Positions 1-64,000 of a stretch of DNA of 64,000 nt are shown one piece after another. The stretch spans positions 64,001-128,000 of the IMG/VR virus record IMGVR_UViG_3300033273_000374, one strand, 5' to 3'. Under the pieces are notes generated by a model. It had not been told where the DNA came from. It was given only the letters and a program-made list of their open reading frames with translations, and ran no database searches. Position 1 is the stretch's first letter. The number at the start of each line of letters is the position of its first letter. The translations under genes were made by a program, and so were the position numbers. The DNA is from a virus (Duplodnaviria; Heunggongvirae; Uroviricota; Caudoviricetes).

Positions 1-1005
1 TGCGTCAACTGATTGCTGAAGTTTTTTACGGTCTGCTGCTGGTAATGGAATTAGTCCTTTATCAATTGCAGTACCTTCGTCGCCAATAGTTCTTTCGCTA
101 ACAAACCATTGCACATATTGTTTTAGGTTTGGAATGCTGTTTAAGTGTTCTTTCTTTACATAAAAGTAAAGTGAACGGCTAACTTTGTACTTGCCACCTG
201 CAATGTTTTCAAATGTTGGTTGTGCACCTTCTACAGTTGCACCTTGAATCTTGTCAGTGTTGGCGTCTAGGAAACTAAAGCCAAACACGCCAAATGCTTT
301 TGGATTAGCCACTAGTTTTTGTACAATTAGGTTATCGTTTTCGCCTGCTTCAATAAAAGCACCATCTTCACGAAGTGTGTGTGCTATTGCTTTGAATGCT
401 TTTTTGTTGTCTTTGCGTAAGTCTTTTAGTTCTTTGATTTGTTTTGCTCCACCTTCCATTGCAATTTCTACAAATGCATCTCTTGTGCCTGATGTTGGTG
501 GCGGCCCTAAAACTTCAATCTGCTGGTTGGGGAGATCGCTACGCACGTCTTTCCATGTTTTGTATGGATTTGGTATCATTCCACCCTTACCATCTGGCAC
601 ATTCTTAGCTAGTGCTAGGAATACATCTTTAAGGGTCAGTGAAACCTTTTCACCCTGCTTTGAGTTAGCAATTACAATGCCGTCAAAACCAATTTTTACT
701 TCAAGTGGTGTAACGCCATTTGCCTTACATGTTTCAATTTCTTTTGCTTTTATTGCACGACTTGCATTTGTTAAGTCCGGGTGCTGTACGCCTATGCCAG
801 CACAAAATAGCTTCATGCCACCACCTGTGCCAGTCGATTCAATAATAGGTGCTTTGTTGCCGTTTTTGGCAAATGTTTCGGCAGCCACAGTTGCAAAAGG
901 AAAGACTGTAGATGAACCTACAGTCTTGATTTGTTCTCTTGCTACTGCTACTGTGGTTGTTGCAGCCAAAGTTAGTGCTGCTAATGTTACTAATAATTGT
1001 CTCAT
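1..1005 (-). CDS. pstS: Phosphate ABC transporter substrate-binding protein PstS (runs off window start; absent from ORF track)
   Basis: Manual translation from ATG 1005 (RBS GGAG): MRQLLVTLAALTLAATTTVAVAREQIKTVGSSTVFPF...ESTGTGGGMKLFCAGIG...PDLTNASRAIK; near window edge GDEGTAIDKGLIPLP. Alphaproteobacterial-type PstS motifs. Confidence 0.93.
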   Translation of the reverse strand, partial: MRQLLVTLAALTLAATTTVAVAREQIKTVGSSTVFPFATVAAETFAKNGNKAPIIESTGTGGGMKLFCAGIGVQHPDLTNASRAIKAKEIETCKANGVTPLEVKIGFDGIVIANSKQGEKVSLTLKDVFLALAKNVPDGKGGMIPNPYKTWKDVRSDLPNQQIEVLGPPPTSGTRDAFVEIAMEGGAKQIKELKDLRKDNKKAFKAIAHTLREDGAFIEAGENDNLIVQKLVANPKAFGVFGFSFLDANTDKIQGATVEGAQPTFENIAGGKYKVSRSLYFYVKKEHLNSIPNLKQYVQWFVSERTIGDEGTAIDKGLIPLPAADRKKLQQSVDA

Positions 1006-1051
1006 ACCTGTGTCTCCCTTGTGTATGATGCAACTATTTAAACATAGGTAT

Positions 1052-1091
1052 GTTACAAACCTGTTACATTTTTGTTAAAGTTATGTTATTT
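1052..1091 (-). promoter_or_regulatory. Pho-box-like tandem repeats upstream of pstS
   Basis: Minus strand CTTTAAC-AAAA-ATGTAAC-AGGT-TTGTAAC; 7+4 units with exact 11-bp period (forward GTTA at 1052, 1063, 1074, 1085). Confidence 0.6.
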
Positions 1092-1128
1092 TTTGTTAGG
1101 TGTTTTCAAAAAACTTAAATAAAATATC

Positions 1129-3021
1129 ATGCATAATCTTTACCTTGTTCAAACTGTGGACAAATATGGTCCAAATAGTTTTCTACCATTGGCAATATCA
1201 TATCAATGGATGTTTGCACAAACCGACACCTGCGTTGCTGAAAATTTTGAAGTGGTAGATGTCTTAATTTCTAAAAAATCTCCGGCAAAATATGTACAAG
1301 AAATGCCATGCAAACCTGATGTAGTAGCTATGAGTTGTTATGTTTGGAATTGGTCATACAATCAACAGTTAGCCAAAGAAATAAAAAAAGTATACCCAGA
1401 CTGTTTAATTGTTGTAGGTGGACCAAATGTTGATAAACGTAATCATTTATTTTTCTCTGAATATCCAAATTTTGATATTGCAGTACTTGGCGAAGGTGAA
1501 CTAGCATTTAAGGAAATACTACTTAGATATCACCAAGGGCAAACCTATAAAAATATTCCACATGTATTTGTTAAGGGTGGAGAAATCTGCGAGCAACCGC
1601 AACGAATTTTAGATGTAAACAGTATTCCTAGTCCTATATTAAATGGTTTTTATGATAAAATTATAGAAAAAGTTGAACAGGAAATTGGTACACAACGCTG
1701 GCAAGTAACATATGAAACTCTAAGAGGCTGTCCGTATAGATGTAGTTTTTGTGATATTGGTGATACCTATTGGACTAAACTAACAAAATTTAATCTAGAC
1801 AGAGTGTTTGCAGAAATAGACTGGATGAGTGAAAAACAGATTGAGTATATAGGTGTTTGTGATAGTAATTGGGGCATGCTTGCAAGAGATAAAGAAATTA
1901 CAGAATATGTTATTCAAAAGAAATTAAGTACCGGTTACCCAATGGTATGGGATGTGACTTGGGCAAAATCTAATAGCAAACGAATCTACGAAATTGCGCA
2001 GGCTGATAAAAAGGCAAACACAAATCTATTCAAAGGTATTACTTTTGCTATGCAGAGTTTGAACAAACCCACGCAAGAAGCATCTCGCCGTACTAATCTA
2101 AAAAGCGACGAAGCTCTAGCCTATATGAAGTTATATGATAAAGAAAACATACCCACTTATAGTGAACTTATATGGCCTATGCCTAATGAAACCTACCAAA
2201 GTCTTAAGGAAAATATTCAAACATTAATTAGTATGGGACAGAAAAGTTTCCTAATGGTACATCCACTGGTACTCACTTATAACGCTGAAATGGGTGCAAA
2301 AGAATATCAAGACACTTATCATATGAAATGGAACGAAGTGCCTCTTGACACATATTACCTAAACATTGAAGATTTAGATGACTATATTATAGAAAAAACC
2401 ATGGCTGTCTATGAAACAAATACTGCTGACAGAGCGCAGTCTATACGTGGACACTTGTTTTCTTACTTGTTTATATTGATGTATTATTACGGATGGGGAC
2501 ATTTTATAATGGAATACATGTTTAACAAATATCAAGTAAAACATATAGATTTCATTGAAATTATGTTAAACTACTTTATAGCAAAAAATAGTCTCATAGG
2601 TAGTGAAATTAGACAAACTGAAAAAACTATGATTGATGTCTATCACGGTAATAGATTTTGGGGAAGGAAAGTTTTTAAGGACGATATTTTTTGGGAATAC
2701 AGAGGTGCAAGTAGTGTTGTTTTTCATAACCGTAGAAAGGAACTTGCAAAAGAGCTTAAAAAATTCTGCATTGATGTATTTAATATTAATATTTCAAATG
2801 TAGTAAAATTTAACATGGATATGTGTTTTGATAACACTATAGATTATCCAATCAGAAGAACTTACACCAACGATACACTAACCCATTGTGTTGGAGTTAA
2901 CAATAAAAAAACTGTTACAATTTCACACAGAAGTAAGAAACGTCTTAACGATAACGATTTCTACCACATCACTTATCATTATCAACGTAAAAACAGATAT
3001 TGGAAATGTGATATTATTTAG
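1129..3021 (+). CDS. B12-binding-domain radical SAM protein
   Basis: N-terminal SCYVWN...VVGGP B12-binding-like domain; ETLRGCPYRCSFCD CxxxCxxC motif. Confidence 0.88.
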   Translation: MHNLYLVQTVDKYGPNSFLPLAISYQWMFAQTDTCVAENFEVVDVLISKKSPAKYVQEMPCKPDVVAMSCYVWNWSYNQQLAKEIKKVYPDCLIVVGGPNVDKRNHLFFSEYPNFDIAVLGEGELAFKEILLRYHQGQTYKNIPHVFVKGGEICEQPQRILDVNSIPSPILNGFYDKIIEKVEQEIGTQRWQVTYETLRGCPYRCSFCDIGDTYWTKLTKFNLDRVFAEIDWMSEKQIEYIGVCDSNWGMLARDKEITEYVIQKKLSTGYPMVWDVTWAKSNSKRIYEIAQADKKANTNLFKGITFAMQSLNKPTQEASRRTNLKSDEALAYMKLYDKENIPTYSELIWPMPNETYQSLKENIQTLISMGQKSFLMVHPLVLTYNAEMGAKEYQDTYHMKWNEVPLDTYYLNIEDLDDYIIEKTMAVYETNTADRAQSIRGHLFSYLFILMYYYGWGHFIMEYMFNKYQVKHIDFIEIMLNYFIAKNSLIGSEIRQTEKTMIDVYHGNRFWGRKVFKDDIFWEYRGASSVVFHNRRKELAKELKKFCIDVFNINISNVVKFNMDMCFDNTIDYPIRRTYTNDTLTHCVGVNNKKTVTISHRSKKRLNDNDFYHITYHYQRKNRYWKCDII

Positions 3022-3289
3022 ATTCTAATTGTTTAATACGAGCTTCAAGCTCGTCAATCTTTGCTGTGATTCTAGGATACTTTAAACGCCAAGCATTTGG
3101 ATCATTTTGCAACCAAGTCCACCCCCAACGTATGGCCAATTGCTCTAGTATTCTATCAAATTTAGCAACTGCCCATATTGCCATCTTGGTGTCTTTGAAC
3201 CAAAACAAAAATGCAGCACCCAACAGTGAACCTGCTATCGCTGTGTAAATCCACAGCGTGTCAGCAAACATTTTACTGATCATTTCCAT
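3014..3289 (-). CDS. Small membrane protein with C-terminal coiled coil
   Basis: N-terminal TM helix (IAGSLLGAAFLFWF); overlaps end of spanin gene. Confidence 0.7.
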   Translation of the reverse strand: MEMISKMFADTLWIYTAIAGSLLGAAFLFWFKDTKMAIWAVAKFDRILEQLAIRWGWTWLQNDPNAWRLKYPRITAKIDELEARIKQLESK

Positions 3290-3671
3290 CAGTCTTCTTC
3301 TCCTCTGTTGGCTGTTTCATTGAGTCTTCGTAGTACACAATGATGTCATTTTGTTGGTTTATGTATCTACGTAAATCAGCAATGTTAAGTGCAAGATTTT
3401 CATAGCTGTCTATGCTCAATGAGACCACTGCAAACTCTCCATGCTTTGCAGTAAAGTCAGCAACAAACTGATCAATGTTGTCTTTGTTGACTACAAATAC
3501 CTGTACGTCAACTAGATCAATTGGCTTTGGTCTTGCTACTATTGGTACTGTTATCCGTTGAACCTGGGTTACTGTTTTGATCTCCGGCTCCGGTTTCTGC
3601 CAAAGGCTGCAACCACTCAGGATTAGGAGACTTGCTACCGGCAATGTTACCAGTTTCGCCCATGATTTCAC
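3273..3671 (-). CDS. Outer-membrane lipoprotein, o-spanin (Rz1-like)
   Basis: GTG start at 3671 gives MKSWAKLVTLPVASLLILSG|C lipobox, then Pro-rich segment; 5' end overlaps the upstream coiled-coil gene in another frame. Confidence 0.75.
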   Translation of the reverse strand: MKSWAKLVTLPVASLLILSGCSLWQKPEPEIKTVTQVQRITVPIVARPKPIDLVDVQVFVVNKDNIDQFVADFTAKHGEFAVVSLSIDSYENLALNIADLRRYINQQNDIIVYYEDSMKQPTEEKKTDGNDQ

Positions 3672-4020
3672 GCCATAGTTTTGCTGTAGCGGCATTCATA
3701 CGTCCTTCTAACTGTTTTGGATTTGCAAGTGCATCAGCATTCAAATCCAATTGTCTTAGTCTTTTGCGGAGATTGTCTCCGTATTGTTCTGCTGCCTGCA
3801 GTTTGCCTTGTAGTTCACTTGTAAGTTTTGCAGTTTGAACTGCTTGCTCCTGCAGTGCATTTATACTAGCTTCGCTGGTTTCGAGAGCTGTTTCTAATTT
3901 GGCATTGTTCTCTGCCAGTGTCTGTATTCTTTGCTGGGTATCTGTGTAGTATTTCCAAGCGCCAAGTCCTACGCCGCCTAGTAATCCAACTACCAACAAA
4001 AATATATAGACTCTTGTCAT
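3517..4020 (-). CDS. Inner-membrane i-spanin (Rz-like)
   Basis: ATG 4020; single N-terminal TM (YIFLLVVGLLGGVGLGAW) followed by long coiled coil. Confidence 0.75.
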   Translation of the reverse strand: MTRVYIFLLVVGLLGGVGLGAWKYYTDTQQRIQTLAENNAKLETALETSEASINALQEQAVQTAKLTSELQGKLQAAEQYGDNLRKRLRQLDLNADALANPKQLEGRMNAATAKLWREIMGETGNIAGSKSPNPEWLQPLAETGAGDQNSNPGSTDNSTNSSKTKAN

Positions 4021-4021
4021 A

Positions 4022-4186
4022 TTAGTTTTCTCGTTTCCATAGTGTGTAAGCACCGTATGCAATTGCACCGTATGCTACAATACTTGCGATTGGTTTAAAG
4101 ATAAGAAACGCGATGCCTGCAGCAATTAGTACTGCACCATCTAGCGATGTGCGTTCGTTTAATCTGTCCATAATAAATTTTTTCAT
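4022..4186 (-). CDS. 54-aa two-TM protein, holin candidate (not in ORF track)
   Basis: Manual: MKKFIMDRLNERTSLDGAVLIAAGIAFLIFKPIASIVAYGAIAYGAYTLWKREN; strong RBS GGAG; directly upstream of spanins. Confidence 0.6.
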   Translation of the reverse strand: MKKFIMDRLNERTSLDGAVLIAAGIAFLIFKPIASIVAYGAIAYGAYTLWKREN

Positions 4187-4195
4187 AATACTCTC

Positions 4196-4348
4196 CTATT
4201 CACAATCATCACAACTACATAAATCACAGGATTTTATCTCATAAGATTCATGTTCATTAGAACGAACCTCCATCAAGTGAGGTGTTCCGCAGTGTTGTGG
4301 ATTACCACAATTTCTACATGTGTTTGATTGATAGTCTAATTGATTCAT
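4196..4348 (-). CDS. 50-aa Cys-rich (Zn-finger-like) protein (not in ORF track)
   Basis: MNQLDYQSNTCRNCGNPQHCG...SCDLCSCDDCE; ATGA overlap with the upstream gene. Confidence 0.6.
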   Translation of the reverse strand: MNQLDYQSNTCRNCGNPQHCGTPHLMEVRSNEHESYEIKSCDLCSCDDCE

Positions 4349-4587
4349 GTCCAAGTTTTGTTAATGGTTGGCCCGCTAACTTTTAGATAATAACCGGTGC
4401 GAGCGTTATTAACACCCCATTTTACTGTGTGTCCCTTTGGCACACCAGGCATGATATAGGTGCGAATGTATCCATCTGCATCATCCCATCCGTGTTCCGC
4501 AGTTCTGTCTTTGCTTGCCCACCATGTGTCGATGGTAGATGTGTCTTGTGCTGTGATTGGGTTTACTGCTGCTCCTGCAAATGCCAT
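4345..4587 (-). CDS. Hypothetical protein
   Basis: 80-aa ORF coupled to both neighbours. Confidence 0.6.
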   Translation of the reverse strand: MAFAGAAVNPITAQDTSTIDTWWASKDRTAEHGWDDADGYIRTYIMPGVPKGHTVKWGVNNARTGYYLKVSGPTINKTWT

Positions 4588-5129
4588 TATGTTCTCTCCT
4601 TGGCCTTGTGTGTTTTAGCGACTGGCTTGAAAGGTACTCTAGCACTAATCATCATGCTCTCTAGAACATCACTTGCTGCTTTGCTGTCTCTGTATTTCTT
4701 TGGACTCAATGGTATACTTCTTGCGATGTTTTGTTCACTGAGTTCTACACTGTCTTCGTTGACAGCGTTTTTATAATACACCATGGTGTAATCACTTGGT
4801 TGTAGTCCTGTGAGGTTACTGATGTCTTCTACCATGCTTATGAACACACTAGGGAAACTGGTTCTACGTTCTGCTTCTACAAACACCACATAGTTGCCTT
4901 CACTGATTTCACCAGGTGATGTTTCTGCATCCAGTATCCAGTCGTAACCTTTTTCCATAAAGTTTTCTAAATCTTGTGCTGCAGTTTTACCATTTACTTT
5001 AAAACTAGCAACTATAACATTATCACTGTCGCCCATTTTAGGCACATATTCATCAAAGTGTACCACAGGTGTGACACGATCTTCTAGATCCATGTGTGAC
5101 AAACCTTCATCAAGTTGTTGCTTATTCAT
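4587..5129 (-). CDS. Hypothetical phage protein
   Basis: Start moved to ATG 5129 (MNKQQLDEG), overlapping the upstream stop. Confidence 0.7.
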   Translation of the reverse strand: MNKQQLDEGLSHMDLEDRVTPVVHFDEYVPKMGDSDNVIVASFKVNGKTAAQDLENFMEKGYDWILDAETSPGEISEGNYVVFVEAERRTSFPSVFISMVEDISNLTGLQPSDYTMVYYKNAVNEDSVELSEQNIARSIPLSPKKYRDSKAASDVLESMMISARVPFKPVAKTHKAKERT

Positions 5130-5643
5130 CTTCTTCACCTTCTGGAACGTTGTTGTTTGACGTAACATCACTTAGGTTTTGTTCATATGCATCGTCTAGA
5201 TCAGTCATGTCAATTTCACGACCTTCTAGTTCCATATAACCTTCGTTGACATCTTGGATAAGTTCTTTTGGCATACGGATTTCCAATACCCAAACATTAT
5301 CTTCACGGAGCTTCGGTTTGCGTGTGCCTGGACGGAAATCGTCGTAATCTTCTACTTTGACTGGTGTTGCTAGTTTTTCACGTTCGTACATGACTCTAGC
5401 ATTATATCCTAACAGTCTTTTTGCACCATCAGGATCTGGCATCAACTTGTGTGGCCACATAAATTTAGCAGTGACCCAGTGGCGGTCTACAATAGGACCT
5501 TCCACAAGTTCACCACGTTTCCAGTTTTCAAATGCATAGATATCTAGTTGATCTAGTACACGTTCAAAGTCAAGCAGCGTTTCAAGGCTACTTTCGCTCA
5601 TATAAATTTTCTTTGTATTTTTTACAATGTCTACAATATCCAT
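5122..5643 (-). CDS. Hypothetical phage protein (late)
   Basis: 173 aa; TAAATA box at 5663-5668 upstream. Confidence 0.75.
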   Translation of the reverse strand: MDIVDIVKNTKKIYMSESSLETLLDFERVLDQLDIYAFENWKRGELVEGPIVDRHWVTAKFMWPHKLMPDPDGAKRLLGYNARVMYEREKLATPVKVEDYDDFRPGTRKPKLREDNVWVLEIRMPKELIQDVNEGYMELEGREIDMTDLDDAYEQNLSDVTSNNNVPEGEEDE

Positions 5644-5665
5644 GGATTACACCCTTATAGTGTAT

Positions 5666-5890
5666 TTATGGCCAGTACAACATTACCAGCATTGGAATGA
5701 TTATAAAGAACTGTGGCAAGAAGTTTAGTATGATTGCCTTTTCGTTCCAGCGCCAGCCTACATATATCCAGCCACTTGCACCCAGCATTTGTAGCATGCT
5801 GTTCCATGGAGTTATTCCTGCAACGTGCAGGACCATAGCACAAAGTATGGTCACTGCACTTGCATATTTTATAAAAATTATATGTTTCAT
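5666..5890 (-). CDS. Small multi-TM membrane protein
   Basis: 74 aa, about 3 hydrophobic helices; ATGA overlap with the upstream oxygenase. Confidence 0.7.
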   Translation of the reverse strand: MKHIIFIKYASAVTILCAMVLHVAGITPWNSMLQMLGASGWIYVGWRWNEKAIILNFLPQFFIIIPMLVMLYWP

Positions 5891-6552
5891 ATTTCTATCA
5901 CTTTGTTATAGGTTGAGAACAAACGCAGTGTTTGATCACTGGCAATGCCAGTTACTAGAAGTGTACAGCGTGGATTGTGTCCGGCATTTGCTGTACAATG
6001 AGGAACGTTGTACCAGTCAAAACTGTATATTTCTCCTGCACGATACCCTGTGTGAACAAAGTTTCCATACTGTATAAAATGTCCAGGTTCCCAGTCATTG
6101 AGCATTACCATAAAACGATATACACTGTGCGGATCATCCTTGTTCCATTTCTCAAGTTTATCTATGTGCAGATTCCATACCTGTCCAGGCAGTTGTATAT
6201 GCACACGACTTTGAATTGGTTTTTCAGTGTTAGACTTTAAACACAAAGCATCTGTCATTCGCTGAAATACTGGCAGTAAATCATATTCTAAATTAGTCAA
6301 TACTAAATTAGGATCAGCCCCACTACGAACTAAATCATACTCTTCAAGTTCTATTTCTAAACTTGTGCCGTCAATAGGATTGCGATTACGCCATGTAATT
6401 GCTTTACTACTTGAAATAGTTTGTGCTAGTTCTTTGCTCCAATCTCCTTTAAAGCGACCGGCATAGCGCATTGCATCATATGCCGGATCGCTCACAAAAG
6501 GATCAAAGTGATAGTCTGTCCTGGGCTTCAATTTGTCCCAGTTACTTTCCAT
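5887..6552 (-). CDS. 2OG-Fe(II) oxygenase-like (cupin) protein
   Basis: HxD (LHID) ... distal H (NVPHCTAN) pattern. Confidence 0.65.
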   Translation of the reverse strand: MESNWDKLKPRTDYHFDPFVSDPAYDAMRYAGRFKGDWSKELAQTISSSKAITWRNRNPIDGTSLEIELEEYDLVRSGADPNLVLTNLEYDLLPVFQRMTDALCLKSNTEKPIQSRVHIQLPGQVWNLHIDKLEKWNKDDPHSVYRFMVMLNDWEPGHFIQYGNFVHTGYRAGEIYSFDWYNVPHCTANAGHNPRCTLLVTGIASDQTLRLFSTYNKVIEI

Positions 6553-7604
6553 TATTTTACTAGTTCTGGCTTATAAATGCTTTTTAGTCCTAGTGCTTCT
6601 TTGTTAAACTTAACTAGGTTTTTAAGTGCATCTTCTGTAACAAATGTCATTAGTGTATCACGCATTTGATCACCATCTACACCAATAAACCATTCATACT
6701 TGCCATTCTTTGCTTCAATAGCAGCCATTGATTCTGCATCATTTTTCATAGCATACATTGCTGCAATCATACGTTTGCGTAGTTTTTCATTGCCTTTGTT
6801 AACCCAGATAGCTTTTTGTAAGCCATCGCGGAAACTTTTTACAAGTTTGTATGCATCGTAAAACTCGCCACTTGGTTTCACATTCCAACGCTTTTCAAAG
6901 ATTTGTTCAACTTGATAACCAGCTGGATAGTTTGTATCATCTATGTGATTGCCTGTTTTTGGATCTAGTAGTCCGTGATGAAACCAAAGTTCTGCATTCT
7001 TGTCTGGCTCAACATGCTTTTGATATGTTGCTGGATTTTCACGAGTACCGTTTAAATCACCACGCTTGAATGCAAGGCGTCTTTCACTGCCGCTCATGCC
7101 TTTTACCCATGTAACCTTTTCTTTGAAACATGCAATGTATTCATCTACAGTTTTGTCTGGGCCGCACAACATCAGTGTTATTGCAAATGCTTCTGGTACC
7201 ATTCCTGATCCTGCTGGAAAACGTGGTTTGCTCATATCATCGCCAATGCGCTTGCCTGCAATGATGTTTAGATTCATAAGACCTACACTGTCATACTCAG
7301 CATAATTGTAGTCAACTTGCTCTTGCAAGAAACTTACACCATTACCGCCGTGTGTAACTACAATTGTATTTTCGTCAAATCGTAGTTTGTTGTGCCAGGC
7401 ATTGATTCCTGGAATGTCACGTGCGCCTGGAATAAGACGCAATGTAATTTTTTCACCGAGATGTTTTTCAAGTTCTTTTTTAACAATCTCAGCCCACACT
7501 GTGGTACCTTGTCCCGGCTTTTGCGGAACAACCATTGTCACTTCTGCCATTGCTGAAGTAAACATAAACAAGGATGCTACGATCCCTAGTACTAGATTTT
7601 TCAT
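6552..7604 (-). CDS. tctC: Tripartite tricarboxylate transporter substrate-binding protein (TctC/Bug-like)
   Basis: Signal peptide; VTMVVPQKPGQGT...IPGA; adjacent to TctA. Confidence 0.75.
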   Translation of the reverse strand: MKNLVLGIVASLFMFTSAMAEVTMVVPQKPGQGTTVWAEIVKKELEKHLGEKITLRLIPGARDIPGINAWHNKLRFDENTIVVTHGGNGVSFLQEQVDYNYAEYDSVGLMNLNIIAGKRIGDDMSKPRFPAGSGMVPEAFAITLMLCGPDKTVDEYIACFKEKVTWVKGMSGSERRLAFKRGDLNGTRENPATYQKHVEPDKNAELWFHHGLLDPKTGNHIDDTNYPAGYQVEQIFEKRWNVKPSGEFYDAYKLVKSFRDGLQKAIWVNKGNEKLRKRMIAAMYAMKNDAESMAAIEAKNGKYEWFIGVDGDQMRDTLMTFVTEDALKNLVKFNKEALGLKSIYKPELVK

Positions 7605-7613
7605 TTATATCTC

Positions 7614-9065
7614 CTAAACAAAATCTATTCTTGCTTTATTAAAAAATATTCCCCATATTGCAGCACAAACTGCCAAAGTTAGAAATATTAAAGGTAGTGG
7701 TTCAAGAAGCAAGTTACTCCAACCATAACCAAATGTGTTAAACTGAACCCAACTGGCTTCTAGTCTAGCACTTAAAATGTAGCCTATTAAAAAACTAACA
7801 CGGCTAAATTTAGTAAACTTTAATACCATACCTGCACAACAGCAAATTGCTAACATAGCATAATCGTTGAACATGCCTGTGTATTGTGTGCTTGCCCAAA
7901 TCAAACTAGCCAATATGGGCCAAAAGTAATAACGAAACGGAACGTTTGTTATGTAAACTGCATACTTGATAAAGCCATAACTTATAGGAAGTATGATTAA
8001 CAAACTCCATAGGTAACTACTAAGCAGTGTATCAAAAAATTGTTGATCTGCAAGTACACTTGGTGTACCTAGTTCAAGGCCCACATACATCAGCAGTCCC
8101 ATTACAATAACTTCAAAAGGTGCACCAGGTATACCAAACAACACTGTAGGAACATAACTGGTTGCTTTTTGTGCATTATTAGCACCTTCGCATCCAATAA
8201 CACCGCGGACATGTCCTTGGCCAACATTCTCGCCATCGCGTTTACCTAGTGCAACTGTTTGGCTGTATGCAAACCAATCTGCAATTGCACCGCCAATTCC
8301 AGGAATCAATCCAATGAAACCTCCAATAAAGCCGCCGCGCAATCCATCCCATTTATATTGCCAGGTATCCTTTACACCCTGTATTAACTGTGCTACAATA
8401 ACACCATTGGTGAGCTTTACACGTTCTGCCTTCATTTGGTATGCACTTAGTAATTCTGGAAATGCAAGAACACCTGCCATTATAGGAATTATCTGTACAC
8501 CATCACCTAGGTATTCCCATCCCATTGTCCAGCGTGGACTTGCTGTGTTAGGATCCATTCCTATGTGTCCTACAGCAACTCCTAATACAAGTGCAAGGGC
8601 GCCGCGAAACCAATACTTACTGCTAACGAATATCACACAAGTCATAGCAAATATCAAAAAGCTAAACATTTCTACTGTACCAAAATATAACACAATATTT
8701 GTATACCATGGCAAAAATAAGAACACCAACAGTCCCCATATTAGTCCATTAATCCAACTTGTGCTAATGGCTGCACTGAGTGCGCGAGCAGCTTCGCCAC
8801 GTCTGGACATTGGAAATCCATCTACCATGGTCGCTGCCGCTCCGCCTGCTCCTGGAATGTTCATTACAACACCACAGAAACTATCTCCTATGCTACTGGT
8901 CACAACAACTGCCGTGGTAAACACCACTAACATGTAAGGATCCTCAAAGTAGCCTACAAAACTGTAGATTGCAATAAGTCCTGTTGTAGCACCTGCTACG
9001 GGTATTAGTCCTACAAAGAAGCCGTAAAAGACTCCTAGTAGAAGTACAATGATATATGTGTCCAT
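7614..9065 (-). CDS. tctA: Tripartite tricarboxylate transporter large permease TctA
   Basis: Multi-TM; GLIPVAG, NIPGAGGAAATMVDGFPM, GLIPGIGG, EGANNA, LFGIPG motifs. Alternative GTG start at 9092. Confidence 0.9.
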   Translation of the reverse strand: MDTYIIVLLLGVFYGFFVGLIPVAGATTGLIAIYSFVGYFEDPYMLVVFTTAVVVTSSIGDSFCGVVMNIPGAGGAAATMVDGFPMSRRGEAARALSAAISTSWINGLIWGLLVFLFLPWYTNIVLYFGTVEMFSFLIFAMTCVIFVSSKYWFRGALALVLGVAVGHIGMDPNTASPRWTMGWEYLGDGVQIIPIMAGVLAFPELLSAYQMKAERVKLTNGVIVAQLIQGVKDTWQYKWDGLRGGFIGGFIGLIPGIGGAIADWFAYSQTVALGKRDGENVGQGHVRGVIGCEGANNAQKATSYVPTVLFGIPGAPFEVIVMGLLMYVGLELGTPSVLADQQFFDTLLSSYLWSLLIILPISYGFIKYAVYITNVPFRYYFWPILASLIWASTQYTGMFNDYAMLAICCCAGMVLKFTKFSRVSFLIGYILSARLEASWVQFNTFGYGWSNLLLEPLPLIFLTLAVCAAIWGIFFNKARIDFV

Positions 9066-9066
9066 A

Positions 9067-9166
9067 GGAATACCGCAGGAGTACACCAGCACCCTGCGCC
9101 TTTTCTAGTTTTTTTAGGAAGTCAACAACTGAACTTACAGCATTCCGCTTTCACCGTTAGTTGTTG
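9067..9166 (-). promoter_or_regulatory. Structured leader of tctA with mutually exclusive helices
   Basis: 8-bp helix 9159-9166/9123-9130; hairpin 9074-9098; alternative 11-bp helix 9136-9146/9067-9077. Confidence 0.45.
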
Positions 9167-9172
9167 TATGTT

Positions 9173-9874
9173 TTATTTAGTCCGCCAAACAAAGTACAAA
9201 CGATTTCTGTGTGTGTCTGTGCGTATATCCAGTATGTCAACACCCAATTGATCTGCACAATTCACAATAAAGTTACTGTCCCATGGATAAAAGTAAATCC
9301 AGCGACTGTGAGTTTTACCATCAGGTCTATCTGCTTCGTCATGTGCCAGTCCGGGGTTTGCCCTAAAGAACATAACAGCACCAGGATTACACAAACTCAC
9401 AGCATGTTCTAGTTCAGCAAAGATTTTGTCTGTGCTACCAAAGTTAATACTGCCAAGTGCAAGAGTAGCATCAAACTTTTCACTAGGCCTGTAGTCCAAT
9501 AGTTTTACTTCATAATCTGCAGCACTGTTGTAGGGATCAATGCCAACGATATTATCAATTTTGCCTTTGAACTCGTGATATCCGCAGCCAATGTCTAACA
9601 CACGACGTGGTTTTAAATTGTTAATCTCACCTATCAGTGCTGGTCCGCTGTACTTGTATTTGCTCATTTCGCCGTGCCAATGATGCCTAAAATATTTGTC
9701 CAGCACTTTATCGTCAATGCGGTCAACTAGTTCACCAATGTTGTTGTACTCAACATCATCAATTTCAATATCAAATGTGCCTTGTATAGCATGTCTAAGT
9801 TTTTGACTGTTACGCAACAGTTGTGGACTGGTGTGTAACATTTGCTCAAGTTTGTGAAGTATTTTATGATTCAT
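9173..9874 (-). CDS. Class I SAM-dependent methyltransferase
   Basis: VLDIGCG motif I; ATG 9874 (MNHKIL). Confidence 0.8.
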   Translation of the reverse strand: MNHKILHKLEQMLHTSPQLLRNSQKLRHAIQGTFDIEIDDVEYNNIGELVDRIDDKVLDKYFRHHWHGEMSKYKYSGPALIGEINNLKPRRVLDIGCGYHEFKGKIDNIVGIDPYNSAADYEVKLLDYRPSEKFDATLALGSINFGSTDKIFAELEHAVSLCNPGAVMFFRANPGLAHDEADRPDGKTHSRWIYFYPWDSNFIVNCADQLGVDILDIRTDTHRNRLYFVWRTK

Positions 9875-10559
9875 TGTGTTGCTTCCATTGGTTATAAAAG
9901 TGGTCTGCATACCAACTGTTTGTTAGTTCATTCATGTGATGTCCATCTCTGTTGGTAAAAGTTTTACTGTCTTTTTTGCTACTAAAAAATGTCAACCCTT
10001 TCTGTTTGAAATATTCAATTTTGGTATTGCTATGACACCAATAAGGTATAATACTTTCGTATACATTGTCAAGTCTTTGTTGTTCAAAATATTCAAAATT
10101 TGTTGCATCATCATTGCCATCTACATAATTTGTAAACGTTCCATTTATATTTCTTCTGGCTAGGTAACTGTACATCACAAAACAATCTTGTACGTCAAAC
10201 ACGTTGCAGGCTCTTTTATATATAAGTCTTAGAGCATCATTGCCTGCGCCATTGAGTCCTAAATTTAGCACAGGATATTCAAAGTGTTTTGCTAGTTGTG
10301 ATGCCCAACTGTGTTTTATTGGACCCCCAAGGTTTACTGTAAAACTATCACCTAAACATATTATAACAGGTTTACCTATAAATTCGCTATATTCAGGTCC
10401 TCGAAATCCCCAATTATTAAAATTATAATCAAAGTTTTGTACAGGATACGAATGCCATTCGTGTACAGTAAGATTATTTTTACCAGGAGTATCAAATGCA
10501 AAAGTTTTATTCTTGAGATCTTTTACTCTCTCAAAGTACTTAAAATCTTCTATTAACAT
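9864..10559 (-). CDS. Hypothetical protein, SGNH-hydrolase-like
   Basis: CLGDSFT and NLGLNGAGN motifs; C-terminal DGHH. Confidence 0.55.
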   Translation of the reverse strand: MLIEDFKYFERVKDLKNKTFAFDTPGKNNLTVHEWHSYPVQNFDYNFNNWGFRGPEYSEFIGKPVIICLGDSFTVNLGGPIKHSWASQLAKHFEYPVLNLGLNGAGNDALRLIYKRACNVFDVQDCFVMYSYLARRNINGTFTNYVDGNDDATNFEYFEQQRLDNVYESIIPYWCHSNTKIEYFKQKGLTFFSSKKDSKTFTNRDGHHMNELTNSWYADHFYNQWKQHNES

Positions 10560-11284
10560 TAAATCAAGCCTTGATTTATTTTTTTATAATGATTTGTAAA
10601 ATCTATACATTCTTTGTTTACACTGTAACCAAATGGTTCTAATAGACATTGTCCATTGGTGGCAATAATTTGTTTTAGATCACATGCTAAATCTGCAGCA
10701 TCGATATCAATATCTTTGCTGTTCTTGTAACCTCGATAAAGTTTTATACCATTCCAATCTACAGTTTGTGTACTTTGCCAAGTTTCTTCAAAGTCGTTAG
10801 ATATTTCTAATCCTGCACTAGCAAGTTCTTGTTTTTGAGTATCTTCTAAACTGGTTAACTGTTCGAATCTATCAATTATAGGCCAGTGATCTGCTGCAAT
10901 GTTGTTATAAATTCTAAGGATGTCAACAAACCTATCGTAATTATTTTCTCGCCATTTTCCTTGCCATGGGCCTGCTTGTTTTGCTCTTGCTAATTTGAAT
11001 TGTGTATCTATATCTGTATAAACAACCACTCGTGTGCCGGTTTGTTGATTCCAGTTTTGTGCATTAGGATTACAATGAAAATTTATATCTTTGCTGGCAT
11101 TATTGTCTGGCCATACCTCACTGTGTTTCCAGTGTTCTAGGTATTTAATATTCCAATTTTGATGGAAAATAGCATTACGATCTCTAGTATCGTTTTCAAA
11201 TACACAGTCTAAATCAGTGCCCAGCAGTAAAATCCATAAAGAATAAAATCCGCCAGCACCAAAGTAATAATTAAGATGAATCAT
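10559..11284 (-). CDS. Hypothetical protein
   Basis: 241-aa ORF in operon. Confidence 0.6.
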   Translation of the reverse strand: MIHLNYYFGAGGFYSLWILLLGTDLDCVFENDTRDRNAIFHQNWNIKYLEHWKHSEVWPDNNASKDINFHCNPNAQNWNQQTGTRVVVYTDIDTQFKLARAKQAGPWQGKWRENNYDRFVDILRIYNNIAADHWPIIDRFEQLTSLEDTQKQELASAGLEISNDFEETWQSTQTVDWNGIKLYRGYKNSKDIDIDAADLACDLKQIIATNGQCLLEPFGYSVNKECIDFTNHYKKINQGLI

Positions 11285-11814
11285 GGTTTATAGATTGCTA
11301 TAAAAATATCTACATGTTTATAATGTTGTACCCATTGTAACATATGCTTCTGCCCAAAGTCAAGTATTAATTGATTTTGTTCTTGGATGCGTTGTTTCAT
11401 TCCAGCATCATCCTCGTACCAGTCATAGTTAGGATAGGTTATATCAAAACCACCTGCTTGCTTCCACCAATCAAAACTTGCTTCGTTGGGCCTATAAATT
11501 AGCTGAATCCATGCAGTAGGGTATCTTGCTATGATCTCATCAAAGTGGTAAGGCCATTCGTGACTCATAAGCAATTTGCATCCTGCATCCTGTGTAAATG
11601 GGCTGTCCAAATTAGCTTTGTCTAAACTGGTGTCAAACTCCATGCCTGTGCCAAAGTATGCATCACAGTGTCCGCTGTATTCTCCATGTTTGTAAATGCG
11701 ATGATCAGCTCTGTCTGAGGTGTTGTATGCACTGTCAAGTTTTATTTCTTGTGCAATACCACTCCAACGTGATCCTGGCACACCTGTAAAAAATATATAT
11801 TCTGGAAGTTTCAT
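11281..11814 (-). CDS. Hypothetical protein, possible sulfotransferase/P-loop-like
   Basis: FTGVPGSRWSGI; ATG 11814; perfect TATAAATA at 11823-11830. Confidence 0.6.
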   Translation of the reverse strand: MKLPEYIFFTGVPGSRWSGIAQEIKLDSAYNTSDRADHRIYKHGEYSGHCDAYFGTGMEFDTSLDKANLDSPFTQDAGCKLLMSHEWPYHFDEIIARYPTAWIQLIYRPNEASFDWWKQAGGFDITYPNYDWYEDDAGMKQRIQEQNQLILDFGQKHMLQWVQHYKHVDIFIAIYKP

Positions 11815-11843
11815 ATCATAAGTATTTATAAAGTACGCACATA

Positions 11844-12611
11844 ATGACAATATTAATTTCAGGCGGTGACAGTTTTACCTGGGGCAGTGAGCTTGCAGAC
11901 TGTGACACCAATCAACACAGTAACAACACATGGAGTGCATTACTTGCACAACAACTTGGCATGAGTTATGCTTGTGTGGCATTACCTGGGTCTAGCAACG
12001 GTAGCATTGCACGCCGTGTTATGAGAGCCTGCGAAAACAACAAACACAAGCATGATATTGCTGTGGCTGTGATGTGGACCTTTGCCAACAGATTTGAATT
12101 TAGGTTTAGACAAGACACAGGCGAACGTGACACACCATGGTATAGCATTACACCATGGACACACGAAAGTGCTGTGGATCGCATACTGTCACACTTTGTA
12201 AACAACAACGCAGAAATATTACAACATCATGTTGATCACAATCGCAAGATGCAACACAGTGGTATCAGTGACTTCGCAAAGAACTACTACATGCATGTTG
12301 GCGACAATGAAGTTTGGGAATACTACACCACCTACAAAGAAATATTGTTTTTACAACAGTATCTGGTGGCAAACAACATACCATATGTGTTCACACACGT
12401 TGAACCATTGTTTGTGGAACAAAGTGTTGATCCAGATCTAAGTGTGGTTCGTGATCAAATAGACCAAGAACGTTTCTATGCGTTTGATGGATTCTACAGA
12501 TGGGCCAGTGAAAACAACTATCAATTTGGCACAACCCATCCACTAGAGCCAGCACACATAGATTTTGCAAACAATCTTTTTTTACACTGTAAGACAAATA
12601 ACATACTATAA
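11844..12611 (+). CDS. SGNH/GDSL-hydrolase-like hypothetical protein
   Basis: GGDSFTWG, PGSSN and C-terminal HP motifs. Confidence 0.65.
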   Translation: MTILISGGDSFTWGSELADCDTNQHSNNTWSALLAQQLGMSYACVALPGSSNGSIARRVMRACENNKHKHDIAVAVMWTFANRFEFRFRQDTGERDTPWYSITPWTHESAVDRILSHFVNNNAEILQHHVDHNRKMQHSGISDFAKNYYMHVGDNEVWEYYTTYKEILFLQQYLVANNIPYVFTHVEPLFVEQSVDPDLSVVRDQIDQERFYAFDGFYRWASENNYQFGTTHPLEPAHIDFANNLFLHCKTNNIL

Positions 12612-12655
12612 TGAATACACCACCTTTGTAAATAGCAGTAACAAAGGAGGAGTGT

Positions 12656-12715
12656 ATGCTCCATAAAAAATTCTGGTTCACGTGCTCCTCATACATGCAA
12701 GGAGGCAGTGCATAA
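12656..12715 (+). CDS. 19-aa upstream ORF before phoH
   Basis: AAGGAGGAG RBS, then MLHKKFWFTCSSYMQGGSA*, ending 2 nt before the phoH ATG. Confidence 0.35.
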   Translation: MLHKKFWFTCSSYMQGGSA

Positions 12716-12717
12716 AA

Positions 12718-13440
12718 ATGGGTCGGAAAGCAAGAAGACTAGCAAATCAAAATAACGTAGTTGAATTTTCCTTTAATGACAATAGGTACCGCAAAGAGGT
12801 ACTGTTAATACCCCGAAACTTAAATCAAGAAACTTACATAGAAAGACTTCTTAATCCAGAAGGCACCATTACATTTGGTGTAGGACCAGCAGGCACAGGT
12901 AAGACCATGTTAGCGGTGCTGGCAGCAATAAAATATCTCAAACAAGGTACCATAGATAAAATAATCGTCACACGCCCAGCAGTGGGTGTAGATGATGAAA
13001 AGCATGGCTTCTTGCCTGGAGATCTTAATGCGAAAATGGAGCCTTGGACCAAACCCATTTTTGACGTATTCTTAGAATACTACAATCCTAAAACCATACA
13101 ACAAATGATACAAGACAATGTGATTGAAATATCACCTTTGGCATTTATGCGTGGACGCACATTTAAAAAAGCCTACATCATAGCAGATGAAATGCAAAAT
13201 GCAACACCAAATCAAATGAAAATGTTGCTCACACGCATAGGAGATGGCTCACGCATGGCTGTAACAGGTGATATTGCACAAACAGACAAACGTGACAGAG
13301 ACAACGGACTGCTAGATTTTGAACACATATTCAACAGATACGAGCACAGTCGGTATGTTGATTTTGTTAAATTTAATCATGCAGACATTGAAAGACACCC
13401 TGCAGTTAGTGAAGTGCTAGACATGTATGGTGATAAATAA
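12718..13440 (+). CDS. phoH: PhoH family ATPase
   Basis: GPAGTGKT, GFLPGDL, PLAFMRGRT, DEMQN, TGDIAQTD; start at ATG 12718. Confidence 0.96.
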   Translation: MGRKARRLANQNNVVEFSFNDNRYRKEVLLIPRNLNQETYIERLLNPEGTITFGVGPAGTGKTMLAVLAAIKYLKQGTIDKIIVTRPAVGVDDEKHGFLPGDLNAKMEPWTKPIFDVFLEYYNPKTIQQMIQDNVIEISPLAFMRGRTFKKAYIIADEMQNATPNQMKMLLTRIGDGSRMAVTGDIAQTDKRDRDNGLLDFEHIFNRYEHSRYVDFVKFNHADIERHPAVSEVLDMYGDK

Positions 13441-13467
13441 AGTATAAGTTTATACGGAGAAGTTCAC

Positions 13468-14136
13468 ATGGCTGCAAAGACAAGTGTAGACTACTACTGG
13501 AGATTTGAATTCGTTCAAAGCCAAGCAGGTAGCGAAAACGCAAAAATTAAAATTGAACATTATCATTCACAGAGTGTTGATGATGGACAATGGGATATTG
13601 ATACACTAGTTGAAGAACTTGAAATCACAAGCACAGACAGTGCCAATCCAACTGTGTTCACACACATGTGTACAGGTTGCGATGCACCAGGTGTTAGAAG
13701 TTCAAGTGTGGATTCCTCATCAACAACTGCAAAGGCAGCCACTGCAGATACACAAGTACACAAATTCAAAGTCACACTATTAAATGATTACTATTTGGAC
13801 GCAGACAATGACCGTGCTGTAACATGGCAATGGGCAGGTTATGCTCCAAAGTGGATGTGGACCGGCGGCGATGGCGACGAAACCAAAGTGTACAAGGGTT
13901 CATTGAGTAATATTCCAAGCTCAACTGCAGATTATAACATTGGAAGTGATAGTAACTTTACAGCCTACACACCAGGCAGTGCTAAAGCAGATTATCAAGA
14001 GTGCTTTGGTGCTGCTTATGAAGGCGATTTTAATGGCACAGTCAACACCGAAGGTGGTTGGCATCCGTTGCTTATTAGCACAGACTATGTGTTGGCAAAT
14101 TTGCAAACACCTGCAGATGGTGTCTGGACTTACTAA
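13468..14136 (+). CDS. Hypothetical protein
   Basis: 222-aa ORF with RBS GGAG; followed by terminator. Confidence 0.7.
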   Translation: MAAKTSVDYYWRFEFVQSQAGSENAKIKIEHYHSQSVDDGQWDIDTLVEELEITSTDSANPTVFTHMCTGCDAPGVRSSSVDSSSTTAKAATADTQVHKFKVTLLNDYYLDADNDRAVTWQWAGYAPKWMWTGGDGDETKVYKGSLSNIPSSTADYNIGSDSNFTAYTPGSAKADYQECFGAAYEGDFNGTVNTEGGWHPLLISTDYVLANLQTPADGVWTY

Positions 14137-14153
14137 CTAGGTTTTACATTGAC

Positions 14154-14183
14154 AAAAAAAGCAGCGGAAACGCTGCTTTTTTT
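14154..14183. terminator. Bidirectional intrinsic terminator
   Basis: A7-GCAGCG-GAAA-CGCTGC-T7 between convergent units. Confidence 0.88.
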
Positions 14184-14189
14184 ATGAGT

Positions 14190-14263
14190 TGGCAGAGGAT
14201 GTAGGAGTCGAACCCACGCCTGCAGGGTTGGAGCCTGCTGTGCTACCATAACACTTATCCCCT
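14190..14263 (-). tRNA. trnW: tRNA-Trp(CCA)
   Basis: Cloverleaf; anticodon arm GCAGG-CTCCAAC-CCTGC; GGTTCGACT; encoded CCA. Confidence 0.93.
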
Positions 14264-14331
14264 GAAGTACAGATCAATCATTATCATTGCACATGCAAGC
14301 CATACTGCTCTGTACATTATTTGTGTGCGAG

Positions 14332-14907
14332 TCATTGTGTGGACACCATTTCGTAAATTTCTTTCCAGTTTTTAGCAAGTGGAATGTCTGTGTTGTGCAT
14401 GTTAAACCCATGTTCCATCAGTATAGGTTTGAGCCCAATTTTTTGTCCAGCAATTGCATTCTCATATTTGTCTTCTACCCAATACAATCCACTGCCTGCA
14501 TATTTGGCTAGTGCTGCATCTTTGTTGGCACCTGTTGCTAAACACGTAACAGTTGCAAATGTACCTTTACCAAACAGTTTGTCCAAGTTCCTTCTGCGTA
14601 ACTTTTTAGCATATCTGTTTGTTGACAAACTAGTGATAGCGATGAATGTCCATCCTTCGTTTGCCATGCGAGTTACATATTCAATTGCATCACGCAGCGG
14701 AGGCAAATAACCAATTGCTGCACTTTCGTTAAAGATCCTAATCAGTTTACGACCTTGTTCTAGTGTGATGCCATAACGCTCGCCAATGTCGTAGATGCCA
14801 TTGTGTTCTTTTATTTTGGTAAATCCATGCTCTTCCATGAATATATCAAACGCATATTCCCAATTGAGAACTACACCATCACAGTCTACAAGTATCGTTT
14901 TTTTCAT
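14332..14907 (-). CDS. HAD-family 5'-nucleotidase-like protein
   Basis: DCDGVV motif I; WVED motif. Confidence 0.75.
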   Translation of the reverse strand: MKKTILVDCDGVVLNWEYAFDIFMEEHGFTKIKEHNGIYDIGERYGITLEQGRKLIRIFNESAAIGYLPPLRDAIEYVTRMANEGWTFIAITSLSTNRYAKKLRRRNLDKLFGKGTFATVTCLATGANKDAALAKYAGSGLYWVEDKYENAIAGQKIGLKPILMEHGFNMHNTDIPLAKNWKEIYEMVSTQ

Positions 14908-14929
14908 TTTCTCTCCTTATTGTTTTATT

Positions 14930-14957
14930 AATATAGCACACAATTAAGGTTTGTCAA
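14930..14957 (-). promoter_or_regulatory. sigma70-like early promoter
   Basis: TTGACA-16 nt-TATATT with extended TGn. Confidence 0.65.
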
Positions 14958-15663
14958 CCACTTTTACATAATTAAAAACAGTTTCTTTACCCTTGTGTTG
15001 ATTGCTAAGTTGATGTCTTTTGACTCTAGCACGAATGTTGTAGTTGTTACCTGATTCAAACAGTTCACCTTTGCCTGTGAAGAATACCACAAGATTGTTG
15101 TTTGTGTCCACAGCGTTTATAACATCACAACCAAGTTTGTTGATGTAGTTTTTACGCAACACATTGATCTGTAGATCAAGTGTGTCACCTACAGTGCCAA
15201 TAAAGTTGCTGTCATCACTGAGCGCACGTTGTTGTTTTTCCACACTGTCGCGTTCTATTGCCCGTTCATAACTTTTAGGTAATGCAGCAACCATACCAAA
15301 GTCAAAGGTTGGAACTTCTCCACTCCTAACAAAACTTAGTATTTTGCTTTCAAAATCGTTGATTTTGCTACCTAATGCTTTGATCATTAATCCTGTGTAG
15401 TATGTGATGATGTCTTTAGCACGTTGTACTTGTAACTCATCGGGTTCATTGTCAAACAAGTATATGCGATCTTCGTCTGCAGGAAAAGGCCTCAAATCCA
15501 TACTGTGCAGCATGATGTCTCGGTTGCTGTATGAAATTGGATTACCTCCGCCAACACGATAGGTGCTTTTGTTGTATCCTTCATTGAAATCATGTGCCAT
15601 TACAGCATATGCCATAACTGTTTGTAGGTCGTGAACTTGATGATAAGTATTTGTGTAAGACAT
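14944..15663 (-). CDS. Hypothetical protein, possible C-terminal OB-fold
   Basis: 239 aa; C-terminal beta-rich NLVVFFTG...IRARVKRH segment. Confidence 0.6.
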   Translation of the reverse strand: MSYTNTYHQVHDLQTVMAYAVMAHDFNEGYNKSTYRVGGGNPISYSNRDIMLHSMDLRPFPADEDRIYLFDNEPDELQVQRAKDIITYYTGLMIKALGSKINDFESKILSFVRSGEVPTFDFGMVAALPKSYERAIERDSVEKQQRALSDDSNFIGTVGDTLDLQINVLRKNYINKLGCDVINAVDTNNNLVVFFTGKGELFESGNNYNIRARVKRHQLSNQHKGKETVFNYVKVVDKP

Positions 15664-15712
15664 TTTTTTTGGGCCTTTGCCTTTTGTAAATTATGTATCT
15701 AATATAACACAC

Positions 15713-16345
15713 ATGCAAACATTGTCAACTCCTAAATGGCTAGAATATAGACAATATACCATTGATTGCATACAGAGTGCAAGTGTGGTATGGGAACCTT
15801 ATTGGCATGTGCATCTACCACAAGTGTATCATCCAGAGCTGTTTGGACTCATAAACACACAATGGCCCAACTTTAACACTGTGTTGGCTGTGCATGAAAA
15901 CAGTGCAGAATTAAATCCTAACAGACGTTACATTATACCCAACAGAGAAGACTTGCCTTTTTGGAAACAGTTTAATGACAATATCATAGAGCACCCTGAC
16001 ATAATAGATGCAGTGTACAACCTAGAACAACTCAACAGAGAACACTGCACATGGGTCACTGCTAGTATATGGGAAGACTATAGAGGCTATGGCATTGGCA
16101 ATCACTATGACGCACACACCATTGACGTTGCTTGGCAAACCTACATCTATTGCGATGGAGGTGAACGTTGGGGGACAAGTCTAAACAATGAGCAAGGCGA
16201 ACTGAAAAAACGCATACCTTTTGTGCCCAATACAGGTTGGATAATGAATGTTGATGCTTACAGTTGGCACAGTGCAGACACCATAGAGTGTGACATGCGC
16301 CGCAGTGTAATGGTACGTTTTATGACACGTACTAGATCTGGCTAA
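15713..16345 (+). CDS. 2OG-Fe(II) oxygenase
   Basis: NHYD ... WHS ... RRS facial triad and 2OG-binding pattern. Confidence 0.7.
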   Translation: MQTLSTPKWLEYRQYTIDCIQSASVVWEPYWHVHLPQVYHPELFGLINTQWPNFNTVLAVHENSAELNPNRRYIIPNREDLPFWKQFNDNIIEHPDIIDAVYNLEQLNREHCTWVTASIWEDYRGYGIGNHYDAHTIDVAWQTYIYCDGGERWGTSLNNEQGELKKRIPFVPNTGWIMNVDAYSWHSADTIECDMRRSVMVRFMTRTRSG

Positions 16346-17249
16346 GTTCTACCAGTGTCGCTGCTAGATTGATCTCTTGATCTGCTACCATTGGAATGTT
16401 GCGTAAGCCTTTTGCAATGATTAAGATGGCAGCATCATGTTGTTCTTGTGTGCTGCCCCACAGTTCTAGGTTGTCATACATCCAACGAAACAGTTCATCC
16501 ATTTCTTCTGGACGCACTTGACTACACAACAGTTTGCGGGCATCCAGTATCTTGCCCTGTTTAAACAAGTCTACAACTGCTAACCTGTAGTCTGCTGTTG
16601 CACTGTCGCCTTCGTTTGGCTTTACAAGTTTGCCATCCACAGTGTTCATTTGCACCAAGTTCAAACACTTGCGCAGATCAGGATATGTTGCTTTTACATA
16701 ACTGTCAAGTGTTTCAAGATCTACGTCAACACCTTCTGTTACAAGCACAGTAGCAATACGGGCAGTGAACTCTGTGTGATCAATCTTTTCAATGTGAAAG
16801 CCTTGACATCTACTGTGCAGTGCTGGTATGATCTTGTTTGGATAGTTACAGGTTAGTATGAACCTTGCACTGGCATGATATGTTTCCATAACACCACGCA
16901 ATGCTGCTTGACCATTGGGTGAGATGTAGTCAGCTTCGTCAAGCAATACAACCTTAAACTCACCAAAGGGCATTGTTGCTACAAAGTTTGTAATCTTTTC
17001 TCTAACAGCGTCCACACTGTTTTCACGACTTGCGTTGATTTCAAGCACATCATACTCATTAACATCAAGCATGTTTATCAGCACTTTGGCCAATGTGGTC
17101 TTGCCTGTGCCAGGTGCACCACTAAACAACAGGTGTGGAATACTGCCGCTGTCTACCCATCCTTGCACTTGTTTGCGTTGTGCTTCATCACGGAACACAT
17201 AGTCAGTGATAGTTTTAGGTCTGTATTTTTCAGTCCAAAGTTCTTTCAT
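16332..17249 (-). CDS. Sliding-clamp loader AAA+ subunit (RFC/gp44-like)
   Basis: LWTEKYRP, GAPGTGKT, LEINAS, LLDEAD, SRC motifs. Confidence 0.93.
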   Translation of the reverse strand: MKELWTEKYRPKTITDYVFRDEAQRKQVQGWVDSGSIPHLLFSGAPGTGKTTLAKVLINMLDVNEYDVLEINASRENSVDAVREKITNFVATMPFGEFKVVLLDEADYISPNGQAALRGVMETYHASARFILTCNYPNKIIPALHSRCQGFHIEKIDHTEFTARIATVLVTEGVDVDLETLDSYVKATYPDLRKCLNLVQMNTVDGKLVKPNEGDSATADYRLAVVDLFKQGKILDARKLLCSQVRPEEMDELFRWMYDNLELWGSTQEQHDAAILIIAKGLRNIPMVADQEINLAATLVELSQI

Positions 17250-17260
17250 AGATTGCCCTT

Positions 17261-17701
17261 TTATAGACTATATTCATAGTTGTCAGTTGCAGTATTGTTC
17301 TGCAGTGTGACTGCTCCGTTGTTTAGATGAAATCGTCTTGCCATGTCAGTTTTTGGACTTAGTGTAACTAGGCGTTTGATGCCTTCTTTACCTCTGCAAA
17401 GATCAAGCAAACGGAAAACAATATCTCTACCTGCACGTGGTGCTTTACTCCAAACTGTATAAGCAATAGCAATGGAGCCATTGTCAACGCTCAATTGATC
17501 CAGTTCCTTTACAGTTGTAGGCACTTGATTGGTATAAGCTACACATATGGCTGCACGGTATTTGCCGTCTTGCTCTAGCACATAAATCTCTCGCCCAGCA
17601 TTTAATCTAAAGTCCAACGAAAGTTCCGGACGTACAGGATCATCACTCACATCAAATTCTAAAGAATCTGCATTTTCGTATGTCAGCTTAGTCAAGTTCA
17701 T
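17261..17701 (-). CDS. Hypothetical protein, possible GNAT-like fold
   Basis: IAYTVWS..PRAGR..V; RLVTLSPKT..ARRFH. Confidence 0.55.
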   Translation of the reverse strand: MNLTKLTYENADSLEFDVSDDPVRPELSLDFRLNAGREIYVLEQDGKYRAAICVAYTNQVPTTVKELDQLSVDNGSIAIAYTVWSKAPRAGRDIVFRLLDLCRGKEGIKRLVTLSPKTDMARRFHLNNGAVTLQNNTATDNYEYSL

Positions 17702-17785
17702 TTGTAACTTCCATCAATGTTGTAGTGTTTAGCATTGTACATGAAACAATTAGTTGCTGTCAATATTCCATATTGTTTGCGTAGT

Positions 17786-18523
17786 TTATTCCACCATGCC
17801 CAATAGTGTTTTATGTGTGTCACGCCAGTCTTTAACATGTATTGATTTTCCATTAACTATTGCATCTGCTAAGGGACGATCGTTTCCTGCAGGATCCATT
17901 TTGTCCCCAAAGAAGTAGATCATGTCTGTGTCTAAAAAGTCACGCAGTATCTGGCTTTTATCTCCGCCTTGTGGAAAAACGTCAATGCCAGTCTCGCCGC
18001 CAATTACTGCACAAACTTCTGGATAATGTGTTGTAATCATACGACTGAGTTTTTCACGTTCTTTATGCTCACAGTCCCATTCATAATAATTTTTGCGTTG
18101 TAGCCCAACTGCGCCACGACCTACAACACTAAAGTTTAGCATGCCAGTCCTTACTTCTACAGTTTTTCCATATTGGTAAGGGTATTGACTTAGATCAGCA
18201 ACTTGCATTAAAAAAGCTACCAGTTGCCCTGATGGTTTCCAATCACTGGTATAGGTATTTGTTTCGCCTTCCCACACCTCTGCACCGCTGCAGTTGTAAA
18301 CTCTTTTGCAAAGATTGTAAGTGTCTTCTCCAATTTGTTCAACTGTTTTGGGTTTATCGCTGCCAGTAACAAGGTAAACATTGTGTGACCGACAAAATGA
18401 GTTGAAGAAACTTTTAAATTCTTTGTCAATCTTACCTCTACTGGGTGTTAGAGTACCGTCAACATCAAATATATAATGAGTTTGCATGTTGTCAAAATGA
18501 TCTATGTCTTCTTGTGTGATCAT
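17786..18523 (-). CDS. HAD-IIB phosphomannomutase (eukaryotic-type PMM family)
   Basis: FDVDGTLTPSR, RTGMLNFSVVGR, FFGDK...GND. Confidence 0.88.
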   Translation of the reverse strand: MITQEDIDHFDNMQTHYIFDVDGTLTPSRGKIDKEFKSFFNSFCRSHNVYLVTGSDKPKTVEQIGEDTYNLCKRVYNCSGAEVWEGETNTYTSDWKPSGQLVAFLMQVADLSQYPYQYGKTVEVRTGMLNFSVVGRGAVGLQRKNYYEWDCEHKEREKLSRMITTHYPEVCAVIGGETGIDVFPQGGDKSQILRDFLDTDMIYFFGDKMDPAGNDRPLADAIVNGKSIHVKDWRDTHKTLLGMVE

Positions 18524-18927
18524 TTTTCACACACTCTACGCCTAAGATCGCTGCTACTAAATCTGTGATCTCTTTTGTTAAAGTAGAGTTGTATGTCTCT
18601 TTTGCGACATATATCCTTGCCGGTAAACTCTTTGTCTCTGTATTCAACACCAAGTATACGCACATCAATATGATACATGCTGAGAATATCTTCTAGATCC
18701 TCTTCTGTAGCATAAGGAATAATTTCATCCACATAGCCAACTGCTTTAAGTTGTGTATAGCGTTCTACAATAGTTTGTATTGGGCTATTTTTTTCTGCCC
18801 TATCAACACTGGGATCAATTTGTAATCCGCATATGAGATAGTCACACTGTGCTTTTGCGTCTCGTAGCATTTGCACATGTCCAGCATGTAATAGATCAAA
18901 TGTGCTACATGTGAATCCTATTAACAA
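18520..18927 (-). CDS. tagD: Glycerol-3-phosphate cytidylyltransferase-like
   Basis: FDLLHAGH (HxGH), KAVGYVDEI, SSSDLR. Confidence 0.88.
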   Translation of the reverse strand: MLIGFTCSTFDLLHAGHVQMLRDAKAQCDYLICGLQIDPSVDRAEKNSPIQTIVERYTQLKAVGYVDEIIPYATEEDLEDILSMYHIDVRILGVEYRDKEFTGKDICRKRDIQLYFNKRDHRFSSSDLRRRVCEK

Positions 18928-18934
18928 TGTGCTT

Positions 18935-19330
18935 TTAAACCTCTAGTTTACCAACACTGACTTTGCCTTCGTAGGCACGAGTTTGGTGACCTGCAGTTGG
19001 ATTAAAGATTGTTGTTTCTGGTGCTTGATCTTGAACACCTAGCACATCATCTGGATCTACTGTGCGAACAGTTTCGCCATTTAGCTCAAAACCTCTGCTC
19101 CATCGTCCGTGTGCAACAAGCACATACTGTCCAACTACTACATCTTTTTGTTCGTTGCCAACAGCAATAACTTCGCCCCAGCGTGGATGAATGCCTGTGC
19201 TTTTACCATCATCGCTCATTACAATAAGTCCGCCGGCTGTGCGCTGCTCGCCAAACTCCATGTTGCGAACCAATATGCCTTTGCGCAACGGCTTGAAGGT
19301 TCCTGTTACTTTTGCGTTAAGTCCTGCCAT
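18935..19330 (-). CDS. groES: Co-chaperonin GroES with C-terminal extension
   Basis: KPL...LVR, RTAGGLIV, GEVIAVG, VVVGQYVL. Confidence 0.88.
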   Translation of the reverse strand: MAGLNAKVTGTFKPLRKGILVRNMEFGEQRTAGGLIVMSDDGKSTGIHPRWGEVIAVGNEQKDVVVGQYVLVAHGRWSRGFELNGETVRTVDPDDVLGVQDQAPETTIFNPTAGHQTRAYEGKVSVGKLEV

Positions 19331-19797
19331 TAAATCCTCCGTACACCATCTGCATCTTTGGTTGAAGTTGGGGTTTGTGCAGTGCTAGACACTGTCTGTT
19401 GCTGCTTTACTGCAGCAGCAAGACCACCACTTGGAGTTGCCTCTTCTTGTGTTGATTGTTCTTCAATCATGCGTCCAACATTAGTACCTTCTACTTTTGG
19501 TTCTTCTTTTGCTGGCTGAGGAACAGGTTCCCAATCTTGCCAATCATCTTCTTGAATCTGATTAGCACTGCTACCACCTTCAGGAATATCACCATCCTGT
19601 GGAACCATTGTGCTTAGATTGTGATACTCTTGCATGATTTGATTGCGGGTTTTTGTAATTGTGCCATCAGACAAAATTTCATCGCCACGTGCATTAACAC
19701 GCATGTTACCAATTGCTGGCACAGTTTCATTTTTAGTTAACATGGTGCTCATGTCTACTGTTGCACCTCTTGATGTTCTATAAACTCTTTTTGGCAT
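19330..19797 (-). CDS. Hypothetical phage protein
   Basis: 155 aa; NMRVNARGDEI motif, low-complexity C-terminus. Confidence 0.7.
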   Translation of the reverse strand: MPKRVYRTSRGATVDMSTMLTKNETVPAIGNMRVNARGDEILSDGTITKTRNQIMQEYHNLSTMVPQDGDIPEGGSSANQIQEDDWQDWEPVPQPAKEEPKVEGTNVGRMIEEQSTQEEATPSGGLAAAVKQQQTVSSTAQTPTSTKDADGVRRI

Positions 19798-19826
19798 TTC
19801 TTACTCCTATTAAGTGCGTATATTAC

Positions 19827-20339
19827 TTATCTTAAAAATTCTTCAATGTCTAAATCATAGTACATGCTATCAATTTTGTGTACACCTATCAAGTATAACA
19901 CATAACTGGCAACACTTGAACCTCTACCTACGCCCCATACTATGTTGTTTGAGCGCATTGTTTCTACAAAATAACGTAAAAAACACAGCAATGGCATCAT
20001 GTCACGTTCTTGATATAACAACAATTCTTTACCAACTCGTTGCAGTTGTGCATCTGTAGTACACTGCTTTAAGCACCATTCAGCAATATCAAACTGTGCA
20101 TACTCTGCAGGCATGTGCCAATTGTTTTGATTTTGTTTGTGGTAAACTTCAGGTGTACAATCCAGTGTTGTGCTTGTGCTCAATTGCAGATCAATGTGCA
20201 TCTCATAACAAGCACGGTTAAACTTTTCAACGTTGTCTAGTGTTAGGTTACTGACGTCTAAGCTAGGGTTACAGTACAACATTTGTACTGCATCTTGTTC
20301 AGTTAGTAACTGTCTGCTGTATTGGTCAAGATTCATCAT
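19827..20339 (-). CDS. dnaE: Stand-alone fragment of DNA polymerase III alpha
   Basis: WGVGRGSSVASYVLYLIGVHKID...EFLR matches DnaE GxGRGSxAGSLVxYxLGIT..DP....FERFL. Confidence 0.8.
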   Translation of the reverse strand: MMNLDQYSRQLLTEQDAVQMLYCNPSLDVSNLTLDNVEKFNRACYEMHIDLQLSTSTTLDCTPEVYHKQNQNNWHMPAEYAQFDIAEWCLKQCTTDAQLQRVGKELLLYQERDMMPLLCFLRYFVETMRSNNIVWGVGRGSSVASYVLYLIGVHKIDSMYYDLDIEEFLR

Positions 20340-20943
20340 CTTTATCGTTGTCACTTACCAATCTTGGCTTGAATCGTTTAGGTGCTTCGATGGCTTTGTG
20401 TTCGTACACCAAACCTTCTTTGTCCCAATTTTGTGTTTCAAATTTGATACCATTTGGGTGTAGTCTAATAAAGTTTACATTAGATGAGTACCAATAGTCA
20501 ACATATTCTTCTAGATCAGGATTGTCTATCAGTTCACGCAGTGTATCACCAGAGTCAGCAACATCTTCAAATGAGTGTGTGACACCTTGTCCTTGTGTGC
20601 TAGTAACACTCACACGTTCAACGATGAACACACCTTGTACCAGTGCTGTAATCTTTGTGTGTAATGCTATGGCCAACAAATGATCATATGGTTCGTCAGG
20701 TAATGTATGTATCACACCATTCAACCCCATGGCATTTTTGAACTTGCTTACACTGCTGGGCCCTATCAGTATGCTATCCTCAAACACATCTCTGAACACA
20801 ATGTTGATACGTTCGAGTGCAACAGTGTAATTCTTTTGTGTGCTGTTTGCAGGCTGTAGATTAATTTTTACATCAAATGTGTTTGGTAGCAGTTGTGTGT
20901 CAACAACTATACAACAACTGAATCTTTCTTCTATTGTTATCAT
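20326..20943 (-). CDS. Hypothetical phage protein
   Basis: 205 aa, coupled in operon. Confidence 0.65.
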   Translation of the reverse strand: MITIEERFSCCIVVDTQLLPNTFDVKINLQPANSTQKNYTVALERINIVFRDVFEDSILIGPSSVSKFKNAMGLNGVIHTLPDEPYDHLLAIALHTKITALVQGVFIVERVSVTSTQGQGVTHSFEDVADSGDTLRELIDNPDLEEYVDYWYSSNVNFIRLHPNGIKFETQNWDKEGLVYEHKAIEAPKRFKPRLVSDNDKDDES

Positions 20944-21191
20944 GATATGTCTATGCTATCCTTAAATTTGTCGTCGTCGCCATCAGATTGTTCTGCTAGT
21001 TTTTTGAGATGTTCTCTGTCTCGGCGAACTCGTTCTTCTTTCATTTCCTCTAACACCATGCCAACTTGTCTTATCAGTGCTGGATTTCCAAACCTATAAC
21101 TTTGGTTAAGTTTTTTTGTAAGTTCTGTTATTTTGTCTTGTAACTCGCCGTCTGTTAGACTGGTTACATCACCTAACAATGGATGGAACAT
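20940..21191 (-). CDS. Small helical-hairpin protein
   Basis: 83 aa; weak resemblance to uL29. Confidence 0.65.
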   Translation of the reverse strand: MFHPLLGDVTSLTDGELQDKITELTKKLNQSYRFGNPALIRQVGMVLEEMKEERVRRDREHLKKLAEQSDGDDDKFKDSIDIS

Positions 21192-21427
21192 CAGTCATAA
21201 TCTCCTGCTGCTCGTTTGTGACAATATATATCAAAACTTTTCCAGTTTGACCAAACCAGGAACCAACCCAACATACTTAACCACATGTTTGGAGCAAATG
21301 CAAGGTTGATACTTAGCCAAATCAACAGTGCATAGATCATGACAACAACATGATCACGGGCTGTCATTTGTGGTCTAGAGGTCGCCATCTTTTCTGTTTT
21401 CGCTGTAGTAAGCATCAAACTCGCCAC
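21191..21427 (-). CDS. Small two-TM protein (start uncertain)
   Basis: Two hydrophobic segments; overlaps mazG end. Confidence 0.55.
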   Translation of the reverse strand: MASLMLTTAKTEKMATSRPQMTARDHVVVMIYALLIWLSINLAFAPNMWLSMLGWFLVWSNWKSFDIYCHKRAAGDYD

Positions 21428-21779
21428 CTGGATAACGAGCTTTTAGTTTGTTAACATTTTCAGCAATAACGTCATTTGGGTCTAAGTTTAGTGCATGGCA
21501 TCCTTGGATCCAATACCATATGACATCGCCAAGTTCACGCTTCAGGTGAAAGATTGTTTCTTCATTCATAGGTTTGCCTTGGAACAAACACTTTTTTACA
21601 ATTTCACTGAATTCGCCTGTTTCGCTTGCAAGTCCAATACTTGCTGTAAGCAAACGTGGAACTATCACGTGTTTGGATAATTCACGCATACTTGCATCTA
21701 ATGCACTGCTACTTTTGCTTTCGTCACTGGTAACTGCAGTTACAAATTCTGCATATTTTTTAAGATCAATATTGTTCAT
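21375..21779 (-). CDS. mazG: MazG-like NTP pyrophosphohydrolase
   Basis: GLASETGEFSEIVKK, RELGDVIWY, NVNKLKARYP. Confidence 0.9.
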   Translation of the reverse strand: MNNIDLKKYAEFVTAVTSDESKSSSALDASMRELSKHVIVPRLLTASIGLASETGEFSEIVKKCLFQGKPMNEETIFHLKRELGDVIWYWIQGCHALNLDPNDVIAENVNKLKARYPGGEFDAYYSENRKDGDL

Positions 21780-21833
21780 GTTGCACCTTTAATGTTTCAT
21801 ACATTATACGACAGGTAGATACAAAATGCAATA

Positions 21834-22565
21834 TTAATATGCGGAGATTGCTGCTCTTTTCCAAATAACTGTTGAGCCATCGTATGTGCCAGTACAAACA
21901 TAAATGTAATTACTGTCCACAGCAACATTGCCTGCAACATCACCACTTTGTCCTGTGTTTGCAGGTGTGCGTACATCTGCTTTTACACGTGAACGTGTTA
22001 GATCATTTACAGCAACAGTTGTGCCTTGGTCGTCTGTAGTAAATTCAAAAATATAAGTACCAGTTGCATCAAAAGTAATAACTTTGGTTGCAGGTACAAT
22101 ACCTTGTAAACTGTCAGCACCAAGTGTAACAGCGGAAGGCAATGTCAATGTGTGCGATACACTAGCAATTGTTATTTCAAGTCGGATGGTGCCAACTTTT
22201 CCACTGGCTGGAAAGTTGCTAAATGCAAGAGTAATACTGCCACTTGTTGTAACAGTTTGATATGGACCTTCTGCATAGTTAAGAGTAACATTGCCTGATG
22301 TGGTACCTTTGGAAACTCGTGTACCACTCATGTCTTTTAATTCAAAGTCACTTAGTACACTACCACCACCTGAATTATCAAGTGTCTCGCCTGTTAAAGC
22401 ACTCTTTAGTACTGCCTTACTTTGTAGATCCTCGATCTCACTTTTTGCATTAGTGAAGTTGTTTTTGATGTTAGTGAAATTATCTCTAAAACCTTGACTG
22501 TCATTGTCTTGGCCTGCAATAGGATAAGTTCCATCAATATTGTTTGCATTGATATTACTTGCCAT
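21834..22565 (-). CDS. Virion structural protein (tail/baseplate)
   Basis: N-terminal GFRDNFTNIK coiled motif; C-terminal YIYVC...WKR cap shared with 25570-26913. Confidence 0.7.
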   Translation of the reverse strand: MASNINANNIDGTYPIAGQDNDSQGFRDNFTNIKNNFTNAKSEIEDLQSKAVLKSALTGETLDNSGGGSVLSDFELKDMSGTRVSKGTTSGNVTLNYAEGPYQTVTTSGSITLAFSNFPASGKVGTIRLEITIASVSHTLTLPSAVTLGADSLQGIVPATKVITFDATGTYIFEFTTDDQGTTVAVNDLTRSRVKADVRTPANTGQSGDVAGNVAVDSNYIYVCTGTYDGSTVIWKRAAISAY

Positions 22566-25537
22566 TATCTAAATACTCCGACCTGTGGAAACTTAATGTA
22601 TTTATCTTCATCGTCTTGGTACACAAATTTGTCTACACTTGCAAAGAAACGTGTGCTTTTTCCGTCAAAGTAAGTTTCGCCTATTATACTATCTTCAAGA
22701 TCTACTCTTAGATAGTTTGGTGCTGTTCTACCACCGCTTGGACGATTTTCGTAGAAATAGTCACCATTCAAGTATGTTACACGAACTTTCGCACCTAAGT
22801 CAATCTCTGTTTTGAATGTGCATACCAGCACACCGTTAACACTTTTTATATTCCATACACCACCACGTTGGTTTACACTTGCACTTCCTGCAAAGTACTT
22901 TTCAACATAGCCATCAATTGCTGTTGATTCGCTGAACGGTGTTCCGTCTTGGTCATACACATCACCAAAGTTTGCAGTTTCTAAGTTCCAACCATCATTG
23001 GTTTGTGTTGTAGCAGTGCTGCCAGTAAGTCCAGTTTGCTGTAGCCAGATAACATCTATACCATCACCTGCAAATTGGCTTATATCATTTACACCTTCTA
23101 TATAACCTGCTCTAACAATATCGCCTGCAATCTTGTTATTGATAGCATCAAACGCAATACCATCAACTGCAAAATCTACTGTGGCACTTATTCCTGTTGA
23201 TTTGTCAAGTTCACTGATATTAAGTGAATACAAGTCAAATGAGGTTTCTGCTGTTACTGTGTATTTTCCAGTTTCTTTGTTGTAGTATTTGCTAAGGTTG
23301 TTGTCAAGTATGTATCTGTCAACTTCAAAGCTAATGTTCTTAAGATCAATTGCTGTTCTTTGTTCTAGTAAATATTTGATCTTCTTGCTTGTCCCTGGTT
23401 TGCAGTACACAATTGGCACAGCCAGTGTCCAGCCAAGTATGCTGTTATCCTCTTGTTTACTTTGCATCCACTCAGGTAGTACCAAACGTTCAAGGATGAC
23501 TTCACCAATTGCACTTTTTAATCTGGCACGCATATTTTCAATTGCATTTGGATATGCAAGATAATCATTTCCAGAACTTGAACGATAGTTTCCACTATCA
23601 ACTGTGATGTAGTAATCCTCTCCTGCATCAACACTGAGAGGGTTGGTCCAATCATTGCTACTACGCAAGTCTACACGTTGACTTGCAGGTGCAGGTCTAT
23701 CAGTAGTTGGATCTGTTCCAACTGCTTTGTCAACCATTTCAATATACACCAGCTCGTAACGCACAGTGCCATCTGTGTTAAGAGCTCTTGCAGTTTTAAA
23801 ACTACCAAACCTTAACACATTGTTCCAATGATTTTGTGCAGCAGCTTCTACATAATCAGTTTCTGGTTTTGGATTCAATCCAGATGCTACTAGCATACGC
23901 ATATCTTTTTGTAGTCCAAAATTGAAGTCTGTGGGTCTATAGATATCTCGTTGTGGAATATCATCTGCGTTATAAATTAGACTATCGTATATTTCTCTTT
24001 GTGTCTGGTTAGGTAGTGCTTTAACATATAAACTTTCGTATGGTTTGATGCTGCTTGGTGTAACCTTTATAGTAAATGTTTCAAACGTGTCAATGGTTAA
24101 ATCTGAACTGAAGGCCCTTACTGTAAATGTGTAAGTTCTTTCCCAAACAGTTTCGTTATAGAATAGTGTTTCAACATCAAATGTGGTAGTGCCTGTATCA
24201 AACATCATTGTTTCAAAACTAACACGGCCTATAATCAAACCACTGCTATCTAGTGTAAGCCCTTGTGGCAAGGCTTGTGCATAACCTGCTTTAAGTTCAT
24301 ATTGTACACTTGCTCCACTACCAATTGTTGCTTTTACATCAAGTTCACTAACACTACCTGTTTCTATGGTTCCTAGGTCAGTGTTAGGCCAGGTAATTGT
24401 TTTGTCAACATCACCTTCAACTTTCATTGTAAAGTAAACCCAATCGCTTACACGATCCGTAGCATTCTTTTTCTTACAACGCACTGCCCAGTCATATTCT
24501 ACTGTAGTTGGAGTTAAACTTGGCAATGTTCCATAAAACCAGCCTGTGTCTGTGTCTAATACAAGTCCTGGAGGTGCATTGTACCCACTACCGCCATAGT
24601 CTACTGTATCAAATCCAACTCCATCTGCATCAAAACCTGATCCAACGTCGCTGGTAAGTTCAAAAACTATAGGATCATTGTCTAGATCTAATCCTTTGAA
24701 TTGGAATGCAAAATAGTTGTCGTGTTTGAATGTTCCAAGATCTTGTGATGGAGTTGTCATAAACGGATCACGCTGTGGAGTTTGATCTGCAGTTAATAGA
24801 ACATTAAGTTCACTGTCTGCTGCAAAGTTACTGGCTGAATCTGCTGTAAATACTTCATTATCAGCAGTAAGCAAGTTTCTACTGACCACAAACATTGTAT
24901 AAGTTCGTTGGTCAATTCTAAATCCATCACTTACTTGTGCAGTAAATTCATAGTTTTTGCTTACACTGCGAGTAGCAAAATCCCAAGCAGTTGTATCAAA
25001 CGCTTCTGCATCAAATCCTGGTGTGCTATTATCAGCAAGTTCTGGCAGTATATATCCACTGATTAATCCGCTTGTGCTTAATGTCAGGCCTGGTGGAAAA
25101 TTACCACCCACAATACTCCATGTAAGGTTTTGTCCTGGGTCTTCATCTGTAGCAGTGAGTTGTATGTTTATTATGCTTCCATCAAATACTGCACCTAATG
25201 CACTGGCAGGAAGTGTATCTATCACAGGATCATCTGGACCTGTAACAGTAATACTAAACACACGATCAGCAACTTGTCCGTCAACGCTGGTTGCTCTTAC
25301 TGTGAATTGATTAAATGTGTCTACAGCAACCTCTTGTGGAACACCTTGTATGTAGTCTGTGTTACTAGGATAGCCTTCTACTGATCCATCTGTTCTAATA
25401 ACAATACCATCAGGTAATCTACCACTATGGAACTTGTAGTTGGTTGCGTTTTCTGCACCCAGTTGTAGTTGGTAAAATTCACCTTCTACAATTGTCCCTA
25501 GGTCACCAGGTGGTGTTATCCACGATGGAGCGGCCAT
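22565..25537 (-). CDS. Large baseplate-wedge-like protein with Ig-like repeats
   Basis: 990 aa; repeated PPGLTLSTSGLISG-type Ig units and FD motifs; inside structural block after a late promoter. Confidence 0.7.
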   Translation of the reverse strand: MAAPSWITPPGDLGTIVEGEFYQLQLGAENATNYKFHSGRLPDGIVIRTDGSVEGYPSNTDYIQGVPQEVAVDTFNQFTVRATSVDGQVADRVFSITVTGPDDPVIDTLPASALGAVFDGSIINIQLTATDEDPGQNLTWSIVGGNFPPGLTLSTSGLISGYILPELADNSTPGFDAEAFDTTAWDFATRSVSKNYEFTAQVSDGFRIDQRTYTMFVVSRNLLTADNEVFTADSASNFAADSELNVLLTADQTPQRDPFMTTPSQDLGTFKHDNYFAFQFKGLDLDNDPIVFELTSDVGSGFDADGVGFDTVDYGGSGYNAPPGLVLDTDTGWFYGTLPSLTPTTVEYDWAVRCKKKNATDRVSDWVYFTMKVEGDVDKTITWPNTDLGTIETGSVSELDVKATIGSGASVQYELKAGYAQALPQGLTLDSSGLIIGRVSFETMMFDTGTTTFDVETLFYNETVWERTYTFTVRAFSSDLTIDTFETFTIKVTPSSIKPYESLYVKALPNQTQREIYDSLIYNADDIPQRDIYRPTDFNFGLQKDMRMLVASGLNPKPETDYVEAAAQNHWNNVLRFGSFKTARALNTDGTVRYELVYIEMVDKAVGTDPTTDRPAPASQRVDLRSSNDWTNPLSVDAGEDYYITVDSGNYRSSSGNDYLAYPNAIENMRARLKSAIGEVILERLVLPEWMQSKQEDNSILGWTLAVPIVYCKPGTSKKIKYLLEQRTAIDLKNISFEVDRYILDNNLSKYYNKETGKYTVTAETSFDLYSLNISELDKSTGISATVDFAVDGIAFDAINNKIAGDIVRAGYIEGVNDISQFAGDGIDVIWLQQTGLTGSTATTQTNDGWNLETANFGDVYDQDGTPFSESTAIDGYVEKYFAGSASVNQRGGVWNIKSVNGVLVCTFKTEIDLGAKVRVTYLNGDYFYENRPSGGRTAPNYLRVDLEDSIIGETYFDGKSTRFFASVDKFVYQDDEDKYIKFPQVGVFR

Positions 25538-25569
25538 TTAAATACTCCTCTTTGTAGTATTTATCGCTC

Positions 25570-26913
25570 TTACCAAGTTGCGATTGCTACACGCTTCCAT
25601 ACACTTGTGGCACCATCATAGTCTGCAGTGCAATAATAAATGTAACTAGAGTCAAAAGCAACATCACCTTGCTGATCGCCTGCAGCACCTATTGCACTTG
25701 CTGGTGTATATGTGTTTTCAACTCGTAATCTATCCCCTGAAACAACAACTTTGCCTGTACCTGCAGGATTTAGAATGATGTCTTCGTTGGTGCTAAGTGA
25801 TGAAATATTGTTATCTTCTAATCTTAAGCCGCTGGTTTCTAATTTGTCACCAGTTACTGTAGCAGTTGTGATGATCGTACTAGTAGCACTAATTGAAGTA
25901 GTGGTTAGTCCACCGTTAAACGCTGGAGCAGTTGTTGTGCTTGCTCCTCTACCTAATACACTGTCAATTGTGCTGGTGTTTGCAATAGTAAGCACATCAG
26001 CAGTGATGCTGGTGGTTATATCTGCTCCGCCAACAACACCTAATATTTCACCATTTTCAATAACATGAGCAGTGCTTGTATCATCAACTAGTGTTAGACT
26101 GTAGGTGTTTGAACTAATTTGTGTGTCAACATAGCCTTTGGTTGCTGCATCTTGAGTGTTGCTTGGATCACTGACATTAATAAGCAAATTACTATTGAAG
26201 TCAATGTTGCCTGCAGGATCAATCACAATGTTGCCGCTAGTGGTGCTGATAGTGTCAGCATCACCTATTGTGATGTTACCTCCTAGTGTGATGTTGCCTG
26301 TTACATCTACGTTACCACTAAAAGTACCATCTCTAGCACTAATATCTCTTGCATACAAATCACGCCATTTGAGTGTGGTACTACCTAGGTCGTTGTTTTG
26401 TGTAACACTAGGAACAATGCTGCTATCAACTCTACCAACAAAGGTAATAGTGTCTGCGCTACTATCACCTAAATCAACACTGCCGTTTGCTGTTAACAAT
26501 CCACCAATGGTAACAGCATTGGTTACTGTTAAATCACTAACAGTTGTGCTGCCTATAGTGATTGCACCAAACGTAGCAGCACCTGTTACAGACAGTGTGC
26601 CACCTATTTGTGCGTTGGCGTCTACTTGTAGATTGTTGCTACGGCTCTGGCCTGTGACAACAAGTGCGCCTCTGATCAGTGTATCAGCACTGATATCAAC
26701 TTCACCTGCACCACTTGGACTTAGCACAATGTCTTGGTTAGTGGTTTCTGTGCTGATTACATTTGCATTGAAACTTAAACTGCTTAGACTACTGCCACCA
26801 AGTTCGTTGTAGATTTCAGTAAAGTTTTCATTAACTTTATTGAAAGCGACCCTAAGGAGATCACCGGTGCCATCGTCTTGGTTAGTGCCAATGTTGATAG
26901 TTTGCTTAGCCAC
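25570..26913 (-). CDS. Baseplate/tail-fibre protein, T4 gp9/gp10-like N-terminus
   Basis: GTG start; MAKQTINIG..DDGTGD.LR.AF.KVN.NF.EIY. Confidence 0.78.
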   Translation of the reverse strand: MAKQTINIGTNQDDGTGDLLRVAFNKVNENFTEIYNELGGSSLSSLSFNANVISTETTNQDIVLSPSGAGEVDISADTLIRGALVVTGQSRSNNLQVDANAQIGGTLSVTGAATFGAITIGSTTVSDLTVTNAVTIGGLLTANGSVDLGDSSADTITFVGRVDSSIVPSVTQNNDLGSTTLKWRDLYARDISARDGTFSGNVDVTGNITLGGNITIGDADTISTTSGNIVIDPAGNIDFNSNLLINVSDPSNTQDAATKGYVDTQISSNTYSLTLVDDTSTAHVIENGEILGVVGGADITTSITADVLTIANTSTIDSVLGRGASTTTAPAFNGGLTTTSISATSTIITTATVTGDKLETSGLRLEDNNISSLSTNEDIILNPAGTGKVVVSGDRLRVENTYTPASAIGAAGDQQGDVAFDSSYIYYCTADYDGATSVWKRVAIATW

Positions 26914-26924
26914 TGTAACTCTCC

Positions 26925-27494
26925 TTATGCGTTAGCGTAGTAAGGAATTACATACACACTGCCATCAATCTTTACTTTCATATACCCTGTTGGAGTTGCT
27001 GGTAGAGCATTTGCACCACCTGCTGCGCCTACAGTTGTTTGTGTAGATACATTGAAGTTAACTACACCAGTGCCACTTGGATCAAGTGTAATGTCTTGGT
27101 TACTGTTTGCTGTGCCAATTGTGCCAGCATGTATTGTAACATCTTCTGCTTGGAATGTTGAAGTAGTAGCATTCCAACTTAGTTTGCTGCTAAACTGGAT
27201 GTCACCGTCTGCATCGCTGTAAGCGATACCATTGTCTACATGATCAGTAAAACGTAGTTCAGCCGCAGTTGCAATAACAACTTTGCCTGTGCCGTTTGGA
27301 TCAAGTATGATGTTTCCGTTTGTGTTTTCACTGATTAAACTGTTGCCACTGATAGCAACATTGTTCCCGCTGCCTGCCGCAGAAACGCTGTACAACTCAG
27401 TGAAGTTGTCGTTAATTTTATCAAAAGCGGTACGAAGCGGATCGCCTGTACCGTCATTGGCGGCAGAACCAATGTTAATAGTTTGTTTTGCCAT
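26925..27494 (-). CDS. Baseplate/tail-fibre protein, gp9/gp10-like N-terminus
   Basis: MAKQTINIGSAANDGTGDPLRTAFDKINDNFTELY; perfect TATAAATA at 27518-27525. Confidence 0.78.
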   Translation of the reverse strand: MAKQTINIGSAANDGTGDPLRTAFDKINDNFTELYSVSAAGSGNNVAISGNSLISENTNGNIILDPNGTGKVVIATAAELRFTDHVDNGIAYSDADGDIQFSSKLSWNATTSTFQAEDVTIHAGTIGTANSNQDITLDPSGTGVVNFNVSTQTTVGAAGGANALPATPTGYMKVKIDGSVYVIPYYANA

Positions 27495-27560
27495 TTGAAT
27501 ATCTCCTTAGGACTGTGTATTTATAGAACTTTTTTACTTAGCCTTGTGCTAAATATTTTT

Positions 27561-27824
27561 ATGATTTTGGATACCTCTAAGTTGCAAACTGTTTATTGGC
27601 GCAAACGCAATGGTAAAATGCACCAATGCTCAACCACTAAAACTGTATATCACATACGTTGTGATAGTTGTGAACAAGAGTTTACTAGAACAAGCAAGCA
27701 ATTGAATAAGAAAAGTGGTACTCATGTTTGTAGCAATTGCAATCAAAAAAGATTTGCTCAAACACAAAGCGCCACTTGGAAACGTTATAACAAACTTGAT
27801 GCTAGTGCAGGATATAAGTTGTGA
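27561..27824 (+). CDS. Zn-ribbon protein
   Basis: CDSC...CSNC; start at ATG 27561. Confidence 0.65.
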   Translation: MILDTSKLQTVYWRKRNGKMHQCSTTKTVYHIRCDSCEQEFTRTSKQLNKKSGTHVCSNCNQKRFAQTQSATWKRYNKLDASAGYKL

Positions 27825-28130
27825 TTAGACTGCAAAACTTTCGCCACATCCACAACTAGATGCAGCATTTGGATTAATAACTTTTAGATATGAACCACCT
27901 AGTTCTGTAACGTAGTCTATGGTGCATCCTACCACAAACAATTCTGCCATTGGGTCAAGCACTAACACATCTTCATATGGCTCGCTCCAATTAACATCTG
28001 GCAGGTTCTTTTTAAAATCCCACACATAGGTAAAGCCGGAACAGCCACCACCCGACACTCCAAGTGTAACGTAATCGCCGTTCCGCACTTTATCTAGGTA
28101 TTTCTTTGCTTCTTCAGTTACGGTTATCAT
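27825..28130 (-). CDS. iscA: HesB/IscA-family Fe-S cluster carrier protein
   Basis: GGGCSGFTY and CGCGESF; start ATG 28130. Confidence 0.93.
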   Translation of the reverse strand: MITVTEEAKKYLDKVRNGDYVTLGVSGGGCSGFTYVWDFKKNLPDVNWSEPYEDVLVLDPMAELFVVGCTIDYVTELGGSYLKVINPNAASSCGCGESFAV

Positions 28131-28180
28131 GTTGACCCTCTTATACTTGTCTTGGCCCACTGTGTGTACTGTATTTATGG

Positions 28181-28256
28181 TGGTGACCCCTACGGGACTC
28201 GAACCCGTGTTTCTGCCGTGAAAGGGCAGCGTCCTAGACCGCTAGACGAAGGGGCC
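28181..28256 (-). tRNA. trnE: tRNA-Glu(UUC)
   Basis: Anticodon arm CTGCC-CTTTCAC-GGCAG; encoded CCA. Confidence 0.93.
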
Positions 28257-29624
28257 GGTGATTTCAGGAAGGTAATCCTGCAATTTGATATTTCTATTTA
28301 CGTCTAATTTATTGTTAAATTCAAAAAACATTTTCAATACATTGTAATCAATATCGTTATTTCTAACAGTGTCAAGTATGTGGTTTACACATGTGTTAAA
28401 ATTATGATCAGTTTTGTAACTAGACGTTGACACTAATTTTTCACAGTCTGTGATTACTGCAGTTTTGTTTGGGTGATTTCCAAACCACAAGTATGATGGT
28501 TCATCTACCCAGTTAATTAATACAGTGGCATTTGGATATTGTGTGTTTAAATAGTTAACCAATGGATATAGCCTAGCTACATTGTATATACTTACACTTA
28601 TATTGAAACAAACCACCCATTGACTGTTAAGTGTACGGACGTTTTTGGCTAGTTTATTCCAAGTTATTGGATAGCGTATGTAATACAGTGCATCTGCAAA
28701 TCCATCAACACTTACAATAAACTCAACATTAGTAAAGTGTTTAATTACATCCAAAAACTTTTTAGGTAAAACAAAGGCATTTGTGTTTATCTGCAATAAG
28801 AAATCAGTGCGGTTTTGTTCAATACATTCTTTTAAAAAGTTTATAAATTCATTGCTTATAACAGGCTCGCCTCCTGCAACATACAAACGTTTTACATTTG
28901 GTATATCTACAATTGCAAAATCTGTTGGAGGCGATAGTCCAACAAGAGTGTCTGTTAAGCCTAGGTTGTAAAACTCTTTGTCTAACATATGGCTATCGCC
29001 CGGGCAACAAATTCTGCACTGTGCATTACATCTATTGCCTGTGCGAATATCATAGTCTAACACAGTAGTGTTATCAATAAATTGCTCAACACTGCGAAAA
29101 CCTGTAAGTTCTACCATTTGTTTTGTTCTATGTTGACGTGGACTAGGTAAACTAGCAGTTTCTCGTGTGGTGCAAATTTCACAATGTGCAACAGGATTGC
29201 CTGCAATCATGTCCTGCCTAATACCATTCATTATATCATTGTTGTAGTTAAAACTTTTTGTTGTAAGCAGTTTGTTTTGATAGCAACAAAATCTGTATGC
29301 TTCTCCATCATGGTTTTGCACTAGAGCACCAAATGCTGCACCACAAAAACTTTTGTTTTCTTCAAGGTATTGCATCACAGGGTGCTGGCCTATGCTGGAC
29401 AAAAAAGCAGGATCAGCACTGTCAAGTTCAATCAACTGTGCATCACTTGCTATGTCAAGTAGTTCTTGACTAGTTATATCATAATGACTGGTATGATATA
29501 CACCTGCTTGTATTTTTGTGTGTGCATCGAGCACTCCACAATATTCTAAATTGTGACTATGTGCAATAGTTTGTGCAGAATAACCGGCTTGTTCACTGCC
29601 GTCACCTATACAAATTATTAGCAT
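28242..29624 (-). CDS. Radical SAM protein with SPASM/twitch-like Cys motifs
   Basis: GNRCNAQCRIC, AGGEP, INTNA, SVDG; last 5 codons lie inside tRNA-Glu. Confidence 0.85.
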   Translation of the reverse strand: MLIICIGDGSEQAGYSAQTIAHSHNLEYCGVLDAHTKIQAGVYHTSHYDITSQELLDIASDAQLIELDSADPAFLSSIGQHPVMQYLEENKSFCGAAFGALVQNHDGEAYRFCCYQNKLLTTKSFNYNNDIMNGIRQDMIAGNPVAHCEICTTRETASLPSPRQHRTKQMVELTGFRSVEQFIDNTTVLDYDIRTGNRCNAQCRICCPGDSHMLDKEFYNLGLTDTLVGLSPPTDFAIVDIPNVKRLYVAGGEPVISNEFINFLKECIEQNRTDFLLQINTNAFVLPKKFLDVIKHFTNVEFIVSVDGFADALYYIRYPITWNKLAKNVRTLNSQWVVCFNISVSIYNVARLYPLVNYLNTQYPNATVLINWVDEPSYLWFGNHPNKTAVITDCEKLVSTSSYKTDHNFNTCVNHILDTVRNNDIDYNVLKMFFEFNNKLDVNRNIKLQDYLPEITGPFV

Positions 29625-29738
29625 TTATAGTTCTCCTGGGCACCATCCATTCAATTATTTTACCTGTTAAATGGAAAACAGGATTGTATTTAGTGGAAGT
29701 AAGCGAGATTAACTAACCTCTAGACAAAAGGGCTATTA

Positions 29739-29813
29739 TGGCTCCTCAAGATGGATTCGAACCACCGACCGGATGGTTAACAGCCGTCTGCTCTGCCACT
29801 GAGCTACTGAGGA
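29739..29813 (-). tRNA. trnN: tRNA-Asn(GUU)
   Basis: Loop CTGTTAA; one anticodon-stem mismatch; encoded CCA. Confidence 0.9.
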
Positions 29814-29821
29814 ATAAAACT

Positions 29822-29895
29822 TGGTGGAGAATAGGAGAGTCGAACTCCTGATTCTAGAATGCAAATCTAGCGTGATCCCACTTCACTAATTCCCC
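29822..29895 (-). tRNA. trnA: tRNA-Ala(UGC)
   Basis: Loop TTTGCAT; G3:U70 and A73 identity elements. Confidence 0.92.
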
Positions 29896-29901
29896 ATTGT
29901 G

Positions 29902-30111
29902 TTATGTGTCTAGAGGAAGTTTGCTATGCTCATCAATCAAGGCTATAACTTCATCTAAACTGCCACAGATAATTTTTACACCTGCCCAATCTTCTTCACT
30001 GTTGCGACCACGTGCCTCAACAACGAAACCATTTGTTACACGCCTAACTTCAATGGTTTCATCTACTTTAACAAGGCCTTCTTGTTTAAGGCTGGTTGTG
30101 TTGTGTGACAT
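29902..30111 (-). CDS. Small hypothetical protein within tRNA cluster
   Basis: 69 aa; RBS GGAG; TATAAATA at 30122-30129. Confidence 0.7.
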   Translation of the reverse strand: MSHNTTSLKQEGLVKVDETIEVRRVTNGFVVEARGRNSEEDWAGVKIICGSLDEVIALIDEHSKLPLDT

Positions 30112-30131
30112 TCGTTACTCCTATTTATATG

Positions 30132-30207
30132 TGGCGGGAATGACCGGGCTCGAACCGGCGACCTTTGGCGTGACAGGCCAACGCTCTAACCAATTCAGCA
30201 CACACCC
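30132..30207 (-). tRNA. trnD: tRNA-Asp(GUC), degenerate D-arm/acceptor stem
   Basis: TTGGC-CTGTCAC-GCCAA arm and T-arm intact; acceptor has a T-T mismatch; D-stem irregular. Confidence 0.75.
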
Positions 30208-30215
30208 ACAAATTG

Positions 30216-30293
30216 TGGTCTCGGTGGTAGGATTCGAACCTACGATCTCTTGCTCCCAAAGCAAGCGGATTAACCAGACTTTCCTACACCGAG
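30216..30293 (-). tRNA. trnP: tRNA-Pro(UGG)
   Basis: CTTGC-TTTGGGA-GCAAG; encoded CCA. Confidence 0.93.
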
Positions 30294-30295
30294 TT

Positions 30296-30388
30296 TGGCG
30301 GACAGGGAGGGATTCGAACCCTCGGAACGATTAACCATCGTTCAATGGATTAGCAATCCACCGCCTTCGACCACTCAGCCACCTATCC
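30296..30388 (-). tRNA. trnS: tRNA-Ser(GCU)
   Basis: GTGGA-TTGCTAA-TCCAT; long variable arm; G73. Confidence 0.93.
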
Positions 30389-30394
30389 TTGTTG

Positions 30395-30553
30395 TTAAGC
30401 CTTTGCTAGACTACGCAAAAGTTTATCTACTGCAGCCTGTGCTGTTTTACGATCTACACCTTCTGTGCGTTGTACAAATGCAACTGCTTTTTCAACACTC
30501 AATCGTAATCCGTATAGTGCTTCGTGTGCGGCATAATCAACATCTACGTGCAT
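30395..30553 (-). CDS. 52-aa hypothetical protein (not in ORF track)
   Basis: RBS AGGAGA; MHVDVDYAAHEALYGLRLSVEKAVAFVQR...; own sigma70 promoter. Confidence 0.65.
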   Translation of the reverse strand: MHVDVDYAAHEALYGLRLSVEKAVAFVQRTEGVDRKTAQAAVDKLLRSLAKA

Positions 30554-30579
30554 AACAATCTCCTAATGTTTATTGTATT

Positions 30580-30608
30580 ATAATACAACAGAAAGTAAGA
30601 GATGTCAA
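30580..30608 (-). promoter_or_regulatory. sigma70-like promoter
   Basis: TTGACA-17 nt-TATTAT. Confidence 0.7.
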
Positions 30609-30618
30609 TAGAAAAATT

Positions 30619-30650
30619 TGGTGCCTGTAGAGAGGATCAAACTCTCACTC
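30619..30650 (-). pseudogene. Diverged duplicate of the tRNA-Leu 3' end (T-arm, acceptor strand, CCA)
   Basis: GAGTGAGAGTTTGATCCTCTCTACAGGCACCA versus GAGTGGGAGTTCAATTCTCTCTACGGGCACCA in tRNA-Leu. Confidence 0.75.
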
Positions 30651-30660
30651 AAAGCAAATA

Positions 30661-30745
30661 TGGTGCCCGTAGAGAGAATTGAACTCCCACTCCGTAAGGA
30701 AACGGTACCTAAAACCGTCGCGTCTACCTATTCCGCCATACGGGC
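30661..30745 (-). tRNA. trnL: tRNA-Leu(UAG)
   Basis: ACGGT-TTTAGGT-ACCGT; long variable arm; encoded CCA. Confidence 0.93.
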
Positions 30746-30796
30746 ATGTGTGGTGTGTTTGACCCTAGTATAGTGTGGTTGGCCCTATTAAAATTA

Positions 30797-30873
30797 TGGT
30801 GCTGGTGGAGAGACTCGAACTCCCAACATTCTGATTACAAAACAGACGCTCTACCAATTGGAGCTACACCAGC
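30797..30873 (-). tRNA. trnT: tRNA-Thr(UGU)
   Basis: Loop TTTGTAA; encoded CCA. Confidence 0.9.
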
Positions 30874-30878
30874 ATATG

Positions 30879-31391
30879 TTAAATCATATGTAATGCAGCC
30901 TCTGTGGTTTCGTCAACACGACGTGTCCAGCCTCGGCCAAATGTTTCAAATGTACTTAAACTTTCGTAATAGCTTTGACGTTCCGCTTGAAAGTTACGAA
31001 TAGTTTGCTTAATACCGTGCTCGTCAATGTATTCGCCTAACTTTTTAAGTGTATTAGGACCAATGCCGCCGTCAGCAACAGTACCAATCATAGACTGTAG
31101 ATACTTTGCACTCCTACCGGTACCGGCATTAACACCAAAATCAAAAACACAAAGGTCAAGTCCACTGGGCAAATTATCGCCTTTGAGACGGTCCCAGTAG
31201 TTCTTTTTATAAATTGGCTCAACATCTTCGCGTACAAGATCTTTCATGTCTTTGGTGCCACCAAAATCTTCATACACTCGTTTGGTTACACCTAGATTAG
31301 TTTCACCACCTGGATCTGCAGGATGGTTTACATAACCACCTTCGTGATGCAGAATCATTTCCAAACAGGTTACATAGTTTTCAGCAGCCAT
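30879..31391 (-). CDS. Endolysin, glycoside hydrolase family 108 with peptidoglycan-binding domain
   Basis: HEGGYVNHPADPGGETNLGVT; FDFGVNAG; FGRGWTRR. Confidence 0.92.
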   Translation of the reverse strand: MAAENYVTCLEMILHHEGGYVNHPADPGGETNLGVTKRVYEDFGGTKDMKDLVREDVEPIYKKNYWDRLKGDNLPSGLDLCVFDFGVNAGTGRSAKYLQSMIGTVADGGIGPNTLKKLGEYIDEHGIKQTIRNFQAERQSYYESLSTFETFGRGWTRRVDETTEAALHMI

Positions 31392-31428
31392 TACAATTTC
31401 CCATTATGTGCGTATATTATATTTATGA

Positions 31429-31632
31429 TCACCTAGCACTGTGGCTAGGCATTTTGGTCTCAACAAACCAAACATGCTCACGCTTACCTGGATGATACTT
31501 ACGCATACGCAACTTCCTGTCGTTGCGAATTTCATTTAGTGTTTTAGGATATACAAAGTGAAAACTAGCATTGCTGCGAGTCTCACCTTCTGGTATCATC
31601 AATACTTTGTTGTTTTTATTTTTCTTTGCCAT
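31429..31632 (-). CDS. rpmG: Ribosomal protein bL33-like (Cys-less)
   Basis: KLRMRKYHPGKREHVWFVETK resembles bL33 [21 protein letters not shown]. Confidence 0.72.
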   Translation of the reverse strand: MAKKNKNNKVLMIPEGETRSNASFHFVYPKTLNEIRNDRKLRMRKYHPGKREHVWFVETKMPSHSAR

Positions 31633-31765
31633 TGGGGTCTTTGCCTTTATAAAAATATCCGAAGTGTTCTACTCCACCACCATAGGTATCATAATCAAAT
31701 ACATCTTTTTGTGGTACTTCTTTTTTAGACTCTTCTTCAAACTTTAGTGGCGTGTTGTTGTCCAT
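31616..31765 (-). CDS. 49-aa hypothetical protein (not in ORF track)
   Basis: RBS GGGGAG; MDNNTPLKFEEESKKEVPQ... Confidence 0.55.
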   Translation of the reverse strand: MDNNTPLKFEEESKKEVPQKDVFDYDTYGGGVEHFGYFYKGKDPNGKEK

Positions 31766-31798
31766 TGTTTACTCCCCCTGTAAAAACTAAGATATCCG

Positions 31799-31960
31799 TT
31801 ACCCTCGGTCATTGTATATATCACCTGCTAGTGCCTGTATATCATCAATTTGGATTTGAACTTCTTGAGGTGACAAGTTGGCTTGCTCTTTTTCGAGCTG
31901 TTGTGCTTTTTGTTGCATGACGTTGATTTTATCTAGCACTTGTTGGATACTGTGATACAT
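31799..31960 (-). CDS. 53-aa coiled-coil protein (not in ORF track)
   Basis: MYHSIQQVLDKINVMQQKAQQLEKE...; TAATG coupling with upstream ORF. Confidence 0.55.
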   Translation of the reverse strand: MYHSIQQVLDKINVMQQKAQQLEKEQANLSPQEVQIQIDDIQALAGDIYNDRG

Positions 31961-32130
31961 TAGTAATCTCGGCTGGACAGCAGTTCTTTGATTCTAGAAC
32001 CAATCCATTTATCTACAGCTTCTGCTTCTTGTTCTGTTAGATCCCAACGCTTCTGTTTATCTGCAATTTGGTAATTATTGAGTTCCCATTGTAGGGCATG
32101 TAAAAGATGGATTCCAACAGTGTCTAACAA
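31960..32130 (-). CDS. 56-aa hypothetical protein (TTG start, not in ORF track)
   Basis: RBS GGAGG; LLDTVGIHLLHALQWELNNYQ... Confidence 0.5.
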   Translation of the reverse strand: MLDTVGIHLLHALQWELNNYQIADKQKRWDLTEQEAEAVDKWIGSRIKELLSSRDY

Positions 32131-32132
32131 AG

Positions 32133-32504
32133 CTACCTCCGCATATGAGCAATTTCTATGGCTGCATTACTATCCTTGCGAATAGGTACAGCATTTGATT
32201 TGTGCATTGTGGCAATGCCAACTATTTCATCACCAGTGTACACATTTTGTTTTTTAGCAAAACCGTTACCAACACCATTACTTAGCATCGGAAGCTCAAC
32301 ATCGCTCTTGTAGCTAGGAATTTGATTCAAACTAGAACGTTTGCTTTTTGCCTTATCTGCTAGTTGGTCAGGGTGTACACCATGCTTGCGCAGAAACTTT
32401 GCGTGTTTTGCATCTGCGGCAATCTGGCTTTTACTTTTCTTCTTTGCCTTGCGCGGCTTGTAGTTGGTAGTGGTCATGTAAGGACCAACAAGATGCATAG
32501 TCAT
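32133..32504 (-). CDS. Basic hypothetical phage protein
   Basis: 123 aa; GIATMHKSNAVP motif. Confidence 0.7.
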   Translation of the reverse strand: MTMHLVGPYMTTTNYKPRKAKKKSKSQIAADAKHAKFLRKHGVHPDQLADKAKSKRSSLNQIPSYKSDVELPMLSNGVGNGFAKKQNVYTGDEIVGIATMHKSNAVPIRKDSNAAIEIAHMRR

Positions 32505-32506
32505 TG

Positions 32507-32923
32507 TTAGTTAACTCGTTGTCCATTACCAATCCGGTATGCTCGCTCTTCAAGTATACGTTGCTCACGTGCAATACGGTCTGCAATACCTCTTTCACAT
32601 GCTGCTCTTGCTGCTGGATTGTAATCATATACAGAACATTCGTTTTGCACTCTACGTGGTGGTAACGTTGCTGCAGCAGGAGCTTGATGTACTACAACCT
32701 GTTGCGGACGATCCATGTTAGCACCAACTGCGCCACCAACAGCAGTACCAATCACTGCACCTACACCAGTGGCAACTAGCCTTCCTGTACCTTTACCAAT
32801 TGTAGCACCAAGCAAAGCACCAGATGCTCCGCCTACTACTGCACCAGTGTTCTGGTTAGTTGTGTTGCAAGCAGCAAGACCTGCTACTAACAATGGTACA
32901 AAGATTAAGTTGCGCTTTTTCAT
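32507..32923 (-). CDS. Glycine-zipper 2TM lipoprotein (17-kDa surface-antigen-like)
   Basis: LAAC lipobox; GAVVGGASGALLG...GAVIGTAVGGAVG. Confidence 0.82.
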   Translation of the reverse strand: MKKRNLIFVPLLVAGLAACNTTNQNTGAVVGGASGALLGATIGKGTGRLVATGVGAVIGTAVGGAVGANMDRPQQVVVHQAPAAATLPPRRVQNECSVYDYNPAARAACERGIADRIAREQRILEERAYRIGNGQRVN

Positions 32924-32965
32924 AACTATTGATCCTTTGTGTTACTGTTGTCTAACTTATACATT

Positions 32966-32993
32966 AATATAACATGTTTACAGCGTGTGTCAA
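32966..32993 (-). promoter_or_regulatory. sigma70-like early promoter with AACATGTT palindrome
   Basis: TTGACA-16 nt-TATATT. Confidence 0.7.
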
Positions 32994-33000
32994 CCTTTTT

Positions 33001-33282
33001 TTACACACCTTTCATTAAATCTTCAAATTCCCAATTAACATCTGCAATGGCAGCACTGTTTGATGATCTAATAACAAGCAGTGGTTGATTGGTATACATA
33101 AGGTGTGCGCTTTCGTGTCGCTCTAGTTTGTGAAGATGGTGTGGCAGTATGCCGTGTCGTTCAGTGAGGTTATGTATCTCTATATTAGGACTGTATTTAA
33201 GTTTTACCATTAGGCATTGTTCTTCTGTCATGACAACATTGTCATTTTTGCCCTTGATGGTTACACTATAAACCTGTTCCAT
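33001..33282 (-). CDS. Hypothetical protein
   Basis: 93 aa, coupled to upstream ORF. Confidence 0.6.
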   Translation of the reverse strand: MEQVYSVTIKGKNDNVVMTEEQCLMVKLKYSPNIEIHNLTERHGILPHHLHKLERHESAHLMYTNQPLLVIRSSNSAAIADVNWEFEDLMKGV

Positions 33283-33566
33283 TAGTGCTTCAGTGTGGTG
33301 TCTATGCCCGAAAAAGGATCTTGATCCTCTTTAAAAGCCTCTAGCACATGATCTTGTATTTCTTCAACTTCGTCGCTGATGGTCTTTAGCAGTTTCTTAA
33401 CATCATCTGCGCCCAACAGTTGTGTATACAATACCATGCTCAGTTTCATCAGCACACTAGCAGCATACATAGCATCGTCTTCGTTTTGACTGTTGTTGCG
33501 CATGAACTCGTAGAGTTGTGACTCCATGTCCATGAGCTTTTCTTTTTGTACGTCGCCTTTACTCAT
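33282..33566 (-). CDS. Hypothetical helical protein
   Basis: Start ATG 33566 (MSKGDVQ). Confidence 0.6.
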   Translation of the reverse strand: MSKGDVQKEKLMDMESQLYEFMRNNSQNEDDAMYAASVLMKLSMVLYTQLLGADDVKKLLKTISDEVEEIQDHVLEAFKEDQDPFSGIDTTLKH

Positions 33567-33720
33567 TTGTCCAACCACTGGCTCCGGTTACCTTAGGCAA
33601 ACTCCACACTATCAAGGCAATACCAGCAGTGCCAAATCCTAGGATATTCCACGCACTTGCAGTTTCGCTTACACTCGCTGCTAAGATACACAACACTACA
33701 CCAATGCAAAAGCGAATCAT
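33559..33720 (-). CDS. Small two-TM protein
   Basis: Start ATG 33720 (MIRFCIGVVL), downstream of repeated promoter. Confidence 0.6.
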   Translation of the reverse strand: MIRFCIGVVLCILAASVSETASAWNILGFGTAGIALIVWSLPKVTGASGWTNE

Positions 33721-33744
33721 TGTCAACTCCGTGTTTTCTAACTG

Positions 33745-33778
33745 TACACATAATAACATGTTATGTGTTGTTGTCAAC
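33745..33778 (-). repeat. 34-bp exact repeat copy 1, early promoter
   Basis: GTTGACAACAACACATAACATGTTATTATGTGTA, identical to 34326-34359. Confidence 0.9.
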
Positions 33779-33784
33779 CAAAAG

Positions 33785-34309
33785 TTACTCTTTTAAACCT
33801 GCAAGTTCTCTCAGTCTGCTAATAAACCCATGATCATTGCGTTCAGATTCAAAAACAAAAGTATTTGCTTTTTTGTTATTTCTTAACTTGGTATATAATA
33901 CACCTAGTTTGCCAGGCTGTATTGGACCTAGTGCAAAGTCGCTACCATCATTGTTAATAATTCTAGTTCCAGAGCTGTCCTTGACTAATACAGCATCCTG
34001 ATCCCATTGATTACCTAGTTTATGAATGGTTTCTGCGAAAGAATCTGAACTAGAAGGAGCTATTACAAAAATGCTGTCTTCTGATACTTTGCGTTCGTTT
34101 TCAGTTCCTTGGTTTTCAATCCAATACCCATCAACATAAAAGAATCCATATCCTTTTTTGCGTAAATCTGCTGCAAGTGTTTTATTTCTAGCAACATTCT
34201 CTTCGTAGGTATACTCACCTCTGAACGCTGTTAATATAGCAACATTCCTGTCAGGATCGTTGAAGTGTTGCCATACTCTACTTAGGCTGGATTCATTAAT
34301 ATTAATCAT
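33785..34309 (-). CDS. Hypothetical phage protein
   Basis: 174 aa flanked by the two 34-bp repeats. Confidence 0.7.
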   Translation of the reverse strand: MININESSLSRVWQHFNDPDRNVAILTAFRGEYTYEENVARNKTLAADLRKKGYGFFYVDGYWIENQGTENERKVSEDSIFVIAPSSSDSFAETIHKLGNQWDQDAVLVKDSSGTRIINNDGSDFALGPIQPGKLGVLYTKLRNNKKANTFVFESERNDHGFISRLRELAGLKE

Positions 34310-34325
34310 AATCTATTCCTTACTA

Positions 34326-34359
34326 TACACATAATAACATGTTATGTGTTGTTGTCAAC
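34326..34359 (-). repeat. 34-bp exact repeat copy 2, early promoter
   Basis: Identical to 33745-33778. Confidence 0.9.
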
Positions 34360-34617
34360 TCCTAACCGCGACATTTTTTTATTGATTTCGTTGATACGTT
34401 GCTGTTGTAGAGCAATTTTACGCTCAAGTGCTTGCACATAATGATAACTTGGTAGTTTGTTTTGAGTGCCATCTTCACCTAAGCTGATGAAATGATCAGC
34501 ACCTGCCCCTTTGATACCGCCAGCAACACGATTTGGATTCTTGTTGTTACTAGGCTGCTTTTGTGCTGGCTTCGTTGAGTATTGTCGTTGTATGTTGTTC
34601 ATAATCATATTTAGCAT
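34342..34617 (-). CDS. Hypothetical protein
   Basis: 91 aa; overlaps uvdE 3' end by 68 nt. Confidence 0.55.
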   Translation of the reverse strand: MLNMIMNNIQRQYSTKPAQKQPSNNKNPNRVAGGIKGAGADHFISLGEDGTQNKLPSYHYVQALERKIALQQQRINEINKKMSRLGVDNNT

Positions 34618-35653
34618 TTACATTCTGTTGATACATTTGATTGTACAAACCAATGCTGGCAATCTGCTTGCATTTGCTTTCGCACATGATGTCAAACTGT
34701 TCGTTGAAACTCGTAGCCCATTCATTGACTGCATCATTCCAGAACATGTCACTGTGTGCTCTCAGTTTCTGCTTTTTGTAACCTTGTTCTAGTAGGTCTA
34801 CCAAAACCGGTCTATGGTCTTGTCTATAGCCGACGAGATAATCCTCACGACTGACGCTATAATGAATGACAGGCCTAACACCACGCCAACTGTCAATAAC
34901 ACGTCTAACACGATCATCCTCCACTTCTATGTATTCGCCACTGTTTATCCAATGGTGATGTATGTCCAGCACCAATGCTACATGTTCAGCAAGTTCTAGG
35001 CTTGCATCAAGCCCCCATTTGTTTTCGTCGTTCTCTATGGTAAGACAGTTGAGTGCTTCAGGTGATAGTTTGGGCAGTATGTGTTTGATACCTTCTGGCC
35101 CACGTCTACCTGATATGTGGACGTTGCATTTGAAGTCTTGCCAGTTTTTACCATAGCCCATCCACCTTGCAACATCAATATGGTATTCGTATTCTTCAAT
35201 GCTACGCTTTACAATATCATCATTGTCACTGGCAAGCACAACAAACTGGCCAGGGTGTGTACTAAGTCTCACATCGAGACGTCTAGCCAGTTCGCCAACC
35301 TTTGCGAAATGCTTTTCACAATAGTCAATCACATCAGGTAGGCGCCAAAAATAACTCCAGCTGGGCTCAGTATACACAGGAAGTACACCACTTCCAATTC
35401 TAACCATTCTAAGTTCATGAGGCAAACTACCTGTAAATTCTACCAAGTTGTAGTAGGCTTGGATATTGTATTCCATAATATCCCAAAGACGTTGCTCAGC
35501 AACTTCTCTAGTTTGTCTATTCAGCCACGTGACAGTTGTAGCACGACCATTGAGAGGTTGCTCAATCTCCTGCAACAGTTTTTTAGGACGCACCTCTTCT
35601 GGGTGCATGTACTTGCAGGCATAGCCTATGCGTTTTACATCTTGTCTAAACAT
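34550..35653 (-). CDS. uvsE: UV-damage endonuclease UvdE
   Basis: RIGYAC, STHPGQF, IENDE, LDIHHH, RAHSD. Confidence 0.92.
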   Translation of the reverse strand: MFRQDVKRIGYACKYMHPEEVRPKKLLQEIEQPLNGRATTVTWLNRQTREVAEQRLWDIMEYNIQAYYNLVEFTGSLPHELRMVRIGSGVLPVYTEPSWSYFWRLPDVIDYCEKHFAKVGELARRLDVRLSTHPGQFVVLASDNDDIVKRSIEEYEYHIDVARWMGYGKNWQDFKCNVHISGRRGPEGIKHILPKLSPEALNCLTIENDENKWGLDASLELAEHVALVLDIHHHWINSGEYIEVEDDRVRRVIDSWRGVRPVIHYSVSREDYLVGYRQDHRPVLVDLLEQGYKKQKLRAHSDMFWNDAVNEWATSFNEQFDIMCESKCKQIASIGLYNQMYQQNVNAKYDYEQHTTTILNEASTKAA

Positions 35654-35659
35654 ACACAC

Positions 35660-35687
35660 AATATAACAGGTTATAAACTGTTGTCAA
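35660..35687 (-). promoter_or_regulatory. sigma70-like early promoter
   Basis: TTGACA-16 nt-TATATT, containing AACCTGTT. Confidence 0.7.
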
Positions 35688-35688
35688 C

Positions 35689-37065
35689 CTAGTATTTGCC
35701 TGTGTAGTTGCCTAGGAAATGCTGTAGGTCTTCTGGTGTGCCCAATCCCCACATGCCTGATCCTTCAATGTTTTTAACACGGATCTTACCGCCGTCTTCA
35801 ACTAATTCATTGAACACAGGACACACATAAAATTCGTTATTGGTGCGTATGTTCTTTTCAATCATACGTTCGGCACTAGAAACATATACACTACCATGTG
35901 CCCAATAATAGATACCAACAGTGGCATTAGTTGAGATGGGTTGTTTTTCAGCGACCTCACATACAAAACCATCTTCATCCAACTTGGCGTAACTCCACTT
36001 CGGATGCGTACTCTGGAAAGTGAGTATTCCTCCATCAACTCCTTCTGTGGTAAAAGCATAGAGAACTTCGTTTGAGTTCCATTCCACGAACTGGTCGCTG
36101 TTGGCAATGACAAGCGGTTCTTCATTGTTGATATACTCCTTTGCTAACAGTGTTGTACAGGCAGCACCTTCTGTGATGCCTTCAGTTTGCACAATGGTAC
36201 ATCCTGGTGCTACCATATTTAACACAGTTTCTAGATTGTATTTGTTGTAGTGTTCTTTCTGTACAATGAATATGTAGTTGGCGTCAATGTTCAAATTGTC
36301 CACAACTACCTGTATCATAGGTTTGTTGCCTACTTCTATCAATGGTTTGGGAAAGGTATATCCTTGTTCAGCAAAGCGACTGCCTGCGCCTGCCATTGGT
36401 ATTAGTACATTCATTGTTTTGCTCCGCCATGGTATACGTTGTTTGGGTTGTTCGTCATATTCTTCTATTGCATCCAGCACACGACTTAAACTTACATCAT
36501 GTGTGTCTGCTACTGCCAATAGGTGTGCACCTGCATCAAGCACAGCCTGTCTGCCTATGTGTGAATCCTCAATGATGAGTGTTTCACTGGGTTTAGCATT
36601 TGCTTTTAACATACATTCAAAGTACATTTCAAAGTGTGGCTTGGGTCTATTTACATCTTCGTTGCTGTACCAAAAGTCAAAGTATTCTATTATGCCTAGT
36701 TGTAGCAAACTCATTTTAACAGTGTCACGCACTGCGTTGCTGGCACACACCAATGTGTAGCCTCTGTCTTTGATTTCTCTACACATGTCCACAAAGTCTT
36801 GACGTGGTTGTACAGTTTCCTTTAGTATTTCAACAGTGTGCTTTTGCTTTGCTCTAGCAATTTCAGCATGACGGTCAGTGGGCAATCCTTTGCGCTCTGT
36901 GAGCATGTTCAGCTTGGACCTGGTGGGCAACCCGTCATAGGTGCTCAAATGTTCTTCTATTGTGATAGCATACTGTTTGCCCAATGCTCTGTTGAGTGCT
37001 TCATAGTGTGTTTGCTTGCTATCAATCAGCACGCCATCTAAATCAAATACTATCAGTTTGATCAT
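35689..37065 (-). CDS. HAD phosphatase fused to nucleotidyltransferase (GT-A-like)
   Basis: FDLDGVL...KP...IIEDS; then IPMAGAGSRF...PKPLI. Confidence 0.88.
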   Translation of the reverse strand: MIKLIVFDLDGVLIDSKQTHYEALNRALGKQYAITIEEHLSTYDGLPTRSKLNMLTERKGLPTDRHAEIARAKQKHTVEILKETVQPRQDFVDMCREIKDRGYTLVCASNAVRDTVKMSLLQLGIIEYFDFWYSNEDVNRPKPHFEMYFECMLKANAKPSETLIIEDSHIGRQAVLDAGAHLLAVADTHDVSLSRVLDAIEEYDEQPKQRIPWRSKTMNVLIPMAGAGSRFAEQGYTFPKPLIEVGNKPMIQVVVDNLNIDANYIFIVQKEHYNKYNLETVLNMVAPGCTIVQTEGITEGAACTTLLAKEYINNEEPLVIANSDQFVEWNSNEVLYAFTTEGVDGGILTFQSTHPKWSYAKLDEDGFVCEVAEKQPISTNATVGIYYWAHGSVYVSSAERMIEKNIRTNNEFYVCPVFNELVEDGGKIRVKNIEGSGMWGLGTPEDLQHFLGNYTGKY

Positions 37066-37492
37066 TCTTATACCGTTCTATATAATCACTGCATACACCA
37101 TCAAATGCATTTACGTCTATGTTGTCTATCTCTGGCATCACTGCTATAGTTCGTTTGTTTCCTATCTTGTTTGGGTATGCCCAAATCCAGCCTTTACTAG
37201 TTACTGTATAATCATCTTCCTGATGCCAAAAACAATGTATGTCCATGTTAAGTAATGCTTGTAATGCATCATAGTTTTTTGCATGACACCATAGTCTCTC
37301 ATCATGCAGGAAACTCCATTGCTTTACCAAGTATTGCGGTTCGTCATGTCCAAGGTAAAATTCTCTATCAATAAACCATAAATCTATTTCGCAATGGTAA
37401 CCTTTTGCCAGTGCTTGGTCTATGTATTCAATTGTGTTTTCACGTTCTGGCTGTTTTCCTGTGAGATTACCTCTGTGTGATATGTAGATCAT
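37043..37492 (-). CDS. Glycerophosphodiester-phosphodiesterase-like protein
   Basis: ISHRGN...EN, EIDLW, LGHD, CSDY. Confidence 0.75.
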   Translation of the reverse strand: MIYISHRGNLTGKQPERENTIEYIDQALAKGYHCEIDLWFIDREFYLGHDEPQYLVKQWSFLHDERLWCHAKNYDALQALLNMDIHCFWHQEDDYTVTSKGWIWAYPNKIGNKRTIAVMPEIDNIDVNAFDGVCSDYIERYKNDQTDSI

Positions 37493-38093
37493 TTATCATG
37501 TCCTTTGTATCTTGAAACATCACTGTTGATATTTCGTCCCATGCCATTGGTTTTCTCCAGTCACTTATATTGGGCTGGCAAAACAAGAAAGTTGTTTTGA
37601 AAAAAGTTACAAACAACAGATTAAACTGCAGTATCCAAAAACTAGGATCTATTGCATGATGATCACTGCTCCAATAATTTGGTGTGTCTTTGTAAATATT
37701 ATTGTGTTTGCCTTCTGTGCTATAAAAGTCATGTCCAATCATGATGCATATGTCTGCACCTTGTTTGCAAGCAAGATGTACCGCATGCAATCCACTGCCC
37801 CAATGAAAATGTTTTGTCCATTTGTGCATTTGTTGATCCCACACAAAATCAGGTAGTTTTTTTACTTGGGGAGTTGCAAAATCTGCAAACCAGTCTGGTC
37901 GTGTGTGAATGTTTCCTGTGTAACCATTGTATAGTGCTTCTTGCACCATGCGTTTGTCACAACACACAAGTTCATCACATGTTATATCTCTGTGAATAGC
38001 ATTTGAACCATACAGTTTTCCGTATGATTTAAACTGTTCTAAATCTAAATCTTTTCTACTTTCGCCATTGCCAATACAAAATGCTATGTTCAT
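37467..38093 (-). CDS. Hypothetical protein, Maf/MptE-like nucleotide-sugar-using fold
   Basis: IGNGESR, GSNAI, SG..AVHLA, MIGHD; start ATG 38093. Confidence 0.5.
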   Translation of the reverse strand: MNIAFCIGNGESRKDLDLEQFKSYGKLYGSNAIHRDITCDELVCCDKRMVQEALYNGYTGNIHTRPDWFADFATPQVKKLPDFVWDQQMHKWTKHFHWGSGLHAVHLACKQGADICIMIGHDFYSTEGKHNNIYKDTPNYWSSDHHAIDPSFWILQFNLLFVTFFKTTFLFCQPNISDWRKPMAWDEISTVMFQDTKDMINDLHITQR

Positions 38094-39175
38094 TGCACAA
38101 CTCCAAAGCCACTCCAGCGTATACCATCCAAGCACACCCAACCAATTGGGTTGCCTTGTGTGGGTTTACTGTTGAGCACAATGTCTCCTTTCTTAGCGGC
38201 ATATCCAGGAACACTTGCACTTTCGCTGATGGTGCGTCCAAGTAGTTCTAGTTTGCTGATTGCCACACTACCATCACTGCGCACAGTAATACCCACTTTG
38301 TTGTTTGCTCCTATGTTGATGTCTTGTCGTCTACGTGTGCCAATGTACCCTTCTTGTGCTTTGTGTTTACCTATCACAACTTCAGTTTCTTGATCCCACA
38401 CTGTGAGTGCATCAGTAGGGTCCATGGTGTTGATACCAACCCTACGATTTCCTGGTGTAGTATACAGCACATCACTGAGCAGTGTTTCTCCACTAACTTC
38501 TAGTTCGTTGAAGTTTCCTGCTTTGGACTGTGATAGTTTTGTTTCTAATCTATTAATTTCTTCGTCATAACTACGTGGCACAGGAACACTAACCAATATG
38601 TCGTGTTTGATACTGTCGTATGTTTCTACATCAAGTTCCAAGTGCTTGACACTTAGATTGTTTACACTTATGCTGTCTGCAACCAGTTTATTTTCAACAA
38701 CAACATTATTATCAAGCACAGTCAGCTGAACATCTTTTGTAAAACTTTCAATACCGTCTATACGCAATTTGTCAACACCTTCAAGTCTGTTGATGTTGCA
38801 TCCTGTAAAATCTATTGCATCATGATTGATACTTGCTTGAGGAAATGTAAAACTTTTAACAAGTTGGTCTATGGTTTGTGTTAGTATTTTGTCTACTCTA
38901 TCACGCACATATTGTTGCATCTGTGGAGTATAACTGTTTACAGCCGCAGCACTGCGTTCTTCTAAACGTTTGCTGGCTGCATCGTTAATTGCAATAGCAT
39001 CAACTGCTTGACGTATCTGTGCATTGATATACTGTTGCAGACGAGGATCATCCATGCGCTGTTGCACCATGTTGCTTACAGCACCTGTGATATCATATGT
39101 TTCTAGTTCTGCTTGCAGTTGTTGTTGTATCAACTGCTCAATTTGTTCTTGAGCGGCTTCTCTTAGCCTATCCAT
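38090..39175 (-). CDS. Hypothetical protein, probably virion-associated
   Basis: Coiled-coil N-half; C-terminal KGDIVLN..P....IGWVC motif. Confidence 0.65.
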   Translation of the reverse strand: MDRLREAAQEQIEQLIQQQLQAELETYDITGAVSNMVQQRMDDPRLQQYINAQIRQAVDAIAINDAASKRLEERSAAAVNSYTPQMQQYVRDRVDKILTQTIDQLVKSFTFPQASINHDAIDFTGCNINRLEGVDKLRIDGIESFTKDVQLTVLDNNVVVENKLVADSISVNNLSVKHLELDVETYDSIKHDILVSVPVPRSYDEEINRLETKLSQSKAGNFNELEVSGETLLSDVLYTTPGNRRVGINTMDPTDALTVWDQETEVVIGKHKAQEGYIGTRRRQDINIGANNKVGITVRSDGSVAISKLELLGRTISESASVPGYAAKKGDIVLNSKPTQGNPIGWVCLDGIRWSGFGVVQ

Positions 39176-39184
39176 TGATTTCTC

Positions 39185-39859
39185 CTAGAAGGAGATGTAA
39201 ACTATGTAGTCCTGATTCTTACTAAAGAGACTTTTGTACATCAACTTCTTTTCTACTTGAAAGTTTTTACTACCTAGGTCACTGGCAAACTTAGCCAGTT
39301 GCTTGAAATACATTGTACGTTTTGTCTGTTTGCTTACATGCACCAACTCATTGTCTTTGATTACGTGTGCTGTTTCTATCCACTGTTGTCTATCCTGTCC
39401 ATTCCACTGACGATGTTTTAATAGTATAGCATCACCATTTGAAATTTTCAACTGAAAAGGTTCATAAAATGTTCTTTGATTATAGGTCATGTTTTTGTAA
39501 TCTTTGATTGTGGTAAAGAAACCCATGCAGCAAAGTTTACTCAACATGGCCAACTTATCACGTTGCTCATCCTCTGTTTCGGCAACAGTTAGCCATTCGT
39601 CAGCAGCAATCACATAGTCAAAAGTTTCACCAGCAGCCAATAACTGTCCTGGATCACTTTCGCAGTCAACACAATCATAACCCAACTTGCGCAAGCCATG
39701 GCCCAAAAAATTTGTGCCTATGTTTAAAAACTTGCAATCTTTATCAAGTATCATAGTGCTTGGTCCAGCACTAAGAATTGTTTTGACTTTGACTTCGCTT
39801 GCTTCTGTCAATTGCTCAACATTGTCTACCATGCTGTAGACAAACTTATCAAAGTTCAT
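39185..39859 (-). CDS. Methyltransferase-fold-like hypothetical protein
   Basis: FLNIGT..LG..L...GYDC..; FDYVIA. Confidence 0.5.
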   Translation of the reverse strand: MNFDKFVYSMVDNVEQLTEASEVKVKTILSAGPSTMILDKDCKFLNIGTNFLGHGLRKLGYDCVDCESDPGQLLAAGETFDYVIAADEWLTVAETEDEQRDKLAMLSKLCCMGFFTTIKDYKNMTYNQRTFYEPFQLKISNGDAILLKHRQWNGQDRQQWIETAHVIKDNELVHVSKQTKRTMYFKQLAKFASDLGSKNFQVEKKLMYKSLFSKNQDYIVYISF

Positions 39860-39969
39860 TCAATATTTTTCCAATTCGTATAGTAATATTCTTACACATA
39901 TTTATCGTTATCTACAACTTATCATTCTAAATTTTATCCATCATTAAGTACGCATATAAATATTCTACA

Positions 39970-41133
39970 ATGGATATTGAAACTTATCTCTCCTACAAAA
40001 TTTACAGCGAACACCTCAACAATAGAAGTCTAATACTAGATTTCCCTTCAGTTCAAAAAGACGGAACACAAACAGGACACAAGCCACACAACAATGGAGA
40101 ATCTGGCCCGGGTTTTTGGAGTGTACCGTATGTATATGGAAGATACAAACACACAACTATTACCGACAAATATTTTGCCACACAAGATTATAACAACTGG
40201 ATAAGTGTACAAAACAAAAAAATTTTTTTAAATCACAGTTACGAACCTGTTGACTATGTAAATGACCAGTTCTTCTGGAATCCAGATTTTATTAAACCAA
40301 AAGATCTATTTTGTAATGCAAATGAAGATACTAACGATCGGATATTTTTACTACACAGTGAAAAAAACAGCAAAGATGTTGAAATTGCTATAGAAAATGT
40401 TTCATCTAGTTTGCAAATAACACCTGTGCATTGGTGTGCAAATGGTTATGTGTGTGCAGAACATTGGTACAAAAACTTTGGTATAGATATGTTTGCAGAC
40501 TGGCGTAGGCCTATAAAACACAAGTATGTGTGTATGGCACGTCAGTTTAATTCAGCAAAAAAATACAGACTTGAATTTTTAAATATGATCGATACCACAA
40601 AAGGCTGTTATAGTTTGCTAGAACGTTGTCTAGAAACAGGCATGACACCCAATGATGTTTTACCCAGCAACACTGTTTCTCCTTACAGTTTTGACGATCA
40701 CGGCAACGACAGTGCCTACATTGAAATGCGATTTGAAACACCTGTTAACACAAGTTTTTTGCATGTGGTTATGGAGAGTGTGTTTGATTGTACCAAACAA
40801 TATCTCACAGAAAAAATATTTAAACCAATAGTGCTGCAACAACCGTTTGTGTTAGTTGGACCTGCACATAATCTTGAATATCTACGTGAGTATGGGTTTC
40901 AAACTTTTGACCAATGGTGGGACGAAAGTTATGATACTATAGAAGATCCGCAAGAAAGATTGCATGCTTGTGCTAAAATTGTAAATAACATTGCTAACAT
41001 GGACACAGCAGATCTATATGAACTGCGTGAAAAAATGAGTAGTGTGCTAGAACACAACAGACGTCATTTCTACACACAGTTTGGTGACATTGTTTGGAAA
41101 GAACTAGGCTCTAACCTTTCTGCTGTTCTTTAA
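39970..41133 (+). CDS. Glycosyltransferase-like hypothetical protein
   Basis: ESVF...LTEKIFKPI...PFVLVG resembles the GT10-type C-terminal motif; TATAAATA at 39955-39962. Confidence 0.55.
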   Translation: MDIETYLSYKIYSEHLNNRSLILDFPSVQKDGTQTGHKPHNNGESGPGFWSVPYVYGRYKHTTITDKYFATQDYNNWISVQNKKIFLNHSYEPVDYVNDQFFWNPDFIKPKDLFCNANEDTNDRIFLLHSEKNSKDVEIAIENVSSSLQITPVHWCANGYVCAEHWYKNFGIDMFADWRRPIKHKYVCMARQFNSAKKYRLEFLNMIDTTKGCYSLLERCLETGMTPNDVLPSNTVSPYSFDDHGNDSAYIEMRFETPVNTSFLHVVMESVFDCTKQYLTEKIFKPIVLQQPFVLVGPAHNLEYLREYGFQTFDQWWDESYDTIEDPQERLHACAKIVNNIANMDTADLYELREKMSSVLEHNRRHFYTQFGDIVWKELGSNLSAVL

Positions 41134-41287
41134 CTGTTTTCTTAGCAATACGATATGCAATCCGTGCTGCATTGCGTAGTGCGCCACGATACTCTGTGCT
41201 AGGACGACCTTTATCTGTAGGTGACTTGTAATAACGATCCATAAAGTCACTGATCTTGTTAAAATTCTTTGCAGGTCCTTGATACAT
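41111..41287 (-). CDS. 58-aa basic protein (not in ORF track)
   Basis: MYQGPAKNFNKISDFMDRYYK... Confidence 0.5.
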   Translation of the reverse strand: MYQGPAKNFNKISDFMDRYYKSPTDKGRPSTEYRGALRNAARIAYRIAKKTVKEQQKG

Positions 41288-41289
41288 GT

Positions 41290-41646
41290 TTAGTCCTTTT
41301 CTATGTAACCAGTCCAGTTGTCTGGCAGTTTTTGTTTTTTGAATTGTTGCGCTCTTGCATACAAGTCTATATAGAAACTTTCTAGTTCACCTCCCCAACG
41401 ATTGCGGCAGTGTTCTATCATTTGTTCTACAAACGCAAAGTTACGCTTGTGATAATTTTCTATAATTTTATTGTGATTGTTACGCCAATGATCCAACTGT
41501 GTTAACTCTTCCAGCGGAATGCTTTTGGCATCTAACATACAATAACTGGGTATTTCCATACCATTGATAACAAGAGTATCAAGTTTCAGCATTATGTACT
41601 GATCCTTGAAAGCTTCGTATTGTTCTTCGCCTAATATTATATTCAT
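41290..41646 (-). CDS. Hypothetical helical protein
   Basis: 118 aa; sigma70 promoter TTGACC-17 nt-TATAAT upstream. Confidence 0.65.
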   Translation of the reverse strand: MNIILGEEQYEAFKDQYIMLKLDTLVINGMEIPSYCMLDAKSIPLEELTQLDHWRNNHNKIIENYHKRNFAFVEQMIEHCRNRWGGELESFYIDLYARAQQFKKQKLPDNWTGYIEKD

Positions 41647-41711
41647 AGTGCTATTATATATACACTTTAACGCATGGTCAATATAAATACACTATTGAGG
41701 GGACAAAATAA

Positions 41712-41804
41712 ATGAGTTGCATTCATCGTGTGAATATGATGGGAGCATTTTTGGTAGGCACTGTATTGGGAACAATGCTTGGTGCGATCTTTTGCGCACT
41801 ATAA
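41712..41804 (+). CDS. 30-aa hydrophobic peptide (not in ORF track)
   Basis: RBS GAGGGG; MSCIHRVNMMGAFLVGTVLGTMLGAIFCAL; TATAAATA at 41682-41689. Confidence 0.4.
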   Translation: MSCIHRVNMMGAFLVGTVLGTMLGAIFCAL

Positions 41805-41843
41805 TATTATAATAGCATAAATAGCTACGAAGAGAGAGAATCG

Positions 41844-42122
41844 ATGGACTTTTTGACTCTAGTAGCAGAGGTAGGCTTCCCAATTGCTGGCGCAATAGCA
41901 GCTGGTATATTTGTGTTTATCACACTAAAGTTTATCCTCGCAGGCGTTACAGACAGCGTAAACACACTTAAAAATATTATTGCACAACTAGATAATAGGG
42001 TGCAAACAATGAACAATGACTTGGTTAAGATTGATACTTTGCTAAGTTATGTGCTTAATGTTCGTCCAAACATTGATCGCATTGCAGCCAATGAAGGCAA
42101 GGAAGATGCAAGGAGAGATTAA
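41844..42122 (+). CDS. GFPI-motif single-TM protein (YvrJ/BhlA-like), paralog 1
   Basis: VAEVGFPIAG...; LDNRVQTMNNDLVKI. Confidence 0.65.
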   Translation: MDFLTLVAEVGFPIAGAIAAGIFVFITLKFILAGVTDSVNTLKNIIAQLDNRVQTMNNDLVKIDTLLSYVLNVRPNIDRIAANEGKEDARRD

Positions 42123-42328
42123 TGAGTGGTCTTAAATCATGGATAGATTACACTATACAACAAGATCCAAATGGTGATTTAACTGTGGTGCCTGATACAA
42201 ACTGGCCCACTGAATTGTTAGATAAAAAGTTATTTGAAGTTGGAGACATTTTTGTAGTCAACGAAACTGGCAAACTTGTTAAGATGGACAAATTAACAAA
42301 ATGGTTTATTAAAGGACAGTGGAAATGA
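42122..42328 (+). CDS. Hypothetical protein
   Basis: 68 aa, TAATG coupling. Confidence 0.55.
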   Translation: MSGLKSWIDYTIQQDPNGDLTVVPDTNWPTELLDKKLFEVGDIFVVNETGKLVKMDKLTKWFIKGQWK

Positions 42329-42386
42329 AACGAGTCAAAAAAAGTTAGTAAGTTCGAGTAGATAATGTTGAGAGAGGGGCAACGAC

Positions 42387-42722
42387 GTGGAATTGGATAT
42401 CGTAGGAGCGATTAAGGACTATGGATTTCCTATTGTAGCAGCAATGGGAATGGGCTATTTTATTTTCTTCATATGGAAATGGGTAACTGAAACAATTGAT
42501 CCTGTTATAGGTGCGACAATGATGACACTGATTAAGTTGGTTGATCGTGTTCGCATGCTTGACAATGACTTAATCAGACTAAATCAAAAACTTGCAATGG
42601 TACTAGAGTACAAGGAAGAAATTTCTCAAAAACATCCCGAACTGGCTGAGAGTTTAGATAAAGTTCTCAAAGAAAATAGAACACACAGTTCTAGTTTTGA
42701 CAGCACAGGAGCAAACAAATGA
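42387..42722 (+). CDS. GFPI-motif single-TM protein, paralog 2
   Basis: IKDYGFPIVA...; LVDRVRMLDNDLIRL. Confidence 0.65.
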   Translation: MELDIVGAIKDYGFPIVAAMGMGYFIFFIWKWVTETIDPVIGATMMTLIKLVDRVRMLDNDLIRLNQKLAMVLEYKEEISQKHPELAESLDKVLKENRTHSSSFDSTGANK

Positions 42723-42880
42723 GTAATTTTACCAGTTGGCTTGACCAACAAAACTCAGCTACACAAGCATATTTTAGACAACATCCTGTATGGAGCAACG
42801 AACACATGTATTTTGGGATTAGTTGTGGTTTTGTATGTGGTGTACTTGTAACTTGGTTACTGATGTCTATTTTGAAGTAG
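42719..42880 (+). CDS. 53-aa protein with C-terminal TM (not in ORF track)
   Basis: ATGA overlap; MSNFTSWLDQQN...GFVCGVLVTWLLMSILK. Confidence 0.55.
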   Translation: MSNFTSWLDQQNSATQAYFRQHPVWSNEHMYFGISCGFVCGVLVTWLLMSILK

Positions 42881-44879
42881 CGTGGTATACGCCTGACCAA
42901 TCTGCAGGTTTTCCAGCACTCATACGCTCAGTCATTTTGTCATAATACTCAGACATACTAGGTGCTGCTGACTTGTATTTTTCTACGTCACGGAACACTA
43001 CATCCCATTTGCCTGCATAATAGTTTTTGAGGAATTCCTTGTGCTGCTTGGTTTCTTTGTGCAGTGTGTAAATGCGCAGAGGAAGTTCTTTACCTTTAAC
43101 GGCAATATTATCTAACTCCCACCAATCAAAATCATCACTGGTCGCAGCAACAGTGTCTGGTCCTGCGATCATTAGCACACCATAACTTTTTGTTTGTGAT
43201 TCTAATCGTGCTGCTACACTAACTGGATCTCCCAAACAGTCATAGCCCATTTTACGGTCACTGCCAATGTTGCCCACAAGTATTAGTCCTGTGTTTATAC
43301 CTGCACCCATTCCAACCGGAGGCTTGCCGTCCTGTGCTAGTTCAAGATTAAATTGTTCAACTGCATCCAGCATGTCTTTGATTGTGCGCACACCATCATA
43401 GGCATGACGCTCATTGTCTAAAGGTGCACCGTGTATGTGCATACTAGCATCACCAATAAACTTGATAAGTGTGCCATTGTTATCAAGCACAGGGTTGGCA
43501 ATAGCAGTCATATAGCGATTCATTACAGTTGTAAATCCTTCAACGTCTGCACCATAACTTTCGCCAAGTCCTGTGAAGTTGCGCATGTCAGTCATTACAC
43601 AAGTGAGCATTTTTTCTTCGCCGCCCAGTCGTATTAGGCTTGGATCTTTTTGCAGTTGTTCAACCACTGTTGGATTTACATATGTTCCAAACTGCTTTTT
43701 GATCTGTTGCTTTTGGAAAAACTCTAATACAAATCTGTTGAACACTGCATGGAAGCCTGTGAGCACAGTTGTAACAAGTGGCATAGTGCCATCAATCAAA
43801 AACAGTTTGGTTGTCCAAGCATAGTAAGGTGCATATATTACACCTCCTGCAAACACAAGTATTGCGCCGCCTACAAACCAATATGGTGTAAAACGTGCAA
43901 GAATGACCAATAACAATCCTAGTATGCCTGTTGCTGCTAGTTCAGCGATGTTGCCCCACCATGGACGTGTGATTTGATCACCGTCTATCATAGTTTGCAG
44001 TGTGATTGCTGTTGGAATAAAACTAAACTTTTCACCTACAGGTGTTGCAACCAGTGTGGTTGTGCCTGCTGCAGTGGGTGCAATTATGACTGTGCGTCCA
44101 GCAAACGAACTAAAGTCATCATTGGCAGCACTGATTGTTTCAAAGTCTTTGTTGTAACGTAACCATATTCTAGTAAATGGATCTGTGTTAACAATAGGAT
44201 ATCCAGGTATGCGGATCTTTTCAACACCTGCTGGAGAACTTTTGATTTGATAACTTGGTGCACCTGTTGCAACACGAATAACTTCTACAGCCAATGAAGG
44301 ATATGTTTCTTCACCAATACGCATTATAAGAGGAACACGACGCACAACACCATCAATTTCAGATGCAGTGTTGGCAACACCAACACCTGGTGCGTTCAAC
44401 CCTAACAGTGGAATAGGACCTAACATACCATCCCATTCGTATAGGAAAGGCAATGGGTCACCTATTTTAGCAACACCACGTGGTACACCATTACGGTTTA
44501 TGTCTGTGCTGCCTGTTTGTGCAATAACAATTGCATTATCAACCAGTGCTTCTGCAAGTGCTTGGTCACCACCCAATCTATCTTCTTCACTCATTATAAC
44601 TGGTAGCACAATAACGCCTGCACCCTGTTCGCGCAACTTCCAAATTATGTCTGCCAGTTGACTACGATTCCAAGGCCATTGGCCATACTTTTCTATTGCT
44701 GCTTCGTCTATAGCAACAACGCCAATGTCTTTGCTTGTTTGTGGAGTATCTGTTTGTTGTAGTAAATCAAACTGTTTGAGTCTGAGTGTTTCTACTACTG
44801 TGCTGTCTTGATAGTGTACAAACAGTAGCAGCAACGCTGTGATTGCTGCTACTGTCCAGTGTGTGATTACTTTAAACAT
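42867..44879 (-). CDS. CHASE2-domain class III adenylate/guanylate cyclase
   Basis: YGQWPWNR and DGVVRRVPL (CHASE2), 3 TM helices, TDMRNFT, IKFIGDA, GNIGS...YDCLGDPVSVAARLES. Confidence 0.93.
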   Translation of the reverse strand: MFKVITHWTVAAITALLLLFVHYQDSTVVETLRLKQFDLLQQTDTPQTSKDIGVVAIDEAAIEKYGQWPWNRSQLADIIWKLREQGAGVIVLPVIMSEEDRLGGDQALAEALVDNAIVIAQTGSTDINRNGVPRGVAKIGDPLPFLYEWDGMLGPIPLLGLNAPGVGVANTASEIDGVVRRVPLIMRIGEETYPSLAVEVIRVATGAPSYQIKSSPAGVEKIRIPGYPIVNTDPFTRIWLRYNKDFETISAANDDFSSFAGRTVIIAPTAAGTTTLVATPVGEKFSFIPTAITLQTMIDGDQITRPWWGNIAELAATGILGLLLVILARFTPYWFVGGAILVFAGGVIYAPYYAWTTKLFLIDGTMPLVTTVLTGFHAVFNRFVLEFFQKQQIKKQFGTYVNPTVVEQLQKDPSLIRLGGEEKMLTCVMTDMRNFTGLGESYGADVEGFTTVMNRYMTAIANPVLDNNGTLIKFIGDASMHIHGAPLDNERHAYDGVRTIKDMLDAVEQFNLELAQDGKPPVGMGAGINTGLILVGNIGSDRKMGYDCLGDPVSVAARLESQTKSYGVLMIAGPDTVAATSDDFDWWELDNIAVKGKELPLRIYTLHKETKQHKEFLKNYYAGKWDVVFRDVEKYKSAAPSMSEYYDKMTERMSAGKPADWSGVYHATSK

Positions 44880-44889
44880 ACACTATTTA

Positions 44890-46914
44890 CTAGAATTTGA
44901 TGTTAATCCCTGCTGTAATTGAATTGCTTGAACCAAGATCAGTTTGTATTCTTGAAGCATTGACACCAATTGTACTACCATTATCCATAACAGTCTTGTT
45001 AATACCAACTGATGCTTCTGTTGTTCCATCTGTGTGATATAAACCAGTTATATCAACTAAATCAAATAGATTTGCAGTTGCACCAAATGTACCATAGTTG
45101 TACATGTCAGTATCGCCTGCAACAGTTCTTGCACTTTGTATTGATCCTGTTTCTGCGTATCCATCTAGTTTGGTGCGTCCTACTGTATACCCAACAATCG
45201 GTTGTATGATATAACCTTTTGCTTTGAACTGTAGGTTTACACTTGAATCTGTGCCACTGGTTGCTGCACTGTTATTGAAGTCACCAATGGTTCTAAGTGA
45301 TGTATAATCAGTCATAGCGTGAGTTGCTTTTAGAACAATATCAGCATTTGGAAAACTTTTACCAACCTTTAATTGTCCTGCACGAGTTGTTGCACTAGCA
45401 CGATCAGCACCATTTTTAATTTTGGTTTCAACTGCTGCAAAACCTGCACCAATGATAATACCACTTTCAGTTACTTTGGTTCCGCCTGCGGTAAAACCTT
45501 TACTGTCACCTTTCATGCCATTGTCAAACTTGTTCTTTTTACCAATAGCAGTAACACCATTAAAGTCAAGTCCTTTGATAGTGGCACTTACACTATCTTG
45601 CGCAGTTGCAATCTGATCAATGCGTCCTGTAAATGAACCAGGATCAGTTACAGTTGTTACGCTGTCATTGCGAACTACAGTCGTGCTTGTGCTTTCGCCA
45701 TCTGTAACAGTTTCACTACCATCACTATATGTTGTAGTTGTGCGATCAAAACTTGTAGTTGTTACATTAACTGGTGTTGTAACAGTTGTAGTTTTTTCTC
45801 TAGCAATAGTTTGTATAGCACCTGCTTCACTTGCTTCGTGGTGTGTAATGCTTGCTGTTAGTACAGGAAGTGTAGTACTTGTTGCTTCACTAGTGCTAGT
45901 AATAGTTTCTGTAGTTGTGCTAACAACTGTAGGTGTTGTACTACCAGTTGCACCACTTTCTGCTGCATCAGTAGCACTACCAACGTCCGACACTGTTCCC
46001 CAACTGTCTGTGGTTGTAGTGTCACCGCCACCAGCGCCGCCGTCAACAGCATCTTCTGCTGCATCAAATGCGCTTGGACCAAAAATGTATGCGTAACTTG
46101 CTGTTAGGATATCACCTGAGCTAACGCCTGTCCATGTCCAACTAATACCAATAGTATCGTCGCCGTTGCCGTATAATACATTGTTACCATCTGCGTCTGT
46201 ATAGTTTGTTCCGTTGTATGCATCAGCATCTGTTTCCCAACCATTGATACCTGCTGTTACGTTTGTATCTGTTGTGTAGATACCAAGTGCATAGCGGCTT
46301 TCAGTTGCTTCACTAAATGCAAGGTTTGTGCTTGGAATAACACCGTAGCCTAGCACGTTATCTGTGCTAGAACTGTCGCCAGGCATACCTTGGCTGTCTG
46401 GGTCAATGAACTTACCAAAACTTACACTGTCTGCATCTACACTCATTGTTATTGAACTTGTAACATCAATAAATGGCGTATTGTCTGCAAGACTGTAACT
46501 ATTGGTGATATCAAAAACACTTGATACTCCACCGGTCCAACTTAGTGTGTCAGTACCATCTGTAAGTCCATTACCATCGCCTGTAATACCTGTACTACCT
46601 GTGTTGTTGTTTGTGTAGTTAGTACCATCTACCTTAACACTAAAACCATCAAATGGTGATCCTGGTGTTAGATAGTCATAACTTGAATTAAATGTTCCTG
46701 TTCCATTTGGATCAAAAAGTAGTCCTGGGCTTGTGTTGCCCCCGGAACCAAATGTTCCCGTGTTACCGTTCACACCTGCTTTGACCCATTCGTTTTCAAG
46801 CACACCCATACCTGTTGCGGTTGTGCTCATACTACTAGTATCAGCCAACGATACGGTGGTCAGGCTGGTACTAGCAAGTAACGTCGCTAAAAGCGACACT
46901 TGCATGATTTTCAT
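44890..46914 (-). CDS. Secreted protein with Thr/Ser-rich linker and autotransporter-like beta-barrel
   Basis: Signal peptide (ATG 46914), Gly/Thr/Asp-rich passenger, amphipathic beta strands ending ...SITAGINIKF. Confidence 0.65.
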   Translation of the reverse strand: MKIMQVSLLATLLASTSLTTVSLADTSSMSTTATGMGVLENEWVKAGVNGNTGTFGSGGNTSPGLLFDPNGTGTFNSSYDYLTPGSPFDGFSVKVDGTNYTNNNTGSTGITGDGNGLTDGTDTLSWTGGVSSVFDITNSYSLADNTPFIDVTSSITMSVDADSVSFGKFIDPDSQGMPGDSSSTDNVLGYGVIPSTNLAFSEATESRYALGIYTTDTNVTAGINGWETDADAYNGTNYTDADGNNVLYGNGDDTIGISWTWTGVSSGDILTASYAYIFGPSAFDAAEDAVDGGAGGGDTTTTDSWGTVSDVGSATDAAESGATGSTTPTVVSTTTETITSTSEATSTTLPVLTASITHHEASEAGAIQTIAREKTTTVTTPVNVTTTSFDRTTTTYSDGSETVTDGESTSTTVVRNDSVTTVTDPGSFTGRIDQIATAQDSVSATIKGLDFNGVTAIGKKNKFDNGMKGDSKGFTAGGTKVTESGIIIGAGFAAVETKIKNGADRASATTRAGQLKVGKSFPNADIVLKATHAMTDYTSLRTIGDFNNSAATSGTDSSVNLQFKAKGYIIQPIVGYTVGRTKLDGYAETGSIQSARTVAGDTDMYNYGTFGATANLFDLVDITGLYHTDGTTEASVGINKTVMDNGSTIGVNASRIQTDLGSSNSITAGINIKF

Positions 46915-47041
46915 GTTCAATCTCTCTCTTCTTCCCTATCTCAGAGTGATTGAAAAAAAAACTATTTTATTTTTTAAGAGGTTATAAATTGAATGTTGGT
47001 ATGTTCCAGGATACGTCGCCTCTTATGCTTCGACTGTGTAT

Positions 47042-47380
47042 TTAGTTTTGTGTTACAGTTACTGAACATCCACCTTGCGTAGTGCAATATTGAGTTACTG
47101 TTGCACTAAAATTATCACCATTTTGGTAAACGTTAGTAGTTGTTGGTTGTGTTCCTGTTTGTTCTATTGTAAAAGTGTTATAATTGCCATCTTGTACTAC
47201 ATTAACTGTATTATAATTACCATTGACATAAACATCTAAATCGTTGTCTTGCCCATTTTTTTGTATAAGAGATAGTTCTATGCTATCTCCGTATGCCTCT
47301 AAGAATATATCATTGGCCCACACACTACCACCAAATAGTATTAGAACGATGCTACTGCTTTTGACGAATCGTGATAACAT
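47042..47380 (-). CDS. Small curlin-repeat protein (CsgB-like)
   Basis: Signal peptide, mature start NDIFL; repeats VNGNYNTVNVVQDGNYNTFTIEQTG...YQNGDN. Confidence 0.65.
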   Translation of the reverse strand: MLSRFVKSSSIVLILFGGSVWANDIFLEAYGDSIELSLIQKNGQDNDLDVYVNGNYNTVNVVQDGNYNTFTIEQTGTQPTTTNVYQNGDNFSATVTQYCTTQGGCSVTVTQN

Positions 47381-48479
47381 TGTTTGGTGCTGCTCCTGTG
47401 TCTAAACTCAATGTATAGTTCTCAATTATACTACCATTTTGATCAATGTTAAGTGTATAATCATAACTTTGACTTAAGGTTAATCTAATATAGTTGCCTG
47501 TGCCATCATCACGTATGACCACAAAGTCTGGATCTTGATTGAGTATTGAAATGTTTTTGTCTGCTTTGTAGCCAAATATTTCCTCTTTGGCAATGTCTGC
47601 AAATTCGCTTTTTAAAAGTGCTGCTAGTTCAGCGTTGCTGCGATCTAGTGCATCAAACAAAAACTCCAATGCCAATGGATCATAATCTAATTCTGTATAC
47701 CAAGTTTCTTTTTCGTCAATACCCAGTAAATCTTGATCCAATCCATCAAACTCTAAAAAATCTAAACCCAATACATCTACTAAATCATTGACTCTTGCTC
47801 GTTCTTCTTCTTCATCTATATATACTGGTTTGCGTACAATAATCAAATTGCTAATAAATGTTTCATCTGGATCTAACAGCAAGGGTCTCTGTGGAGCCGA
47901 ATCAACGGCGGAAACGGTAGTGGCTTGGAAGGCTTGGTTGAGAACTACCTGTCCCACATCCGACTCCACAGAGATTTCTCCAACTGTACACAGAGCTTTG
48001 CTCCCTATTTGTGTACAACTGGGTAACAGTATGACAGTACTTTGACCAATCTCATCAACACTCATACTAAAGTCTGTGCCTCGCACAGCAATAGTTGCAG
48101 TGGGAGTTCTGATCTTAATGTTCTGTCTTGAATTCTTTGCTATTTGACCACTGGCATATCTCACAGTGCCAAGTGCTGCTTTGATACTAAGAGCACCAGT
48201 CTTAGTATTAGGATCGTAAACAAACTCGTCTATGAGCAGTTTACTGTGTTCAGTGACATCCACTCTTGTGTCATCAACAAACTGTATTGAAGTACGACCT
48301 CTTGCTGTTTTAACAGTATCATAACTTTCTACATCTGTGCCTTTGTCCACCGTCAAAGCCTCGCCTCCTTTGCGTTCAATCATGGTATTGCCCTTTTGTT
48401 CAATAACATCACCTATAGAGGCAAGGCTTTGCGTGGTTGAGAGAACTAACAATGCTAGGGTTATGAATACTTTATACAT
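47352..48479 (-). CDS. FecR-domain protein
   Basis: DTVKTARGRTSIQFVDDTRV, IRTPTATIAVRGTDF. Confidence 0.85.
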   Translation of the reverse strand: MYKVFITLALLVLSTTQSLASIGDVIEQKGNTMIERKGGEALTVDKGTDVESYDTVKTARGRTSIQFVDDTRVDVTEHSKLLIDEFVYDPNTKTGALSIKAALGTVRYASGQIAKNSRQNIKIRTPTATIAVRGTDFSMSVDEIGQSTVILLPSCTQIGSKALCTVGEISVESDVGQVVLNQAFQATTVSAVDSAPQRPLLLDPDETFISNLIIVRKPVYIDEEEERARVNDLVDVLGLDFLEFDGLDQDLLGIDEKETWYTELDYDPLALEFLFDALDRSNAELAALLKSEFADIAKEEIFGYKADKNISILNQDPDFVVIRDDGTGNYIRLTLSQSYDYTLNIDQNGSIIENYTLSLDTGAAPNNVITIRQKQ

Positions 48480-48481
48480 TG

Positions 48482-49201
48482 TTAGTCGCTCTGTGTTATA
48501 TCAACATCAAAACTATCACCATTGATGGTTAGGTCAACAGTATTGTCATAGACACCACTTTGTGTGATATCAACAGTACCGCCGCCACCGGTGACATCTA
48601 AGTCAATGGTATGTCCTGCACTATCACCGTTGCCGTCTACATCGATTGTAACTGCAACACCTTCGTCGCTGTTTGCACTTGTTGTTGCTAGACTTGAACT
48701 GTTGTCAACAGCCACTGTGATATTAGCATTGGTACCATCTAAACTGGTGTTGATAATGTTGTTGTCGCCTGTGACTGTAAATGCCACAGTCGCACTATCA
48801 GCATCACTGGTTTCACCAATGTTGATTGTGTAATCGTTGTCACTACCGGTGTTTGTTACATTAAGTGTAACAGTATCACAGTTTCCTGCGGCTGAGCTAC
48901 TACACAACAATGCAATACTGTTGCTGTCACCTGTAATACTCCAAGTACCTGTGTAGGTTGCTCCTTTGATGGTTGCTGCTATGGTATTGTAACTACCTGT
49001 TTGGGTAATTGCAAATGTCATATTATCACCATTTAAGGTTACACCTGTAGTTGAAGTTCCGATTACGTTGTCCTGTCCATCTTGTGTGATATCTAAGTCC
49101 AAACTATCGCCACTTTGCGTAATGTATATGTCATTAGCAAATGTGACAGTTGCAAAAAATAGAATACTCAAGACAGCGAACAATTCTACTGCGCTTCTCA
49201 T
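48482..49201 (-). CDS. Curlin-repeat protein (CsgA-like)
   Basis: Signal peptide, mature start NDIYITQSGD; about 9 Q/T-x-G-x-x-N repeats (QDGQDN, QTGSYN, NTGSDN, VTGDNN, QSGVYDN). Confidence 0.72.
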   Translation of the reverse strand: MRSAVELFAVLSILFFATVTFANDIYITQSGDSLDLDITQDGQDNVIGTSTTGVTLNGDNMTFAITQTGSYNTIAATIKGATYTGTWSITGDSNSIALLCSSSAAGNCDTVTLNVTNTGSDNDYTINIGETSDADSATVAFTVTGDNNIINTSLDGTNANITVAVDNSSSLATTSANSDEGVAVTIDVDGNGDSAGHTIDLDVTGGGGTVDITQSGVYDNTVDLTINGDSFDVDITQSD

Positions 49202-50043
49202 TTTTTCTCTCCTGCAGTATTAGGCTTACCGTTAGGATAATATCCTATGACCTTGTTGCCATAGTATTTTCCTTTGAATTTCCAGAAGCCTTTAATTTCT
49301 CCCTGTTTTACTAGTTCTGCAACCGCTGCCTCGATTGCTGCTTTTACTGCATAACTAGTAGGTTCATTCACTGCATACCCTGCCTCAACCTCCAGGGCTT
49401 TAGTACCTAAATCAAGGAACCTAAATACATCTCCGCCAGTGCTATGGCTGAGAATTGTTTTTTGTGTGAGTACAGTGAGCAATATCTCACCTGTTTGCAC
49501 ACTTACAATGCGCATGGCTATTGTAATCTGATCTACTCTATATTGTGTGTTGGCACCAATGCCAAAGTACCTAGCACCAATACCACCTGATTGTGTGTTG
49601 CTGTCATACCCAACAACACCACCATCGATGAGCAGTCCAGCGTATTTTAATGCTTTGAGAGGACTTTTACCATCATTAAAGGTTTCTGCTGTACTGCGTA
49701 TGAGTTGTCGTTCTTTTGTAAGATTTTGTAGTCCACCACGTTCTAGCACTGTGAACCACGTTTCATTGCCTATGTTTTTTAAGGCCTCTATAACATAAAC
49801 TTCACTGCCTTGTGTAACAGCACTGCTCAGTTGACTAAAACGTTCGTTGGGTTTACGCTGTCCAGTTTTGTCTGTAAACTCGTAAACAGCAATAGGAATT
49901 TTTGGGCCATCTAGTTCTGGAATTTCTGCTATCACAGGAACAGGGGCTGGTGCTAGTTCGGGTTGTTTGTTCACGTCATTGTGTGCACCGCATCCTGCAA
50001 GTGCCAGACCAATGACGATGATTGGTAAAAGACGCTTGAACAT
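49198..50043 (-). CDS. csgG: Curli secretion channel CsgG
   Basis: LAGC lipobox; AVYEFTDKTGQRK, SSAVTQG, LERGGLQNLTKERQLIR, GGVVGYD. Confidence 0.95.
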   Translation of the reverse strand: MFKRLLPIIVIGLALAGCGAHNDVNKQPELAPAPVPVIAEIPELDGPKIPIAVYEFTDKTGQRKPNERFSQLSSAVTQGSEVYVIEALKNIGNETWFTVLERGGLQNLTKERQLIRSTAETFNDGKSPLKALKYAGLLIDGGVVGYDSNTQSGGIGARYFGIGANTQYRVDQITIAMRIVSVQTGEILLTVLTQKTILSHSTGGDVFRFLDLGTKALEVEAGYAVNEPTSYAVKAAIEAAVAELVKQGEIKGFWKFKGKYYGNKVIGYYPNGKPNTAGEKK

Positions 50044-50046
50044 TGT

Positions 50047-50493
50047 TTAAAATCCAAACCCTGACAGTGGAACTGTAAGTTCAGTCACTGTGCCATCTGC
50101 TTCTAAAATAGAAACTGTAATGGTGTCGGATGTTATGTCTTTGACCCAGTTAATGGTAGCACCTTCAATTTCTGCAGTGCCACTTGTAGCACCATCTTCT
50201 GTAAACATACCATCAACGAGACTTTTACTGATGTTAGCGTAGATTCTACTTTCCACGTTCTTAAGAAATTTTGCTAGTGTAGAATTCTCAGCTTCACGCT
50301 CTTCTTGACGCAATGCTGCTTCTTCTTTTTCTATTATTTCTTTTTTACGTGTGGTTTGTAATTGATCTATAGCAAGCACATGGTTACTGTAACCATTGCC
50401 GCTGAATGCAGGGTTCTTAAATCCAAACGTTACTTCGCTTGCTTGTGCCTGTCCAAATGCAAATACCCCCAACAATACAATGAGATATTTCAT
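50047..50493 (-). CDS. csgF: Curli assembly factor CsgF
   Basis: Signal peptide; ASEVTFGFKNPAFSGNG...LAIDQLQ. Confidence 0.88.
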   Translation of the reverse strand: MKYLIVLLGVFAFGQAQASEVTFGFKNPAFSGNGYSNHVLAIDQLQTTRKKEIIEKEEAALRQEEREAENSTLAKFLKNVESRIYANISKSLVDGMFTEDGATSGTAEIEGATINWVKDITSDTITVSILEADGTVTELTVPLSGFGF

Positions 50494-50508
50494 AGTTTAG
50501 CCCTCTCC

Positions 50509-50646
50509 AAGAGCCTTACTAGTTAAACGCCCACTCTCACCTAGGCTTTAGACCCCTAATCGAGACATCACGAATGCCAGCTGAGAACTAGTCTACAACC
50601 GGAAAAGTGATATCTCGAAAACGCCTAACTAACTAGAAGTCTCTCC
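50509..50646 (-). ncRNA. ~140-nt nested stem-loop RNA in csgF leader (unidentified)
   Basis: 12-bp helix 50607-50618/50560-50571; further helices CCGGTTG/CAGCTGG, TAGGC/GCCTA, CTAGTTA/TAACTAG, GAGAGACTT/AAGGCTCTT. Confidence 0.6.
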
Positions 50647-50700
50647 TCTTCCAGTAATATTTAGGTCAAATTGTAGTAGGATTAAAACTGTATATAATTA

Positions 50701-51786
50701 TTATTGAATTTTGGCTTTGTTGAGTGTGAGTTGAGCCCATTGCTCACGTCCAGCACCTGCTTGTGTTGGAACAATACTGATGCTGGTAGCATTGGCATGT
50801 CCACTGTTTCTAAATGCTGTAAGGTCTGCTGCATTCTTGATCATGCCTGATTTTAGATTTGGGAAGCTGATTAATAAAAGTGCATCAAAATCATCTCTGT
50901 CTTTATACCATGCAAAGTTTTGTTCTAGATATGCTTTTTCAATTACACCAGGATCTTCACTGTTTGCTATAGCATCAGCAACAGGTCCTGTAAAGCCTTC
51001 CATGTCCATTGTTAACAATTCAGTAGCAATCTGTTTGCGCAACTGTTTGTTTTCTGCAGCATTAGGTCCTGATATGGGTAAGTCTGCATTAAGTCCGTTA
51101 ATAAAACCTGAAAAACCTAAACTGCCACCTGTGCCGCCAATGTTTGCTACAACAGTTGGAATACGAGCTGCAAATTTATCTATCACATTACGTTTTGCTT
51201 TTTGTGAGCCACCACCATACCCAATGCGTCCACCTGCACTACCAAGTGCTGCTTTGAGTTCTACCTTGCCTATGCCGTCAATTTCTAAGTCACCTTCGCC
51301 ACTTGCAAGGCGTATTTTGTTACTGAGCATGGCAAGTGCAAACTCACCTGGGCCTTTTTGTTTTACACCTACTCCATAACGTGCAAGAGCAGTGAATGCT
51401 TTTACAGCAATTGGGTCGTTGTCAAATACAGCATTGAGGCTAGACAAAGGTTTGCTAAGAGCACCTATGTTTACAACACCGCCACCTTCTAGCCTTTTAA
51501 GGAATGCATTTAAACTTTTGTAGTCACTGTCTAGACCTGCAATGATCTTTGTTACTTCTTGTCTGTGTCTAGCAAGCTCTTGTTGGTTCATGTTTTCATC
51601 TGCACTAGGTGGTGTAAGTGCAGTTTCAATGTTTGCGCCAATTGTGCCTGTGTTTAGCAGTTTGTAGATACGATCCAACAGGGCAGCATCATCTGCATTA
51701 TCAGCACTGAGGCCAGAAATTTTAGCAATAATGTTTTGCTTTTCTTGTTCTAGATTGTCGTATTCAAACAGGTGCTTTAGTAACAT
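50701..51786 (-). CDS. Hypothetical protein with PD-(D/E)xK-like motif
   Basis: GPGEFAL...GDLEIDG..VELK; N-terminus MLLKHLFE; TAAATA at 51794-51799. Confidence 0.6.
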   Translation of the reverse strand: MLLKHLFEYDNLEQEKQNIIAKISGLSADNADDAALLDRIYKLLNTGTIGANIETALTPPSADENMNQQELARHRQEVTKIIAGLDSDYKSLNAFLKRLEGGGVVNIGALSKPLSSLNAVFDNDPIAVKAFTALARYGVGVKQKGPGEFALAMLSNKIRLASGEGDLEIDGIGKVELKAALGSAGGRIGYGGGSQKAKRNVIDKFAARIPTVVANIGGTGGSLGFSGFINGLNADLPISGPNAAENKQLRKQIATELLTMDMEGFTGPVADAIANSEDPGVIEKAYLEQNFAWYKDRDDFDALLLISFPNLKSGMIKNAADLTAFRNSGHANATSISIVPTQAGAGREQWAQLTLNKAKIQ

Positions 51787-51792
51787 AGTATG

Positions 51793-52491
51793 TTATTTAT
51801 CGAGAATCTCAAACGTAGGCCAACTGTAAAAATTGATTTGATCTCGACTGTGTTCTGTGCGTGTGCCAACAACTGTGATTGTGTTTTGTATTAGGCTCTG
51901 CCAGATGTTGCGAAATGGATTGTCCATGTCCATTTCAATTAGGTTTGCTCTGTTATTTTCGTCTTCAAACCAATAGCACAAATATTCTTTTCTGTCTTTG
52001 CTTTTGCTTATGCGTCTTGTTTTTTTGACATGCATACCTAAGAATGTAAGCAATGAACGTGTATCACGTGGACGTGTTGTTTGCAATTGTTTGTTAGTAA
52101 ATTCTTCAGTGTTGCACTGATACTTGATATCTTCTAGTGTTTTATCTTCCATGTACATTCTCGGTAGACTCATCAATTGTCTTATTTCAGTGGTAACATA
52201 TGTTTGTTTATTTTCGCTCAACAGTGCCAGCAGATCACGTCTAAAGGTGGTGTTTAACACACCCTTTATGCTATACATCATGTATTTGTTTTTATAAAAC
52301 TTACGTATCTCTTTTGCTTGGTAAACAAAGTCAGGCATTTCCATGTCATGATGTTCGCACAATTGGTTACTTGCTTCATTATCAAATATCATACGTGCTG
52401 GTTCTAAATCTAAATAGTGCATCAGCAGTGCAACTGCAATTGGATCGTAATCGTATTCACCGGGTTGACTGTTTAGGTCAAACAGCATCAT
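51793..52491 (-). CDS. Hypothetical protein
   Basis: 232 aa; ATGA overlap with guaC. Confidence 0.6.
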   Translation of the reverse strand: MMLFDLNSQPGEYDYDPIAVALLMHYLDLEPARMIFDNEASNQLCEHHDMEMPDFVYQAKEIRKFYKNKYMMYSIKGVLNTTFRRDLLALLSENKQTYVTTEIRQLMSLPRMYMEDKTLEDIKYQCNTEEFTNKQLQTTRPRDTRSLLTFLGMHVKKTRRISKSKDRKEYLCYWFEDENNRANLIEMDMDNPFRNIWQSLIQNTITVVGTRTEHSRDQINFYSWPTFEILDK

Positions 52492-53573
52492 TCAAAAATC
52501 CTGTTGTGTGTATCTACACACCTAATAAATGTTGCGCACTTAGGCAGATGTTTTAGTTTTGCAGCACCTACATATGTACAACTACTTCGCACACCTCCCA
52601 ATAGATCTTGTACTGTTTTTGCAATATTACCCTTGAAAGGCACTAGTACTTCTCTACCTTCGCTGCTACGGTAATCTTTGAGACCGCCAAAGTGTTTTTT
52701 ATTAGCAGCATCAGAACTCATTCCATAGAACTGTACAAACTGCTTTCTCTCAATGACATTCTTTTCAGTGTCTTTGTCAATTTCGTTGGTTTGATAAAAT
52801 TTAGTAATTACTTCTCCGCCGCCTTCGAGGTGTCCTGCGAGCATTCCTCCGAGCATGACGAAGTCTGCACCGCCCGCAAATGCCTTAGCAACATCGCCAG
52901 GGCAAGTACAACCACCATCTGCAATAATGTGACCTCCCAAGCCGTGGGCGGCATCAGCGCACTCAATGACAGCAGATAACTGAGGATAACCCACGCCAGT
53001 TTGAATACGAGTAGTACATACACTACCGGGACCAATACCAACTTTAACAATGTCTGCTCCTCTTAGTATAAGTTCTTGTGTTTGGTCTGCTGTTACAACA
53101 TTACCTGCAATGATTGTAATCTTAGGATACTCTTCGCGAAATTGTGCAACAAAATTTAAGAAGCGTTCACTGTAGCCATTTGCTACATCAATGCACACAT
53201 ATTTTATGCTACGTGTACCTGCGTTAACTGCACGGAACTTTGCAGCATCTTCGTCTGTGATACCCATACTGTATGCTGCGTATTCTGCCCTTTGCGGGTG
53301 AAATTCCGTAAAAAAATCTACCAGTTCTGCAATACTGTAGGTTTTAACCAAACAGGTAAACAGTCCTAGTTTGCCCAATTCATCTGCTATTTCAAACGTA
53401 CCAACACCATCCATGTTTGCTGCCATGATTGGAATACGTTCAAATGTTTGTGTGCTGTTTCTAAATGAGTGCATGCGTTCTAATCGCACTTCTTTGCGTG
53501 AACTGAGTGTGCTACGTTTTGGGCGTAAAAGCACGCCACTGTAATCTAGTTTTACATCCTGTTCTATGTTCAT
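52488..53573 (-). CDS. guaC: GMP reductase
   Basis: LLRPKRSTLSSR, AANMDGVG, CIDVANGYSE, GIGPGSVCTTR, FYGMSS. Confidence 0.96.
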   Translation of the reverse strand: MNIEQDVKLDYSGVLLRPKRSTLSSRKEVRLERMHSFRNSTQTFERIPIMAANMDGVGTFEIADELGKLGLFTCLVKTYSIAELVDFFTEFHPQRAEYAAYSMGITDEDAAKFRAVNAGTRSIKYVCIDVANGYSERFLNFVAQFREEYPKITIIAGNVVTADQTQELILRGADIVKVGIGPGSVCTTRIQTGVGYPQLSAVIECADAAHGLGGHIIADGGCTCPGDVAKAFAGGADFVMLGGMLAGHLEGGGEVITKFYQTNEIDKDTEKNVIERKQFVQFYGMSSDAANKKHFGGLKDYRSSEGREVLVPFKGNIAKTVQDLLGGVRSSCTYVGAAKLKHLPKCATFIRCVDTHNRIFE

Positions 53574-53596
53574 TGATATGCCCTTATGCTATGTTG

Positions 53597-53625
53597 ATAA
53601 TAGCATCTCTTGAACGCTGTGTCAA
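53597..53625 (-). promoter_or_regulatory. sigma70-like promoter of guaC
   Basis: TTGACA-17 nt-TATTAT with TGn. Confidence 0.7.
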
Positions 53626-53627
53626 GT

Positions 53628-53939
53628 CTATTCAGATGGTTCTAGTCTAACTTCAAGCGGAAACCCTTCGTTACGAGCTCGCAACAGTACCTCTACACCT
53701 TTCTGTTCTGCTATTTCAAATGGCATAACAGCAACAACACCTGCACCACTTTCGCTTATTTCCATTGCTTTATCAACTGCTGGATCTTGCATGTAGTCAA
53801 ATGTTGTCTGTAAAGTATCAATTACAAACTCAAAAGTGGTTTGGTCATCATTGAGATAGATAACCTTGTAATCACTAGGTGGTTGTAATTCAATGCTGCG
53901 TTCTCTTACTTGGGTTTTCGTCAATTCTTGTTGACTCAT
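53628..53939 (-). CDS. clpS: ClpS N-degron adaptor
   Basis: YKVIYLNDDQTTFEFV, G.GVVAV...EIAEQK, FPLEV.LE. Confidence 0.92.
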   Translation of the reverse strand: MSQQELTKTQVRERSIELQPPSDYKVIYLNDDQTTFEFVIDTLQTTFDYMQDPAVDKAMEISESGAGVVAVMPFEIAEQKGVEVLLRARNEGFPLEVRLEPSE

Positions 53940-53955
53940 TTTCACTCCTGTTGTA

Positions 53956-53983
53956 ACAGTAGGAGAGTTTCCCCTCCTACTGT
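53956..53983 (-). terminator. Strong hairpin between hsp20 and clpS (terminator or processing site)
   Basis: ACAGTAGGAG-GGGAAACT-CTCCTACTGT; no clear U-tract. Confidence 0.5.
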
Positions 53984-53995
53984 ACTTATCAAAAA

Positions 53996-54424
53996 TTAGC
54001 CGTCAATTGCAATCTTGCGCGGTTTCTTTTCTTCAGGAATAATACGCTCTAGTGCAATATAGAGCATACCGTTCTCAAGTTTAGCACCGTTAACGACTAC
54101 ATCATCTGCTAGGGTAAAATTGCGCTTGAACTTGCGTTGTGCAATACCACGATGTATAAAGCCAATTTTTTCATCATTGTCTTGTGGTTCGTGAGTGATT
54201 GTTAACACGCCTTCTGCAACTTCAATTTCCAAGTCTTCCAGTTTTACACCTGCTAGTGCAATTTCAATTTGGAAATTGTTACCGTCTTTTACAATGTTGT
54301 AAGGTGGGTATCCACTGCTGGTGGCTTGATGTTCTAGATAACGATGCATGTTATCAAACATACGATCAAAGCCTACAGCGTAAGGTGTTAGTTTATTGAT
54401 GTCGAGTGAAGTTAATCTTGTCAT
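53996..54424 (-). CDS. ibpA: Small heat-shock protein Hsp20/IbpA
   Basis: GFDRMF, YPPYNI, IEIALAG, HRGIAQRKF, LENGMLYI. Confidence 0.95.
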   Translation of the reverse strand: MTRLTSLDINKLTPYAVGFDRMFDNMHRYLEHQATSSGYPPYNIVKDGNNFQIEIALAGVKLEDLEIEVAEGVLTITHEPQDNDEKIGFIHRGIAQRKFKRNFTLADDVVVNGAKLENGMLYIALERIIPEEKKPRKIAIDG

Positions 54425-54431
54425 TTGTATA

Positions 54432-54449
54432 TCTCCTTATAAAGCAAGA
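54432..54449 (-). promoter_or_regulatory. ROSE-like RNA thermometer hairpin over hsp20 SD
   Basis: TCTTGCT-TTAT-AAGGAGA: U(U/C)GCU opposite AGGA with bulged G. Confidence 0.65.
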
Positions 54450-54547
54450 TTATATGTTTTAGACCCCCTAAGGCAGTCCAGTGTTTAGTGGCTAACCGTT
54501 GACCACTGCGTGTGTATTAAGGCACAACCCTCCAGAAATATTTATCT

Positions 54548-54772
54548 CTATTGATTGTCAATTTGAGCTTTTTTCTTAAGCCAGCGTTTGCGACCTGCTG
54601 CTTTTGCACGTTTACGTTGTTCACTAGGCTTCACATAGTGCGTTCTATCACGCAATTCCTGCAACACGCCTTCGTCTTGTAAACGGCGTTTGAGCTTTCG
54701 CCACGCACGGTTGATGTCGTTGTTGCGAACTTCAACAGTCAACCCTTGCTTTGCTCTTGGTTCTCTAGCCAT
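54548..54772 (-). CDS. rpsU: Ribosomal protein bS21
   Basis: VEVRNNDINRAWRKLKR...GVLQELRDRTHYVKPSEQRKR. Confidence 0.92.
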   Translation of the reverse strand: MAREPRAKQGLTVEVRNNDINRAWRKLKRRLQDEGVLQELRDRTHYVKPSEQRKRAKAAGRKRWLKKKAQIDNQ

Positions 54773-55129
54773 TTATTCCTCGTTGTCCAGCAACTTTAAA
54801 ACAAAGTCACTAGCATTATATATCGTATTCACGTTTATACTCTTCAAATTGTTAACACTATTATAATAGAAAGTGTTGGGTTTGTCAATAAAAAAACCTG
54901 TAAAAAAGTCATTTTGTTGACAGTCTAATATTATATAGTCTGATTGTGAACCTACGTTACAAGTCCAGGCCACACTGCTTTGGCCAGTTGCCCAGTACAC
55001 AGTCCAAGTTTGTTTGCTTTTTGCAAACAATTCCATCACTAGATCAGCTTCTTTGCTGTCTGCAACAAACAGCACACGTTGTTGGTCAGCAACATACACA
55101 TCTGGCTCTGTGATCAGTATGTTATTCAT
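54773..55129 (-). CDS. Hypothetical protein
   Basis: Start ATG 55129 (MNNILITEP). Confidence 0.65.
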   Translation of the reverse strand: MNNILITEPDVYVADQQRVLFVADSKEADLVMELFAKSKQTWTVYWATGQSSVAWTCNVGSQSDYIILDCQQNDFFTGFFIDKPNTFYYNSVNNLKSINVNTIYNASDFVLKLLDNEE

Positions 55130-55433
55130 TATACAGTTCGGCTCTTTCGTCGTCAGTGAGATCGTCTGGATCAATTTTGCCAGTGGCAACATCACTGCGT
55201 AGTTTTTCTATATAACCATCATTGTCTAGATACACACTGGTTTGCTGTTTGTTTATTTCAAACCATTTGTCGCCATCATACCTAAATATTTTATGCGGCA
55301 ATACATCTACTCTTGTAAACACATCACCTTTGTTTGCGTGGGTAGGAAAGCTGGTTCCAAAGTGTGCATTGGCTGCAATTATATTAGCAGAGTCCTCAAC
55401 AACAGCCGTGTTAGGAGTTAGGACTCGTTGTCT
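55122..55433 (-). CDS. -1-frame C-terminal extension (103 aa) of the 55418-57382 protein
   Basis: Open -1 frame from the A7 run: RQRVLTP...AHFGTSFPTHANKGDVFTRVDVLPHKIFRYDGDKWFE; no ATG/GTG/TTG before 55322. Confidence 0.7.
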   Translation of the reverse strand, partial: RQRVLTPNTAVVEDSANIIAANAHFGTSFPTHANKGDVFTRVDVLPHKIFRYDGDKWFEINKQQTSVYLDNDGYIEKLRSDVATGKIDPDDLTDDERAELYNE

Positions 55434-55439
55434 TTTTTT
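55390..55439 (-). promoter_or_regulatory. -1 ribosomal frameshift signal
   Basis: A AAA AAA (55433-55439), 6-nt spacer, hairpin GAGTCCT-AAC..AACA-CGGC-TGTT-GTT-G-AGGACTC. Confidence 0.7.
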
Positions 55440-57382
55440 GGTTCTGTCTGCTGCACGGCAGCGTCTGCAACTAAATCAGCACCAAAACTGTCTTTTTCTA
55501 CCAGCTGATACTTTTCTGCCATTTTCATAACAACAGCATCGCGACGTTCAATTTCTTTTTCTAACTCGCTAATCTTGTTTAGTAATTCTTCAATGCGTGT
55601 GTGTTGGGCACCTACACCTGCTTCAATTTCATCTATTTTACACTTGTATTGATCACGCTCTGCTTCTGTAGCAACAACTTTATCTATAAGTGTGTCTGAC
55701 TCTTCTTTCATGCTTGCAACAGCAGCCGCTAGTTCATCACGCTCCACAAGTAGTCTATCACGTTCACTGACTATTTCACCGTGCTTGGCAGGATCAACGT
55801 TGGCAAGATTGCCATCCAATAGTTTTTCAATCTCTGCTAGTACCTCATTATGTTTTTGTAGTTCCATTTCTAGTTCCTCTAATCTTGGATCGTTTACCCT
55901 GATAATTTTTTGTTTAGGTTTGTTAAGTCCACGTTCTTGTCTATACCAACTTATGGTCATTGTGCCTGCAAGCACCAGACACACTGCTAATGGATCAAAC
56001 ACTGCAACAATAATCATTATAACCCAACGCACTGCAGTTTCTAATGCATTGCGATCAGCATCTTTGTAAATCAGTTCTGCAATATATTTAACAGGTCCTA
56101 CTTCTGCTTCCAGTGTGCGTTGTGTTGCTTGAAGTTTATATTTTTCATCTACCAACTTGTCTATTTCATTGTTGGCAGTGCGTATGCGCTGTTGCTGTTC
56201 ATCAATGATTGCTTGTGCATCTGCATCCTCACCTACTGTAATTTTACTACGCAATTGTGCAATAAGAGTTTGACTGTTTTGTACCTGCTGATTAGCACTT
56301 TCATTTAGTCTTTTGATTTCTGCTCTTGCATTAATTATGGTTGGCGATTCAGTTGCATTTACTTTTTCAATTTGTGCTAGTATTTCTTTTTTGCGTGTTT
56401 CTATACCAGCAACATCGTCACTGCGTATTTTGTTAATAAGCCCTCTGATGCGATCACGTTCTGTGTTCTGTTGCCCTTCCCATTCAGTGGTGATGCTGGT
56501 CATTTGACTGGCTAATTCACGTAATTTTCTATCATTGCCTTCACGCCATTCGGTGGTCTTCTTTGCAGTGTCAGATCCAAAGATGCCATCGCTCTTGATG
56601 CCTAGTTGTTTTTGGAATTCGCTGATTGCTTGTCTGTTGCCTGCACTTACCAATTGATCTAGTTTTGCAATTTCTGCATTTATCTGATCAACTTGGTTCT
56701 GATATGGTTTTAGTTTAGCAACCAAAGCACTGCGGTCTTTGCCAACTTCTAAAAGTTTGCCTTCATACTCATTGGCTTGTTTTGTTAGTTCAAGTATTTG
56801 TTCGTCTAGTTGTGCTATTTGATCCAAGTAAGGCTGTGCTTTGTTATTATCGTTGGCAGTTGCTTCTTGAATGATTTTGTTTTGTGCTGCAATTAAAGGT
56901 TGGATACGACTGTATGCACTGTCAATTCTGCCTTGTTCTTTGTCTATCTGTGCTTGGATGGTATCGTTGGCATTGCCCTGTGAACTTTCAGCACTTTCAA
57001 TTTTTAGTTCAGCACGTGCAATGTTTGCTTTGTTACGGGCAATTTCACTGTCTATGCGTTCAATCTGACTAGCACCTTCTACGCTGAGTGCAGTTTGTTC
57101 AATGTGTGCTTTTGACAAAAATCCAAACACGCCCATGCTGGTAATAAACATCAACACAATCACAGCCATGGTTAGATAAAATTTGATTATACCAGGTGCT
57201 CGATGCCAGTTTTGGTGTAGCCAAATTGTAGTAAAAATTTTACCTACTTCAAGCACACTGCCCATGAGCACAATAGGCAAAAATGCTGCAGCAAAAATTG
57301 CTACCAGTCCTAGTATACTATAGTAAGCAGCGATAGCACTAATACACAGTGCAACAAGAAGAGTTATAATTCCCAAAAACAT
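55418..57382 (-). CDS. Multi-TM coiled-coil protein with peptidoglycan-binding domain
   Basis: 3 N-terminal TMs, long coiled coils, AISEFQKQLGIKSDGIFGSDT (PG_binding_1-like), late TM VAVFDPLAV. Confidence 0.8.
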   Translation of the reverse strand: MFLGIITLLVALCISAIAAYYSILGLVAIFAAAFLPIVLMGSVLEVGKIFTTIWLHQNWHRAPGIIKFYLTMAVIVLMFITSMGVFGFLSKAHIEQTALSVEGASQIERIDSEIARNKANIARAELKIESAESSQGNANDTIQAQIDKEQGRIDSAYSRIQPLIAAQNKIIQEATANDNNKAQPYLDQIAQLDEQILELTKQANEYEGKLLEVGKDRSALVAKLKPYQNQVDQINAEIAKLDQLVSAGNRQAISEFQKQLGIKSDGIFGSDTAKKTTEWREGNDRKLRELASQMTSITTEWEGQQNTERDRIRGLINKIRSDDVAGIETRKKEILAQIEKVNATESPTIINARAEIKRLNESANQQVQNSQTLIAQLRSKITVGEDADAQAIIDEQQQRIRTANNEIDKLVDEKYKLQATQRTLEAEVGPVKYIAELIYKDADRNALETAVRWVIMIIVAVFDPLAVCLVLAGTMTISWYRQERGLNKPKQKIIRVNDPRLEELEMELQKHNEVLAEIEKLLDGNLANVDPAKHGEIVSERDRLLVERDELAAAVASMKEESDTLIDKVVATEAERDQYKCKIDEIEAGVGAQHTRIEELLNKISELEKEIERRDAVVMKMAEKYQLVEKDSFGADLVADAAVQQTEPKKDNES

Positions 57383-57453
57383 CTGTGTATTATACTACCT
57401 TTTAGACAGGATTGTCAACTAATACTAGATCAAAGAAATACTTTTCACTCATG

Positions 57454-57909
57454 TTATGTCCAAGGACGACCTTGTGTGAGGTTGCCGCTATCGCCTGTGT
57501 TGTCTGTAACAGTGTCACCAACATAGCGTGTTGGCAACAGTGTTCTGTCATGTGTGTTTCCAGTGCGATAGTAAGGCTTTGTTGTATCACCACCGGCAGT
57601 TCGTTTTAATGCTGCAATGTCCAGCATCATAAGTTGACTGCGCTCACGTGTGGTTTGGCTTCTATCTGATGCTACAGTGATAACATCACCTGCTACTATG
57701 CCAGCACTTACTAGTGTAGTACTTGCACTGTCTGTACTATCCGTCACTGAGCCATTTTTATGAATACTAACACGACCGTAGTAGTAACTTTGTAAACCTT
57801 CATCTGCAATAATAGCAGTGCGAAGTTGTGCCATTGTTTGTCCATTGTCAATGGTCAAGTCATTTAACAGGCCTGTTAGACCTTTGTACTTAATCGTGAT
57901 GTTTGCCAC
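57454..57909 (-). CDS. Protein with N-terminal ubiquitin-like domain
   Basis: GTG start; residues 6-39 align gaplessly to ubiquitin 3-36 (10/34 identical by hand). Confidence 0.65.
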   Translation of the reverse strand: MANITIKYKGLTGLLNDLTIDNGQTMAQLRTAIIADEGLQSYYYGRVSIHKNGSVTDSTDSASTTLVSAGIVAGDVITVASDRSQTTRERSQLMMLDIAALKRTAGGDTTKPYYRTGNTHDRTLLPTRYVGDTVTDNTGDSGNLTQGRPWT

Positions 57910-58213
57910 GTTCCCACTCCAATTGTGTTAGTGTGCTGTATAAGCTGTGACTTTGGTCTGTGCGGAGATCCGCTGGATGTTTTGGCCCATTCACACCCCC
58001 ACCTGCATGATCAGTCACAGCATCTATATCAGCATACTTTTCTTCTGGGGTGTTACTGTATTGTTTACCTGCACCACAGCCACAGCCACAATCATCACTG
58101 TGTAGATCTTCTATCTGCTTGAAGTGATTTTCATCAGCAGAATAGCTTTCGCCCTCTGATTGTATCTGGGCTAAAAACTGTTTTAGGTTTTGTAAAAGTT
58201 CTAATCCGTGCAT
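57890..58213 (-). CDS. Hypothetical late protein
   Basis: Start ATG 58213; TATAAATA at 58218-58225. Confidence 0.65.
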   Translation of the reverse strand: MHGLELLQNLKQFLAQIQSEGESYSADENHFKQIEDLHSDDCGCGCGAGKQYSNTPEEKYADIDAVTDHAGGGVNGPKHPADLRTDQSHSLYSTLTQLEWERGKHHD

Positions 58214-58226
58214 AACATATTTATAT

Positions 58227-58265
58227 AAAAAAAATGCAAGGGCGTCCGTCAACAAACCCTTGCAT
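58227..58265 (-). terminator. Intrinsic terminator
   Basis: ATGCAAGGG...CCCTTGCAT followed by a T-run. Confidence 0.8.
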
Positions 58266-58297
58266 GAGTTGTTTTTATTATTATAATTTTTTAATTA

Positions 58298-58537
58298 TTA
58301 TTTTGCTTTATTTTTGAAAATGTGATATAAAATCCAAATAGCAACAAGGCCGATCAAACCCTGCTCACTGAAACCAGCGAGTATACCTTGTACATTGCCA
58401 ATCACTGAAATGTTTGGCCAGAACGGAATGCCCTGTCCATTGAAAAGCACCTCAGCGACAACACCTAAAGCAATAAGTGTAACACCAAGATCTGTAAGGC
58501 CTGCGGCCCAAGTTTTTATTGATTTTATAATATCCAT
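58298..58537 (-). CDS. Small two-TM protein
   Basis: 79 aa hydrophobic; RBS AAGGA. Confidence 0.7.
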   Translation of the reverse strand: MDIIKSIKTWAAGLTDLGVTLIALGVVAEVLFNGQGIPFWPNISVIGNVQGILAGFSEQGLIGLVAIWILYHIFKNKAK

Positions 58538-58675
58538 TTTTGGGTTCCTTTCTTGTTAAGAAAGCCGGCTATACAGTCCAAAATGTTGGACCGTGTGTTA
58601 TTTACAGCATGTAAATTATGCCATTAAAACACCACATTTGGTGCTAGATACCTTGTGAAGGGGTATTTTTTTTAA

Positions 58676-59374
58676 TTATATGCTACTATTATAATAATCT
58701 GCAGTGTATTTTAGCAGTTGACGCATCTCTTTTGAGTTTGGTTCAAACACTTCACGATAGCGTTGGTAGCTTGGTAAATCTTGTATGTGTGCTTCTGGAT
58801 TGCGCAAAACTTGCTCAGGATTGTCAAGGTCTTTGATTTCACTTGCAAGGTCACTGGCGTAAGCCATTAGTTCATGTGGATCAGCAAGGTAATCTCTCAG
58901 CCAGTCTTTTGGGTCACCAGTCTTGGCCATTTTCTCTTGACCTTTTTGATGTCCACTTTTAATAGTGTCTATCTTGTCAAGTCCAATCTTTTTGTATTGG
59001 TTCCAGTGTATGGTTTCGTGTGCCAGCATACGCATCACAATTTGTTTGAATGTTTTAGGACCATAACGTCCTTCTAAATTTTTAGAAAACAAATAAACTT
59101 CCATGAACGGACCTTTTTTGTCAATGCCAGCCATGGCACTGATCCATTCATTTGGGTCTTTTCTTTCTTGGTCACTGGCAATAAACTCTATAGGCAGGTC
59201 ATTGTCATTGTTGCTATTGAGTATTTCTTCAAGCTCAAAGATGTCATCTTCGTCATTGTTGTCTTCTAGATACTCAGCATATTCTTCGATGCTGGCATCA
59301 AGAATGTCCTCTACCTGATTCATAAATTCTACATCAGGTGATACTCTTGCTTCTGTGAGTTCTCTTAATAGCAT
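58676..59374 (-). CDS. Putative Zn-metalloprotease (HExxH)
   Basis: LAHETIHWNQ plus distal HELMAYA; N-terminus MLLRELTE; TAAATA at 59379-59384. Confidence 0.65.
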   Translation of the reverse strand: MLLRELTEARVSPDVEFMNQVEDILDASIEEYAEYLEDNNDEDDIFELEEILNSNNDNDLPIEFIASDQERKDPNEWISAMAGIDKKGPFMEVYLFSKNLEGRYGPKTFKQIVMRMLAHETIHWNQYKKIGLDKIDTIKSGHQKGQEKMAKTGDPKDWLRDYLADPHELMAYASDLASEIKDLDNPEQVLRNPEAHIQDLPSYQRYREVFEPNSKEMRQLLKYTADYYNSSI

Positions 59375-59381
59375 ATGGTAT

Positions 59382-60140
59382 TTATTGCTGCACCGGACTT
59401 GGACCGTTGGTGTCTTTTTGATAAAACCAGCCTGCTAGGCTGTAACGAGGATACGGAGCAATGTAACTCACCGGTGAGATAAAATGTTTGTTAACACGTT
59501 TACCTGCTGTTTCACTGACATCCATTATGGCAAGTCTATTGCCAAAAGGCTCAATGCTGTCACGTATTGTGGTTTCATCTTCATTCATAATACACAACTG
59601 TCCGCCCCAATGCGCTTTCCAGTCTGGATTGAAGTAAAAGATATATGCACACCAACGGGCAGGATCATGGTGTGGATTGAGCCAATGGTCATGTGCATAG
59701 TAACTGTAACTGGGCTGTTTGGTTTCCATGTTGGTAAAGCCTGTGATGTCACTGACAATGTCGTGAAAGGTTACATCAGGTTTGCCCAAACTATAATCCT
59801 CACACACAACCCGAGTAAACTCTGTGCTCAATGGGTACTGTAGTGGAAATACACAGTCTTGTTCTGTGTGTATCCATTTGGCTCTGTGCCAATATCCAAA
59901 CTGCTTGCTGGCTTCCTCTTTGTATTCGTCACGTATAGCATCATGGTCCAGTGTGAGCATTTTTGCTTGTGATATTTTTTGATGGGTGTGCCCAGCACAA
60001 CCCCAATAGCCATAGTCAAGTTTACGCACACTGCGATACAGTTCTTTGATGTAACGTTCTTCTAGTATGTCGTCAACATAACAATAGCGATGTTGTTCAA
60101 AATGTTCTTTTGCACGTTGTACGTTTGCTGTATTAAACAT
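59382..60140 (-). CDS. 2OG-Fe(II) oxygenase (prolyl-hydroxylase-like)
   Basis: HHD...YFNPDW...WGGQL...HFISPV...RYSLAGW. Confidence 0.85.
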   Translation of the reverse strand: MFNTANVQRAKEHFEQHRYCYVDDILEERYIKELYRSVRKLDYGYWGCAGHTHQKISQAKMLTLDHDAIRDEYKEEASKQFGYWHRAKWIHTEQDCVFPLQYPLSTEFTRVVCEDYSLGKPDVTFHDIVSDITGFTNMETKQPSYSYYAHDHWLNPHHDPARWCAYIFYFNPDWKAHWGGQLCIMNEDETTIRDSIEPFGNRLAIMDVSETAGKRVNKHFISPVSYIAPYPRYSLAGWFYQKDTNGPSPVQQ

Positions 60141-60685
60141 CAGTCCCAGCGATAAAAGATATGATCATCAACTTTGGTAACAAGTGTGATGCTTTTGTTC
60201 CATACAGGATCTACATAATCTGCATGATAGTGTGTAGCACCTTCTACAACACCAACATACTTATCTAGCACCAATACTTCAACTGCAACATCTTGGGCTA
60301 GTCGCCATGCAATGTTGTTTTCTTTGTTTGGAATCTCATCGCTTTTGCCATCACAGTACCAACTAAACTGACACTTGTTGCGTACCATAACCAACTTGTT
60401 TGGGTCTTTCCAACTTTGTCTAACAGGTCCTTCATAGATTACTTCGCACACAGTATCTGGAAAACGTGAGTCATACATACGGTTTACCACAACTCGTGCA
60501 ACAGCAATCATGCCTAGTTTGCTTTGATTCTTACTTTCGTGGTATATGTTTAGTGCCATACACCCAAGATCATCGTACACTGGCTCTGTTGTTGCTCTTT
60601 GATTGTTAGCATAGCTGATACCCATGCTTACAGCAACAGCAACAACTGCTATACCACAGTGCTTGACTAGTTTGACAAATCGCAT
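60140..60685 (-). CDS. SleB/CwlJ-family cell-wall hydrolase
   Basis: LALNIYHE-like (MALNIYHES), VVVNR, CQFSWYCDG, GATHYH, DHIFY. Confidence 0.9.
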   Translation of the reverse strand: MRFVKLVKHCGIAVVAVAVSMGISYANNQRATTEPVYDDLGCMALNIYHESKNQSKLGMIAVARVVVNRMYDSRFPDTVCEVIYEGPVRQSWKDPNKLVMVRNKCQFSWYCDGKSDEIPNKENNIAWRLAQDVAVEVLVLDKYVGVVEGATHYHADYVDPVWNKSITLVTKVDDHIFYRWD

Positions 60686-60744
60686 TGTTATTCCTGATAA
60701 AGTTTTGAGCAACTTTAGACAGTATACACTGTTCATTGGATCTG

Positions 60745-61206
60745 TCAACCGTTGATTAGTTTATCATACTCTGCTTTATTGACAACACCTTCGCGCAATA
60801 GTTTTTCTCTATTAACCATGTGCTTTGCTTGAATTTCTTCTTTTGATCCGCCAAAGTATGGTACACAATGGCCTTCTTCTATTAATATTTCTGTTACAAG
60901 ACGCCCATCTGCTACACGGAAATTGCCAAGGATACGTCCAAATTTGCCTTTCACATCCTCGCCACTTTTGTCTTCTGTGGTAATGAGTTTACCGCCTTTT
61001 TTGAGCAGTTCTTTGAGTCTGTTTTTGGCTGCTGTGCCAAACAGTTTCTCTACTTTATCACTGGTGCGTGATTCGGGTGTGTCTATGCCCATAATACGCA
61101 CACGTTCGTCTTTTAACCATATGCCAAAGCCTAGGTCAATGTCCACGTCTACAGTATCTCCGTCTACACATTTTAGTAGAACGACATCATATTCGTTTTG
61201 TTGCAT
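60745..61206 (-). CDS. Thermonuclease (SNase-like)
   Basis: VDGDTV, RVRIMGIDTPE, GKFGRILG. Confidence 0.88.
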   Translation of the reverse strand: MQQNEYDVVLLKCVDGDTVDVDIDLGFGIWLKDERVRIMGIDTPESRTSDKVEKLFGTAAKNRLKELLKKGGKLITTEDKSGEDVKGKFGRILGNFRVADGRLVTEILIEEGHCVPYFGGSKEEIQAKHMVNREKLLREGVVNKAEYDKLING

Positions 61207-61243
61207 ATGGTTCTCTCTCCTCCAACTGCAAGTTAAGTTTTAA

Positions 61244-61396
61244 TTATTTTCCTTGTCCTCGATAACGTTTCCAACTGCGACGCTTGTGTTTGTTCATTGA
61301 TTTTAATGTAAATGTACCAAGACGGCGTTTGCGGCCTTGTGATGTTTTTTTGATTACGGCGATGTGTGGAACGAAGCCTTTGACTTTTTGTGCCAT
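61244..61396 (-). CDS. 50-aa highly basic protein (not in ORF track)
   Basis: RBS GAGGAG; MAQKVKGFVPHIAVIKKTSQGRKRRLGTFTLKSMNKHKRRSWKRYRGQGK; TATAAATA at 61417-61424. Confidence 0.7.
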   Translation of the reverse strand: MAQKVKGFVPHIAVIKKTSQGRKRRLGTFTLKSMNKHKRRSWKRYRGQGK

Positions 61397-61429
61397 ATTT
61401 GAAACTCCTCTAATGGTATTTATAAAGAA

Positions 61430-61452
61430 AAAGCACCCATTAAGGGTGCTTT
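61430..61452 (-). terminator. Intrinsic terminator after tmRNA
   Basis: AAAGCACCC-TTAAT-GGGTGCTTT followed by a T-run. Confidence 0.8.
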
Positions 61453-61453
61453 A

Positions 61454-61716
61454 GGTGCCGGATTCTGTTTCGAGGCTCCGGCGGGCCCAGTGGATTATGC
61501 CGCTAAAGGCATATCCTCATCTGCAAAATTATCGTTTGCGTTTGTTTTGTTTGCTTGATTTACGGTCATCGCCTACCGGTAACTCCACGTTCTCTATTGC
61601 ATCAGTCGATCCCTATCACCCCCTCAAAGCACACTCAGCGAATGTGTTTTAAGTGAATGGTGGAGGTGGGGAGAATTGAACTCCCGTCCTGCCTGCCGTC
61701 AATTGGCTTCAACGTT
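61454..61716 (-). ncRNA. ssrA: Circularly permuted (two-piece) tmRNA
   Basis: Acceptor piece ending GGAGTTCAATTCTCCCCACCTCCACCA (CCA end 61658) precedes coding piece starting GGGGGTG (61623); G3:U70; tag ORF 61539-61495 = ANDNFADEDMPLAA*. Outer ends approximate. Confidence 0.93.
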
Positions 61717-61766
61717 ACAAGTATATTTATAGCAGATAATTACATCTTAGTCAAATAAATATTTTG

Positions 61767-62153
61767 ATGTTACAGCGTATAAAGAAATGGTTCACCATAG
61801 ATCATGTGGTTGATCTCACAATTGATATACTGCTAATGGTATGGGATGTTATCACTAGTCCTGTGCTAATTGTGGTGCGCATACTGCGACACTTTATAGG
61901 TGAATACATCACAGATAAAATTAAAGCAGGTATACGTTGGATAGCACATTGGTTTGAACGCAAACGTGCTTACAGACTAGAACATGGACATGGAATATTT
62001 CGCACCTACTGGTGGCTTATAATAGGCAGTCCATTGCTCATTGTTGGTATTATTACCATTGTACTTGTGTTTGCAGGTTTTGCCACAGTTGTAGATTGGT
62101 TCATTGAAGAATTAGAAATTGAGTTTGGCTATGGTGAAGATGATGATTATTAA
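61767..62153 (+). CDS. Membrane protein
   Basis: Two hydrophobic segments; TAAATA upstream. Confidence 0.65.
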   Translation: MLQRIKKWFTIDHVVDLTIDILLMVWDVITSPVLIVVRILRHFIGEYITDKIKAGIRWIAHWFERKRAYRLEHGHGIFRTYWWLIIGSPLLIVGIITIVLVFAGFATVVDWFIEELEIEFGYGEDDDY

Positions 62154-62255
62154 AAATCTACATCTCTACCATTGATGCTGTATGTACTGCCGTTAAAACC
62201 TGCATCCATTTTTTCAATATCAGTCATATTTTCACTGTTTTTGCGAATGTGAGGT

Positions 62256-62429
62256 TTAGTCTTGTTGGTTAGTGCGGACACTTTTCGTTTCAAAGTCCGT
62301 TTGATATTTTCCACAATGTGGACAATACATTTTTTTAGGCTTGTAATTTTCATGACTTTTAATACTCCACCATCCTAAACAACTGTCGCAACTAAAATTC
62401 CAAATGTATTCTATTGCTGCACGTATCAT
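62256..62429 (-). CDS. 57-aa Zn-ribbon protein (not in ORF track)
   Basis: ATGA overlap with upstream gene; CDSC...CPHCG. Confidence 0.6.
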   Translation of the reverse strand: MIRAAIEYIWNFSCDSCLGWWSIKSHENYKPKKMYCPHCGKYQTDFETKSVRTNQQD

Positions 62430-64000
62430 CTAGGCACGCCTCCGGAAAATTTTGCTTGGTTTTCAACTATGTGATGGTAGTTTGAACTTTCAGTTACATA
62501 TGCATGTATGTATTCACCAGTGCTGTCGCCTGTGTTCATTGCAGTATTTGCAAGTCCATACAAAAATTCTCTGTCTCTAGCATCAAGTGCCAGTGATCCT
62601 TCGATGCTGTTGATAAAACCTAGTGCATAATTTTTATCATTCATTCTATCATTGAGATATAAATCAAAGTTTGATTCAATACTTTTTTCCAATGCACACT
62701 TGGCTGCTACTGTTTCCCATGCCACAACAGCATCTGTTATTGTGCTGTTTATGTTTTCTTTGCTCATTAGACTGACCAACTCATCTGTAAAAGCATCTAA
62801 TTGAAGTTGAACCGCTGTGTTTTTTACAGCAGGTGCAACATACACATCTTGTGCAGCATCAATCACTGCCTGTGCAGCATTGTATAGTGCTGTGAGTTCA
62901 CCTGTGGTGTATAATTCATCAATTGCTGTTTTGTAAGCATCAACTGCATCTGATATACCAATACCAGCAACAGTGCCCATTAGATCATCTAGGTAGAGGC
63001 TTCTTCCTTGGTACAAGTATACATTTGCCACAGTGTCGTTGTTATTACCAAGCACTGGGTGTGTTTCATTGCCACGTGTAGGCATAGTAGGTATCAACAG
63101 TGTGTTTAGGAAGTTTCCAAACTGTAGTGGTGTTTCAAATGCACCAAGTTCTAGATCTTGCAGATCTTGTTGTAGTTCTGCTAATGTGTTTGCTACAAGC
63201 TCGCTGTTGTTAGGAAACAGTTTGTTAAAATCAGCAATTTCTGACAACTTGGTAATTTGTATATTTGTAATTTTGAGCATGTCTTTTGTGACACGCACTG
63301 CTTCTTGGTTTGTTATTTCTGCAAGTGCTGCAATCACCTGATCGTTATACTTGGGCAGATCCAGTTGATTTATAGGAACTCCAGCAAGTCCTTGATTTAT
63401 AAGTGCTACATCAAGTTGTATCAAACTTGCAAATTCTAAGTTATTGATTGCTTGACACAGTTGACCTGGGTTGCCAAAAGTTGCTGGTCTAGTCAAATCA
63501 AATGCATTGCCTAAACCTATAAAGTCATTGGCTGTGTTTGTAAAGTTGTTGTTGAAAACAATACTGTTATACCCATTAAGTGTCATATCAATGGGGTTGT
63601 TGATTGTGTTTCCTAAGTAGTAGTGTGAACTGTTGTAGGCTGTGACATCATTTTCAGCTGGATTACTGCCAAAAAATGTGTTACTGGCTTGGCTCAATAT
63701 TGGTTGCAATATACGACTGTTTTCTACAATACCTGTTGCATTTTGAATTGCCTGTGTCATAAACAATGCATTTGTTCCAAACAATCTACTGGTATGTGCT
63801 TGCACTGCGTTGTGTAAGTGTCCAGTGCCAATGCTGGTGCTTGGTCCAGGCACCACAGTTGAGAATGCACCACTACCAAATTCTCTGTTGTTGCCAAGTG
63901 TTTGTAATGTTTCTATTAATTCTCTATCTACATCAGTGAGTGCGTCATATCCGGGTGTTCCGGGATCGCCAACATTGTCTAGCAGAACGCTGTACATTTC
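62426..64000 (-). CDS. Large hypothetical (probably virion) protein, likely 5'-truncated by window edge
   Basis: At least 523 aa; frame remains open to position 64000. Confidence 0.65.
   Translation of the reverse strand, partial: EMYSVLLDNVGDPGTPGYDALTDVDRELIETLQTLGNNREFGSGAFSTVVPGPSTSIGTGHLHNAVQAHTSRLFGTNALFMTQAIQNATGIVENSRILQPILSQASNTFFGSNPAENDVTAYNSSHYYLGNTINNPIDMTLNGYNSIVFNNNFTNTANDFIGLGNAFDLTRPATFGNPGQLCQAINNLEFASLIQLDVALINQGLAGVPINQLDLPKYNDQVIAALAEITNQEAVRVTKDMLKITNIQITKLSEIADFNKLFPNNSELVANTLAELQQDLQDLELGAFETPLQFGNFLNTLLIPTMPTRGNETHPVLGNNNDTVANVYLYQGRSLYLDDLMGTVAGIGISDAVDAYKTAIDELYTTGELTALYNAAQAVIDAAQDVYVAPAVKNTAVQLQLDAFTDELVSLMSKENINSTITDAVVAWETVAAKCALEKSIESNFDLYLNDRMNDKNYALGFINSIEGSLALDARDREFLYGLANTAMNTGDSTGEYIHAYVTESSNYHHIVENQAKFSGGVPR

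Follow-up and report, generated by a model that had tools for sequence, protein, structure and literature searches.

The locus raises a question of identity: does a virus that joins curli secretion genes to a FecR-domain protein, a beta-barrel protein and a CHASE2 cyclase carry an undescribed system, or a copy of a known one? We addressed it in the window, a stretch of 64,000 nt (IMGVR_UViG_3300033273_000374:64001-128000) taken from a 203-kb IMG/VR virus record, which is incomplete, T4-like and contains T4-like baseplate genes. The gene content indicates that the locus is one copy of the known viral type VIII secretion (curli) module plus an autotransporter gene, and no new system. Our main reading, to which we give a probability of roughly 0.6, is that it represents the curli module of T4-like marine myophages (HTVC008M/Melnitz type) and some podophages, which would combine curlin fibres, FecR-CHASE2-cAMP signalling and an optional autotransporter.

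Gene layout and the published viral module

The block comprises seven co-oriented genes, all on the minus strand at 42867-50493 (Table 1), and the seven gene identities and coordinates given by the first-pass annotation were borne out by Pfam, structure matches, a PF03797 search and an AF2 model. Neighbouring genes overlap or are spaced by 2-10 nt, the second curlin gene and the FecR gene sharing 29 nt; the exception is a 121-nt gap ahead of the autotransporter gene. The leader upstream of csgF contains a strongly structured segment (z-score -3.5; none of 200 shuffles was equally stable), whose fold is also kept in L009, a locus related at 88%, where at least one change looks compensatory; an Rfam search of the leader matched no family. 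The heptamer CTAAATA, which stands ahead of csgF and ahead of the autotransporter gene, showed no enrichment in the window (11 found vs. 12 expected), and a promoter and terminator scan of the block gave counts no higher than in shuffles. Megablast of the block against GenBank phages returned no match, relatives being found at the protein level only.

Table 1. Predicted genes of the curli block and the leader preceding csgF, with positions in the window.
Feature	Position	Strand	Basis
CsgF-like protein, Sec signal peptide, 148 aa	50047..50493	-	Pfam CsgF, E 5e-14
CsgG-like outer-membrane lipoprotein channel, 281 aa	49198..50043	-	Pfam CsgG, E 2e-52
First curlin-repeat protein, conserved CsgA-like member, 239 aa	48482..49201	-	Pfam Curlin_rpt, E 7e-5
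Secreted FecR-domain protein, 375 aa	47352..48479	-	Pfam FecR, E 1.7e-10
Second curlin-repeat protein, 112 aa	47042..47380	-	Pfam Curlin_rpt, E 3e-5
Type Va autotransporter, 676 aa	44890..46920	-	PF03797 six-frame, AF2 model, Foldseek
Predicted CHASE2 class III nucleotide cyclase, 670 aa	42867..44879	-	Pfam CHASE2 5.4e-40 + Guanylate_cyc 3.5e-14
Intergenic leader upstream of csgF	50494..50700	-	Strongly structured segment 50494-50660

A viral curli module has been described in three studies (Zaragoza-Solas 2020, PMC7029224; Buchholz 2022, PMC9004378; Wittmers 2022, PMC9599517), the last of which explicitly includes FecR, both curlins and the cyclase and recognises CsgA/B genes, and GenBank annotates the module in the cultured phages Melnitz (gp99-104) and HTVC008M (gp014-019). 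The block had been put forward as the best candidate for an undescribed system, with curlins generally unrecognised in such phages; the 2022 publication and the two annotated genomes overturn the former claim, and the latter is outdated. Metatranscriptome expression of the viral module has been reported (PMC9599517, PMC7029224), and it was found at all 65 GOV2.0 stations (Wittmers 2022, PMC9599517). Its known hosts, SAR11 (for HTVC008M) and OM43 (for Melnitz), are reported to be without curli genes of their own (PMC7029224, PMC9004378, PMC9599517).

The pelagiphage type VIII systems (HTVC008M, Melnitz and HTVC023P-type podophages) have the same order, CsgF-CsgG-curlin-FecR-curlin-cyclase, as well as the phage type and the marine source in common with our locus. 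They differ from it in that here a 676-aa autotransporter stands between the second curlin and the cyclase, the second curlin is minimal (112 aa), the cyclase belongs to the Melnitz-type Asn-to-Ser/Asp subtype and not to the HTVC008M type, and the phage record is larger, at least 203 kb. In the podophage module, one or more histidine kinase genes precede csgF (Wittmers 2022, PMC9599517). The two genes upstream of csgF here (50701-51786 and 51793-52491) matched no Pfam or PHROG family and no histidine kinase was detected; none is annotated in Melnitz or HTVC008M either, and such a gene is therefore not a feature of the myophage version.

Viral relatives are numerous: FecR has them on at least 508 viral contigs and CsgG on at least 565. 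A survey of such loci demonstrated that the module genes are co-conserved as one unit. Around FecR, CsgF, CsgG and a curlin were present in all 65 sufficiently long viral loci and the cyclase in 40 of 40; around CsgG, FecR was found in 54 of 54 and the cyclase in 36 of 36. Relative to L009, six genes gave dN/dS values of 0.07-0.30, a sign of purifying selection. The link between the signalling genes and csgFG, which would have failed if the two sets occurred apart, thus held up in the viral loci.

The secretion channel and the curlin-repeat proteins

Like the E. coli csgBAC/csgDEFG operons, the phage block is predicted to encode a CsgG channel, a CsgF with its N-terminal motif and two secreted, putative curlin-repeat proteins. 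The phage CsgG matched E. coli CsgG structures with E 1.9e-53 over residues 8-260 and has a lipobox, L-A-G-C, at residues 15-18. Phage copies conserve the constriction loop TGQRKPNERFSQLSSAVTQ; the E. coli constriction residues Y51/N55/F56 are replaced by N/Q/L in the alignment. A phmmer search of CsgF against PDB gave no CsgF match. The mature N-terminus of this protein reads SEVTFGFKNPAFSGNG, and 93 of the 107 distinct CsgF ORFs from phages keep its xFxNP(S/A)FSG motif. The segment TFGFKNPAFSGNG corresponds to the N-terminal CsgG-binding part of CsgF, which in E. coli CsgG:CsgF complexes is the part that plugs into CsgG. The block encodes a lipoprotein CsgG channel together with a CsgF that retains its CsgG-plugging motif.

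In a comparison with bacterial curli (E. coli and alphaproteobacterial csg operons), the phage record yielded no CsgE, CsgC or CsgD: profile searches for CsgE (PF10627) and CsgC (PF10610) were negative in the incomplete 203 kb, as the first reading of the window had also noticed for all three genes. Alphaproteobacterial curli systems likewise lack CsgE/CsgC (Wittmers 2022, PMC9599517). Furthermore, the phage curlins are very divergent from bacterial ones, longer and equipped with Cys pairs, the CsgG constriction residues are changed, and the phage block embeds FecR and the cyclase and rides on a lytic-type phage, which bacterial curli do not.

Support for calling the two proteins curlins comes from weak repeat matches (21-24 bits): Curlin_rpt scored 23.1 (239 aa) and 24.3 (112 aa), just above the cut-off of 20.7. 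The first curlin was also recovered in a six-frame search of the genome, and the Atlas clusters closest to it consist of viral 'curlin associated repeat' proteins. Its family alignment contains invariant N23, D24, Y26, Q29 and G31 and a C-terminal IDITQxD, and its dN/dS relative to L009 is 0.13. The second curlin is the short form of a length-variable family (112-494 aa); it aligns with the C-terminus of Melnitz gp103 (E 5e-8) and carries the family-wide C-terminal motif C-x4-6-C-x-V-(S/T)-V-T-Q-(N/Q/Y); its NCBIfam matches to CsgB (2.9e-8; an equivalog) and CsgA (3.2e-7) both lie far below the cut-offs. A curlin family profile run against PDB sequences found no CsgA and only noise, for example GFP. 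In both proteins, the signal peptide is followed by A|NDI, in agreement with the Sec signals and mature NDI starts noticed earlier, and the mature start ANDIY(I/V)xQxGD is conserved in dozens of curlin-like homologues. Both are accordingly predicted to be Sec-exported curlin-repeat proteins whose mature N-terminus is conserved.

Whether this apparatus makes fibres at all can be questioned, as CsgG and CsgF might have been repurposed as a pore, either a pinholin- or secretin-like lysis timer or an uptake channel, which FecR and the cyclase gate or report. Such a role was proposed for Melnitz, whose infected cells did not clump by cytometry or TEM (Buchholz 2022, PMC9004378), and uptake was proposed by Zaragoza-Solas 2020 (PMC7029224) and Wittmers 2022 (PMC9599517); the missing CsgE gatekeeper in the 203-kb record and the remodelled yet conserved constriction residues point in the same direction. 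However, two Sec-signal curlin-repeat genes are kept in every sufficiently long locus (the first one in 65 of 65) and under purifying selection, and the CsgF motif that plugs CsgG would be needless for an open pore. In addition, CsgG is an outer-membrane protein, and lysis timing of the holin type is an inner-membrane process. We consider the pore unlikely and retain curlin export as the preferred reading.

The FecR-domain protein and the CHASE2 cyclase

Behind its signal peptide, the FecR protein has a FecR domain (54-150), then a beta region containing Cys-x8-Cys, a helical, acidic middle part and a C-terminus rich in beta structure. Its metagenomic relatives number more than 7,900, it shares 53% identity with the 'FecR domain protein' of Melnitz and 51% with HTVC008M gp017, and the N-terminal half of the family alignment is highly conserved. 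The phage proteins also possess a conserved C-terminal extension of about 165 aa that bacterial relatives do not match (tblastn covers about residues 44-205). The AF2 model of the protein (pLDDT 47.8, from an 8-row alignment) was too poor for use. As a separate matter, we rejected the idea that the C-terminus is a curlin-like strand, profile-profile comparison of FecR with the curlin family giving a probability of 1%.

We likewise rejected a FecR-type anti-sigma factor or iron-citrate regulator, since the cleavable signal peptide leads straight into the FecR domain and no other Pfam domain is present. A FecR-type anti-sigma protein has a cytoplasmic anti-sigma domain and a single TM before the periplasmic FecR, with FecA and FecI as partners, and the phage protein does not fit this plan. 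Because its signal peptide directly precedes the FecR domain and the neighbouring barrel is an autotransporter, the label 'iron regulator' is unwarranted. The protein is better classified, from its domain layout and relatives, as a secreted FecR-domain protein of the CHASE2-associated kind.

Adjacent FecR and CHASE2-cyclase genes are widespread in bacteria, but such a pair occurs together with curli genes only in phages, where it is borrowed from bacteria. A CHASE2 cyclase adjoins FecR in 26 of 75 bacterial FecR loci (within 120 nt in 16 of the 26), in line with the earlier remark that the two pair in rhizobia; a TPR protein is also present in 24 of these 26, sometimes with a Crp-family regulator, while CsgG, CsgF and curlin are found at none of 76 bacterial FecR loci. 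Known cases resemble the phage pair in that a FecR protein goes with a CHASE2 sensor in S. meliloti (CyaD1/CyaD2/CyaK, with the Clr targets SMc02177 (FecR) and SMb20495 (TPR); PMC5498481), and a secreted LysM-FecR protein adjoins a CHASE2 histidine kinase in Burkholderia BiofilmReg (PMC5192318). The bacterial versions usually add the TPR protein and sometimes the Crp-family regulator, neither of which occurs in the phage block; conversely, the phage FecR has its own C-terminal extension and the phage pair sits inside a curli operon, which bacterial pairs do not.

The cyclase is built of a TM segment, a periplasmic CHASE2 domain, three TM segments and a cytoplasmic cyclase domain, the hydrophobic segments being read from the sequence. 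Its PDB homologues are Cya2 and CyaB (around 1e-22), it is 51% identical to Melnitz gp104, and its dN/dS relative to L009 is 0.08. The metal-binding Asp residues D431 and D477 (TDMRNFT, IGDAS), Lys K473 (KFIGD), the Asp of YD and the Arg are present, and the protein is predicted to be a class III cyclase of the CHASE2 type, membrane-bound and with specificity residues of the ATP kind. The full catalytic set of a class III adenylate cyclase is nevertheless incomplete, as Ser (VSVAAR) stands in the place of the transition-state Asn in the lineage of this phage, its near relatives and Melnitz, while HTVC008M and bacterial homologues keep the Asn; cyclase activity may therefore be low or altered.

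The curli set and the FecR/CHASE2 pair could be two uncoupled cargoes in one transcription unit, the pair merely raising host cAMP to reprogramme metabolism or defence. Bacterial pairs without curli genes (0/76 loci) would fit this, as would the cyclases that lie on the other strand or the other side of the block in L006, L097, L106, L114, L139 and L143 and the fragmented one in L109. On the other hand, in both the myophage and the podophage versions the FecR gene invariably lies between the two curlin genes and often overlaps them, the cyclase stays in the locus in all 40 FecR-anchored and all 36 CsgG-anchored cases, and the FecR extension is conserved in phages and unmatched in bacterial relatives. 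Uncoupled cargoes are thus improbable in our judgement. Binding of FecR to CHASE2, which the main reading assumes, is suggested by gene neighbourhood. A complex prediction of the CHASE2 periplasmic domain (23-308) with the FecR domain (21-215), run without controls, scored 0.00, which is evidence neither way.

The autotransporter and the proposed function

The 676-aa protein gave no match in hmmscan, and phmmer against PDB found nothing. PF03797 was detected by six-frame search (33.5 bits vs. a cut-off of 26) and matched nine of 26 homologues (best E 6.7e-46). The protein has a signal peptide, a beta-sandwich passenger (about 39-281), a Thr/Ser-rich linker with long hairpins, a helix (436-449), a 12-strand barrel (455-673) and a terminal Phe (...INIKF), and the AF2 model (pLDDT 82.5) likewise places the helix before 12 strands. 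In PDB, the best Foldseek hit was the NalP translocator (E 3e-8, TMt 0.70), with EstA, BrkA and AaaA also found. Signal peptide, passenger, linker helix, 12-strand barrel and terminal Phe are common to these type Va proteins and the phage protein, while the phage passenger differs as a beta-sandwich of about 250 aa belonging to no Pfam or otherwise named family, not a beta-helix, protease or esterase, and the gene is phage-encoded. Bacterial homologues of the passenger carry PEP-CTERM or PATR plus autotransporter parts. Sequence and model together indicate a type Va autotransporter, not a FecA- or NsrA-like transducer.

The gene occupies a fixed slot in at least six divergent loci, with homologues of 42-58% identity in L009, L173, L175/176, L177 and L235. 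It is absent from Melnitz, HTVC008M and all 80 of the 80 best FecR-anchored viral loci, no homologue occurs at any of 76 bacterial FecR loci, and its scattered distribution over the FecR tree requires at least four gains or losses. Distant relatives in cultured phages (26-28% identity) are confined to Synechococcus phages DSL-LC02 and DSL-LC03, and no mention of a recurrent autotransporter at the module slot was found within the searchable literature. Derivation from a split or fused second curlin was also considered and rejected, as the protein has no homology to the second curlins of HTVC008M or Melnitz; the gene is an insertion.

These results bear on the signalling chain that the first-pass annotation had drawn, from barrel to FecR to CHASE2 across the envelope, like FecA to FecR or NsrA to CyaK. 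In its favour, the gene lies directly upstream of the cyclase in seven of nine viral loci anchored on the autotransporter, as well as in L009 and L235. However, the predicted barrel is helix-plugged and 12-stranded, would display a passenger and has no periplasmic, FecA-like signalling domain, its distribution on the FecR tree is scattered, and no homologue accompanies the bacterial FecR/CHASE2 pairs. Its absence from Melnitz, HTVC008M, the 80 best viral and the 76 bacterial FecR loci means that there is no obligate link, and we regard the chain as very unlikely. Of the original interpretation as a whole, the gene identities, the co-conservation and the FecR/CHASE2 pair therefore stand, while the undescribed system and the barrel signalling chain do not.

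Under the main reading, a known curli module with an optional autotransporter, CsgG and CsgF would assemble in the host outer membrane of the infected cell and export the two curlin-like subunits. On the cell surface, the two would build amyloid-like fibres, with the conserved 239-aa curlin as main subunit and the length-variable second curlin as nucleator or cargo-bearing subunit. An amyloid coat acting in aggregation or as a superinfection shield, already proposed in print, is plausible. The periplasmic FecR protein may serve the CHASE2 domain as adaptor or ligand-binding partner, a role that its relatives in bacteria presumably have as well, and the cyclase would convert an envelope or outside state into cAMP. 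Host receptors would most likely read this signal, because no cNMP-binding family was found in the 203-kb part of the incomplete phage genome. The autotransporter would be an optional add-on that displays its beta-sandwich passenger on the same surface, and not a required signalling link.

It is also conceivable, though we hold it to be quite unlikely, that the block forms one integrated surface-and-signal device, in which the FecR extension monitors curli flux or the outer surface and drives the cyclase, with the autotransporter as third element. If true, FecR-driven cAMP would time, for example, late functions or lysis, the lineages carrying the autotransporter would use it to anchor fibres or as an outer-membrane input of the NsrA kind, and the phage would encode a trans-envelope sensing pathway with no bacterial counterpart.

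Few host-surface gene sets of ocean phages are as widespread as the viral curli module, and this locus sharpens three points about it. First, the gene annotated as 'FecR' in it probably encodes the secreted partner of a CHASE2 sensor, a pairing common in bacteria, and therefore no iron regulator. Second, the phage cyclases fall into two active-site subtypes, one with Ser (Melnitz type) and one with Asn (HTVC008M type). Third, several divergent lineages have the autotransporter at the same fixed slot, though most copies of the module lack it.

Gene block and published counterparts

The IMG/VR virus record whose bases 64001-128000 form the window is linear, 202,913 bp long and 57% complete by CheckV estimate, and carries T4-like baseplate genes, radical SAM, ClpS, Hsp20, tRNAs and a permuted tmRNA; both the permuted tmRNA and the tRNA genes are as in Melnitz-type phages. 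Seven consecutive genes have overlapping junctions or junctions of 2-10 nt, with one 121-nt gap as the sole exception. Gene positions, a Pfam search confirming six genes and other evidence for the seventh, an autotransporter, confirmed the block as first observed. A search of the record, itself incomplete, found no CsgE, CsgC or cNMP-binding domain.

Features of the block, its surroundings and related loci (positions refer to the window unless a locus is named)
Feature	Position	Strand	Detail
Seven-gene block	50493-42867	minus
CsgF		minus	Pfam 5e-14
CsgG		minus	Pfam 2e-52
239-aa protein, Curlin_rpt		minus	Pfam 7e-5
FecR		minus	Pfam 1.7e-10
112-aa protein, Curlin_rpt		minus	Pfam 3e-5
Cyclase		minus	Pfam CHASE2 5.4e-40, Guanylate_cyc 3.5e-14
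csgF leader	50494-50660	minus	z -3.5; 0/200 shuffles as stable
Two genes immediately 5' of csgF	50701-52491	minus	361 aa, 232 aa
Best sigma-70-like match of block	47452-47425	minus	TTAACA-16-TATAAT, 11/12
Permuted tmRNA	61426-61768	minus	RF04321, 110 bits
Nine tRNA genes	28184-30873 and 14193-14263	minus
Split cyclase, viral locus L109	~11100-13500		five short ORFs
Split cyclase, L010	4825-6663		two ORFs
Example from the FecR / CHASE2-cyclase / TPR loci, bacterial locus L028	5463-7103
Example from the FecR / CHASE2-cyclase / TPR loci, bacterial locus L064	4269-5096

The first-pass annotation put the system forward as its best candidate for an undescribed one, which does not hold, since the module was published in 2020-2022 and is annotated in GenBank. 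By tblastn, the FecR protein and cyclase were found at 51-53% identity in Melnitz, a Methylophilales phage, and at 46-51% in the Pelagibacter phage HTVC008M, both with the order CsgF, CsgG, curlin-associated, FecR-domain, second curlin-repeat, adenylate/guanylate cyclase; GenBank already uses these names for most genes, and in Melnitz for all six. A pelagimyophage "curli operon" was described by Zaragoza-Solas et al. 2020 (PMC7029224), and the Melnitz copy was discussed by Buchholz et al. 2022 (PMC9004378). Wittmers et al. 2022 (PMC9599517) reported HK-CsgF-CsgG-CsgA/B-FecR-CsgA/B-AC in podophage and myophage pelagiphages, FecR and cyclase being outside bacterial T8SS operons, together with module expression in metatranscriptomes, and proposed roles in superinfection defence, sibling capture and import. 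Ideas of an amyloid coat and of cAMP signalling are reasonable as proposals but already in print, and the earlier interpretation is partly supported overall. None of these three texts on the module mentions CHASE2 or an autotransporter.

The csgF leader has an unusually stable fold and is kept in the 88%-related viral locus L009, where one change appears compensatory (GATATCAC/GTGATGTC vs GATAGCAC/GTGCTGTC); it matched no Rfam family, and alignment with more distantly related copies of the module failed. The two genes upstream of csgF had no Pfam or PHROG match; L009 encodes counterparts of both in front of its own csgF, 333 aa and 227 aa long. The best sigma-70-like match precedes the start of the second curlin by 45 nt, within the 3'-terminal part of the FecR gene, and may be due to chance, because the total count of such sites was no higher than in shuffles.

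Secretion proteins, curlins and cyclase

CsgG matched solved E. coli CsgG at 1.9e-53 and has a LAGC lipobox; its constriction loop is changed relative to E. coli, yet conserved among phages. Directly after the CsgF signal peptide, the motif xFxNP(S/A)FSG was present in 93 of 107 distinct phage copies. In E. coli CsgF, the segment with this N-terminal motif inserts into the CsgG barrel, and the phage pair would therefore be expected still to assemble, so motif retention speaks against the suggestion of Buchholz et al. that CsgG and CsgF no longer cooperate.

Both curlin families start with ANDIY(I/V)xQxGD after cleavage; the first ends in IDITQ(S/T)D, and the second, of 112 to 494 aa, in C-x4-6-C-x-V-(S/T)-V-T-Q. 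Since T4-like virions are assembled in the cytoplasm, the Sec-exported proteins of the block are unlikely to be virion parts.

The cyclase keeps both metal Asp residues, the ATP-specifying Lys and Asp, and the Arg. In the window phage lineage and Melnitz the transition-state Asn is replaced by Ser; HTVC008M and bacterial homologues retain Lys / Ser-Thr / Asn. The split cyclases of L109 and L010 are possibly decaying copies or assembly errors.

Conservation in viruses and the autotransporter

Two viral surveys, each limited to the 80 best matches, were anchored on FecR (relatives in at least 508 viral contigs) and independently on CsgG (at least 565). Among the best 80 FecR-anchored loci, CsgF, CsgG and the first curlin were present in each of the 65 whose upstream sequence reached at least 3.5 kb, and the CHASE2 cyclase in each of the 40 whose downstream sequence reached at least 6 kb; among the best 80 CsgG-anchored loci, FecR was found in 54/54 and the cyclase in 36/36. 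Against L009, dN/dS was 0.07-0.30 for six genes, the autotransporter being fastest, values that are rough as dS is near saturation. Both surveys show that the signalling genes are co-conserved with csgFG, contrary to the lack of co-conservation that the first-pass annotation had named as refuting its reading. Some lineages thus retain the gene content of the block in rearranged form, with the cyclase encoded on the opposite strand or else upstream of csgF in six viral loci (L006, L097, L106, L114, L139, L143).

The 676-aa protein had no hmmscan match, and its gene scored 33.5 bits (cut-off 26) in a six-frame genome search with PF03797, which also matched 9 of 26 homologues, down to 6.7e-46. 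Its AF2 model (pLDDT 82.5) comprised a beta-sandwich passenger (39-281), a linker, a helix (436-449), exactly 12 strands and a terminal Phe, and the top Foldseek PDB matches were the translocators NalP, EstA, BrkA and AaaA. Together these results identify a classical type Va autotransporter. The passenger belongs to no named family; as its bacterial relatives occur with PEP-CTERM anchors or PATR plus autotransporter parts, it is a mobile cell-surface domain.

The autotransporter was not homologous to the second curlins of HTVC008M and Melnitz, and was absent from all of the best 80 FecR-anchored viral loci (of at least 508 contigs). In L009, L173, L175/176, L177 and L235, homologues of 42-58% identity occupy the same slot, preceded by FecR or the second curlin and followed by the cyclase, and in 7 of 9 autotransporter-anchored loci the cyclase is the very next gene. 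Carriers are scattered over the FecR tree, requiring at least four gains or losses, the exact number being uncertain given long branches. The autotransporter is an accessory that recurs with the module rather than one of its core links; this status and its fold argue against the proposed barrel -> FecR -> CHASE2 chain, and the barrel is not a transducer.

Bacterial origin of the module

A FecR alignment scan of one genome per prokaryote species returned 80 loci. Four (L010-L013) matched at 46-52% identity, three covering nearly the whole FecR protein; each of the four bears the phage curli/FecR/cyclase block, or as much of it as fits the contig, three contigs being 7-12 kb. Their MAGs are labelled Flavobacteriaceae, Legionellales, Rhodobacteraceae and Pirellulales, from four different phyla. 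These contigs most likely represent phage DNA wrongly assigned to bacterial MAGs, and their like risk being confused with bacterial curli-FecR operons.

In the remaining 76 loci the match was confined to the FecR domain, and none contained CsgG, CsgF, curlin or autotransporter homologues. A CHASE2 cyclase was present in 26 of 75 bacterial FecR loci, within 120 nt in 16 of the 26; 24 of the 26 (in the range L021-L086) also had a TPR-repeat protein of ~500 aa, and some a Crp-family cNMP-binding regulator. The triad occurred in Alphaproteobacteria, Deltaproteobacteria, Omnitrophota, Elusimicrobia, Planctomycetia and Spirochaetales. This agrees with S. meliloti, whose CHASE2 cyclases have FecR-domain and TPR proteins as Clr targets (PMC5498481), and with the LysM-FecR / CHASE2 kinase operon of Burkholderia (PMC5192318).

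An anti-sigma iron regulator was considered for the phage "FecR" and rejected; given its signal peptide and lack of a cytoplasmic domain, it is a secreted CHASE2-associated protein. Three points are new here: this CHASE2/FecR reading, which rests on the survey of bacterial gene neighbourhoods; the division of the cyclases into two subtypes; and the slot in which the autotransporter recurs. Because FecR and CHASE2 cyclase genes adjoin in bacteria without curli genes, the phage module is a fusion of two bacterial modules.

What the first reader, a model, noticed from the sequence alone, without database searches (positions are those of the whole stretch)
55122..57382. Programmed -1 frameshift extends a membrane/peptidoglycan-binding protein
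Seen: codons CCA AAA AAA GAC give the heptamer A AAA AAA (55439-55433), four sense codons before the TAA. Six nt later a hairpin begins with a perfect 7-bp GAGTCCT/AGGACTC stem. The -1 frame is open for 103 codons, encodes a domain-like FGTSFP..KGDVF.RVD.LP..F..DG.KW segment, and has no standard start before mid-domain. Established: slippery heptamer plus a 5-9 nt spacer plus stem is the dnaX/IS3-type signal. Inference: two isoforms (654 and about 753 aa) of an envelope-spanning protein at fixed ratio, outside the usual tail-chaperone context.
Basis: partly seen in the sequence, partly recalled or inferred. Interest (0 to 1): 0.8.

Follow-up and report, generated by a model that had tools for sequence, protein, structure and literature searches.

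The report
Conserved -1 frameshift in phage membrane gene
A marine phage gene for a membrane-anchored coiled-coil protein ends in a classic "slippery" A AAA AAA site followed by an RNA stem, kept in dozens of related phages, so a share of ribosomes most likely slip back one base and add a 103-residue end domain that more distant relatives carry in frame.

Summary
Comparison with relatives supports the -1 frameshift reading strongly, but nothing was tested experimentally.

- **Conserved signal:** 77 related loci give 46 distinct junctions. All keep A_AAA_AAR in phase, a 0-frame stop 1 or 4 codons later, and a 103-113-codon -1 ORF that opens only 1-21 codons upstream.
- **Nucleotide-level selection:** the codon before Lys-Lys changes (CCA, GTA, GAA, TCA, ACA) but always ends in A.
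- **RNA stimulator:** a 9-10 bp bulged stem starts 6-7 nt downstream. It is 99.7% paired in 43 sequences, with compensatory changes at three pairs. A second pairing that would make a pseudoknot is possible.
- **The -1 domain is real coding sequence:** dN/dS is about 0.11, and in 39 of 42 sequences no start codon precedes its conserved FG..FP motif. Distant homologs carry it in frame, and lineages lacking it lack the heptamer.
- **A possible second origin:** another lineage has an in-phase A9 junction at a different position.
- **The protein:** a phage-specific protein with four transmembrane segments and coiled coils. Its peptidoglycan-binding motif is below threshold, and its function is unknown.

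This is a new member of a known kind: a dnaX/IS-type -1 frameshift in a new gene family. The scan had no earlier finding of this on other DNA.

The parts
57389..57418 (-). Perfect sigma-70-type promoter consensus (TTGACA, 18 nt, TATAAT) just upstream of the gene's ATG
   Evidence: Consensus scan, 12/12 matches. This is a pattern match only.
55418..57382 (-). 0-frame ORF of 654 aa. It has three N-terminal hydrophobic helices (about aa 1-92), a long helical region with a PG_binding_1-like motif (aa 248-274), a fourth hydrophobic helix (aa 449-479) and a C-terminal coiled coil.
   Evidence: Thousands of phage homologs.
55433..55439 (-). Slippery heptamer A_AAA_AAA, read as CC[A AAA AAA] in the 0 frame
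   Evidence: Invariant as A_AAA_AAR in 46 distinct junctions (30 AAG, 16 AAA), while the preceding codon varies but always ends in A.
55427..55432 (-). 6-nt spacer GACAAC
   Evidence: The spacer is 6-7 nt across the family.
55417..55426 (-). 5' arm of stem S1 (GAGTCCTAAC). It contains the 0-frame stop TAA at 55420-55418.
   Evidence: RNAalifold consensus and pair counts.
55390..55400 (-). 3' arm of stem S1 (GTT-G-AGGACTC, with G 55397 bulged)
   Evidence: The 9 consensus pairs are 99.7% paired, with compensatory changes at 3 pairs.
55402..55407 (-). Candidate pseudoknot arm S2-5' (GGCTGT) in the S1 loop
   Evidence: 5 pairs are 98.6% paired and one column covaries (CG 33, UA 7, UG 3). This is a candidate only.
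55371..55376 (-). Candidate pseudoknot arm S2-3' (GCAGCC)
   Evidence: Both arms encode Ala codons, so pairing is partly expected by chance.
55122..55439 (-). -1 frame ORF of 105 codons from the heptamer plus a stop. It supplies the last 103 residues of the 753-aa transframe product: a disordered linker of about 22 residues, then a beta-hairpin plus helix domain.
55127..55129 (-). ATG of the next gene, overlapping the -1 ORF stop (ATGAATAA)
   Evidence: The same tight packing is seen in homologous loci.

Best explanation
This is a genuine programmed -1 ribosomal frameshift site of the bacterial A_AAA_AAR type. Ribosomes translating the phage membrane/coiled-coil gene place the two lysine tRNAs on AAA AAA. 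The bulged stem 6 nt downstream, possibly part of an H-type pseudoknot, sits at the mRNA entrance and impedes progress. A share of ribosomes then slip back one base. Non-shifted ribosomes terminate four codons later and give the 654-aa protein. Shifted ribosomes continue for 103 codons and give a 753-aa protein with a disordered linker and a small conserved C-terminal domain. Shown here: the signal, its conservation and covariation, purifying selection on the -1 domain, the lack of an independent start, and in-frame fusion in relatives. Inferred: that slippage is ribosomal, its efficiency, and that the two isoforms act together, for example in mixed oligomers of the coiled coil. By the positive-inside rule the long helical region lies in the periplasm and the C-terminal coiled coil plus the extension lie in the cytoplasm. 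The protein's biological role is unknown.
For: (1) Heptamer: 77 loci give 46 distinct junctions, and all have in-phase A_AAA_AAR. The preceding codon is CCA, GAA, GTA, TCA or ACA. The A run is 6 or 7 long, so the phase is conserved rather than the run length.
(2) Elsewhere in the gene, Lys-Lys is encoded without an in-phase heptamer in 8 of 9 genes.
(3) Stem: RNAalifold finds the same 9-bp bulged stem independently. It is 99.7% paired. Columns 21:55, 22:54 and 27:48 show compensatory changes. Registers slid by 1-3 columns pair in only 30-51% of cells.
(4) Synonymous divergence is lower over the stem region (dS 0.44-0.51) than in the domain (0.82-1.34).
(5) The -1 domain has dN/dS 0.11-0.12, and the other two frames are full of stops.
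(6) The first ATG/GTG/TTG lies after the conserved FG..FP motif in 39 of 42 sequences, and the window clade has no ATG at all.
(7) The same domain is fused in frame to the same N-terminal protein in most of 80 IMG/VR loci and in P0045, P0142 and P0150.
(8) Lineages without the domain (L016, L105, L106) lack the heptamer.
(9) In E. coli, A_AA.A_AA.G is among the most efficient -1 heptamers and V_VV.A_AA.R is an efficient class (PMC4066793).
Against: The window's stem alone is only modestly stable (z = -1.78). The compensatory changes are concentrated in a few clades, so the number of independent events is small. No conserved Shine-Dalgarno-like enhancer sits at the dnaX distance. The host and its lysine tRNA set are unknown.
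Confidence: 0.85

Rival explanations
1. Programmed transcriptional slippage: RNA polymerase adds one A in the A run, so a share of the mRNAs carry the two frames fused. The ribosome itself does not shift.
For: The window has A7, and homopolymers can cause polymerase slippage. The second lineage (L037-39, L086) has A9, a length at which slippage is plausible.
Against: 27 of 46 junctions have only six A's before the G (CCA AAA AAG). What is conserved is the heptamer phase, not the run length. A covarying stem 6-7 nt downstream is the hallmark of ribosomal frameshifting and is not needed for polymerase slippage.
Confidence: 0.06
2. The downstream ORF is a separate small gene, translated by internal initiation or by termination-reinitiation after the 0-frame stop.
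For: Gene callers annotate 54-72-aa ORFs there. In the window a GTG at codon 40 could start a 66-aa product.
Against: Such starts cut off the invariant FG..FP..KGD part of the domain. Their positions are not conserved: codons 40, 42, 47, 50, 51, 60. No ATG exists in the window clade. Codons upstream of them are under purifying selection. Relatives have the domain fused in frame. The -1 frame opens just upstream of the heptamer in every case.
Confidence: 0.04
3. It is a decaying gene or an assembly error: an ancestral fused gene broken by a 1-nt deletion in a homopolymer.
For: Homopolymers are hot spots for indels and for sequencing errors. The ancestral state appears to be fused.
Against: The same -1 arrangement occurs in 77 loci from many independent assemblies, at 50-94% protein identity, and none is fused. 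The domain has dN/dS about 0.11. The RNA stem covaries.
Confidence: 0.02

Closest known systems
E. coli dnaX (tau/gamma) -1 frameshift signal
   Same: An A_AAA_AAG-type heptamer decoded by lysine tRNA, a stem-loop about 6 nt downstream, and two products from one gene.
   Different: dnaX frameshifting truncates the protein (gamma), whereas here it extends it. dnaX has an upstream Shine-Dalgarno-like enhancer about 10 nt before the heptamer, and none is evident here. The genes are unrelated. Rfam found no match to any known frameshift element.
IS3/IS911-family transposase -1 frameshift (OrfA-OrfAB)
   Same: A_AAA_AAG or A_AAA_AAA heptamers with a downstream stem-loop or pseudoknot. The frameshift fuses a second domain onto the first ORF (PMC4066793).
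   Different: This is not a mobile-element gene, and the -1 ORF is a 103-codon end domain rather than a catalytic transposase ORF.
Phage C-terminal extension frameshifts (T7 gene 10A/10B capsid, phage A2 major head protein) and the lambda G/GT tail-chaperone frameshift
   Same: A phage -1 frameshift near the end of an ORF yields a minor, C-terminally extended isoform beside the major one. This rests on my own knowledge and on the reference list of PMC10885494.
   Different: Those genes are virion or assembly genes in the structural module. This gene encodes a polytopic membrane coiled-coil protein and lies among bS21, Hsp20, ClpS and GMP-reductase genes. In the PRFect training set 2397 of 2476 annotated phage frameshifts were tail assembly chaperones.
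DUF2793-like beta-hairpin repeats of phage tail and baseplate proteins
   Same: The first half of the added domain (FG..FP..KGD.F.R.D.LP..F.Y.G..W) recurs 10-13 times in tandem in 900-1250-aa proteins. One example is P0122, which also hits Prophage_tail and DUF2793. Weak structural echoes point to tail-fibre and tailspike adaptor parts.
   Different: Here it is a single copy followed by helices, at the extreme C-terminus of a membrane protein. There is no significant Pfam hit for the domain itself, and no solved-structure match above Z 4.

Membership tests
Bacterial-type -1 programmed ribosomal frameshift site (dnaX/IS3 kind) | X_XXY_YYZ slippery heptamer in the 0-frame phase that allows both tRNAs to re-pair | tested here: met
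   CC[A AAA AAA] at 55439-55433. In-phase A_AAA_AAR in all 46 distinct junctions.
Bacterial-type -1 programmed ribosomal frameshift site (dnaX/IS3 kind) | Downstream stimulatory RNA structure 5-9 nt after the heptamer, conserved | tested here: met
   Spacer of 6-7 nt. A 9-10 bp bulged stem is 99.7% paired, with compensatory changes at 3 pairs, and RNAalifold finds it independently.
Bacterial-type -1 programmed ribosomal frameshift site (dnaX/IS3 kind) | -1 ORF that overlaps the 0-frame end, lacks its own start, and is under protein-level selection | tested here: met
   The -1 frame opens 1-21 codons upstream. The first start codon lies after the conserved motif in 39 of 42 sequences. dN/dS is about 0.11.
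Bacterial-type -1 programmed ribosomal frameshift site (dnaX/IS3 kind) | Upstream Shine-Dalgarno-like enhancer about 10 nt before the heptamer (dnaX-specific, not universal) | tested here: not met
   The upstream 15 nt are purine-rich Glu-Glu-Pro codons (GAAGAGCC). No conserved GGAG/AGGA lies at the dnaX distance, and the window has GCAGACAGAACC.
Bacterial-type -1 programmed ribosomal frameshift site (dnaX/IS3 kind) | Two protein products, with a transframe junction peptide, observed | not testable with these tools
H-type frameshift pseudoknot | Second stem between the S1 loop and downstream sequence, supported by covariation | tested here: inconclusive
   5 pairs are 98.6% paired. One column has CG 33, UA 7, UG 3, and all 7 UA belong to one clade. 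Both arms are Ala-Ala codons.
Phage tail assembly chaperone G/GT frameshift | Located between the major tail and tape-measure genes, with chaperone-fold products | tested here: not met
   The neighbours are bS21, Hsp20, ClpS, IMPDH/GMP reductase and 2OG-Fe(II) oxygenase genes. The product is a 4-TM coiled-coil protein.
Pfam PF01471 PG_binding_1 (peptidoglycan-binding domain) | Score at or above the Pfam gathering cut-off over the three-helix domain | tested here: not met
   20.7 bits against a cut-off of 23. Only profile positions 29-55 of 57 match (aa 248-274). Weak supporting hits come from an endolysin PHROG and SleB. The motif is degenerate in the 589-591-aa clade.
Pfam PF14362 DUF4407 (TM plus coiled-coil proteins) | Score at or above the gathering cut-off | tested here: not met
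   Only a fused homolog (L002) gives 24.8 bits against a cut-off of 31.3. The window protein gives no hit.

The most novel reading that the evidence does not exclude
A phage-specific family of inner-membrane coiled-coil proteins has switched at least twice, independently, from an in-frame C-terminal domain to delivery of that domain by -1 frameshifting. One switch is at the C-terminal A_AAA_AAR site seen here, and the other is at an A9 site in a different lineage. This would imply strong selection for a sub-stoichiometric 'capped' subunit within an oligomeric membrane scaffold, a dosage logic known so far mainly for virion and tail-assembly proteins. The added domain is related to tail-fibre repeat units and could tether phage particles or assembly intermediates to the membrane.
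Probability: 0.25. Interest if true: 0.7.

Novelty: new member of a known kind. Interest (0 to 1): 0.55.

Why it matters
Most annotated phage frameshifts are in tail assembly chaperones. This one is a well-supported, evolutionarily conserved -1 site in a different kind of gene, a polytopic membrane/coiled-coil protein of large marine phages. Gene callers currently split it into a 654-aa protein plus a spurious 54-72-aa ORF. The case provides:
- a correction to annotation for thousands of metagenomic homologs;
- a natural series of stem variants with compensatory changes, and a candidate pseudoknot, for studying A_AAA_AAR frameshift stimulation in non-model marine hosts;
- an evolutionary series (fused, frameshifted, domain absent) that can test why a fixed minority of extended subunits is selected;
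- a lead into the function of an abundant, uncharacterised phage membrane protein family that also occurs in Pelagibacter phage Mosig and several jumbo phages.

Tried and rejected
- **Phage collection searches:** blastn of the locus and tblastn of the -1 domain against the phage collection gave no match. Only the N-terminal TM block of the 654-aa protein finds cultured phages, all annotated as hypothetical proteins.
- **Family and atlas searches:** Pfam, NCBIfam and the protein atlas gave no named family for the -1 domain. A profile search of PDB sequences found nothing.
- **Fold searches of the C-domain model (pLDDT 68.6):** Foldseek against PDB gave nothing at E <= 0.001. VIA-align wide gave a best Z of 3.9 (collagen XVIII trimerization domain, phage tailspike parts), too weak to assign a fold. 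BFVD found only an uncharacterised fused homolog and weak tail-fibre hits.
- **Full-length model (pTM 0.32):** it gives only generic coiled-coil matches (Rad50, MukB) with TM about 0.1, which are meaningless.
- **Complex prediction:** run with three copies of the C-domain, it returned no verdict (score 0.00) and is not used as evidence.
- **Rfam:** no known frameshift element or other family at the junction.
- **Intrinsic terminator reading of the stem:** rejected, because no T run follows it.
- **Alternative local hairpin:** CCGC(N4)GCGG, seen in some relatives, was rejected as the conserved element because it is absent from the window clade.
- **Shine-Dalgarno-like enhancer:** not evident.
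Full report
**1. The observation**

On the minus strand a 654-aa ORF (57382..55418) ends CCA AAA AAA GAC AAC GAG TCC TAA. The seven A's occupy 55439-55433 and lie in X_XXY_YYZ phase. The 0-frame stop is 55420-55418.

After a 6-nt spacer, GAGTCCT (55426-55420) pairs with AGGACTC (55396-55390). The helix continues as AAC/GTT across a bulged G at 55397.

The -1 frame has a stop 12 codons upstream of the heptamer. It then stays open to the TAA at 55124-55122. The transframe product would be 650 + 103 = 753 aa with the junction ..EPKK|RQRVL...

Taken alone, the stem is not exceptional: -12.2 kcal/mol, z = -1.78. The case therefore rests on comparison with relatives.

**2. Relatives keep the gene split at exactly this place**

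A protein search returned thousands of homologs. Close and mid-distance ones (50-94% identity; 589-661 aa) almost all end in x-K-K-D/E, followed directly by the stop or by N-E-S and then the stop.

DNA for these proteins was fetched through encoding contigs. A pattern scan of metagenome contigs added more, and one of viral contigs a few. Together they gave 77 loci with 46 distinct junction sequences.

All 46 junctions share these features:
- in-phase A_AAA_AAR (30 AAG, 16 AAA);
- a 0-frame stop 1 codon (39 junctions) or 4 codons (7 junctions) after the heptamer;
- a -1 frame that opens only 1-21 codons upstream;
- a -1 ORF of 103-113 codons wherever the contig covers it.

None of the 77 loci has the two frames fused.

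The residue before Lys-Lys changes: Pro CCA, Glu GAA, Val GTA, Ser TCA, Thr ACA. Its codon nevertheless always ends in A, so selection acts on the nucleotide heptamer and not on the peptide. The A run is 6 or 7 long, so the phase is conserved rather than the run length.

Elsewhere in nine of these genes Lys-Lys is written as AAG AAG or AAG AAA, or follows a codon ending in C, T or G. Eight of the nine genes have no other in-phase heptamer.

**3. The RNA structure**

I aligned 38 and then 43 distinct junctions. RNAalifold predicted, on its own, a 9-bp stem with a one-base bulge starting 7 nt after the heptamer. In the window one more pair brings the spacer to 6 nt.

Pair counts:
- 99.7% of cells are paired.
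- Column 21:55 has GC 33, AU 7, GU 3.
- Column 22:54 has GC 25, AU 14, GU 4.
- Column 27:48 has UA 36, AU 7.
- Sliding the 3' arm by 1-3 columns drops pairing to 30-51%.
- No shuffle reached the observed covariation score.

The caveat is that the changes cluster in a few clades, so the number of independent events is small.

The loop can also pair with a GC-rich hexamer about 14 nt beyond the stem. In the window this is GGCTG(T) at 55407-55402 with (G)CAGCC at 55376-55371. That would make an H-type pseudoknot. These pairs are 98.6% paired, with one covarying column (CG 33, UA 7, UG 3). Both arms encode Ala-Ala, and all 7 UA cases belong to one clade, so I call this a candidate only.

Synonymous divergence over the linker codons that carry the stem is about half that of the domain: dS 0.44-0.51 against 0.82-1.34. 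That is the expected signature of an overlapping RNA element. Rfam has no matching family.

**4. The -1 ORF is a real protein domain without its own start**

- Domain codons 23-100 have dN/dS of 0.11-0.12, and the other two frames carry 5-10 stops.
- The invariant motif FG..FP....KGD.F.RVD.LP begins at codon 26-27.
- The first ATG/GTG/TTG lies after that motif in 39 of 42 sequences, usually at codon 40-60. Its position is not conserved, and the window clade has no ATG at all.
- The 54-72-aa ORFs that gene callers place here would lack the most conserved part of the domain.
- The ORF is tightly packed: its stop overlaps the next gene's ATG, as ATGAATAA.

**5. Fused, frameshifted and absent states**

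The same domain sits in frame at the C-terminus of the same protein family in most of 80 IMG/VR loci. The family is recognisable by its highly conserved N-terminal transmembrane block. The domain is also in frame in P0045, P0142 and P0150.

A profile of the domain finds 909 cluster representatives, nearly always with the match at the extreme C-terminus.

Two lineages that lack the domain (L016; L105 and L106) also lack the heptamer, and there the next gene follows at once.

A quick tree was built on the conserved TM blocks. It uses SH-aLRT support only and is midpoint rooted.
- The frameshift clade and the two domain-less lineages group together (support 94).
- That group lies next to a fused clade.
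- A second frameshift-like lineage (L037-39, L086; four metagenomes) is nested, with support 99, inside an otherwise fused clade.

That second lineage has GTA AAA AAA AAG, an in-phase heptamer within an A9 run, at a different position in the linker. The simplest reading is that the fused state is ancestral and recoding arose at least twice. The direction depends on the root, which was not tested.

**6. Mechanism**

The best explanation is -1 ribosomal frameshifting by tandem slippage of lysine tRNAs on A_AAA_AAR, stimulated by the downstream stem or pseudoknot. This heptamer class is among the most efficient in E. coli (PMC4066793).

I considered and rejected three alternatives:
- **Transcriptional slippage** is unlikely, because most relatives have only six A's and the conserved features are the phase and a downstream RNA structure.
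- **Independent initiation** is contradicted by the start-codon data and the in-frame fusions.
- **Error or decay** is contradicted by 77 concordant loci and by purifying selection.

Efficiency, and hence the isoform ratio, cannot be estimated here.

**7. The protein**

Hydrophobicity gives helices at about aa 1-51 (two spans), 62-92 and 449-479. The basic stretches after helix 2 and after helix 4 (RQERGLNKPKQK) suggest a topology by the positive-inside rule. Residues 93-448 would be periplasmic, and the C-terminal coiled coil plus the frameshift extension would be cytoplasmic. This is inference.

AlphaFold predicts an all-helical protein with pTM 0.32. Structural matches are generic coiled coils.

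The peptidoglycan-binding motif is partial and below the Pfam cut-off. Weak endolysin and SleB echoes agree with it.

The added segment is a disordered linker of about 22 residues, followed by four short strands and three helices, with pLDDT 68.6. No solved fold matches convincingly.

The first half of the domain recurs as a 10-13-fold tandem repeat in tail or baseplate-like proteins. Weak structural hits point to fibre and tailspike adaptor parts. This suggests an oligomerisation or partner-binding module.

Homologs of the TM block occur in Pelagibacter phage Mosig, next to a putative glucosaminidase, and in several jumbo phages. All are annotated as hypothetical. The function remains unknown.

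**8. Context**

The window is bases 64001-128000 of a 202,913-base IMG/VR virus record, estimated 57% complete. A perfect sigma-70 consensus promoter precedes the gene. Downstream neighbours, conserved in synteny, are a small ORF, bS21, Hsp20, ClpS and an IMPDH/GMP-reductase family gene.

**9. Verdict**

This is a new member of a known kind: a classical bacterial-type -1 frameshift signal in a new, abundant phage gene family, with unusually good comparative support and a possible second independent origin in the same family. Interest is moderate to high for recoding and phage-annotation specialists. It is not a new mechanism.

Noticed in passing
L037:2265-2273, L038, L039 and L086:2238-2246 (IMG/VR contigs): A second lineage of the same protein family has GTA AAA AAA AAG (an A9 run with an in-phase A_AAA_AAG) in the linker, with the C-terminal domain in the -1 frame and a roughly 76-codon low-complexity 0-frame tail. 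It is nested inside a fused clade. It could be an independent frameshift or a transcriptional-slippage site.
   Followed up: partly
L066:1383-1769: One IMG/VR locus has the C-domain ORF overlapping the end of a 395-aa upstream ORF in the other (+1-type) frame relation, with several ATGs at its start. It may be a separate gene or a different recoding event.
   Followed up: no
window 57389-57418 (-) and 54860-54888 (-): Two perfect sigma-70 consensus promoters (TTGACA, 17-18 nt, TATAAT) lie upstream of the frameshift gene and of the bS21 gene. This suggests early, host-polymerase transcription.
   Followed up: no
window 55122-55129 (-): The stop of the -1 ORF overlaps the ATG of the next gene (ATGAATAA), so the downstream gene could be translationally coupled to the frameshifted ribosomes only.
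   Followed up: no
P0122 (906 aa), P0123, P0126, P0140, P0219: The roughly 40-aa beta-hairpin unit of the added domain occurs as 8-13 tandem repeats in large proteins. P0122 combines it with Prophage_tail and DUF2793 hits, so it is probably a tail or baseplate fibre.
   Followed up: partly
L175 (Pelagibacter phage Mosig EXVC030M, MT647606.1 115144-116124): A 326-aa homolog of the TM blocks (Mosig_00157, 51% identity) lies directly after a putative glucosaminidase and about 1.7 kb before a GH108 lysozyme-like gene. This hints at a cell-wall or lysis-related role for the family.
   Followed up: partly
window 61404-61752 (-) and 14190-30873: ARAGORN finds a permuted tmRNA (tag ANDNFADEDMPLAA) and nine tRNA genes in the window. 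None is a lysine tRNA.
   Followed up: no
P0042, P0043, P0085, P0092 (708-789 aa homologs): A sister group replaces the C-terminal coiled coil and domain with an acidic low-complexity linker and a different C-terminal module (..GRWPN.P......V.D.L......EL..LLE.AD..TL..VY..). The C-terminus of this family is therefore modular.
   Followed up: no

Follow-up and report, generated by a model that had tools for sequence, protein, structure and literature searches.

Ubiquitin-like (Ubl) proteins of the beta-grasp fold are already part of the encounter between phages and bacteria, in which bacterial ubiquitin-like conjugation systems act against phage assembly. In the Bil/Bub and CBASS systems the Ubl is a free protein whose C-terminal glycine is exposed or can be exposed, and its gene lies beside those for E1, E2 and JAB proteins. 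In eukaryotes, integral UBL domains, which stay part of a larger protein, commonly hand partners to degradation machines. To our knowledge, eukaryotic-type ubiquitin-family domains are rare in bacteria and their viruses, and lambda gpI is the one case in which a ubiquitin fold has been reported to control phage assembly. In assembly of the tail tip, the JAB domain of gpK was predicted to remove the N-terminal Ubl domain of gpI; this Ubl domain is ThiS/MoaD-like, runs into a Gly-rich linker with a conserved terminal glycine, and is paired with a gene for a JAB/NlpC-P60 peptidase (PMC1779556). Removal of the gpI Ubl domain by gpK was later reported at a meeting (PMC12908700).

The protein described here is encoded on the minus strand at 57454..57909 of a 64,000-nucleotide stretch of viral DNA, which we call the window and which corresponds to bases 64001-128000 of a 202,913-bp record that is 57% complete by CheckV. 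From the list of open reading frames and the sequence, the gene starts with a GTG at 57909 that has a GGAG 7 nt upstream and is immediately preceded by an in-frame stop, ends with the stop codon at 57454-57456, and encodes 151 residues comprising a Ubl domain and a second module, here called the adaptor, without a lectin domain. It is a real, conserved gene: marine metagenomes contain 177 near homologues that are 60-99% identical to its product, and in an exhaustive search 140 cluster representatives matched the protein at E<1e-3. Two of the related contigs are complete genomes, of 367 and 400 kb, and the window contains matches to T4-type baseplate proteins; the source is therefore taken to be a giant, T4-like aquatic phage. 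From architecture and genomic context, we lean, by a little, toward reading the protein as a lectin-less member of a modular virion adaptor/adhesin family carried by uncultured aquatic phages of roughly 350-400 kb. It is from these two lines of evidence that we infer that the protein is part of the virion, that the adaptor serves in docking and what the Ubl domain does.

A tblastn search of 50,697 cultured-phage records with the protein, two distant relatives and the product of the neighboring gene c2 returned no homologue, and a megablast search with 14 kb of the window found nothing. As no member comes from a cultured phage, the family appears in no virion proteome or structure; the 151-aa protein also has no match in PHROGs. 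Each related contig, including both complete genomes, carries a single copy of the family, and the source genome carries two, the second being a 393-aa LamG fusion. This paralogue (G000:C1:42030-43211, minus strand, which is L002:796-1977, minus strand) is 43% identical over the module, ends it with Arg-Pro-Phe and then continues into LamG; two copies of a phrog_3704-like gene and a radical-SAM-like gene flank it.

The alignment-based AF2 model of the 151-aa protein, built with an alignment of 43 diverse stand-alone homologues (A1), has a pLDDT of 89.5 and a pTM of 0.80; prediction from the single sequence gave a pLDDT of 42, and the alignment-based model is the one used throughout. It lays the protein out as a beta-grasp (residues 1-81), a helix (88-103) and a hairpin (127-136), with the last dozen residues floppy. 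The Ubl domain, delimited as residues 1-82 (57664..57909, minus strand) from the model, the structural comparisons and the profile searches, has strands at residues 3-9, 15-21, 44-51, 54-57 and 76-81 and a helix at residues 26-37. Foldseek against the PDB returned NEDD8, ISG15, ubiquitin and SUMO at E values of about 1e-5 with target-normalised TM-scores of 0.72-0.83. VIA-align, an aligner independent of Foldseek, compared the model with 48,161 chains and matched it to the C-terminal domain of ISG15 with a Z-score of 12.5 and an rmsd of 1.7 Å over 77 residues. No ThiS/MoaD-type protein stands among the top fold matches of either program, and in a viral structure library the next-best structural matches are baculovirus v-ubi and the ubiquitins of giant viruses.

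Profile searches also lead to ubiquitin. Profile A1 searched against the PDB detects mono-ubiquitin at E values of 4e-6 to 1e-5 (about 29 bits, residues 4-77), and the best 60 matches listed are all ubiquitin chains; a profile of the close subfamily only (A3) reaches mono-ubiquitin at an E value of about 0.3. The window protein by itself falls below detection by the Pfam ubiquitin family PF00240 and gives a weak OTU1_UBXL match (E 0.16), and six longer relatives match PF00240 directly, the best at 9e-16. A relative at locus L023 has about 50% identity with eukaryotic ubiquitin (E 4e-13); its adaptor helix directly replaces the ubiquitin tail, without a GG. Thus, the protein belongs to the ubiquitin-like beta-grasp superfamily at the level of fold by AF2, Foldseek and VIA-align, and to the ubiquitin family proper by sequence profile, an assignment carried by A1, the six relatives and the L023 member and not by the window protein alone. 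Taken with the model, these profiles argue that residues 1-82 are a ubiquitin-type beta-grasp and bear more than a chance resemblance to ubiquitin. The original prediction had aligned the protein to ubiquitin without gaps at 10/34 identities, and HMMER with the family profile returns that same alignment; the second stretch that it had matched is strand 5. It had also named structure prediction and profile searches as the checks on its claim, and both agree with it, in that the predicted structure, Foldseek and VIA-align all give a ubiquitin-type fold and A1 finds mono-ubiquitin at 4e-6, the narrower A3 at only about 0.3.

The L023 gene (L023:509-1606) joins its half-ubiquitin-identical N-terminal domain to the same adaptor and a LamG-like domain, and the genes that follow it resemble tail-fibre or decoration genes. 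It is possible, judging from this sequence, that a phage captured a eukaryotic ubiquitin. The family resembles baculovirus v-ubi and the giant-virus ubiquitins in structure, and this one member comes close to ubiquitin in sequence as well. However, those viral ubiquitins keep the GG tail and act in hosts that have a ubiquitin system of their own, whereas the phage protein is without the GG.

The absence of a terminal GG had been noted from the outset, together with an internal KRTAGG, and both observations are correct. A census of relatives extends the first. The Gly or Gly-Gly that follows strand 5 directly in a conjugatable Ubl protein is missing here: in none of 264 Ubl-bearing relatives do the 10 residues that link strand 5 to the adaptor helix include a GG, 202 of the 264 have no glycine at all between the two, and only 3 of 306 relatives end in glycine. 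KRTAGG corresponds to residues 102-107, 25 residues beyond strand 5 and in a loop. We considered it as a processing or cleavage site and rejected it, given that just 133 of 300 relatives have the loop GG and that the same loop hosts whole inserted lectin domains in some of them. Nor are cognate conjugation genes seen. The original prediction had found no E1, E2 or JAB gene in the window, and this extends to the whole 203-kb record, which, incomplete as it is, contains no ThiF, Prok-JAB, JAB or UQ_con; ThiF and Prok-JAB are likewise missing from five other Ubl-bearing contigs, all of these records being incomplete (13-57%). In every Ubl-bearing relative the domain is continuous with the adaptor helix, which, together with the pTM of 0.80, is the arrangement of an integral (type II) UBL. 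On this evidence the Ubl domain is incapable of conjugation, integral and never free.

These features bear directly on the suggestion that the protein is an anti-defence decoy, whose Ubl domain would tie up the E1/E2 of the host, or the deconjugating peptidase, in Bil/Bub systems or CBASS Cap2. The fold is genuinely of ubiquitin type, and a beta-grasp protein in the arena where phage and bacterium meet, facing bacterial Ubl systems that act against phage assembly, invites comparison with Bil/Bub and CBASS Cap2-Cap3. However, the free Ubl, the exposable glycine and the adjacent E1/E2/JAB genes that mark those systems all have no equivalent here, where a C-terminal glycine is a rarity and a GG after strand 5 does not occur. 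Furthermore, the Ubl domain is optional in the family and the invariant positions sit in the adaptor, as described below. We regard a decoy function as very improbable.

The comparison with lambda gpI is closer. Both proteins place an N-terminal ubiquitin fold before a small particle-building domain, and both occur in the context of late morphogenesis genes, which here applies to the relatives. It is therefore worth asking whether the Ubl domain acts as a removable cap that keeps the adaptor assembly-incompetent or its assembly ordered, guarding against premature docking of the Arg-Pro-Trp adaptor until a phage or host protease other than a JAB enzyme clips the domain off after docking, or until it is displaced; the mature particle would then hold the adaptor only. 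Besides the gpI precedent (PMC1779556, PMC12908700), this proposal draws on the dispensability of the Ubl domain, on the existence of complete adaptor-only mini-proteins of 77-91 aa, and on a 232-aa HExxH protein encoded three genes upstream. The details of gpI, however, do not carry over. The phage Ubl domain is of the ubiquitin/NEDD8/ISG15 type rather than the ThiS/MoaD type assigned to gpI (PMC1779556); there is neither a Gly-rich linker nor a GG, with the counts between strand 5 and the helix (0/264 for GG, 202/264 for no glycine) speaking against a cleavable joint; no JAB or Prok-JAB was found in the record or the five other Ubl-bearing contigs, incomplete as these are; there is no match to the Pfam tail-protein-I family; and the conserved neighbors, namely c2, phrog_1645 and a membrane protein, include no peptidase. 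In addition, the pTM of 0.80 suggests that Ubl domain and adaptor form one packed body. A transient cap is therefore an unlikely reading, in our estimate.

The part of the protein that follows the Ubl domain has no described counterpart. It consists of a linker and adaptor helix (residues 83-104, the helix spanning 88-103; 57598..57663, minus strand), defined from alignments A1 and A3, the model and the census and lacking a Gly-Gly after strand 5; a variable surface loop that contains the GG (residues 105-111; 57577..57597, minus strand) and takes up insertions in relatives; and a hairpin with strands at 127-130 and 133-136 that leads to a terminal Arg-Pro-Trp-Thr (residues 112-151; 57457..57576, minus strand), defined in the same way from the alignments, the model and the census. 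In alignment A1 the invariant positions are Gln92, Arg148, Pro149 and Trp150, and Leu96, Ala99, Leu125, Pro126, Tyr129 and Leu144 are near-invariant; every one of these positions is in the C-terminal half. In the census, 171 relatives end within 5 residues of the Arg-Pro-Trp motif, and 131 of these 171 stop a single residue past the Trp, usually Thr or Ser, which is the standard ending of the stand-alone forms. Neither Pfam nor PHROGs holds a counterpart, a profile of the adaptor only gives chance-level matches against the PDB, and the ESM Atlas returns nothing for this part. Residues 86-150 are thus predicted to be an undescribed helix-loop-hairpin module, a fold seen in the full-length model, and the conservation pattern indicates that it is this module, and not the Ubl domain, that defines the family. 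The model, with its pTM of 0.80, suggests that the two pack as one body.

The family is modular. Among the 140 cluster representatives, a Ubl domain with adaptor and C-terminal extension is found in 52, and 42 have the Ubl domain and adaptor alone; the adaptor occurs without the Ubl domain in 19 with an extension and in 14 as the adaptor alone, the latter including the complete 77-91-aa mini-proteins, and 3 have a domain inserted between the adaptor helix and hairpin. The Ubl domain is absent from about one quarter of the clusters. P0248, P0257 and P0258 carry an inserted LamG or other domain in the variable loop (residues 105-111), and in other relatives the inserted domain immediately precedes the final Arg-Pro-Trp or interrupts the Ubl domain ahead of strand 5. 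In 62 long members, the extensions are Laminin_G_3 in 33, GLEYA in 9 and PA14 in 9, with ILEI, pentaxin, DUF285, a T7 tail-fibre N-domain and DUF4183 seen once each. All of these extensions are domains of a binding or adhesin type. Reading the family proteins by eye, we saw no signal peptide or membrane segment, and the sugar-binding domains would therefore meet glycans only on the released particle. The pattern is that of a modular phage adhesin, in which a conserved anchor module is combined with exchangeable binding domains, and such steady linkage to lectin domains and to structural genes also counts against a decoy.

A tree of the shared 150 residues shows at least 3-5 switches between the short and the fused state. 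The window protein falls within a clade of 40 lectin-less clusters with 95% support, and the adjacent clade consists of LamG fusions with 70-74% identity across the region in common. It follows that the short form is not a truncation but a protein that has been maintained. We also looked for a remnant of a lost LamG domain downstream of the gene and dismissed it, as the gap between the stop and the next gene is only 71 nt long and contains a promoter.

The gene lies in a compact transcription unit. Its upstream cistron, c2 (57890..58213, minus strand), identified from synteny and homologues, encodes 107 residues, and its end overlaps the start of the Ubl gene by 20 nt. The c2 product is acidic, has a conserved C-terminal motif around NGPKHPAD, finds nothing in Pfam, PHROG or the ESM Atlas, and has 129 homologues, none with a name. 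In several sub-lineages, c2 is a conserved partner that is translationally coupled to the Ubl/adaptor gene. A T4-type late-promoter box, TATAAATA (58218..58225, minus strand), stands 4 nt before the c2 ATG; four related loci, although their upstream genes differ, have the TATAAATA box in the same place, 4-5 nt ahead of the c2 ATG, and in 12 of 15 further loci TAAATA boxes lie upstream of the adaptor gene or of the small operon that corresponds to this one. Directly upstream of the box, an intrinsic terminator (58226..58265, minus strand; hairpin 58234-58265 plus U8, -16.6 kcal/mol, z -4.4) closes the gene of a 79-aa membrane protein, which lies upstream of c2. This protein (58298-58537, minus strand) has two hydrophobic segments and a holin-like look. 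On the other side, 36 nt past the Ubl stop, is the sigma-70 promoter of the next gene (57389..57418, minus strand; 12/12 consensus, 18-nt spacer), placed 6 nt before the ATG (57380-57382) of a 654-aa membrane/peptidoglycan-binding gene. The order on the minus strand is therefore 79-aa gene, terminator, late box, c2, Ubl gene and a separate sigma-70 promoter, and from the terminator, the late box and the downstream promoter it follows that c2 and the Ubl gene form a two-gene operon of late type. At 4 nt from the c2 ATG, the late box would give rise to an mRNA that is unusual in being nearly leaderless; taken together, the predicted promoters suggest that early- and late-type promoters alike give rise to nearly leaderless mRNAs in this phage. 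Counter-defence proteins are usually made early, and a late-type promoter is thus a further point against the decoy proposal.

The neighborhood of the family differs between lineages. Directly downstream of the gene in relatives is a phrog_1645 virion structural protein (3.5e-112), whose cyanophage homologues sit between terminase genes. A second lineage has the adaptor gene between a gp9/10-like fibre connector and the large terminase, immediately ahead of the latter, and in another lineage the second gene after it encodes a 1683-aa collagen-like tail fibre. The PHROG 'virion structural protein' matches of the long relatives themselves stem from their lectin domains. The downstream protein is one form of a modular family (L007:6460-7860, L003:6460-7314, L038:8427-9242, L040:8424-10250 and L043:1433-3106) that shares an N-terminus of about 45 residues and differs in its C-terminal domains, the 466-aa form being phrog_1645. 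This phrog_1645-type family may, to judge from its position and modular build, be the partner of the adaptor; it is missing from the 203-kb record.

In the window, the neighbors are non-structural: the membrane coiled-coil/peptidoglycan-binding protein, ClpS, Hsp20, bS21, a 2OG oxygenase and a SleB-type hydrolase. ClpS (5.6e-21), Hsp20 (3.6e-17) and bS21 (1.7e-17) are encoded downstream of the Ubl gene (53628-54772, minus strand), and the SleB-type cell-wall hydrolase, the 2OG-Fe(II) oxygenase and an SNase-type nuclease upstream of it (60140-61206, minus strand). Also upstream is the gene of the 232-aa HExxH protein (58676-59374, minus strand), which has an acidic N-terminal half, occurs in loci L010 and L011 as well and belongs to no Pfam family; from its motif it is possibly a small metallopeptidase.

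It could be argued from this setting that the protein works inside the cell as a non-virion adaptor whose Ubl domain binds a host or phage protein, for example in proteostasis together with the neighboring ClpS, Hsp20 and tmRNA genes. The synteny with ClpS, Hsp20 and bS21 is indeed kept in the clade of the window protein, and bringing partners to degradation machines is what eukaryotic integral UBL domains commonly do. However, this synteny is limited to the close clade, the distant relatives being found by terminase and fibre genes; the downstream genes form a transcription unit separate from that of the Ubl gene; and the lectin-type domains of relatives make little sense in the cytoplasm. 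A functional tie to ClpS and Hsp20 was set aside, as the synteny is clade-level only, and we judge an intracellular role to be improbable overall.

The likeness to the eukaryotic type II UBL proteins, such as Rad23, Dsk2, parkin and OASL, nevertheless deserves attention, as it covers the fold, the kinship to ubiquitin, the N-terminal position and the lack of a processing site, which makes the domain a built-in interaction surface. The phage protein differs in being phage-encoded and in its partner modules, which are a new adaptor and lectins. We know of no proteasome and no ubiquitin receptors in the bacteria that such phages infect.

The reading that we prefer is that the gene product is a late-made, non-enzymatic building block of the phage particle with two parts. 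The first, residues 1-82, would be a ubiquitin-family domain that stays part of the protein, being neither attached to other proteins nor cut free at a Gly-Gly. The second, residues 86-150, would dock the protein onto another component of the virion, which could be the capsid surface or else a baseplate/fibre connector; as the adaptor matches nothing in Pfam, PHROGs or the PDB, the docking is something we purely infer. In relatives, the same platform bears LamG, PA14/GLEYA, ILEI and other domains, either after Arg-Pro-Trp or in exposed loops, which would make these proteins modular adhesins or accessory fibres. The Arg-Pro-Trp module would thus serve as the anchor and the Ubl domain as a permanent interaction or spacer domain. 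Given that the clade of the window copy has no lectin, the Ubl domain itself may be the displayed or protein-contacting part. Candidate sites in the virion are an accessory fibre, a baseplate appendage or a Hoc-like capsid decoration. With no export signal, late-type promoters, exchangeable glycan-binding domains and structural neighbors in the family, the virion surface is the simplest reading. Against it weigh the non-structural neighbors in the window, the lack of a phrog_1645 gene in the 203-kb record, the origin of the PHROG matches of long relatives in their lectin domains, the nearly leaderless late mRNA and the absence of the family from the cultured phages searched. As to function, the original prediction had offered either a decoy or counter-defence role or a structural beta-grasp adaptor; architecture and neighbors point to the latter, and the former fares poorly against a domain that has no GG, is dispensable and is always joined to the adaptor.

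Among phage proteins, the closest parallels to a virion adaptor of this kind are T4 Hoc and the swappable tail-fibre and receptor-binding proteins, which likewise combine a conserved anchor with exchangeable, dispensable binding domains. The family shares with Hoc-type adhesins the single copy per genome and the repeated gain and loss of a binding domain. However, we found no relation in sequence or fold to Hoc or to known fibre adaptors, the anchor lies on the N-terminal side and tolerates loop insertions, and the virion site is in this case suggested by context.

If the less probable cap reading were true, this family would be a second, independently evolved instance of a ubiquitin fold controlling phage assembly, this time in T4-like giant phages, and the controlling domain would in some members be half-identical to eukaryotic ubiquitin. 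In either case, the family adds a comparison point for lambda gpI. It also introduces a new, small adaptor domain that has no counterpart in Pfam, PHROGs or the PDB. Because exchangeable sugar-binding modules are attached to this domain, it is a candidate for a marker by which proteins of host or particle adhesion could be recognized when phage genomes are assembled from metagenomes. In a large and abundant family of uncultured aquatic giant phages, which comprises hundreds of clusters, a ubiquitin-type domain has become fixed as a built-in part, without conjugation machinery.
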